Positions 1 to 32,587 of a stretch of DNA of 32,587 nt are shown in pieces. Below the pieces are notes generated by a model. That model was not told the origin of the DNA. It searched no databases and saw nothing but the letters and a program-made list of their open reading frames with translations. The stretch is from Macrostomum lignano (lineage: Eukaryota), in the NCBI GenBank assembly GCA_002269645.1, contig NIVC01003358.1, forward strand, positions 1 to 32,587, written 5' to 3'. Positions within the stretch are counted from its first letter, which is position 1. The number at the start of each line of letters is the position of its first letter. Position numbers and translations under genes: made by a program.

Positions 1-2038
1 AGGAGATTCTGGACTCCGTAAATTAATGCGTCGATGAGTTGAACGTGTTACTTCAGTAGGGTAGGGTTAGTTGCTGCCACCACGTAATTTCGTATTACGG
101 AACGATTATTGTCTCAGAGCTTCTTTGAGATGAGAACTTGGCTTTTGTTTTACGCCCCGTGGGCAAATAACTCAAGATAGGCTATAGGCTTAAATGAATT
201 AGTTATGAAGCAGTATTATCGATTACTATTATTATTATTATTATTGATTAACTGAATATTATCGTATATAGAAGATTATAGTTTAGCAGGCAGGTAAAAG
301 TTAGTTAGGTACGACGGATATAATTCTCGAACAGAGCCGCGGTGCACTACGAGATTAAGATGCGACTCGTACCTTGAAAAATATATTACTAAGGGCCTTG
401 GTCAGCCAGTCAGTCGGTCCGGGGGCCGCTTTTGCAGTAGCGTTTGAAAACGTGCAAAATAAATAGATAGCAAAAATAATCAACAACAGGGGCGAAACTT
501 GGACGGCGGCAGCTGGGCATGCAGCGGGTTGGGCAAAGGGAGTGGGCACAAGGTTGGGCAGAGGCGGTAGCGCGGAAAATAAACCGGAAAGAAAACAAAC
601 AGAGTGGTGAAAACATCGCTTCAAAGGTGGGACAGATGGAGGAACAAAAATTGGACGAGAGGACAACCTGTGGAAAAAATGACGAAATAACAACCATTGA
701 CAAAATTACGCGAAATTTCCGGGAGTTGGGGCACATAATTAATTTCCAAAAAAAATTAGTAAAATGAACGAAAAAATAATTACGAATTCCTATACGTGGC
801 AACCCGACTGCCACAAATGTAAAAAATCATGAAAAAATTACATTGCGGTTAGCTAATCGTTTATACGCATATAAATCATAATAAAAATAACAACAATAAA
901 CTGCAAGAAAATGAGCTAATATGATTTATATAAGACGTAAGTTTGCTTTGTTTGTTAACATTGTTTGTTAATAACTGACTCTTTAACAAATTGTCAGTAC
1001 CGGAAATTAGAAAAGATCTTTAGGCTGAACGATTTTTTAATCTGACGTGTTGGGAGTTGTCGCTGACTATTGGCTGGCTAACTATTTAACTTTGACTCAC
1101 TTTGTGCCCTGCTCACCATGCCAAGCGTGCGCCCCGCTCATACGTACATCATGCGTACGTACTTTCTACTCCAGCAAATGCATCAAGTTCGCTGCATTAT
1201 CGTTTTGACTAAAACAAAGTGATGTCTGCGTTACTAGTCGATCGTTACAAACTACTTTGCAAGTCCAGGAACAGCATGTGACCTAGAATCATCATCAATG
1301 ACAAATATTTACAATTTTTTTTCAAAAAATCTTTGGCTACTTGGTTTTATGTACATGTAACATGGTGTACATGTGTAAAATTGCGTTACAATGCGGTTTT
1401 TGATTGTCATTCACATACGGTAGATATTTAACCATTTCATTTAGAGTATATTGATGAGGACGCACTTTTTCCCAAATCCCGCGCTAGCACATGGGCTCTA
1501 AACTTACTTGCCTACTAACAGTGGGCAAGGGGCATTTTTATCTTTTTTCTGCAAATTGTCATAGAATCTATACTAGATATAATGTCTGGCCATACTAGTA
1601 GTCATAATAACATAGGCGTAGCTTTTTGGGTCGTAAATCATCGCTTCCGAAGTTGGTCTGACAGCCACCTGCGCCTCACTCAGTGTTGAGACGGGCGCCA
1701 GATGGTCTGAGAGGATGCGGGCGGTAGCTTTTTTCTCATCATTTTGACAGGCCATCAAGATTTATGAGGTCAGAGCCTATTGTTCGGATTCACTCAAGCG
1801 TGTGACAGCTTTGACAGCTATGCGTTTTACCCCTAAAAGTACTTTGGGATTAGCGATTAGCAATTTCTCTTCATTATCTTCACTTTCTATTTAATAAGAG
1901 CTTTCTAATGTATATTTTTTCATTAATTTCTGTCAATCCTACGCGAAAAGTCATAAATCATTTTGTTGCGATTTTGAGTGATTTATGGCCGCACCTGTCA
2001 TCTTTTTACGACCCTGTGGGAACTGATAGGATCTCTCG

Positions 2039-2171
2039 GTCACGTGATTCTGGGTAGCAACAAGCTTAGCCAATCAGAAAATTCGGCGCTCATTTTAACA
2101 AAACGGCTCAGCCAATCAGAATCGACGTGTTCCGTTATAACAAACTGCGGTCCAGTTGGCGGCTATTTAAA
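2039..2171 (+). promoter_or_regulatory. Promoter-like motif cluster (E-box, X-box half-site, two CCAAT boxes, TATA-like box); gene promoter or LTR/TE-internal promoter
   Basis: GTCACGTGA 2039-2047, GGGTAGCAAC 2052-2061, CCAATCAG at 2070 and 2112, TATTTAAA 2164-2171, in canonical order. No convincing downstream CDS found. Confidence 0.35.
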
Positions 2172-4638
2172 CCGGAGTTTTTGGCCCGCTCGGACTAACT
2201 CTTGCTCGGGTCCAGCACGCAACTTCTGGTTCCCGGAGCGCGACCGTCGTTTCTTGATCCCCGGATTGCGACTTCCCCCCATCATCATCAAGGACGAATC
2301 CCCGGTCGTCAGCAGCGAACATCAAGCGAAGATCATCACCTGCTAGCTATTAGCGAAGATTGTATCAACATCATCCCGAGTCTACAGCTACAGAGCATCA
2401 AGCCGATTCGGTCACTGTGGATTACCTGGTCTCCGGCTGTTGAGTTTCTGATTGGTTGGGTAAGAGGCTACCTAGACTTGCTTGATTGGGTGATCCCCTA
2501 TCTGTCCCCTGTTTCAGTAGCTGAATTAGGCGCACACTTTTGCTCATTTTGTTCAGTAGTGCTGTTGCTGAGGCAGAAGTCATTCAATAATACTGCTAGT
2601 ATTCTAAACTCCAATTCAATCTGAAGTGTGAAGTGATCTAAGGAGAAGGTTAAACCTAACAGTTATTTTTATCGGTTTTATTTCTTCGTTCGCCGATGGC
2701 TCAGATGAGTAGCTAAGCTTGTAGGCGCCAGTCACAGTGGACCAATGGCAAGGCAGTTCTCAGTCGATCAATCTACCAAATCGGTGAGCAAAACTGCCAG
2801 AAGTGCAGAATCGGCGCCAGAGATGTACTTTGTGCACTCTAGGTTAGCCAAGCGGCTCGGGTAATGAATCATGCGGTCTCTGAAGTTCGAGTTAGTCTAT
2901 CATCAGCGCTATGAGAGGCTAGTTGGCGCGTTGAAGGCCAAAAGTACATATCCTCGTATTTAGCAATGTAATAGTACATGTAGCTACCCCATAGACTCGC
3001 CACTGCAAGAATCCCCTGCACAAGTCCCCTCTGTACCTGCATGGCCAATGCGATCTAGTCCCAGCAGTGTCCCTTATCATCGGCTATGACTTCGAGATAG
3101 ACAGCAAAAAGACACTAGTTGGCAGGTAAGCGCAAAGCCCCTTCTAGTCGGAAGCCCGATTTCGAGAGTCCCGGTGTGGTGAGCCAGGACGCACGGGCTG
3201 GTGGCAGCGAGTTAGCTTAGTCTGCGGGTTAGCTAATTTCTACCTTCAAAATTCTCCCTGCTTGTCTCTCGCTGTCCCTCTCTTAGCTATAGGACCTAGA
3301 CTGCTCGCCACACGATCAAGCTACCATGGGGCTGACCATCTGACAGGAGTGGGGGGCCAGGTCTCTAAGTGATTTGTTTCTGAGACCTGAGGCCCGAAGG
3401 CTTCCCTAACAAGGGGCCTGAAAGGTCGAAACCCATCAATATCAATTGGTTGAGTTTCCTTTTTACTAAGAAGGCATTGTGGAAATTAACGAAGTAATAA
3501 AAATAGGAAAAACTAAGATGGGCTTCGTTGATCTGCTTAAAAACAATCATGCCTTCATTGAGCTGGTAAAATTCCTTGATAGCATTATTTTACTAAATTT
3601 TTACTAAATAGTTCTCAGCCTTTGCTCAAATCGTTTTGAGCATGGACTCGGGCTGCCCAACGTTTCCGCACAGACTGCTGACCAGCTTCAAGTTTGTCAT
3701 GCTGAGCGAGGGAGCATTTAGCTGCTTGAGAGACTCTTGAAGTGCTTCGCTGCTGTTGTCAAGACCACTCTTGATTGGATTATAAACACACGGAGCCTTT
3801 GAGATGCTTAGAAGGCTCGATGGATCGACGGGAACAAGATGGGCGTTCCCCAGCGCGGCAGAAGTAAGGTCTTGCATTGCCTTACTCTCGCCAGAACACT
3901 TGCCGTTTATTAATTGCCAAACTCTTGCTATCCATTTCTCGAAATAAACTTGGAGGGAAGCCGAGATGTAATGTACTCAGGGAAACCATTAGTATTCACG
4001 CTAAATGAGTCAATATGACCTATAACAAGGGGCACATGTCATACTGTTATACAGTAATTATGGGTCAGTGCAGAATTTGTTTGCACCTTTCTTGCAGTTA
4101 CGTACATTATATACATACCATGCAATAGCTTGTACATTGCTTTTATTGCTTTTAAAGCAAAAATGAGTTCCTAACTCCTGACTCCATACTCTGTAGCATG
4201 CAAATTTTAGAGAGTGCGAGTATTACTGCATGCCTGTCCGGTCGCAGGTGCAGATCCAGAAAATTGTGAATGGGGGCTATTGATTTTTTAACTACTATAT
4301 TGAACCACAGTATATCCCTTTTGATTTATTTTATCCATATAAAACAAAAAACACAAACGCTCGTATCTAAAAAATAAAATTATTTTGACTTTATTTTGAC
4401 TGGTCTATTTTGACTTCATACATGTATAACTACATGTACGAGCTCGATCGTACAGGTAATAAAATATGCTGAATGTGCAACTGAGAAGTGATCAAGATGC
4501 GATTTAACAGAAACGCGCAAGATTAAGGCTTGCGATTGAATTGCACTACTTTCAATTGTGCAATTGAAAGTTGCACTTCAACTTTGCTATTGTTGAATAC
4601 ATTGTTGAATACACTTCAACAATGCTTTGTGTATACAT

Positions 4639-5788
4639 TCAGGGTGTATTTTCGTCCTTGACACGGAGCCTCATCTGAGGATCGATGTACACTTCGTGCA
4701 GCTGTCTGGACAGAGTGTTGTGCTCGCAAATCCACTCGCCCGGACTGCGCTCGTAAAGCAGCCTGCGCGATCTCAGATCGGACATGCGATAAAACGACAC
4801 AGCCTGGAAGCAGCTCTCCACCTTTACAGGCGGCAGGTTGTTGGGTGCATCGCGAAGCGACTTTTCATAGCTGACCACGGGGTACTTTGTGTCCTCACCG
4901 AAGCGCTTGTTCAGGTGGAAGCTCAGCGTGCATGGGTCGTAAATGTTGCCTTTGTACGTGGTGTGAGCGCACAGCTGCTGCAGCTGGGGCTTCGCAGCGA
5001 AGTAATAGACACCCTGTGCTATATTGTCCAGATCCCACTCCATCCAACTTATATCCGGGTCGATTATGAGCAGCATCGATGCCTGATCAGCCAGGTGTTT
5101 GTATATGTAGTCCAGGTACTGGTTGCGCAGGGCGGACATTATCAGACCGCGCTCGACTTCTTCAGTGAAGCTGCGCTTCATTTTGAAGCCGGGCTTGTGT
5201 ATGCGACCGCTGCTGTAGCGAATTTTGACTCGGCAGGGCAGCGGGGAGTTGACCCGGCCGCAGCCCAGCAGCGTCACGGTGGGGTCAGTAAGTGTTAAAT
5301 TGTGCAAGTAGTCGCGAGTCAAGTCGGTCGAGTCGTTCTCAAGCAAGACCAGCCAGGAGCTGTTGAACAGGGCTCGCAGGCGCTGGATGTTGTGCAGGGA
5401 GCTCGGCAGACCGGCCATGCCGTTGCGCACGGTGGCTGCCACACGCGCGGCTCCTCTCGGCTCTTGACAGCCGCATGAGGGGAAGCAGCCGGCCGGGCCT
5501 ATCGAACCCGTAAAGCGAGCTGTTCATGCGATCAAGCACGTGCAGGTACAGCTTCTTGAAGGCGGCATCAGTGCTGTTGGCGATGCCGAACGGAGACTGG
5601 GGAAGCAGCTCCTCATTGGACTGGTACTCAGGTTGCGAATCGAAACTGTTTTGACTGAAGTGCTTCTGATGCAGGCAGAAAAATAGAAATATTAAGGTAG
5701 CGCCCACTGTCACGTAAAGACTGGCGACTCGTCGAATTAGAGCAAATTTCTTGCAGCGGATGTAGCAAAACCTAATCTGCTGAGCCAT
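4639..5788 (-). CDS. GT-A fold glycosyltransferase-like protein (CAP59/GT69-like motifs), type II membrane protein, ~382 aa, interrupted by a 1-nt frameshift near 5440-5450
   Basis: ORFs 5339..5788 and 4639..5442 overlap out of frame; the span of 1150 nt equals 383 codons + 1 nt. The N-terminal part has a basic tail, TM segment (VASLYVTVGATLIFLFFCL) and stem. The C-terminal part has AATVRN, LENDSTDxT, MSALRNQYL, a DxD motif (DPD), VESCF and CEH. GC-rich codon usage in AT-rich flanks. Confidence 0.72.
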
Positions 5789-6787
5789 TGCAGTTTAGAA
5801 ATGTGACTGCTAATTTGCAGTTTCGCTGACTCGATTGATGACCTCAAAGCGCCTCTTTGCAAAGAGAGGCGCGCAGCATCGTATTGCTTAATTAATAAGA
5901 TAGATTGCACTTGAAATAGTAATGCAGTGCGGAGGCTGTTTTTCCGGCAAGTTCCCAATGGAGTTCGTTCGGCCTTTCACAATTCACTGCGCAATGATCA
6001 CTCACAACTCATCTTGGTGTAAGGCTGTAAAATAGCACAATTCATGCCCTAGCTAACTGGATCTGAGCCCTGCTGGGATTTTATTTGATACCAGCTCGTA
6101 TGTATATTCATCTCGCAAGGCTGTCCAAGTGGGGCAGGAAACTTGGGGGGTGCTCTAGTCGGGCTACCCTCCAATAGAGAGAGGCGTGGATTCGCGATCA
6201 GAAATTGTGTAGTCAAACCAGCCCTCACTTTCTACCAATCCGAAGCTGAATGACTATCCGAAGCTGAATTCAATTCAAACACAGCAGGGACCTCTGGACA
6301 CTTGCTTTGAAAACCGACCCTGTTCTGGAGTTTCATTTGTTCGTTATAATTTAGGGAGTTTCTCTTGTTTCATAGTGCATGCATCGATCTTTAATGTACA
6401 TGAGCCACCCACCCCCTCTCTCGCTCTACTTAACCCACCCCAAGTTAAATCTATATAACTAAAATTCATAACTAAACAGGTGCAATTTTTGAATGTTTGT
6501 TTTTTAGTGTGTTTGCCTGCGCGAGACCGCAGAAGTGTTGAAGGCACTTTAAACATCCGACTTTGCTTAGTTAATTATTTTTTTGTTTTCAAAATTAGCC
6601 GATTCCGTCGCTCCCTTCCGAAGGCGATGAAACATTCTTGGCTATAGGTGGCCTAGCGCTGGTGCAACCGCCTCCCATGTGGGCCTCTGGCTGTTGGACA
6701 GACGGGGCATCTATCCCATGGCGCTCCTATAGCACGGCACCCCTACCCCAAGACATCTATTATACGGCAACTATCCTACGGAATCTA

Positions 6788-7707
6788 CATCTATCCCACG
6801 GCATCTATCCCACGGCATCTATCCCACGGCATCTATCCCACGGCATCTATCCCACAGCATCTATCCCACGGCATCTATCCCACGGCATCTATCCCACGGC
6901 ATCTATCCCACGGCATCTATCCCACGGCATCTATCCCACGGCATCTATCCCACGGCATCTATCCCACGGCATCTATCCCACGGCATCTATCCCACCGCAT
7001 CTATCCCACGGCATCTATCCCACGGCATCTATCCCACGGCATCTATCCCACGGCATCTATCCCACGGCATCTATCCCACGGCATCTATCCCACGGCATCT
7101 ATCCCACGGCATCTATCCCACGGCATCTATCCCACGGCATCTATCCCACGGCATCTATCCCACGGCATCTATCCCACGGCATCTATCCCACGGCATCTAT
7201 CCCACGGCATCTATCCCACGGCATCTATCCCACGGCATCTATCCCACGGCATCTATCCCACGGCATCTATCCCACGGCATCTATCCCACGGCATCTATCC
7301 CACGGCATCTATCCCACGGCATCTATCCCACGGCATCTATCCCACGGCATCTATCCCACGGCATCTATCCCACGGCATCTATCCCACGGCATCTATCCCA
7401 CGGCATCTATCCCACGGCATCTATCCCACGGCATCTATCCCACGGCATCTATCCCACGGCATCTATCCCACGGCATCTATCCCACGGCATCTATCCCACG
7501 GCATCTATCCCACGGCATCTATCCCACGGCATCTATCCCACGGCATCTATCCCACGGCATCTATCCCACGGCATCTATCCCACGGCATCTATCCCACGGC
7601 ATCTATCCCACGGCATCTATCCCACGGCATCTATCCCACGGCATCTATCCCACGGCATCTATCCCACGGCATCTATCCCACGGCATCTATCCCACGGCAT
7701 CTATCCC
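6788..7707. repeat. 14-bp minisatellite (CATCTATCCCACGG), ~65 copies
   Basis: Near-perfect tandem array read directly, with two single-base variants near 6856 and 6996 and degenerate copies at 6707-6787. Confidence 0.97.
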
Positions 7708-9410
7708 TGGGCAGCTTAATTACAAGCAGCCTATTTTGTTGCTGCCGAACTGATGCCCAGCTTTCGGAGGCCTGTGGAAACCTGTTTAGAGTGTCTTGAC
7801 CAAAGTCTTCGGCTATTGTGCTAAAGTTGGATTTGGTGCACATTTCGAAACAGACTGAGACAGTGAAGTAGGGAATTTCGACAGTTAGTCAAATAATTCA
7901 ATAAGCCCGCAAAGAGTTGTGCGCGAGGTGTGTAGATTTAAAAGGATTAATCGAGCCTTGCAACACGATTTACAGGGTTTTCATGCCCCCTTCTGCACAG
8001 TTGACACAGTCAGCAGGCCCATGCAAGCCACAGGAACTCGTCAAACAAAGCAAAACGTTAGCGAATCGCGCTTTCTAACGTTCACTTTGGCGGCTCTCTC
8101 TGAGCCCAGCAACTGGCCTGCGCATTTCTCGTGGTTCAGGAGAGCTCAGCAAACAAGCAGAGCAGCGCGAGTTGTTCTGGGGCGGAGAATGATTTGGGCT
8201 GGCCATGTAGGAGCGCATGTTTGCATTTGCACACAAGTGTGCCTATTGATGGCATTCCCTGAGCATACTCAAGACATCATTAATACGAGGCGTCATGTGA
8301 TCCAACTGCAGTAAGGCCGGCCCGGAGGTGAGCAACGAGTTTGAAAAAATGGGCAAACAGAATTCTGTCTCACTGAGCTTTCTCAGTGAATGCAAGCAAG
8401 CTGCAGTGCACTGGAGCAGTGGTCCGGGCTAGGGCCACCCAGGTAGCCTGCGTCTGTCCGGGCTTTTCGAAATTGCATGACTGAAATTATGCTGGTAAGG
8501 GATTAAATTGAGACTTCAATATATTCAATAGTTATACTTAAGCGCATAAATTCGTGGTCACACAGTTCTAAACGGTCAAGCAGGTCCTTTCTGGTACTGT
8601 GATTCCATATCTAGTGCTGATCTTGCAGTACAACTTAGAAAGTTTTCTGAATCTCGTAAGAATCAAAAAGAGAAAAATCGACGAAGACATTGTTTTTACG
8701 TAGTAATTTAATTATGCGACATGTTTCGCTAAACCAGGTATATAATGCTGTTTTTTAAGCAGATTTTTGCAAATGAATCACTGAATGCTGAACGGCGCAA
8801 GTCAGATAAATGATATGAATATGAAGTAGAATAGATGGTACTAAAGTTCAGAATATTTTAAGCTGGACGCTGGCGCTGTTATTGTCTATATGAATTATTA
8901 GATTTGGACTAAGTTTTCTAATGTACATTGCTTCCAATGCTGAGACTATGAAATATTGATCTGGACATTCGACGTAGCTCGACGGGTGGAAAAATAGCTT
9001 GATATTCCTACTGACCTACTGACCAACTGACCTACAGCCAAACTTTGTCAAATTCAATATAGCTATAGTTGACTCAGCGGCGCTAAAAGAGATTGTGGAA
9101 ACAAATGCCACGGCATGCTCTTGTCAAGCTTCAACTTGCTTCAAAGCTTCAGATCTCTGCCAATGAATCCCAATTGGCACAGCTCGACGGACCAACTATT
9201 GGTTAAAACTAAAGCTTAATTTTTTAGCCCGACTAGCCAGAAGTTCAAAACTGAGTACACTGAGTACAGGTTACTTGTAGCTGAGAATTTTTTCGGATTC
9301 AATACGGACGAGGCCGAGCCAGAAAGAATGATCGGCTGTGCGAGCATGTTTTGACTAATGCATCTTTGGGAGGGAATGCACCACGAGGGCCAGCTTTGTC
9401 ACGGGCAGAG

Positions 9411-9923
9411 TTATAGATCTGCATGTACTTATAGATCTGCATGTACTTATAGATCTGCATGTACTTATAGATCTGCATGTACTTATAGATCTGCATGTAC
9501 TTATAGATCTGCATGTACTTATAGATCTGCATGTACGTATAGATCTGCATGTACTTATAGATCTGCATGTACTTATAGATCTGCATGTACTTATAGATCT
9601 GCATGTACTTATAGATCTGCATGTACTTATAGATCTGCATGTACTTATAGATCTGCATGTACTTATAGATCTGCATGTACTTATAGATCTGCATGTACTT
9701 ATAGATCTGCATGTACTTATAGATCTGCATGTACTTATAGATCTGCATGTACTTATAGATCTGCATGTACTTATAGATCTGCATGTACTTATAGATCTGC
9801 ATGTACTTATAGATCTGCATGTACTTATAGATCTGCATGTACTTATAGATCTGCATGTACTTATAGATCTGCATGTACTTATAGATCTGCATGTACTTAT
9901 AGATCTGCATGTACGTATAGATC
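9411..9923. repeat. 18-bp minisatellite (TTATAGATCTGCATGTAC), ~28 copies
   Basis: Near-perfect tandem array. The variant GTACGTAT occurs near 9537 and 9914. Confidence 0.97.
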
Positions 9924-9963
9924 AGGATCACTTATAGTACTTATTGAAAAGGCAAAATCAAAG

Positions 9964-12900
9964 TCAACCGGCAGCAGCCGCTGCGCTGCTGTTGGCCGCC
10001 GAAGATGTCAGGCAGTACGCTAGCGCGGCTGAAGCCGTCTCGGCACCGCGGATCCCGAAGCAGGCAGATCCGGACCCACCGACGCCTCCACCTCCGCCGC
10101 TCCACAGGTCCGCGACTATCGCGGCGAAGCCAGCGGCGACGATGAGGCAGCCAAAGGCGGCGGTGGCCAGCAGCGGGAGGTTTGCCAGCCGGCAGAAGGG
10201 CTCGTCCTGCAGCTGCAGCACACACAGCGGCGGCAGGATGAAAGCGAGCGGAGCCGCTGTGAGGATGCCCTGGGTGAGGGAGGGGTCGGTGAGAATGGTC
10301 TCGGGATGAATACATCCAGCTATTATTCGTGAACTTCAAAAATTCCTCACATTCAGCTGCAGAACAATGTTAAGACAAGGTGTTGCCATGGAGACCAGAA
10401 ATGCACAGCCGACGACGGTGCCGGTGACTGTCACGTGGCGCCAGAGCGGCGAGCCGGGGCGCTGGAACAGAAAGGTCTCCACGACCTCTCTGACTACGAA
10501 GCAGTCAACTGGGAAGGTGAGCACGAGAGATGCAGCGAACAGCAGCCGGGAGAAGTTGATCAGGTCGTCCCAGCTGCAGTAATTTTCCAGCACATCGGGC
10601 TGCACAGCCGAGGTGAAGGTGGCGAAACCGAGGGCGCCGAAGATGCCGAAGATCAGCAGGCAGCTGCCAACGGCGGCGTGCGACACGAGCGACCAGCGCG
10701 ACAGGCTGCGACGCTGCAGCGAGTGAAAGCACAGGTGCGTGCTGTGCTGGCACATGAAAGCTGCAGTTTAATATGAGGGTGTCGTGAAATGCTTGCCACC
10801 TCTTCCTGTGAGCGTTGCAGTATGCAGTGCTCGTGCTACTGATAAGCGAATCAAGAAGTGCTTGAGAAACGATGCGTCTCACCGGCAGCCATAATGCACA
10901 CGGCCTGGGGAACTCTGTCATTGGCGAATGTCCACTCAAACTCCGCAGGCGTTCTGGTGAAGCAGGGTTGCAGAGCCATGAAAGCCTGATGCAAACTCAC
11001 CTTGCGCTTTCACCTCATTCTAAATTTGCCAGTGTAAATACGAGCAAACTGGAAGTAGCTTTCAAAAGATATCCCTAACAAAGAGGAACACGCGAGGTAT
11101 CAATATTCATATCCTCAAGGACTATACTGACGACAGGAATGGTAATCTTCACTGCCCCAGATCAAATACAACCATTGGTTTTGTAATGAAAAATCTTTTT
11201 TCCTATCTCCACAGTGCATTTTTTGCAGGAAATCATGGCCTCCAAAAAATTGCACTATCTTTGAGTTTTACGTCCTGCTATGATGTAGTGGTCCGGCTGT
11301 CTTCGTTTCCCTTGCTTCCTGTTTGTTTTGATTTTATTCACCTGTACATTACATGATTCTCTGTACTAAATGTTTCTGGAGCGGCTAAAAACTATTACTT
11401 GTAGTTTTACCAGAACAGTACGTGTATGTGTATTGAAAATACTTTCCTTATTTTCCTTATATTTCTACTATTAGTAGAGTATCAAAAAATTTTCTTTTGC
11501 AATCTTATAAATTTAGTATGCTGCTACGAGTTATTTTACTGCAAATAAAGTATCAATAAATTAGAGGCATTGTGGTTCTATTGGTATACTTGAATTAATC
11601 GATTTTGCTGTTTCTGTATACGCTATTTCGTGGCGGTCCGGCCAAACAAATCAATTCATAAGTATGCTGGAGCGGGCTACTACAGCTCGTGAAGATCTCA
11701 ACTGCAAATGCAACTTTAACTCAGCAACTTTAACTCAGCACTATGCTTGATACTGTATGCCTGAGAACCGATGCTTGAGCGCGAACAACTTACGCAACAG
11801 GCGAGTAGGCGGACAGTCTGGAGGCCATGGAAACCATGATGAGGCACAGAACCGCAGTTGACAGAAGCGACGTCTGAAATACAATGGAAACGGGCGACCT
11901 GGGATATCCGAAATTCGGGAGGTAAGTAAATAAAACTCTACCAGTGCATTAGTAACCATAATAACCCCAACACTGCGTTCTCATGTTCTGCGAGTCAATT
12001 TGCTGCTAATATGCTAAAAAAATAAATGTTTATCAACTCTTTTATCCAAGGCGCTAGACGTGTGTAGCGTTAATCGCAACTGGCTCGGCAAATGTCCCTG
12101 GGTTGAACCACAGACAAGCATTTAAGGATATGTGCGCATTTTGCTGCTAGAGTCAAACCGTTCCTGCTACACTCCATAACGAACTGCCCAGCCAGCCAAG
12201 ATCCATTCGACATGCGGGAGATTCTCACTGTGCAAGTGGGTGGCGCCGGCATCCGGCTAGGAAATCAGGTGAGCCTCTATAATTAAAACTTATGAAGGCG
12301 TATGGAAAATTCATAGAAAACTTCCTAATTCTTGTATGCCTGAAAACAGTTCTGGGACTACATTCGGACGGAGCACGGGGTGGACCACCTGGGAGTGTAC
12401 CACGGCAACAGCCACCTGCAACTTCAGTACATCGATGTGTACTTCAGCGACATCGAAATGAAGCGACACGTGCCGCGGGCTATCCTGGTGGACTCCGGCA
12501 ACGTGACAGACTCGACCAAGTACAACAGATGGCAGCTGCCAATGCTCATCACCCTGCCGCACGTGAGCGGCTCGGCTGGCACGGGCAACGTTTTCTCGCA
12601 CGGACTGCTGCACCGCAGCAAGGTCGTCGACAACCTGATGGAAAACTTCCGGCGCGTCAGCGAGACTCTCGAATCCCTCCAGGCCGTGCAGGTCATCCAT
12701 GCCATCGGCGGCGGCACTGGCTCGGGCCTCGTCAGCGCATTTCTGCGCGAACTGCGCGACGACAACACCCGGCTGGTAACGACCTGGACGGTGCTGCCCA
12801 GCCCGGTGGTCTCGGACAAGGTGGTCGAGCCCTACAATGCAGTGCTGAGCGTGCCCGCTCTGATCGACAGCGCCGACGTGGTCTGCGCAATCGACAACGA

Positions 12901-15900
12901 GGCGCTCGCGCGCATCGGCTCCGGCAAGCTGCGCACCGCTCACCCGAACTACGACGTCATGAACTCCGTGGCCGCGCTGGCCATGTCCGGCACTACCGCC
13001 TGCGTCCGGTTCCCCGGCCAGCAGAATTCCGACTGGCGCGGCGTCACCGCCAACCTTGTGCCGTTTCCCCGGCTGCACTTCCTGACTCTCAGCCAGGCTC
13101 CGCTGGCCCGCAATTTCGCCGAGCAAAGCCGCAACCTCGGCCCGCAGGGTCTCATGCAGGTGATTGCTTATCCAGTGATAGCTTTTTGATAGGGAAATCC
13201 TAGTTCACCTGGCGCATCTTTCGGTAGCTTTGTCAGTTCTATTAAAGATCGCATATTCACCAAGATTTAGATCCACGATTTGTAAGACAGCTAGGATAGC
13301 AGAATATGCGCGATGCCGGATAGCAGCGACTCCTTCGGCATTCTTATTCATTGTCGGCTTGACCGTACCTCAGGAACTTCGACAGGCGATGAGAAAGTAC
13401 AAAAGATTTCATTCTAAGAGATTCGAGGCGCTTGCTCGGCTTCAGTATTACAATTCAAAGGCTTTCATTTCAAGGCGAGCTAAAAATTCAAGGAGCACTA
13501 ATCCAGTCCAATTGCATTTTCATTTAGCTCGTGACTTAGAAACTACCTCAGAAGCAGCCAAAGCAATTTTTTTCTTGCAGGAATTGGTGAGCAGGGAAAA
13601 TTTCCTCATGCACTGGGACGACAAACAGGCCCGCTACCTGGCCTGCGCTGCCCTGTTCCGCGGCCGGCTCAGCATGGCGCAGGTGGACGCGGCAGTCGCC
13701 AAGGCCAACGGCCGCATCGCCAGCAGCGGCCTGGTGCCGGACGCCGTGATGCGCTCCGTCTGCGACATCCCGCCGCCGGGCTTTACGGCCAGTGGGACGC
13801 TGGTGGCCAACCACACCGCCGTGGCCCGCGCGCTGGCCCGCTCTGTGGACAAATTTCGCAAGATGTTCAAGAAGCGCGCCTTCATGCACTGGTACGAGGG
13901 CCTCACCGAGGCGGACTTTGCCGAGGCCGAGAAGCGAACGGTTGACTTGGTTGCAGAGTACATCCAGCTGGAGCGGCAGCCAAAGCAGGCCGGTGGAGTC
14001 GACGAGCAGTGGTGATCTGGGCGTGGCCCAGTCGGCTGCTGATGCACTTTCGGTTCGAACTACTCAGAGAAAAAAATTCCAAACAACTTGATTTTCGTTT
14101 AAGTTATAAATTTCAGTTGTGCATGGTATAAGTTGTTTCTGAAAATTGAGTTTCTCTGGGTCAAAAAATTGCACTGCCGACTGTCGGGAAATAAACTTGA
14201 CCTTTCAACCTTTTTGTTCGTTGGCTCGCGTAAAAGTTAAAAAATGAAAAAATGCTTTCGTAGCTACTTTCATTAAATTTTAATTTAAAGCTACCTTGCA
14301 AAGTGCATCTCATCGCATACCTTGGACAGCTTAGAGATGTTGCGGTACAAGCTGAGCGGCAGGCAGACGAACAGCGAAGCGAGGAAGACGGCAAAGTTTC
14401 GGTTAGCCAAAACTGAATGGCGCGCCTCCGCTGTGGGATTTGGAATTGGAATTCGAGCTCGTGGATCCATTCTGAGCTGAGATTCATCGACGCTCAGCAA
14501 CGAATTTACGGCACCCAATGATTAAAAATTTACTCACGTCCTCGAATCCGAATGACAATCTCGGCTATTGAGTCCCCAATTATGACATTGTAGCTGACCA
14601 GAGCTGGAGTCCAGTTAAAGGGAAAATTGTGCACGCATTGGCGAGGTAAACAGGCTAGTACTCGCACGGGTCTAAAAGTGGTCCTTGGCCTAGTACTCGC
14701 ACGGGTCTAAAAGTGGTCCTTGGCCTAGTACTCGCACGGGTCTAAAAGTGGTCCTTGGCCTAGTACTCGCACGGGTCTAAAAGTGGTCCTTGGCCTAGTA
14801 CTCGCACGGGTCTAAAAGTGGTCCTTGGCCTAGTACTCGCACGGGTCTAAAAGTGGTTCTTGGCCTAGTACTCGCACGGGTCTAAAAGTGGTCCTTGGCC
14901 TAGTACTCGCACGGGTCTAAAAGTGGTCCTTGGCCTAGTACTCGCACGGGTCTAAAAGTGGTCCTTGGCCTAGTACTCGCACGGGTCTAAAAGTGGTCCT
15001 TGGCCTAGTACTCGCACGGGTCTAAAAGTGGTCCTTGGCCTAGTACTCGCACGGGTCTAAAAGTGGTCCTTGGCCTAGTACTCGCACGGGTCTAAAAGTG
15101 GTCCTTGGCCTAGTACTCGCACGGGTCTAAAAGTGGTCCTTGGCCTAGTACTCGCACGGGTCTAAAAGTGGTCCTTGGCCTAGTACTCGCACGGGTCTAA
15201 AAGTGGTCCTTGGCCTAGTACTCGCACGGGTCTAAAAGTGGTCCTTGGCCTAGTACTCGCACGGGTCTAAAAGTGGTCCTTGGCCTAGTACTCGCACGGG
15301 TCTAAAAGTGGTCCTTGGCTAGTAAGGGACTAACAGTGGTCCTTGGCTAGTAAGGGACTAACAGTGGTCCTTGGCTAGTAAGGGACTAATAGTGGTCCTT
15401 GGCCTAGTATTCGCACGGGACTAACAGTGGTCCTTAGCCTAGTATTCGCACGGGACTAACAGTGGTCCTTGGCCTAGTACTCGCACGGGACTAACAGTGG
15501 TCCTTGGCTAGTAAGGGACTAACAGTGGTCCTTGGCCTAGTACTCGCACGGGACTAACAGTGGTCCTTGGCTAGTAAGGGACTAACAGTGGTCCTTGGCT
15601 AGTAAGGGACTAACAGTGGTCCTTGGCCTAGTACTCTCATGGGACTAACAGTGGTGCTTTGACACAGGACAAGAAACTAGCGGACTCACAGATGAAGGGA
15701 TAGACGGCCTGCATGGCGGTGGCAGTCAGGTAGCCCGCTTTGCCGAGGGAAACTCTGGCCATGTTCTGAAAAGCGGATAAAATATGCCTGGCGTTGCCGA
15801 TGCCACAGACAAGGACAACTCGCAAAGGAATGCAAAAAATTGTGTTAAGCATTCTCTCCTTTATTTTCATGCACCAACTGAACTTCAGCTCTGTTTTTTT

Positions 15901-18543
15901 CACCGGTCTCCAATGGTATTTATTATGTCGTCCTTGCCCACAGTACTGCACACAGACATAAGATCTTTGCCTCCTCCTTTACTGTTCTTCATTAAACGGT
16001 CCGGCATAAAACAAGTTAATTTTGAGTCAATAGAACAGAACAAGTGGCTAATACCTGATAAGAGACGGTATTTGAGAGGGCGCCTCCGGTGACGATGAGG
16101 TGGATGGAGTAGTCGGTGGCCAGCGCCACAGCAGCCAGCAGCAGGAGGCCCAGGCCGATGCCGGAGCAGTGCAGGGCGAAGGGAATGCCTGGTGGCGGTT
16201 CGGGGCTCATTGAGAAGGCGTGTTGTGTCTGTTCAGGTGACCCCCGATCTAGTCTGGACACCTGATCTGGTCTCCCAGGAAATACCGGATCTAGTCTCGC
16301 GATGGACACCTGATCTGGTCTCACAGGTAATACCGGATCTAGTCTCGCGATGGACACCTGATCTGGTCTCACAGGTAATACCGGATCTAGTCTCGCGATG
16401 GACACCTGATCTGGTCTCACAGGTAATACCGGATCTAGTCTCGCGATGGACACCTGATCTGGTCTCACAGGTAATACCGGATCTAGTCTCGCGATGGACA
16501 CCTGATCTGGTCTCCCAGGAAATACCGGATCTAGTCTCGCGATGGACACCTGATCTGGTCTCACAGGTAATACCGGATCTAGTCTCGCGATGGACACCTG
16601 ATCTGGTCTCCCAGGAAATACTGGATCTAGTCTCGCGATGGACACCTGATCTGGTCTCACAGGTAATACCCGATCTAGGTCGTAGTTGCAAGGCATCTAG
16701 TCTCACGGCATCTAGTCTCACAGAGGACACCCGTTTTAGTCTTGTAGGCAACACCCGGTGTAGTCTAAAGTCGTACTGTACATTTATAGTCTTTATGCTT
16801 TATTAATGCTACATGGGTACTTACTGCTCTGGAAAATTAAAGTATAATTATTTTTTTGCTTCCATGCTTGCAGCTCTTGCTACATACGAGTACAAACTAA
16901 CGGGTATTAAACATATGGCTCGTATTTCACACATTCAGATGGAAAAGCCAGTACACACGCATTTCTGGGCATATCGTTTCCAATAATATGGAAGCTTTAA
17001 TTAGAATTTCTCAAATCCATACTTGTCACTCGCCACAAGCCAGGGACAAGGGCAGCCAGAATAAAGTGCAGCGGAGACAACAGGCAGGCTGCAGGAGACT
17101 TAAACTACAGCTACAGGCCTTGTGAGAGTATCCGACTTTGGGAGTTCTACCGCAAATCCCAGCTACGCAGACCCTCACGCATCGGCTCACGTCGGAGCCC
17201 GCAGGGGTGCCGGAGCAGCCGCGCCTCCCAGCAGTTTCTGCTTGCTGCCCGCACGCCCACCGCCAGTGGAGGCCACGCGATGCGGACAGCCGCCCCGGCC
17301 GCCAACTTTTCCCCAGCTCTCTGCCGCATCGCGTGCAGGCTATGGGAGGCAGCCAGTGACTGGCATTAAGAGAAGGCGGGGCAGGCAATAGGCAAGACAC
17401 TACTGAGCTGGGGCTGTAGCAGCTTATTGCTTTTCCTGGTGCAGGAGGTGCAGTACGCACTGTGCCACGATGCAGGTGTCCATCATTCACATTAATTGGA
17501 TTCGCCCCAGCTCTAACAGCGGAGTTGCAGTTCCACGCAAGGCATTAAGCAGCTTTAGACAGGAATTATTCTGAGTTCAAGGTAAATTACTGACCAACTA
17601 TGCCCGAGCCGATGACGGAGTTGACCACATTCACAGTGGTCATGAGCAGGCTGGATCGGTGGTCCTCATTGTCGTCATCGCAGCTGGCTGGGAAGACTGC
17701 AGAGTTCCAGGTTGCTGTCTCGTCTGCCACGGGGCTCTCAGCACTACCGGCGGTAGCCAGCGAGTCTTCTGCAGAGGAGACTGAGTGAGAGCTCTGCAAG
17801 AGGCGGGAGGAAAGTTTATCAAAGCTGATCGATCTCGGAGTTTCAGTCTGATCTACCACAGGGCCCGTAACACAGGTCGATCAGCAATTTTTTTCATGCT
17901 GGTCCTCACAGTTTAAAAGCAAAACTAAGTTTAGAAATCTATAAATAGTGCTTAGCAGTGCACAAATGTGAGAAATGGTGCGGTGCCGCAGCGGCAAGTG
18001 CTGTCCAAGCGGTTCCCGCATCCGGCAGCGGACTTCATGCATAATTCAGGCATCGCTGCTCAGCCCGGACTATTGAGTGGCGGGGCAGCAGCTCAAGCTT
18101 TGCCAGGCCCGGGCCAAGTTTGGCACTGAAGAATTCTAATCTGAGAAGAAGCCGTCTCAACAACTGAGCTGAGCGAAATACCTGCTGATGATGACGCTGA
18201 AAATTCTGCGCCAGGCCAAGCCGCCGATCTGCCGGATTCTCCAGCAGCGCTTCGACCGCGTCGAATTCGTTCTTCGGCTCTGCCGCTGATTCAGCCGGGG
18301 TGGTCGGGGATGGGCGATGGAAAAGGCTGGCTATAGTGTGCATAAAATGCATTGCAGTCAGCCTACATGTCATAAACCTAGCACCAAACACAGGCTATCT
18401 TAGAAAGCTCTCTGGAAGAATTTCCTTAAATAATGAATGTTGTCTCAGCATTGTTTTAAACGAAATTTGAGCCTTCAATAAACTTCTCATCAATTTTATG
18501 TGCTTTATCAAACGCCCTATACTTAGGTGCAATACTTACCCAT
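9964..18543 (-). CDS. SLC38A11: SLC38A11-like amino acid transporter (AAAP/Aa_trans family), 11 coding exons, ~519 aa
   Basis: Hand-spliced exons, all GT-AG and phase-compatible: 18543-18540, 18285-18182, 17793-17595, 16188-16055, 15765-15690, 14603-14538, 14430-14321, 11873-11794, 10953-10883, 10760-10351, 10269-9964 (1560 nt). Motifs: NSVIGSGIVGIPFA, VYPFISLVSYNVIIGDS, LPLSLYRNISKLSK, AFMCQH, DVLENYCSWDDLINFSR, LTFPVDCFVVREV, AAPLAFILPPLC. The two 5' exons are less certain; exons 3-11 are strong. Confidence 0.9.
12212..14015 (+). CDS. TUBB-like: Highly divergent beta-tubulin-like protein, 3 exons, ~433 aa, nested antisense in the transporter intron 11874-14320
   Basis: Exons 12212-12268 (MREILTVQVGGAGIRLGNQ), 12350-13159 and 13581-14015, all GT-AG and phase 0. 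Motifs: MREI, VPRAILVD, GGGTGSG, VVEPYN, IDNEAL, RFPGQ, NLVPFPRLHF, CDIPP, AFMHWY. RFPGQ, PFPRLHF and the intron after codon 19 are beta-type features. Confidence 0.92.
14190..14195 (+). terminator. Candidate polyadenylation signal of the tubulin-like gene
   Basis: AATAAA ~175 nt after the stop codon, still inside the host intron. Confidence 0.4.
14655..15655. repeat. 35-bp minisatellite (CTAGTACTCGCACGGGTCTAAAAGTGGTCCTTGGC), 19 near-perfect copies followed by a mixed 28/35-bp variant zone; intronic
   Basis: Period of 35 read directly for 14655-15320. Variant units with GACTAACAG and TAGTAAGGG occupy 15320-15655. Confidence 0.96.
16243..16678. repeat. 48-bp minisatellite (dimer of two related 24-mers), ~9 copies; intronic
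   Basis: Unit CCGGATCTAGTCTCGCGATGGACA + CCTGATCTGGTCTCACAGGTAATA, with CCAGGAAATA variants. Confidence 0.95.
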
Positions 18544-18643
18544 TCTGCTCGCAGCAAGCCGGGAACTGTGCTGAGTCCCAGCATGGATGGCAGCAGGGAG
18601 CTCTTACATAAGTCTCAGCTCTCAAGTGGGTAGTCCGATCTGG

Positions 18644-18662
18644 CCAATCAGAGTTGACCAAT
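18644..18662. promoter_or_regulatory. Tandem CCAAT boxes upstream of the predicted first exon of the transporter
   Basis: CCAAT at 18644 and 18658, ~100 bp upstream of the predicted start codon (18543). Confidence 0.3.
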
Positions 18663-19480
18663 CTCAATTTCAAGCCTGCTTCCAGTGGGAAAGGCCTCTA
18701 CACCCTTTCCATTGTGTAGCTAACGTGGTTGTGGGTGTCTCATTTGAAACAACACAGGAAGTGTGGCGACTTGCAAGCCCGGCAGATCTGTCAGCTCACC
18801 TGATAGCATCCCAGATAAGCTGAGGCTTGAGCACCGACCGATTACTGCAGGATTTTTTCAGGAATAATTGTAGATCAAAGCCTCATTAAACCGCACAAAG
18901 ACAGATCTCAATACTCAGCTCTCAGCATTGATCCTCGTGCGATCAATGAGCCCGCACATACATGTATGGACTCACAGCTTCAGGCTGGGCCAAACAACTA
19001 AGCTTTGATCCCTTGCTGGCTCCGGGCTGAATTGTGAGATTGTGACTAGCAAGCTACTTAGCTACCTACACCCGCATCAACTCTGCTTTCCTCAAGAGAG
19101 GTGGCAACAAAGAGGGAAAGTGCTCACAAAAATCAACAGCTGGCAATAACAGTAGTACGCTCGTATAGCCAAGATACATGTGGCAATGCAGTAGTAATCA
19201 ATTCAAACAGCCATAACCAAGAGCAGGTATACATGTGAAAAGTTCCTGGTGTTGAGATGCTTTCAACATCTTTCATCTTTCTTTCAACAGCTTTCAAAAT
19301 TCCTGGTGTTGAGATGCTTCTCTGATGCTTTCAACGTTCGCGAGTTTTGAAAAGAGTTTTTGTGTTTTTGCATGCATTGCAAAGTCGGAAGGTCCATCCC
19401 AATACGCACAGTCCCTGACTTTGCCTTGTTAGACAGTCGGTAGTATTCTGGATATTTTCAATTGGGCTGGAAGCAATGTA

Positions 19481-20796
19481 TGCACTCTCTGCATGCACAG
19501 CACACTAGACGCACTCTCGGCATGCACAGCACACTGAATGCACTCTCTGCATGCACAGCACACTAGACGCACTCTCGGCATGCACAGCACACTGGATGCA
19601 CTCTCGGCATGCACAGCACACTGCATGGATGCACTCTCTGCATGCATAGCACACTAGACGCACTCTCGGCATGCACAGCACACTGCATGGATGCACTCTC
19701 GGCATGCACAGCACACTGGATGCACTCTCGGCATGCACAGCACACTGCATGGATGCACTCTCTGCATGCATAGCACACTAGACGCACTCTCGGCATGCAC
19801 AGCACACTGGATGCACTCTCGGCATGCACAGCACACTGCATGGATGCACTCTCGGCATGCACAGCACACTGGATGCACTCTCGGCATGCACAGCACACTG
19901 CATGGATGCACTCTCGGCATGCACAGCACACTGGATGCACTCTCGGCATGCACAGCACACTGGATGCACTCTCGGCATGCACTCTCGGCATGCACAGCAC
20001 ACTGGATGCACTCTCGGCATGCACTCTCGGCATGCACAGCACACTGGATGCACTCTCGGCATGCACTCTCGGCATGCACAGCACACTGGATGCACTCTCG
20101 GCATGCACTCTCGGCATGCACAGCACACTGGATGCACTCTCGGCATGCACAGCACACTGCATGGATGCACTCTCGGCATGCACAGCACACTGGATGCACT
20201 CTCGGCATGCACAGCACACTGCATGGATGCACTCTCGGCATGCACAGCACACTGGATGCACTCTCGGCATGCACAGCACACTGCATGGATGCACTCTCGG
20301 CATGCACAGCACACTGGATGCACTCTCGGCATGCACTCTCGGCATGCACTCTCGGCATGCACAGCACACTGGATGCACTCTCGGCATGCACTCTCGGCAT
20401 GCACAGCACACTGGATGCACTCTCGGCATGCACTCTCGGCATGCACAGCACACTGGATGCACTCTCGGCATGCACAGCACACTGGATGCACTCTCGGCAT
20501 GCACTCTCGGCATGCACAGCACACTGGATGCACTCTCGGCATGCACTCTCGGCATGCACAGCACACTGGATGCACTCTCGGCATGCACTCTCGGCATGCA
20601 CAGCACACTGGATGCACTCTCGGCATGCACTCTCGGCATGCACAGCACACTGGATGCACTCTCGGCATGCACAGCACACTGGATGCACTCTCGGCATGCA
20701 CAGCACACTGGATGCACTCTCGGCATGCACAGCACACTGGATGCACTCTCGGCATGCACAGCACACTGGATGCACTCTCAGCATGCACAGCACACT
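19481..20796. repeat. Compound minisatellite built on GCACTCTCGGCATGCACAGCACACTGGAT (29 bp), with 33-bp and 42-bp variants
   Basis: Read directly. Variants arise by a GCAT insertion and by duplication of the 13-bp GCACTCTCGGCAT. Confidence 0.96.
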
Positions 20797-22000
20797 GTAG
20801 CTGTGATAGCAGTTCAGGTATTCATAGTTCATACGAGTCTCGTATACGCAAACCAATATAGAGCCGCAGAGCTTCAGTTTGCACTCCCAGTCACTGCCAG
20901 TCAGCTGCAGTCCACATGAAGATCTCATTAGTAATTTCTGCCTTTTTTCTTTCGCAGACCGCGCCCATGCAGTCAAGTTGTATCGATTCCACTGCTGCCG
21001 CTGAGCTGGGAACTTGAAACTGACGCATGCCGGGTCGCAGCTTTCCCGCTCAAACTCACCTGCACGACGATTGCCGGCATGCCTCCATGGGATTATTGTG
21101 CACTCGTACTATTGTCGTGCTTGTTATTAACTGTCAGTCTTGGACGATCGAGTGATGATTTTGCGTTTTGGGCGTCAATGCTGTTTATGTCGTTAGCTTG
21201 AATGGATCGTTCTGCGACCCGTGAGATTAATACACTCCTACTTCAAGTAGTAAAGCTCAGGCAAACTAAAACGAAATGAGTAAAAATAGAAACTATGCAC
21301 TCGTAGGTGCGAGCGTAAGCACTTTTAGAGCTAGATTAGCAATCTGTGCCGCTCCCCGTTGTTGAGGCTACAATTTTTTGAATAAACTACATGTATAGGT
21401 TTTGGCTTTGTAAGTCAACTGATGATCTCATAAGGAAAATGACGTTTTAAAGCAGAATAGCATCCGCCCTGAAAGCCAGCTATGCAGCCTAAGATATCAG
21501 CATCCCCTATGATGTTCGGCTCAAAGCATCTGAGCAATTCCTATGAGCCACAGAATTTCAGCGATTCCCCATATGAGCCTTGACATCTCAGAATTTTCTC
21601 ACATAAACCTTGACAACTCAGCGATTCCCCCTCAGCCACACAATTTCAGCGATCTCACCATGAGCTTTGAAATTTCTCCTGCGAGTTTTGACATCCCAGC
21701 GCAAATGCTATGTATGTCATTAGCTTAGAACTACTGTACCCCTCTACTTGTATTTAACTTAATCAATCGCAGAGTATCAGCTACACAGAAGAAACTATAG
21801 GCATATGCTGTATTATATAGAAATGATATCGATATCTCTGATTTAGATACGGTGTGTGCTGTTAAAGCACTCAATGGTGGCTTTTTACACTGTACACGTA
21901 GATTATTCGTAGTTAATATTAATAATATTAAATGCTAGAGCACATATACAGTCGCGCCAATACTGTATGCAGCTCATACACACACTCAGACAAGGTGTAA

Positions 22001-22340
22001 AGGGCCTGTCAACTGAAGCTCATAAAGTGGAGCCCGAGTAACTTATGTACAAAAATGTTATGTCATTCTGCTCACAGTGATACCAGGAAGCTGGATTTGA
22101 CAAGAAAGCGACGAAAATTGGACTTGGGATTGGGGAGAACAAGCAGAGGGATAATTGGGGACTCTACTTTATGAGCTTAAGTTGACATAGTACGCTCGTA
22201 CATGTAGTCCCTAAATAATTTACTAATACAAGTCTATTGTTGTCACTTTTTTGACAAATCCACATTTCTGGTGGCACTGTAAGCAAAATGACGTATAAGT
22301 TACTCAGGATCCACTTTATGAGCTTTAGTTGACAGGCCCT
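22001..22340. mobile_element. MITE-like element with ~120-bp imperfect terminal inverted repeats
   Basis: AGGGCCTGTCAACTGAAGCTCATAAAGTGGA at 22001 versus TCCACTTTATGAGCTTTAGTTGACAGGCCCT ending at 22340. Inverted similarity extends to ~22128/22226. No clear TSD, so the superfamily is unassigned. Confidence 0.7.
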
Positions 22341-22344
22341 TTCC

Positions 22345-22570
22345 AATCGTCAGGCATGTACACTTTCTGTGCCTCAGGGGTTGGCAGCCCTCGTGGGTGT
22401 GAATTGCGCAACAACCCAGTGAATTGCGCAACAACCCAGTGAATTGCGCAACAACCCAATTCCGGCTAATTTTCGTGCACGAGCCCCAAATGAATGGCCG
22501 CGAAGGGAATCGAACCTGGGGGGTCGTGGCGCGAGAGTCAGACGTGTGAGCTGCTCTGCCCTCATCATCC
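22345..22570 (-). mobile_element. Degenerate tRNA-derived SINE-like remnant containing a 20-bp triplicated unit
   Basis: Minus-strand B-box GGTTCGATTCCC (22505-22516), preceded by tRNA-like CGTCTGACTC and a weak A-box. GTGAATTGCGCAACAACCCA x3 at 22399-22458. Left boundary is approximate. Confidence 0.45.
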
Positions 22571-22714
22571 GTAGTTATCACAATCAAGGACCACTAGAAG
22601 ATTACGTAATAATAATACTTTAGTAGTCCATGATATTAGTTAGAAAAGTAAGCTGTTAAACTAAGTGCAGAAATTTTGGCTATCTCAAGGTCGCTCCAGC
22701 GCTATCTTCACCAA

Positions 22715-23137
22715 CACTCATTTACCCAAGTTTCAGGTAAGACAGAAGCTTTCTCTATGCCCAACACAGCCACTCATTTACCCAAGCTTCAGACAGAAGC
22801 TTTCTCTATGACCCAACACAGCCACTCATTTACCCAAGCTTCAGACAGAAGCTTTCTCTATGACCCAACACAGCCACTCATTTACCCAAGCTTCAGACAG
22901 AAGCTTTCTCTATGACCCAACACAGCCACTCATTTACCCAAGCTTCAGACAGAAGCTTTCTCTATGACCCAACACAGCCACTCATTTACCCAAGCTTCAG
23001 ACAGAAGCTTTCTCTATGACCCAACACAGCCACTCATTTACCCAAGCTTCAGGTCAGACAGAAGCTTTCTCTATGACCCAACACAGCCACTCATTTACCC
23101 AAGCTTCAGGTCAGACAGAAGCTTTCTCTATGACCCA
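22715..23137. repeat. 52-bp minisatellite, ~8 copies; the last copies are 57 bp (CAGGT insertion)
   Basis: Unit CAGACAGAAGCTTTCTCTATGACCCAACACAGCCACTCATTTACCCAAGCTT; period verified at 22790 and 22842. Confidence 0.93.
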
Positions 23138-24361
23138 CCAACAACAGCCCGATTCGCCACCCCTAAAATCTGTCGCAATGGCTCCACTTTGGCTGTGCAT
23201 GTGTTCACACTCACACAGAACCCTCAACCCCAATGTTGGTATTGGCTGAATGTGACAAGGGACTGGCTGCCTTGCAAGGGTCCTTGCACACTGTGGCAGT
23301 AGAGGACACGCTCATTCTCCCCCCCCCCTGTCCGCTCCTCTCATTCGCTACGGGCAACGCGACGGCGGTGGTGCGAAGGGGGACCGAATGGGGGTGGCTG
23401 CACGCTTTGCACAAGCGGTAAGAAGTAGGAGAGTTGGTGAGAACCGGTTTCCAATATAGCAGCGGACGGACAGGAGTTTCAGATCAGGGCAGGAAAGCGA
23501 GGCCAGCCAGAGCTAAACTGAGTTTTCAGCATTCGCTACAAGCCCTTCTGCTAACTGACTTACCAACGAAGCTCTTCAACTCCAAGTAAGTTTGAACTCA
23601 GTGCTTATTTCGAGTCTGTATAAGCCAGTGAGTGTGTGAATCATTGAATGCTACTATCTCGCTCAGTTTTGATATTTGTGTAACCGAATTTTGACTCAAA
23701 GTGTCTTGCCTGGGCTCTCTCTCTCTAGTGTATGGATTTAGGTATGCAATGCATGCAACGACAAAGATAAGCTGTTACTCGGTAGATAAGACAGTGGGAA
23801 GGAGCCAGCCTTTCAAACTGGGTCACTGGGTGCCGGGCCAGTGCCGACCACTTGCTTGACGCAGGCTTTGAAACGGCCAGTTTGCAGACCAATTTTCTAA
23901 TTGTCAGGCGGTCCAGGTCGGTCAGGCTCAGAAGTCTAAACCTTTAGGCCAGTATAGTACAGTAATCATCGGGTCACTTTTATTAATGGCATTTAAACGA
24001 AATAATCAAGCTCAAAATTTCAAATGGTTGAAAACTAAAAAAAATTCAGTCAGCTTCACGAGCTCGAAACTTCATCTTGTCTAAAAGTCTTGCTAGACAC
24101 TCCCTAGCCGCTAGCTCGCAACTTGAGCGAATTCGACCATTTCGACGCACTGAAGTTTCGAGCTTATAAATTTTACTGTCTTTTGAAAGCGACCCCAGAA
24201 ATATTAAAGCCCAATGGCTTCGTTCGCTCATTCTTCGCCAGAATGAGTTGTGCTCTTAGCTCGTATAATGCACAGCGTGAAACTATAAAGAATTGCAGTT
24301 CAGGTGAGGCAACTCCAAAACCCTGCTGCCCGCAGGTCGTATCTGCCTGTCTGTGCCGGTC

Positions 24362-24607
24362 ATGATGACTTCGCTGCTGACTGTCGTGCTGCTGCTCGCC
24401 GCTCTCCACAGCCCTGTCCGGGGCGTCACTCTTCAAGAGGGCAAGTCGAACCCGCAGAAGTACATTTACTATGACACCGACGAGTTCAACCCCTGGATCC
24501 ACCTGGCCATATCGCTGCCCATCCTGTACGCCATCCTGATCTTCATCTGGTCCGGCGTCACCCTCTACATGAAGCTGAGCGGCAAGAGCCGGCAGAGGCG
24601 GCAGTAG
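24362..24607 (+). CDS. 81-aa predicted type I single-pass membrane microprotein with signal peptide; family unknown
   Basis: MMTSLLTVVLLLAALHSPVRG|VTLQEGKSNPQKYIYYDTDEFNPW-IHLAISLPILYAILIFIWSGVTLYM-KLSGKSRQRRQ. Strong C/G third-position bias matching the other genes. Splice acceptor CCCGCAG ends at 24335, 26 nt upstream of the ATG; candidate 5'-UTR donor GTAAGT at 23586. Confidence 0.72.
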   Translation: MMTSLLTVVLLLAALHSPVRGVTLQEGKSNPQKYIYYDTDEFNPWIHLAISLPILYAILIFIWSGVTLYMKLSGKSRQRRQ

Positions 24608-25639
24608 GCTGGTTGAGTGAGAAGAAACTGCCGGGCTGGGTGGGAGCTCAGGGAAAGTGCATGGACTATGCGAGAGATGCGTGGGGCTTTGGAAAACTCT
24701 CCGCTTCTCCAGTGCAAGGCACTCAAAGCCCCGGCTGCCAACTGCTTGAACCCGTCTGTTGCTTGTTTATCCGGCGGCAAGTAAAAGCAACTCTATGCAT
24801 AGAACATTAATTACTGCAGTAAGTAATATGCTATTAGTTAGTTAGCTGCATGTTTTAGAACTATGAATCATTTGCAGTATCTTCCATATCCAATTCCATG
24901 GCCAAAGCAAATTCAAGAGCAAATTCTCAGCCAAATAGTTACTGTAAACATGAAATCTTGTTGTAGCAATAGCAATATCCATCAATAATTCGTGCAATTG
25001 TAATATTTAGTAGTGCAGTATATCATATAAATTTGTATTTTACGGCTCATTTTCCTATGTTTCCTATTCTGTTATTTGACGATTCAGGATCGGATCGGGC
25101 ACCTGCAAGCCTAGCAATTCCAATAGCAATATTCAATTTCTGCAGTTAGGTACCTTTATTTTTTTGTTTCAAGCACCTGCATGAATGTCTGCATGACGTA
25201 TTCCATCAGTTCGCTTTCCTGTTTGCCAGTTAAATCCTGAAAAATATTTTTAAAAACTAATCTGCCGAGTTGCTTCATAAATCATATCAAAAAGGCATAA
25301 ATCATGTGCTTCGGCGTAGTTAATAAGCGGTTTATGACTGACTGCTTTCCTTTAATTGGCTGACCTAGAATCGAGGTATTGATCGGTCCAAGCTTGCGTA
25401 CTGGTACGAAGATTCGGTTATTTTACGGTCAGTTAAAGTGAATCAGACGTCGAATTTGCTGCCGGGCACTTTGAGGCGATTCGAGACCAGCATATGTACT
25501 GCCCGTTAATGTAAGGCCAGCGTACGCGTACATTACATGTAGGTGTAATGCGCATGCATCCTTCGAGTCTAATATATCATAGTATTTTGCTGCCCAGAAA
25601 AGTCGTATTCCCAAATTTTGGTTGGGCAATCGGTTTAAG

Positions 25640-26880
25640 AAAGAAGTCAATGCATTTTCCGCTTTTTTGAGGCGGGGTCACAAACAGGTCGTCTGCCGCG
25701 CTGCCCGTCGCATGGCCGTTGTCAGGCGAGGCCCCCCCCCGCTGCCGCTGGCCTCCGTCTGATGATGCATCTCAAGCGTCCGCTGACGGGTCGTTGCTGA
25801 TCGTCGTGTCGGCGCCCGCTGTCACGTCTCCATTGGTTGTCGCGCCGGCGCCCACTGCCTGTCTCCGTTGGTTGTCGCGCAAGCGCTCGCTGCCGCGACT
25901 TCGATGGTCGTCGCGCTGCCATCCACTGGCGAGTCAGAGTTTGGTCTTTCGTGCTCGTGCTTGCCGTAGATTCATTGTTTGTTGCTGCGATCGTGCTGGC
26001 TGTCGTGTGGTATACGTCCTCTGGGATCACACGATGTTCGGCAGAGTGGTCGCTCTCATCGAGGTCGACTGGGTGCAAGGCTTGCAGTAAGAGAGATCGC
26101 GGTGCAGAATTGATGGCACCGTGTTCAGATGGGACCAAGGAAGCCCCAGTGGCACCTTTGTGAGTCCAGCGGAAGGTCAAGTAGAACCGGCGGCCAGATT
26201 TGCGGTGTTGCGAGGAATTCGATGATGAAAATTGGCAGACACAGTTGACAGACATTGGTTAGAAGACTGCCATGAAAGAGATCGAGAGATTGAGTATCTG
26301 GGATTCCCTCTGCAATTTTCGGTATCTGGAATTCCCACACCTATTCTGGGAATCTGGAATGTAAACAAGTCGAAGACTTAGCTACATGTATGCTTTTAGC
26401 TCAATTAAGTTTCGGGTGGCACCCGACCAAGACTGAAGCGATGAAGGGTCGACGCCGAGCACGATTCGTAATCCGCAAGCCAGCCGACGAATTGAGAGCC
26501 CGGACCGAGTTGAGACGCTTTCCTGTCGAAAGCTTCAACGGACTTGAGTAGAGGTTAGAGCTCCCTGAGGGGATTGGCCCATTTGAGCGTACTAGTGTAG
26601 TCAGGGCCGAACAAAGGAATAAGTCGCGGGTTCCGGTCGTCCTGATGCTGAAGAATGCCGATAAGCTAAGGGGTGACTTCTTTGGCCAAAAAATTGACTC
26701 CAGTCGATCCGCTTGGTTTTTTGACGGTAAGAAATTGTTGAGGCTGACCGTTGACGATCGTCATCTAGGTTCCAAAAGTCCGTGCCCTCCTTTTGCGAGG
26801 TCTAGATTCTCCACCGAGGTGATGGCCGGTGCAGCAAGCGCGACAAGCGCGAAGATCGAGTAAGTCAATAGATCGATGCC
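25640..26880 (-). pseudogene. Decayed coding-like region, unassigned (possible TE ORF remnant)
   Basis: GC-rich island with protein-like translations broken by stops and frameshifts (e.g. DDRNPRLIPLFGPDYTSTLKWANPLREL*PLLKSVEAFDRK; HRKSGRRFYLTFRW; repeated ATTNGD). No family motif recognised. Confidence 0.3.
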
Positions 26881-27044
26881 AGGGTTCATAGACAAAAGAA
26901 TTCAAAATCAATCCAAAAATTTTGAGACGGCTGAAGCATCCAGTTTGCAGTGAAGGTCAACATGGTGGATGACTGTTGCGCTATACTGAGGCCAGATCTG
27001 ATGGTTCCATTTCGTTGCAGAGTTGTCGCCAGGGGGTTTTCTGC

Positions 27045-27084
<40 letters not shown>

Positions 27085-27088
27085 TAGA
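27045..27088. repeat. (GA)n microsatellite
   Basis: ~20 GA units read directly. Confidence 0.95.
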
Positions 27089-27515
27089 GTACCACGGAGA
27101 TTGTACATTATGTTACCGTAAAGTTAAAACGATACCATGTTATTAGCGAAGAGAGTTCGTGAGTTAAGGTAAAAACGAGGAGAGTTGGCGAGGTGGAGAA
27201 CCCTGAATGCTCCAACGAGCATTGGGCTAAATCCTTGGTCCTTCGAGCGCATCGGCTGGAATATCCGATGGAACAAACGACAAGTAGGAGACTATTCCGT
27301 GGAATTTTTAAACAAAATTTCCAACACGCGAACTACTTGATACTAAATAAAGCTAAGAAATAGTGGTAGCCCCACAATCACAGTAATAGCTCGGAAAAAT
27401 CACCAGCAAATTTATCATATAGTCATTCAGGCAGCTTAATTACTTATAATTGACGTTTTGAATCATATTATATTTATAGATCAAGATGTAATTGACTTTT
27501 CAATTTTTTCTTTTT

Positions 27516-28980
27516 GGCAGTGACTATTCATCCGGTATCGGGTGAACAATGTGGATATTATTCGTCCGGTACCGGGTGAATAATGTCGTTTTTATTCGTC
27601 CGGTAGCGTTTAACAAAAGGAATGATGGTTGTTGACCGAAAATTTGTACATGCGCAATTGAAATTAATTTGCATCACTTCTTGTTATTCATGCTAAATCT
27701 TCTGTTCCAGCTATTAAGCATGTCGTAACAATGATCCTTCGCGATACAGGACGCTACATTTTTTGAATTGTGTAAACTAAACAGAAATTAATATACTGTC
27801 CGGTACCGGGGTGAATATCCCCATCTCTCTCTGTCTCTCTCTGTCTCTCTCTCTCCCTCTCTCTCTGTTTTTTTGGGTACAGAAGTTACGTTAAATGCAC
27901 GGTACATGTATGTCTGTGCATATTTAAGTAGTAAAATGTAAACACATGAAATAGGGACGCTCTACAGTGTACATGCACGTGAATTTGCTTCCGTAACCAA
28001 AGATTAATTGTAGGTTGATATTTTTACCACTCAGGAGATAAAAGGCTACGTCCATCGTATTTAAGTTTCATTTATGATGGCTTTACATGTATAGTATGAA
28101 AGCCGATGGTTCATATAAAAGCGTAAAATGGAGATCAAGAGGTTCACTTCAGAATTCAGATACACAGTGCTTTTCAATGCGCGCTGTGCTGCAGCCTACT
28201 GTCGCTTGCACACAAACCACCATGCACTTTGTGTGAAATTTGGGGTTTGAAAATTTCCATGCAATCTATGCATACACACGCATAAGACAACAATTCAATG
28301 GATCGATGAACCTTCACCATCAAGCACAAAGAAACTTGAGCCAATGTACATGCAGCTACTCATGAGATGAAAAAACATGCAATTGGTTGATGGACATATT
28401 TGTAGCTAGTTTTAATTAGTATTCAAAAAGTTCGACCTGCATGCTCATTGCCTTCTGATATTCTGATCTAATAAGTGGCGATCAATATAGAATGTTTATG
28501 GCTTGGCAAAAAACTAATATCAATAGAGACACACGCAGCATACTAGCTTTACTACTTTATCAAATGCGTCTTGATGCATTCGCTAGGTCCTCAACAAATC
28601 TAACTTCTGCTGTGCTGTCACATACCGTTCATGTCTGTCAAAGTTTGATGTTTTATATCAGTCAAATGATCAGAATTTACAAAATCCCCGTTCACTACAA
28701 ATGCAACTTCGCAACTTCGTAATACAATTCAAAAAATGTAGCGTCCTGTATCGCGAAGGATCATTGTTACGACATGCTTAATAGCTGGAACAGAAGATTT
28801 AAGCATGAATAACAAGAAGTGATGCAAATTAATTTCAATCGCGCATGTACAAATTTTCGGTCAACAACCATCATTCCTTTTGTTAAACCCTACCGGACGA
28901 ATAAAAACGACATTATTCACCCGGTACCGGACGAATAATATCCACATTGTTCACCCGATACCGGATGAATAGTCACTGCC
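27516..28980. mobile_element. Non-autonomous Mutator-like (MULE) DNA transposon, 1465 bp, ~256-bp TIRs
   Basis: TIRs 27516-27771 and 28724-28980 begin GGCAGTGACTATTCATCCGG and differ at about three positions by eye. Flanks TTTCTTTTT / TTTATTTTT fit a 9-bp TSD with one mismatch. No transposase ORF inside. Confidence 0.85.
27824..27866. repeat. (CT)n-type microsatellite inside the MULE
   Basis: Interrupted CT run read directly. Confidence 0.9.
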
Positions 28981-31900
28981 TTTATTTTTCCTATGTACAT
29001 TTTCTTGTTTGTTTGTTCAAAAGTACAACGACGTGCAAAGCAACAAAAATTAAAAAAGTAAAATATGCTCTTTTCTTTTTAAATACAATAAAGGCAAGTA
29101 AACAAGTAAACAATTTAAAAATGTGTTATGGGCACATTGAGTTTCAAAATAGCACATTTTTAAGGGCGAGGTGCCATGGCACATATTTTCAAATGAAAAA
29201 ACCCTGATCAAACCTATATAGATAAAATAAATATAATATAATATGTATAATGTATGTAATATAACATGTAACATAATAATGAACCCTGATGAATGAACCC
29301 TTTTTTAATTTTTATTGCTTTGTATATCATTGTACTTTTAAACAAACAACACAGTAAATTTATAGGAAAAAAATGAAAACTCTACCTGTAATTCCTATAA
29401 AAATGAAAACTATTTTTTCTACTTATAACTTTCTATTGCTTGTCACTATTTTTAAATAATAAAAATTATTTTTCTATTTCCTTTTTATACTTACAGTAAT
29501 AGTTTAGAACACTGTATTTACCTTGGAATAAAACAAACTTTTAGTTTTATGCAAAACTCTAGTCTAAATTTGTCAATTTTGATTTATAAGGTATTTATTT
29601 CAGTTATCATATAAATAACACTAGCACTATTTACATGGTAAATAACAAGTACCTATTACTCTAGACTAATGATTTTGATATTTAATTTCAATTAGACAAA
29701 GTTAAAAATAGTGTTCCACCATATCTATGGCTATGGCTATGAGATCTTATGGCAAATATAATAAAATAGATGCTTATAGCAACTATGGATAGGCCTATGC
29801 TTTTGCTAAGCCTATGGTATAGACTCCCAAATTGCTCAACCAAATTTGGCAAATAATACCAAATTTTACACATATAGTAAGGCCTAACTTACTATGGAGA
29901 ATATCTTAGGCTACCTTAAAATTTCCTATATATGTCTTCTTTTACCTACAAGTAAAATTCAAACAAAAATGTTAAAAAGTAGAATTTTTATTTGTCTTAA
30001 TTTTTCATAGTGGCTAGTGCTACTCTAGTCTAGCATTAGGCCTATAAAATTGAATAGGCCTATAAATTTGATATAATGTTTAACTATTTTGACAAAATTG
30101 TATAAAATTTCAAGTCTCTAAGTTAGGCCTAATCCTAAATTGCATAGTACACTTTTAAAGTTAGTCTGTTTTTTGTCAACAAAGCAACCATCCTAACTTC
30201 TACCTCTCCTTTCCTTATCTGGCTAGATATGACAGGGGTTTATAATTGACTAACTTTTGGCTACTATAAGTTTGCTTCATATGAAGCAATTGACTTCAAA
30301 CTTGATACAATTTTTCTTTGACTTTTTATTCTTTATCTAAATTTAAAGTCTCAATTTTATAACTCAGTTAAAATAGAAACTAAGCATGTGAAGTTTGTCT
30401 GCTTTTAGTTGTAGCAGGCCTACTTCTTCCTTGTTTAAATGATTTTATTATTTTTATCTTATATGCATATATATGGGCTATCGTCAGTACAAGTTACTTT
30501 GGTAGCTTCAGTGCCCAAACGGCAAGACACTGCTGATTACTAATCACTAGGGATGTCGATTCCCTGGGGAATCTTCTTATTGGGGACCCCAGGGAAAAGA
30601 AAAAGATAAGTAAAAAAAGGCAGATAACTTAGATCTTAAGTGGCATTTTTAAACTTTGATTTAAGGTTAGGACTACATGTTCATGGCGCAAACCGCTCAA
30701 GGGTAAAAAGTCAAAACTTTGGACAATATTTATTTAAAAAGTCTATTTGACAACGTGGGGCATCATATTACTAAATTGTGCACTCACCTTTGTTAAAAAA
30801 AAGAGTTCAGACTCCAGAGGCATGCAACGCAAGCAAAGGTGAAGCTGAAATTCATATTTGGTGCAAAATAGTACTGTTAAAAAGTGACAGTGTGAGTGAT
30901 ACTTTTTTAGTATAATTAATGAATGAGATTGTTTTTATAATTGGAATTTTTATTTCTTGCATTTTGTCCTTGTCTAATAAGGAGTATTTTGTTATTGTAT
31001 AACACCCCTGACCCCCCCCTATATGTCAGATCAGTGACTGATATAGGATTAGGCCTAGCACAGTAGTCAGTAAGGCTTATTTTTCCTGACGGGTTTCTTT
31101 TTCTATGCTGATTGAAGACTCCTAGTGAAAAAACATTCAAACATGGGTTGTGTTTGAAATAATACAGTGAAATAAGCAGTTATGCAGTTATCAGCTTTCT
31201 GTGAATCATTTTCTTATTTAAATGGCAAAAATTAAGTTACAAATGATTTATCACGGCGCAGTTTTTAATTTTTTTTCTCCCTAGTGTCCCCGGTCCAATT
31301 CCCCAGGGAGTATTCCCCGACAAGCTCCCCAAGGTGCTCCCTGAGCTCCCCGAGGTCAGACTATTACCATAGACTGAAGGGTTTCCAGCTTAGTACAGTC
31401 TCATAACTTAACATTGTATCATGCTTCTAGCTACAATAGCTTAGATTTACTATGGGAATCCCCCCTTCTCATTGGGCAATCAATCCTCTTTTATTCTGAA
31501 AAACACATTTGTTCGACAGTCACCTGCTTAACTGATCTATCAAAATGCCTCTTTCTATCCAACAGGGCCTTTCTATTCTTGCAATCCTACTATAAAGAAC
31601 TAAGACAGTGAAACCAGAGAAATCTTAATTTCTAGGTTATCAAAATAGTGAACCAAAAGAAGGTTAAAGAAAGTTCCTTAGTTTTTGTCTTAAATTTATA
31701 CTGACAAATCTTTCTTTCCATTAGCTAGCTCTACCTTCATTTAAACAAAGACTTTACTAAAACAAATTAATTCAATTCACTAAAACAAAATTACTTTGTT
31801 AAAACAACTAGTGCATTTAAACAAATAATGTGTATATGATATTTTTGGTAGGAATTTGACTTGGTAATAAAATACTAATATTTCTTAAAATAAAATACAC

Positions 31901-32369
31901 CAATCCAATTGGGTTTCCCTGAATATTATTTTGCAAATTATTAAGTGAACAAAATAATAAAATATATGATGAAAGAAAACACAATACATAAGGATCAAAA
32001 ACTGAGCAATATAATGGTCACAAAGAAATAGCAGACTATTAACATAAAAAAACATATAGTTCACTGGGTTCACAAATAAAAGTAAGTTCACATCAAATAA
32101 AGTTTGCAAAGTTCACATAGGCTTGGAGCTTGCAAAAGCATAGGTGTAACATACAACAAGTAAAATTCATGCAAAGATAAGCATATTCTTATGGTCACAT
32201 GAAATTAAGCAACATAAAAATAAACAGAATAAGCATGTAATTTGCAGAGTCATATGAAACTATGCAAATGAAATAAGCATAGGATAAATTTTATAAAATG
32301 CACAAGGCATAAGTATAGTATTATAGCATGCTAATGCAAAAGTTCATAGTTAATAATAATCTAATTTAC

Positions 32370-32587
32370 TTAGTTATGTTCCAGTTCAAACTTGTCTGGG
32401 AGCTGGTCATTAAAATGGTCAGCTAAGCTGATCAGCCATCCACCAGACCTTAATGTGAAATAGTAGCAATGAAATGTTTGGCCCACCTGACTCAGGTTGT
32501 ACAGCGTGTACTGTACCACTGCAATCCACAACTTAAGGTCAAACTGTTGAACATCAATCGCAGTACTGGCTTGGCCTGAGTGCACTG
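32370..32587 (-). CDS. Possible C-terminal end of a gene or TE ORF entering from the right edge; product unknown
   Basis: Frame is open from the window edge to TAA at 32370 (...LWIAVVQYTLYNL...WLISLADHFNDQLPDKFELEHN). GC is higher than in the adjoining AT-rich, 3'-UTR-like sequence. Confidence 0.35.
   Translation of the reverse strand, partial: VHSGQASTAIDVQQFDLKLWIAVVQYTLYNLSQVGQTFHCYYFTLRSGGWLISLADHFNDQLPDKFELEHN

Follow-up and report, generated by a model that had tools for sequence, protein, structure and literature searches.

A highly divergent beta-tubulin without an acidic tail, present in three constrained copies in Macrostomum lignano

Introduction

Few eukaryotic proteins are as strongly conserved as beta-tubulin. 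The chicken isotype c-beta-6 (class VI) and Drosophila beta-3 share roughly 75-90% identity with other beta-tubulins and have kept both the E-site loops and the acidic tail. In the accounts cited here, these tissue-restricted "divergent" isotypes are described as still co-assembling into microtubules (PMC2114845, PMC2116267).

The ciliate Tetrahymena thermophila has gone further. In its beta-derived BLT1 and BLT4, residues of the GTP pocket and of both the longitudinal and the lateral surfaces are substituted while the GGGTGSG signature is kept, they lack the tail motif for polyglutamylation and polyglycylation, and non-axonemal arrays were proposed for them and shown by GFP tagging (PMC3382179). 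Beta-like tubulins that have a changed GTP site and lack the tail modification motif were thus already described, so the gene analyzed here, Mlig010323 of the free-living flatworm Macrostomum lignano, is not a new kind, although for an animal it is an extreme example.

Results

Gene structure

Copy g2 of Mlig010323 is a three-exon gene at 12212-14015 (+) of the window, by which we mean the whole 32,587-nt contig NIVC01003358.1 (Table 1). Its 1302-nt spliced CDS encodes 433 amino acids and matches GenBank PAA51787.1 (BOX15_Mlig010323g2; UniProt A0A267DSZ2) exactly. The initial annotation of this DNA had reported an unbroken ORF, which is wrong: every frame of 12212-14015 contains stop codons, and the CDS is intact only after removal of two introns. 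Intron 2 has stops in the exon frames and there is a frame shift between exons 2 and 3, and its splice pair both fits the beta-tubulin alignment (LMQ/ELVSRENF vs. LTQ/QMFDAKNM) and yields the deposited protein. A strong codon bias had also been claimed, and the GC3 of 0.85 is indeed at the high end, but GC-ending codons are general in the M. lignano genome, as neighbouring coding ORFs have a GC3 of 0.62-0.78.

Table 1. Features of Mlig010323 copy g2 in the window
Feature	Position	Strand	Remark
Exon 1	12212..12268	+	codons 1-19 (MREILTVQVGGAGIRLGNQ); MREI N-terminus and altered T1 loop
Intron 1	12269..12349	+	81 nt, GT..AG, GC 0.33
Exon 2	12350..13159	+	residues 20-289; T2, T3, T4, T5, IDNEAL, H7, T7/H8 and M-loop PLARNFAEQSRNLG
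Intron 2	13160..13580	+	421 nt, GT..AG, GC 0.42
Exon 3	13581..14015	+	residues 290-433 and TGA stop; YEGL and non-acidic tail
MREI	12212	+	retained
T1 GGAGIR	12239-12256	+	canonical GQCGNQ
T2 DSGN	12491-12502	+	canonical D-x-E; Glu lost
T3 GTGNVFSHGLL	12578-12610	+	canonical GAGNNW
T4 GGGTGSG	12707-12727	+	retained; residues 139-145; tubulin superfamily signature
T5 VVEPYN	12821-12838	+	retained
IDNEAL	12890-12907	+	retained
H7 MNSVAA	12959-12976	+	H227S
T7/H8 DWRGVTAN	13031-13054	+	K252G (sequential beta numbering)
YEGL	13893-13904	+	two-residue deletion
Tail ERQPKQAGGVDEQW	13971-14012	+	
Candidate polyadenylation signal	14190..14195	+	first AATAAA past the stop codon; inferred from sequence

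The initial annotation called the gene product its best candidate for an undescribed cytoskeletal component. It is in fact already deposited, as a "hypothetical protein" in GenBank and under the automatic name "Tubulin beta chain" in UniProt; what stands is that no paper describes it, as our literature search found none that mentions the gene, and the paper texts and supplements searched held no expression or localisation data for it. The gene is transcribed, because its GenBank model comes from the annotation of assembly Mlig_3_7, which was built only from RNA-seq-derived transcripts (PMC5730564).

Descent from beta-tubulin

Pfam recognised Tubulin (PF00091, 1.5e-35) followed by Tubulin_C (PF03953, 1.2e-17) in the product, which places it in the tubulin superfamily. 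The 60 best PDB sequence matches (the first at 2.7e-100) and the 50 best Foldseek matches were beta chains without exception, and for the latter the TM scores against tubulin chains were 0.87-0.90. The AlphaFold2 model had a pTM of 0.86, and its low-confidence stretches (residues 70-77, 89-98 and 104-106) coincide with the rebuilt T2/T3 region.

In a class comparison made against beta, alpha and gamma references, identity to beta was 40.7%, ahead of alpha (29.7%) and gamma (29.4%). The smallest distances were those to canonical beta-tubulins (1.07-1.12, vs. 1.66 and 1.68), and a neighbour-joining tree placed the protein on the beta side, on a long branch, with 59% bootstrap for a clade with canonical and divergent beta-tubulins. 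This was further supported by gene structure, as the phase-0 intron after codon 19, with its GT donor directly behind that codon, is common to Mlig010323 and the beta-tubulin genes of a cestode (Echinococcus), a mammal (Loxodonta) and a cnidarian (Dendronephthya). By identity, distances and intron position beta is thus the closest class, which agrees with the initial description of an extremely divergent beta-tubulin. The protein is a beta-tubulin by descent and has the tubulin fold.

We give hardly any credence to the view that the protein comes from the alpha, gamma, delta, epsilon or zeta family instead, or from contamination by diatom food or another organism. An identity of about 40% to beta-tubulin is as low as that between alpha and beta, and the tree support is weak, both of which would fit such an origin. 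Against it stand the best matches in two database-wide searches, which were all beta-tubulin at 38-42% identity, with other matches scoring lower (alpha and gamma at 29-30%), together with the MREIL start at 12212, the metazoan beta-tubulin intron position, the lack of alpha-specific insertions and the three genomic copies, carried on contigs of 33 kb, 439 kb and 527 kb of the worm assembly.

Among the 1.84 billion representative proteins searched no closer relative turned up, and the public protein collections hold no better-matching class of which Mlig010323 would be the orthologue. Other divergent beta-tubulins did appear in the same search, namely fungal "beta-tubulin 2" proteins of Mycena, Flagelloscypha and Apiospora and a "beta-4B-like" protein of Ptychodera flava. 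These are long-branch beta paralogues with 35-57% identity to canonical beta-tubulin, so that such offshoots recur, but each is at most 38% identical to Mlig010323. Because canonical beta-tubulin is more similar to it than they are, they are parallel offshoots rather than orthologues. Mlig010323 is best read as a lineage-restricted paralogue that arose from a resident metazoan beta-tubulin gene.

Altered and retained elements

All motif changes and retained motifs listed in the initial annotation were present in the sequence (Table 1). The product shares with canonical beta-tubulin (bovine/human TUBB2B, PDB 3j8x_B / 4i4t_B, and the canonical beta-tubulin of M. lignano) the fold, the domain pair, the first intron position, the MREI start, GGGTGSG, T5 SD.VVEPYN, IDNEAL, Y222 and N226 of H7, and VPFPRLHF. 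It differs in its rebuilt T1, T2 and T3 loops, in K252G and in the loss of the M-loop Tyr, of the acidic tail and of the axonemal EGEF motif, and five small deletions separate the two.

As a conservation reference we used an alignment of 53 beta-tubulins, drawn from animals, fungi and protists, and a column was counted as near-invariant when at least 95% conserved. Of 199 such columns, 74 are altered, including Q11, C12, N14, Q15, E69, N100, W101, K252, the M-loop Tyr and W344, which is deleted. Identity to each of the 53 proteins is 39-42%, outside the canonical conservation range (mean column identity 76%). The changes are unevenly spread: measured against the beta consensus, H8-S7 (100%), T4 (86%), T5 (80%), T7 and S8 (70% each), the H1-S2 loop (61%), the H11-H12 loop (58%) and H12 (48%) are well kept, whereas the M-loop (36%, with Y281S), T1 and T3 (33% each), H3 (19%), T2+H2 (13%), H10 (12%) and S3 (0%) are poorly kept. 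Within the nucleotide site, the base and ribose contacts D177, E181, N204, Y222 and N226 are retained, while the canonical phosphate/Mg loops (T1 GQCGNQ, T2 D-x-E, T3 GAGNNW) are absent. The last 20 residues hold 4 acidic and 2 basic residues, where the 53 beta-tubulins average 9.1 acidic ones. The initial annotation took such changes to mean a neofunctionalised tubulin that handles GTP/Mg differently, is insensitive to drugs and has little potential for glutamylation; each of these is a prediction from the sequence.

Copies, rate and selection

The three genomic copies agree with the known redundancy of the worm genome. Exons differ between them by 0-0.9% (exon 1 by 0%), and introns and flanks by 1.2-5.6% (intron 1 by 1.2-4.9%, intron 2 by 2.1-5.3%). 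All three copies in Mlig_3_7 have an intact reading frame and canonical splice sites. They are separated by nine synonymous differences and one nonsynonymous difference, the latter at codon 427 (13992-13994), which encodes G here and S in the other two copies. The resulting dN/dS of 0.046-0.053 (binomial P=2.4e-5) speaks only for the recent time after the duplication within the genome. As a control, a neighbour of Mlig010323 within the duplicated segment, with the same dS (0.019), gave a dN/dS of 0.72-0.81, and two of its copies have a deletion of 47 bp that shifts the frame. Purifying selection now acts strongly on all three copies of Mlig010323, and the claim that the gene is selected rather than decaying is borne out. 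In Tajima tests it had 152-203 unique changes as compared to 10-23 in canonical beta-tubulins (P<=1e-22), and it has evolved roughly 8-20 times faster than these.

That the locus is a decaying duplicate, a pseudogene or the product of faulty assembly or annotation is very improbable. The very high divergence from beta-tubulin could be taken that way, as could the frameshifted stretches in two models that UniProt holds from earlier annotation of the locus (P0002 and P0009); but both models are identical to Mlig010323 outside the out-of-frame stretches, and the stretch in P0009 is frame 2 of the same DNA. The intact frame and splice sites, the RNA-derived gene model and the excess of synonymous differences argue against decay, which would have been detectable, since it is visible in the neighbour on that segment. 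With neither a disrupted frame nor a dN/dS near 1, pseudogene status is largely refuted.

Discussion

The closest described analogues are the Tetrahymena BLTs, with which Mlig010323 shares beta origin, GTP-site and interface substitutions, GGGTGSG and the lack of a tail modification motif; this is a functional grouping and not a clade. C12A and T178K are identical in both, Y281 is replaced in both, and the site of W345Q in the BLTs is equivalent to the deleted W344 (PMC3382179). The BLTs nonetheless had an independent, ciliate-specific origin, T1-T3 are changed more in Mlig010323, and an exhaustive protein search gave no special sequence similarity between them. By identity, the gene also falls far outside the range of the c-beta-6 and beta-3 isotypes.

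The product is probably a specialised microtubule subunit. From its sequence and by analogy with the BLTs, we think it somewhat likelier than otherwise that it serves, as a noncanonical isotype of the beta-like type, to build or modify a specialised set of non-axonemal microtubules, poor in modifications and probably stable, within one particular type of cell. Guanine nucleotide would still be bound through T4 GGGTGSG, D177 and E181 of T5, N204, Y222 and N226, and pairing with alpha-tubulin would be retained via the T7 loop and the H8-S7 segment, which are largely conserved. The rebuilding of the phosphate- and Mg-contacting loops T1, T2 and T3 and of the lateral-contact elements H2-S3, H3 and M-loop (Y281S) would be expected to change GTP-coupled dynamics and lattice contacts, and loss of the acidic tail that bears polyglutamylation and polyglycylation, along with the EGEF motif, would point away from axonemes. 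It is this combination of kept nucleotide and alpha contacts, rebuilt loops and lateral elements and a lost tail that makes such a specialised isotype the most likely role.

Because 74 of the 199 near-invariant positions are changed, the product might, judged from its sequence, no longer fit the canonical lattice or the canonical alpha subunit. An alternative role would be that of a non-polymerising regulator with a tubulin fold, which perhaps binds alpha-tubulin or the microtubule end and caps, nucleates or sequesters, a role outside the lattice suggested by its rebuilt plus-end and lateral surfaces. Alteration is indeed strongest on the plus-end (E-site) face and in the lateral elements (T2+H2, S3, T3, H3 and the M-loop), the alpha-facing minus-end T7 loop and H8-S7 segment are kept, and the tail used by motors and severing enzymes is lost. 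We nevertheless consider a regulator unlikely, as H12, the H11-H12 loop and the H1-S2 loop are among the better-kept parts although they are outer-surface or lateral elements important mainly in a lattice, and as the nearest described analogues with similar changes do enter microtubules (PMC3382179).

Another alternative would be one half of a separate filament system, with an equally divergent alpha-like partner or with itself, whose polymers do not mix with canonical microtubules. Near-invariant positions are changed on both longitudinal faces, on the intradimer side by K252G, F341G, the deletion of W344 and the poorly kept H10, and on the interdimer side by T1-T3, and noncanonical partners were proposed by the authors of the BLT study for the same reason (PMC3382179). 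In contrast, the T7 loop and H8-S7 segment are near-canonical, and our searches of protein collections brought up no divergent alpha-like protein from M. lignano. A separate filament system is therefore rather improbable. It is also doubtful, to a high degree, that the protein stays out of ordinary microtubules and, with a divergent alpha-like partner or alone, forms a second, biochemically insulated tubulin polymer in an animal cell, one that would run a separate nucleotide cycle and escape the tail-based tubulin code. If true, such a polymer might build an unusual Macrostomum structure, e.g. parts of the aflagellate sperm.

The gene may mark an uncharacterised cytoskeletal structure. Its novelty is limited, as noncanonical beta-like tubulins are described in ciliates and visible in fungi and the sequence itself was already deposited. 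It is still a natural experiment on the dispensable parts of beta-tubulin, because a protein about 40% identical, with rewritten loops at the exchangeable GTP and without the tail that bears the tubulin code, is strongly constrained in each of three copies. Soaking RNAi, in situ hybridisation and transgenesis are described as working in M. lignano in the accounts cited (PMC5730564; PMC11075559). The question is directly testable with these, since exon identity among the copies is about 99% and one reagent would address them all.

Gene structure and product

The tubulin gene at 12212-14015 was initially annotated as an unbroken ORF, which proved to be the single wrong statement made about it, as all three forward frames of this stretch contain stop codons and the coding sequence is open after removal of two introns. 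Among the frame-open GT..AG pairs, only the introns listed in the table agree with the deposited protein as well as with the alignment to beta-tubulins. Splicing yields a CDS of 1302 nt (GC 0.65, GC3 0.85) that encodes 433 aa, 100% identical to PAA51787.1 (GenBank 'hypothetical protein BOX15_Mlig010323g2'; UniProt A0A267DSZ2, automatically named 'Tubulin beta chain'). The GenBank annotation of the Mlig_3_7 assembly was built solely from RNA-seq transcripts (StringTie and TACO) and filtered by expression (PMC5730564), so that RNA evidence underlies the model of the gene and its two splice junctions; since multi-mapping reads were permitted, this evidence is not assignable to one tubulin copy. 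Rfam and tRNA scans over the window gave no matches.

The gene had also been proposed as an undescribed cytoskeletal component. This stands for the literature, since neither Mlig010323 nor any of the accessions is mentioned in searchable full text or in the supplements of PMC5816591, PMC5730564, PMC7336406 and PMC12896417, but the protein was already deposited in GenBank and UniProt. A literature search on Macrostomum sperm microtubules gave no usable result.

Features of the window (positions on the forward strand of NIVC01003358.1, which the window covers in its full length of 32,587 bases)
Feature	Position	Strand	Remarks
Left segment	2753-7707		99.5% identical to the NIVC01000581.1 locus, ~95.5% to the NIVC01001098.1 locus
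CAP59-like gene	4639-5788	-	2672-3868 (-) in the NIVC01001098.1 locus
Tandem-repeat array	6788-7707
Tandem-repeat array	9411-9923
Aa_trans exon	10336-10755	-	amino-acid transporter, Pfam 1.4e-14; probably reaching ~9940-10940
Tubulin region	12073-15281		97.7% identical to the NIVC01001098.1 locus, 93.8% to the NIVC01000581.1 locus
Tubulin exon 1	12212-12268	+	spliced model
Tubulin intron 1	12269-12349 (81 nt)	+	GT..AG; GC 0.33
Tubulin exon 2	12350-13159	+	spliced model
Tubulin intron 2	13160-13580 (421 nt)	+	GT..AG; GC 0.42
Tubulin exon 3	13581-14015	+	spliced model
First AATAAA past the tubulin stop codon	14190
Tandem-repeat array	14655-15659
Tandem-repeat array	16255-16678
Tandem-repeat array	19480-20797
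Tandem-repeat array	22740-23137
AT-rich right end of contig	27000-32587		GC 0.26-0.39; no ORF >=100 aa
Mini-array	27525-27605		34-bp period
Mini-array	28891-28971		34-bp period

Divergence and origin

Similarity to tubulin is far above chance, as the product carries the Pfam domains Tubulin (1.5e-35) and Tubulin_C (1.2e-17) and its top PDB sequence match is a beta-tubulin (2.7e-100). An AlphaFold2 model made from a 54-sequence alignment (pTM 0.86, mean pLDDT 79.9) was compared with the PDB by Foldseek, and the best 50 matches were all beta-tubulin chains (TM 0.87-0.90). Confidence was low in the tail and at residues 70-77, 89-98 and 104-106, where the sequence is rebuilt.

By BLASTP the flatworm tubulin is 40.7% identical to canonical beta, 29.7% to human alpha-1A and 29.4% to human gamma-1 (both human sequences were checked as 100% matches to PDB chains), and by sequence it is clearly nearer to beta than to the others. 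Beta and alpha are themselves 40.8% identical, and thus the flatworm protein is as distant from beta as alpha is. When aligned with 53 animal, fungal and protist beta-tubulins, with a mean column identity of 76%, the protein was 39-42% identical to each of them and changed in 74 of the 199 columns with at least 95% conservation. Tajima relative-rate tests gave 152-203 unique changes in its lineage, versus 10-23 in the canonical flatworm and insect beta lineages (P<=1e-22). These figures bear out the initial description of an extremely divergent beta-tubulin. The suggested phylogeny, a neighbour-joining tree from Kimura distances with 200 bootstrap replicates, agreed in part: where alpha and beta part, the protein fell with the betas, with its smallest distances to canonical betas (1.07-1.12, versus 1.66 to alpha and 1.68 to gamma), but as a long branch amid long-branch sequences with weak bootstrap support (59%), and its exact place was not resolved.

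Gene structure provides evidence of origin that is independent of sequence identity. The first intron lies after codon 19 in phase 0, and the same position is found in canonical beta genes of the cestode Echinococcus granulosus, in elephant TUBB1 and in the soft coral Dendronephthya; its ancestor was therefore a resident metazoan beta-tubulin gene. It is not a retrocopy, and we regard another tubulin family or contamination as extremely improbable despite the low identity to beta. The flatworm protein is a beta-tubulin by descent.

Selection on the gene copies

The assembly holds three copies of the gene, in the window (g2), on NIVC01001098.1 (439 kb) and on NIVC01000581.1 (527 kb), in agreement with the documented redundancy of the M. 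lignano genome (PMC5730564). In all three the CDS is intact and the splice sites are canonical, and divergence between them is 0-0.9% in exons versus 1.2-5.6% in introns and flanks. Of the ten variable codons, nine differ synonymously, and G427S in the tail is the one amino-acid change; under neutrality, so few as one or no nonsynonymous change in ten would arise with a probability of 2.4e-5. Nei-Gojobori dN/dS for the three copy pairs was 0.046, 0.053 and 0.

As a control we took the CAP59-like gene 7 kb upstream, which lies on the same duplicated segment; its mannosyltransferase-like match is weak (Pfam PF11735, E=0.005, under the curated cutoff). This gene is intact (398 aa) on NIVC01001098.1; in the window copy and in that on NIVC01000581.1, a deletion of 47 bp after window position 5442 shifts the frame. 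Its dN/dS was 0.72-0.81 at the same dS as the tubulin (0.019), and decay seems to be under way in two of its three copies at least. Duplicates here thus decay within such a span of time, but the tubulin did not. Selection on the tubulin gene is demonstrated for the period since duplication within the genome, which is the sole span of the test, and the earlier claim of a selected tubulin held in this comparison of genomic copies, with dN/dS of 0-0.053 and not near 1. That the tubulin is itself a decaying copy, as its duplicated neighbour appears to be, is very improbable given these values.

Two retrieved M. lignano entries, P0002 (79% identity) and P0009 (59%), were considered as diverged paralogues for dN/dS and rejected, being the same gene with frameshifted stretches in older models; the three Mlig_3_7 genomic copies were used instead. 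In P0009 and a further entry, P0275, a spurious N-terminal extension is the antisense translation of the upstream Aa_trans gene; the older UniProt models A0A1I8JPW5 and A0A1I8HZJ2 wrongly join the antisense translation of its exon to the tubulin N-terminus.

Structural elements and likely function

The residue-level motifs reported initially all hold. Relative to canonical beta, T1 has GGAGIR for GQCGNQ, T2 has DSGN for DLEP, T3 has GTGNVFSHGLL for GAGNNWAKGHY, and H8 has DWRGVTAN for DLRKLAVN, so that both the beta Lys and the alpha Glu are missing at the site; LNHLVS is MNSVAA and YTGEGM is YEGL, while MREI, GGGTGSG, VVEPYN and IDNEAL are kept. The C-terminal tail reads ERQPKQAGGVDEQW; the last 20 residues hold 4 acidic ones versus a mean of 9.1 in beta-tubulins, and the EGEF axoneme motif is missing. 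By identity to the beta-tubulin consensus, the better conserved elements were H8-S7 (VPFPRLH, 100%), T4 (86%), T5 (80%), the T7 loop and S8 (70% each), the H1-S2 loop (61%), H5 (60%), the H11-H12 loop (58%) and H12 (48%). The most altered were S3 (0%), H10 (12%), T2 with H2 (13%), H4 (15%), H3 (19%), H8 (25%), T1 and T3 (33% each) and the M-loop (36%, with Y281S).

In the models of Nogales and Lowe, T4, T5 (D177/E181), N204, Y222 and N226 make the phosphate, ribose and base contacts, and T4 and all five residues are kept in the flatworm protein. Phosphate and Mg contacts and gamma-phosphate sensing belong to T1 (Q11, C12, Q15), the T2 Glu and T3, which also make the plus-end face, where the next alpha subunit docks, and all of these are changed. 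As a hypothesis of function we lean, on balance, towards a tubulin that would still bind guanine nucleotide and pair with alpha-tubulin, with altered GTP-coupled dynamics and lattice contacts, and that could not bear tail polymodifications; such properties would suit specialised, non-axonemal, probably stable microtubules of some cell type.

Lateral contacts are made by H3, H2-S3 and the M-loop, and these are changed as well. A capping or sequestering protein that does not polymerise is an unlikely reading, and the relative conservation of H12, the H1-S2 loop and the H11-H12 loop argues that the flatworm tubulin is still part of a lattice. The T7 loop, which faces alpha inside the dimer, is largely kept, but K252 is Gly; that the protein builds a separate polymer with a divergent partner seems to us decidedly improbable.

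The benzimidazole-sensitivity positions of canonical beta all differ, with W in place of F167, V in place of E198 and C in place of F/Y200 (residues 185-205, window 12845-12907, and residue 165, in the exon that begins at 12350). E198V is a classical resistance substitution. These changes matter only if the protein enters microtubules.

Comparison with other tubulins

In a word-indexed search of 5.8 billion protein clusters, the only matches above the level of ~40% at which canonical betas plateau were entries of M. lignano itself, and an exhaustive phmmer run against 1.84 billion representatives gave no match closer than canonical beta. An orthologue in a characterised divergent class was thus seen in neither protein-wide search. 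The divergent phmmer matches that we checked were fungal, hemichordate, Asgard archaeal and unnamed metagenomic proteins. Long-branch beta-like tubulins recur among them, as fungal 'beta-tubulin 2' proteins and a Ptychodera paralogue, which are less similar to the flatworm tubulin than canonical beta is and are therefore parallel offshoots, not orthologues. A distant match from a Heimdallarchaeota (Asgard) archaeon, 'tubulin beta chain' MDH5401500.1, shares 38.7% identity with canonical beta and 37.3% with alpha, and lies outside both groups in a rough tree.

Unlike canonical beta-tubulin, the flatworm protein lacks the E-site loop motifs, the acidic tail and the extreme conservation of the family. 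Among described tubulins, its nearest analogues are the noncanonical beta-like BLT1 and BLT4 of Tetrahymena, which retain GGGTGSG, are substituted in the GTP pocket and in the longitudinal and lateral surfaces, are without the polyglutamylation/polyglycylation motif and serve non-axonemal arrays (PMC3382179). GGGTGSG retention and the absent tail modification motif are common to both, C12A and T178K are identical and Y281 is replaced in each, whereas W345 is Q in the BLTs and the equivalent W344 is deleted in the flatworm tubulin. This likeness is convergence, not orthology. Animal isotypes usually termed 'divergent' are far nearer to the canonical sequence. The flatworm protein is a noncanonical beta-like tubulin, new and unusually extreme for an animal though of a kind already known, and directly testable in M. 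lignano, a tractable model organism.

Genomic surroundings

The Aa_trans exon lies upstream of the tubulin on the opposite strand, so the two genes diverge from a common ~1.3 kb intergenic region. Relationships to the other two copies are mosaic along the window (see table), which points to exchange between the duplicated segments, by recombination or gene conversion, or to a chimera in the assembly. The six long tandem-repeat arrays, with periods of 14, 18, 35, 48, 29/62 and 52 bp and up to 66 copies, occupy much of the non-coding sequence, are the source of most long spurious ORFs and vary in length among the three genomic copies. In the AT-rich right end, the consensus units of the two mini-arrays look partly reverse-complementary, and the arrays may represent the termini of a mobile element.

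Follow-up and report, generated by a model that had tools for sequence, protein, structure and literature searches.

A diverged beta-tubulin gene within an intron of an SLC38A11-like transporter gene on the opposite strand in Macrostomum lignano

The window analyzed here, the entire 32,587-nucleotide contig NIVC01003358.1 of Macrostomum lignano assembly Mlig_3_7, contains a plus-strand tubulin gene whose whole coding sequence (12212 to 14015) lies within a single intron (11874 to 14320) of a minus-strand gene for an amino acid transporter. The most probable reading, with a probability of roughly 0.8, is an ordinary nested pair on opposite strands, transcribed as separate RNA polymerase II units and formed when DNA-level duplication placed a tubulin copy in a transporter intron that already existed. 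The host gene model is new here; the nested tubulin was already deposited in GenBank as Mlig010323.g2 (PAA51787.1, UniProt A0A267DSZ2), and every residue of that entry is the same as in the model rebuilt from the contig.

Arrangement and copies of the two genes

The host intron is delimited by the exons on either side of it, since on the minus strand the upstream exon ends at 14321, where gtatgc follows, and the downstream exon begins at 11873 after tatttcag (Table 1). An earlier note had described a tubulin gene with introns of its own inside one intron of a transporter gene on the opposite strand. Its coordinates were confirmed, and all of its figures hold: an intron of 2447 bp, a nested gene of 1804 bp, and roughly 340 bp and 300 bp (338 bp and 305 bp by exact count) left in the intron 5' of the tubulin ATG and 3' of its stop codon. 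The flanking host exons join as ...NISKLSK/TSLLST..., which aligns without gaps to SLC38A11 orthologs over the junction, and an intron interrupts the SLC38A11 ortholog of the nemertean Tubulanus at this very position and in this phase. The corresponding nemertean intron is 825 bp long, too small to hold such a tubulin gene. This seamless alignment and the orthologous intron suggest, on grounds of homology, that the host is spliced across the nested gene in vivo. The only plus-strand AATAAA between the tubulin stop codon and the host exon begins at 14190, 126 bp from that exon, and the nested mRNA is therefore predicted to end within the host intron.

Table 1. Positions of the nested tubulin gene, the host transporter gene, and associated features in the window
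Feature	Positions	Strand	Description
Candidate host 5' exon	18182-18373	minus	ATG...CAG/GTATTT, 64 codons, in frame with exon 1; uncertain
Host coding exon 1	17595-17793	minus	Acceptor ttgcag/AGC to donor GTCAGT; without genomic ATG at 5' end
Host exon 2	16055-16188	minus	
Host exon 3	15690-15765	minus	
Host exon 4	14538-14603	minus	
Host exon 5	14321-14430	minus	...LPLSLYRNISKLSK; 5' flank of tubulin-holding intron
Host intron 5	11874-14320	minus	2447 bp, phase 0; largest host intron; holds entire tubulin gene
Host exon 6	11794-11873	minus	TSLLSTAVLCLIMVSMASRLSAYSPVA; 3' flank of tubulin-holding intron
Host exon 7	10883-10953	minus	
Host exon 8	10351-10760	minus	
Host exon 9	9964-10269	minus	TGA at end
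Gap from host exon 6 border to tubulin ATG	11874-12211	plus	338 bp; presumed promoter and 5' UTR
Tubulin exon 1	12212-12268	plus	Codons 1-19, MREILTVQVGGAGIRLGNQ; 57 nt, as in cnidarian, bat, and cestode beta-tubulin genes
Tubulin intron 1	12269-12349	plus	81 bp, gtgagc...aaacag, phase 0; conserved beta-tubulin position after codon 19
Tubulin exon 2	12350-13159	plus	Codons 20-289; GTPase domain with GGGTGSG and start of C-terminal domain
Tubulin intron 2	13160-13580	plus	421 bp, gtgatt...ttgcag, phase 0
Tubulin exon 3	13581-14015	plus	Codons 290-433 and TGA; without acidic tail, ...QPKQAGGVDEQW
AATAAA	14190-14195	plus	Sole plus-strand poly(A) signal between tubulin stop and host exon

Two further contigs are collinear with NIVC01003358.1, and the same nesting is found in all three genomic copies, which are 94 to 98% identical around the nested gene. 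Between copies, the tubulin differs by 7 synonymous versus 1 nonsynonymous change and by 6 versus 1 (small counts; pN/pS of about 0.05), and its introns, including intron 2, change several-fold faster than its exons. Host counts are likewise small, with 6 synonymous versus 3 nonsynonymous changes and 14 versus 11; all of its splice sites are retained in the three copies, and no stop codons are present. Judged by these comparisons, both genes look constrained between copies. One copy (L002) carries a MITE-like insertion of about 306 bp located about 130 bp upstream of the tubulin ATG, and the proximal 130 bp or so are about 96% identical.

The nested tubulin

The nested gene runs from its ATG to a TGA through three exons encoding 433 amino acids, and both of its introns are of the GT..AG type, the first falling exactly after codon 19. 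The position of the second has no counterpart in three comparator beta-tubulin genes. The coding sequence given for Mlig010323.g2 in the Mlig_3_7 annotation is exactly equal to the model built here, and the derivation of that public annotation from stranded RNA-seq supports the gene model with transcript evidence.

Pfam domains Tubulin (PF00091, 1.5e-35, residues 3 to 208) and Tubulin_C (PF03953, 1.2e-17, residues 259 to 376) were identified in the product. All of the best 60 matches among PDB sequences were beta chains (about 1e-100), and the best matches in the protein collections bear beta-tubulin names. The AlphaFold model (pLDDT, 82.9; pTM, 0.88) is closest in fold to beta-tubulin chains (TM, 0.90), with the top 50 fold matches consisting of B and D chains and one H chain of tubulin complexes, read as beta chains. 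By its domains, predicted fold, and best matches, the nested gene is a beta-tubulin.

Identity to the canonical beta-tubulins of animals, fungi, and protists is about 41% (39 to 42%). Across 32 canonical beta-tubulins, 149 columns reach a conservation of at least 97%; the nested protein deviates at 46 of these, compared to at most 11 for each canonical sequence in a leave-one-out control. A collection of 1.84 billion representative proteins contained nothing above about 45% identity to it, barring mismodeled copies of itself, and no ortholog outside M. lignano was detectable in the collections searched. The T4 loop is kept (AIGGGTGSGL, which contains GGGTGSG). In the T1 nucleotide-binding loop, GQCGNQ has become GGAGIR, replacing C12, N14, and Q15, all of which are at least 97% conserved in the 32 canonical sequences. 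The protein ends in ...EYIQLERQPKQAGGVDEQW; helix 12 is followed by two acidic residues, and the acidic C-terminal tail, a site of modification, is absent. The nested gene is a highly diverged beta-tubulin paralog.

The host transporter

The host was rebuilt here as a minus-strand SLC38A11-like (SNAT11-like) amino acid transporter gene extending over about 9964 to 17793, and possibly to 18373, with nine GT-AG coding exons that form an open 483-amino-acid frame from the exon 1 acceptor to the TGA. When joined, the nine exons match the Pfam Aa_trans domain (PF01490) at 1.8e-53 over residues 45 to 433, which places the exon set far beyond chance. The best matches are SLC38A11 orthologs, every named one of which is called "sodium-coupled neutral amino acid transporter 11," and identity to the Tubulanus ortholog is 48% over 404 amino acids with just 2 gap positions. 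A second M. lignano paralog (P0121) is 55% identical to the host.

The earlier description of both genes as intact holds for the tubulin and for the nine in-frame GT-AG coding exons of the host, which are present in all three copies, with a caveat at the host 5' end, where the first homologous exon (17595 to 17793) starts without a genomic ATG. Upstream of the exon 1 acceptor, the open reading frame is interrupted by an indel in one duplicate contig (L001) and by stop codons in the other (L002), with exon 1 itself remaining intact. A candidate 5' exon further upstream is free of indels up to its donor in all three copies, and indels start directly past the donor. The M. lignano spliced leader ends in an ATG that, joined to the exon 1 acceptor, would share the host reading frame. 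On this gene model, the start codon must be supplied either by an upstream exon (candidate, 18373 to 18182) or by the spliced leader.

The host gene is unannotated on NIVC01003358.1 and on both duplicate contigs, and its protein is absent from a collection of 5.8 billion sequences; the public annotation of all three contigs keeps the tubulin. Where transcripts on opposite strands overlapped, the annotation pipeline dropped whichever strand had at least five-fold fewer reads than the other, and the host could vanish from the annotation because this rule deletes the weaker strand. The pattern would fit host expression far below that of the tubulin in whole worms, and is no demonstration of interference between the two.

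Origin, alternative explanations, and comparison with known systems

A phase-0 intron after codon 19 is found at the identical place in the beta-tubulin genes of Dendronephthya, Rousettus (TUBB1), and Echinococcus and in the nested gene, as are the 57-nt first exon and the start of exon 2 at F20. The earlier note had taken this intron to be ancestral and to point to an origin at the DNA level rather than to a retrocopy, an argument strengthened by its presence in cnidarian, bat, and Echinococcus genes, and a DNA-level origin is supported by these sequence comparisons. In the nested-pair reading, a metazoan beta-tubulin gene would have been duplicated at the DNA level, since the copy kept the ancestral intron, and would have settled in an already existing transporter intron whose position a nemertean shares. 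The nesting would predate the recent M. lignano genome duplication because the three copies have one layout, a dating drawn from three copies in one genome. The tubulin copy would have diverged strongly afterwards and would now be under purifying selection. To judge from the anatomy of the locus, its promoter would lie in the 338 bp 5' of the ATG, probably in the proximal 130 bp or so, and its transcript would lose its own two introns and end at the AATAAA at 14190, all within host intron 5. The host pre-mRNA would cross the whole tubulin gene in antisense, and this stretch would be removed by the joining of 14321 to 11873.

Several other explanations were weighed against the nested-pair reading. 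An origin of the tubulin as a processed retrocopy or as transposable-element cargo is scarcely credible, even though the gene stands alone in the intron and its sequence is far from that of any parent gene. A processed retrocopy is ruled out by the two spliceosomal introns, one of them at the ancestral phase-0 position, and by the lack of flanking direct repeats; the flanks lack a poly(A) tract, terminal inverted repeats, and target-site duplications alike, and so give no positive sign of transposon-mediated capture. The chance that the tubulin is a drifting, nonfunctional duplicate is very slim. Lost constraint could account for its 41% identity to canonical beta-tubulins, the 46 of 149 near-invariant columns altered (the T1 loop among them), the lost acidic tail, and the failure to find an ortholog elsewhere, but a 433-codon frame with canonical splice sites is intact in three copies, the low pN/pS contrasts with the several-fold more changes gathered by the gene's own introns, the gene is included in a transcript-derived annotation, and its fold is confidently predicted, with the T4, T5, T6, and T7 motifs kept. 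A silent or decaying host, with the tubulin simply lying between relic SLC38A11-like exons, is decidedly unlikely. Such a host would be expected to go unannotated on three contigs despite an RNA-seq-based annotation, to be missing from the protein collection, and to lack a genomic start codon, and P0121 could carry its function. However, its nine exons remain open and of equal length, with 16 of 16 splice sites kept, in three copies whose noncoding surroundings are 2 to 10% different, and its nonsynonymous changes cluster in the two terminal tails of the protein. Exon 1 proper has escaped the breaks that the other copies show in the pseudo-ORF upstream of it, the spliced leader would provide an in-frame ATG, and removal of the weaker strand during annotation would alone erase the host.

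The earlier note predicted transcriptional interference or mutually exclusive expression from the tight layout. In this reading the layout itself would be functional: antisense transcription would keep tubulin and transporter from being expressed together, with one active in, for example, the germline and the other in the soma, and selection would maintain the arrangement; this is unlikely. Nested genes and their hosts are known to interfere in other systems (PMC3192792), the arrangement is kept in all three genomic copies, and annotation of the tubulin strand alone is compatible with strongly unequal expression. Against this, nested genes are frequent in animals, with about 6% of Drosophila genes intronic (PMC3786989), and the nemertean ortholog does without a nested gene. 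As the three copies are recent duplicates, their common layout reflects inheritance and is not evidence of selection for it. A more elaborate and highly improbable proposal is that the nested gene is a neofunctionalized beta-tubulin isotype, possibly found only in Macrostomum, with a remodeled T1 loop and no modifiable tail, which would serve specialized microtubules in one cell type, such as the germline, with antisense read-through opposing its expression to that of the host. If such read-through did oppose the two, the nesting as such would have a regulatory role.

Pairs of this kind, with one gene nested in another on the opposite strand, are common among animals. One example is Drosophila 2mit, an opposite-strand gene inside intron 11 of timeless2 (PMC3786989). 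There too, a complete coding gene occupies one intron of a larger, unrelated gene on the opposite strand, and the host splices across it; the organism and the gene families are different, the M. lignano nested gene has introns of its own, and its host is absent from the public annotation. The nested tubulin resembles canonical beta-tubulin (bovine TUBB2B, PDB 4i4t chain B; Echinococcus beta-2 tubulin, P0051) in its full-length Tubulin and Tubulin_C domains, its predicted fold, its first intron, and the motifs MREI (N terminus), GGGTGSG (T4), SPxVSDxVVEPYN (T5), DNEAL (T6), RFPGQ.N (T7), and PFPRLHF. It differs from canonical beta-tubulin in the loss of the T2 glutamate, in a glycine that replaces the lysine of the LRKLAVN motif, and in two-residue deletions in SYFVEWIP and in WYTGEGMDE. 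Drosophila CG32396 (betaTub65B) is a lineage-specific, divergent, testis-enriched beta-tubulin isotype, and the nested tubulin is like it in being a fast-evolving extra paralog beside conserved isotypes, a likeness offered as a lead. The host resembles SLC38A11/SNAT11 of Tubulanus polymorphus (P0123) in having an Aa_trans domain that spans the protein, and all eight of its intron positions appear by exon mapping to match Tubulanus introns, the tubulin-holding one having been compared to the base. In contrast to the Tubulanus gene, the host is without three introns found there, its first homologous exon starts without a genomic ATG, and its introns 1 and 3 contain tandem-repeat arrays, with a complete gene in intron 5.

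Structures of the tubulin and the host gene

The nested gene (Mlig010323.g2, BOX15_Mlig010323g2) consists of three plus-strand exons that splice into a coding sequence of 1302 nt, or 433 codons, whose product exactly matches GenBank PAA51787.1 (UniProt A0A267DSZ2). Mlig010323 proteins carry the names "hypothetical protein" or "Tubulin beta chain". Two Pfam domains are present in the protein, tubulin GTPase (1.5e-35) and tubulin C-terminal (1.2e-17), and the best 60 matches in a sequence search of solved structures were all beta-tubulin chains, at about 1e-100 and with nearly collinear alignments. An AlphaFold model built on an input alignment of 39 beta-tubulin relatives reached a mean pLDDT of 82.9 and a pTM of 0.88, with low confidence at residues 70-76, 87-95, and the final eight residues. 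Its top fold matches were beta chains (TM 0.90), which indicates fold compatibility rather than independent proof because the model leans on the beta-tubulin alignment. The nested gene is a beta-tubulin, and a very unusual one.

A tblastn search with SLC38A11 proteins revealed a run of short minus-strand exons between about 17680 and about 10100, which could be joined at canonical GT-AG borders into a single open frame of 483 codons. The product contains the Pfam Aa_trans domain (1.8e-53, residues 45-433) and is 48% identical to SLC38A11 of the nemertean Tubulanus polymorphus over 404 residues, with gaps at two positions. Because this alignment runs unbroken straight through the junction (...NISKLSK/TSLLST...), the intron between 14321 and 11873 is real by homology. 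An earlier note had described a tubulin-like gene of 1804 bp within a 2447-bp intron of a transporter gene on the opposite strand; both reconstructed gene structures confirm this layout, as the tubulin spans 1804 bp from ATG to stop (12212-14015) and the gap measures 2447 bp, the largest of the eight host introns (the remaining seven are 1406, 289, 1086, 107, 840, 122, and 81 bp).

Exons of the two genes and large tandem arrays, in window coordinates
Feature	Coordinates	Strand	Remarks
Tubulin exon 1	12212-12268	+	begins with ATG; 57 nt; gtgagc directly after
Tubulin exon 2	12350-13159	+	aaacag before, gtgatt after
Tubulin exon 3	13581-14015	+	ttgcag before; ends with TGA
Host exon 1	17793-17595	minus	strong acceptor ttcctcccgcctcttgcag/AGC; no ATG
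Host exon 2	16188-16055	minus	
Host exon 3	15765-15690	minus	
Host exon 4	14603-14538	minus	
Host exon 5	14430-14321	minus	
Host exon 6	11873-11794	minus	
Host exon 7	10953-10883	minus	
Host exon 8	10760-10351	minus	
Host exon 9	10269-9964	minus	ends in TGA
Tandem array	6788-7707		14-bp unit
Tandem array	9411-9923		18-bp unit; begins 41 bp past host stop codon
Tandem array	14655-15659		35-bp unit; occupies much of host intron 3
Tandem array	16255-16678		48-bp unit; occupies much of host intron 1
Tandem array	19480-20797		29-bp unit
Tandem array	22740-23137		52-bp unit

Long open reading frames lie antisense to the tubulin exons on the minus strand (12311-13126, 271 amino acids; 13634-14047, 137 amino acids). 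SLC38A11 homologues gave no convincing alignment to them, with only two chance-level matches (E of 6-9); G+C-rich codon usage in the tubulin is taken to have produced them, and they are not regarded as host exons. The six large tandem arrays, with up to 66 copies of the unit, likewise carry long spurious open reading frames on both strands. Elsewhere in the window, the minus strand at 4639-5788 holds a copy of a 398-amino-acid single-exon gene annotated on contig NIVC01001098.1 (2672-3868), for which the only Pfam match is a weak, sub-threshold one to CAP59 mannosyltransferase-like proteins (E = 0.005). The window copy, which is unannotated on its contig, contains a frame-shifting 47-bp deletion near 5443 and either is a duplicate that has been broken or reflects an error in the assembly.

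Divergence, constraint, and origin of the tubulin

The nested protein shares 39 to 42% identity with canonical beta-tubulins, whether from animals, fungi, or protists. Among 32 canonical beta-tubulins, 149 columns are at least 97% conserved; the nested protein deviates from the consensus at 46 of these, whereas each canonical sequence, when omitted from the set, deviated at 11 at most. Retained features of canonical beta-tubulin include the N-terminal MREI, GGGTGSG, the T5 motif SPVVSDKVVEPYN, DNEAL, RFPGQQN, PFPRLHF, and the helix-12 pattern. In contrast, the T1 loop reads GGAGIR rather than GQCGNQ, the T2 glutamate and the acidic C-terminal tail are missing, and the segments corresponding to SYFVEWIP and WYTGEGMDE are each short by two residues.

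No orthologue elsewhere above about 45% identity was found by word-indexed search among 5.8 billion proteins, and HMMER, run exhaustively against 1.84 billion cluster representatives, returned only two proteins above that level, P0002 (79%) and P0009 (59%; UniProt A0A1I8JPW5). These were rejected as paralogues, as stretches of identity alternate with frame-shifted stretches in the alignment, a pattern that identifies them as mis-modelled versions of the nested gene itself from an older assembly. There was no second tubulin of this type in the protein collections searched, and the gene is an extreme, apparently lineage-restricted derivative of beta-tubulin. In the older model P0009 the N-terminus is extended by 178 residues, and parts of this extension (QYASAAEAVSAPRIP and NRKVSTTSLTTKQSTGK) match plus-strand open reading frames at 9944-10776 that run antisense to host exons 8 and 9; an ab initio predictor apparently took the antisense of the unannotated host for additional tubulin exons.

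The M. lignano assembly Mlig_3_7 (GCA_002269645.1), in which the window is contig NIVC01003358.1, contains many duplicated blocks with at least 95% identity (PMC5730564). Two other contigs, NIVC01001098.1 (L001) and NIVC01000581.1 (L002), share about 19 kb of collinear sequence with the window and carry tubulin copies g3 and g1, respectively. Compared with the window, the tubulin coding sequence differs by 7 synonymous codons and 1 non-synonymous codon in L001 and by 6 and 1 in L002, the sole non-synonymous change in both being G427S, for a pN/pS of about 0.05 across the three genomic copies (small counts). The 1302 coding columns hold 8 substitutions in L001 and 7 in L002. Over the 511 columns of the two introns, the corresponding numbers are 10 and 26, with another 8 and 11 indel columns. 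By these comparisons, the tubulin is under purifying selection. Stranded RNA-seq and a de novo transcriptome, rather than ab initio prediction, underlie the Mlig_3_7 gene set (PMC5730564), whose tubulin coding sequence is identical to the model built here from DNA; this agreement is indirect evidence for spliced plus-strand tubulin transcripts. Despite the small counts, all these observations indicate a functional gene. A search for expression data under the identifier Mlig010323 found none in the full-text literature or in the part of the M. lignano paper supplements that was covered. A tubulin that is divergent yet constrained is a reasonable candidate for in situ hybridization and RNAi in a tractable flatworm.

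Tubulin intron 1 is in phase 0 after codon 19, before F20. Three beta-tubulin genes mapped onto genomic DNA, from the octocoral Dendronephthya, a bat (TUBB1), and the tapeworm Echinococcus, all have a first exon of 57 nt ending in gta and a second exon opening with TTCTGG or TTTTGG. The suggestion that the codon-19 intron is ancestral and that the gene is no processed retrocopy is thus borne out: the shared intron excludes a retrocopy and points to DNA-level duplication of an intron-containing metazoan beta-tubulin gene. A literature search on this intron returned only benzimidazole-resistance work on codons 198 and 200. Intron 2 falls between the residues that align with positions 291 and 292 of beta-tubulin, and none of the three mapped genes shares it. 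Capture by a transposon was rejected as a route into the host intron, since no inverted or direct repeats bracketing the tubulin were found there and the gene bears no sign of having been transposon cargo. Tubulanus SLC38A11 carries an intron of 825 bp whose position and phase match exactly (KLSK/ASLV), and the intron that holds the tubulin is therefore old and existed before the tubulin lay in it. By exon mapping, each of the eight host introns appears to correspond to a nemertean one, with base-by-base checking of the tubulin-holding intron only, and the nemertean gene has three introns more. The nesting is common to all three M. lignano copies and so predates the duplications that made them; the nemertean gene lacks it.

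State and annotation of the host

The nine host exons of L001 and L002 are equal in length to those in the window and free of stops, and every splice site is kept. Codon differences from the window number 6 synonymous and 3 non-synonymous in L001 and 14 and 11 in L002, where 8 of the 11 replacements fall in the N- and C-terminal tails. The open reading frame upstream of exon 1 (17880-17794) was rejected as coding, as it is broken by a 1-bp indel in L001 and by stops in L002. The frame is intact in both from the acceptor at 17793 onward, and host coding therefore begins at or after that ATG-less acceptor. The start codon might be provided in cis by a candidate 5' exon at 18373-18182 (ATG ... 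CAG/GTATTT), which is in frame and conserved up to its donor with no indels. Alternatively, it may be supplied in trans, in frame at 17793, by the M. lignano spliced leader, a 35-nt sequence with an ATG at its end that is added to about 30% of genes (PMC8629364).

The host is absent from the called genes of Mlig_3_7 on all three contigs, and its protein is in none of the protein collections searched, where the best M. lignano match is a 55% paralogue (P0121). The Mlig_3_7 pipeline compared StringTie transcripts on opposite strands with the same coordinates and discarded the strand with at least 5-fold fewer reads (PMC5730564); we infer that this removal is the likely reason for the omission. 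If so, the host is much more weakly expressed than the tubulin in whole-worm RNA, and further hosts of nested genes may have been lost from the set for the same reason. For workers on M. lignano, an intact and conserved SLC38A11-like gene is lacking from the public set.

Proposed transcription of the pair and comparison with other nested genes

The tubulin and its host would be separate transcription units, with 338 bp between the host exon border and the tubulin ATG. Within this interval, L002 alone carries an element of about 306 bp (L002 9546-9852, corresponding to about 12075-12082 in the window), roughly 130 bp upstream of the ATG. The element is a near-perfect palindrome whose termini form long inverted repeats, and an 8-bp sequence, ATCGCAAC, is duplicated at its ends. 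It resembles a MITE, and its presence or absence distinguishes the genomic copies. The proximal 130 bp beside the insertion remain about 96% identical to the window, which suggests that the core promoter of the tubulin lies there. In the 20 nt before the ATG, AG dinucleotides stand at distances of 20, 16, and 11 nt from it, and a spliced leader added at any of them would set its own ATG out of frame, which argues weakly for a conventionally capped tubulin transcript. Between the tubulin stop and the host exon, the plus strand has a single AATAAA, at 14190; the host intron contains no minus-strand AATAAA, where only about one is expected by chance. Host polymerase would traverse the antisense of the entire tubulin gene, and collision or antisense effects between the two are possible, such effects being described for other nested pairs (PMC3192792).

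The nested gene itself was already known from GenBank. What is new is the reconstruction of its unannotated host, the finding from gene comparisons that the host intron and tubulin intron 1 are both ancestral, and the description of the tubulin as extreme, apparently lineage-restricted, and under purifying selection. The significance for general genome biology is small; genes nested in introns are common, mostly on the opposite strand, and such opposite-strand pairs are frequent in animals. Intronic genes make up about 6% of Drosophila genes (PMC3786989), and 5 to 14% of vertebrate genes overlap another gene (PMC2151771). Given how common intron-nested genes are, the layout described here is one more example of a known arrangement.
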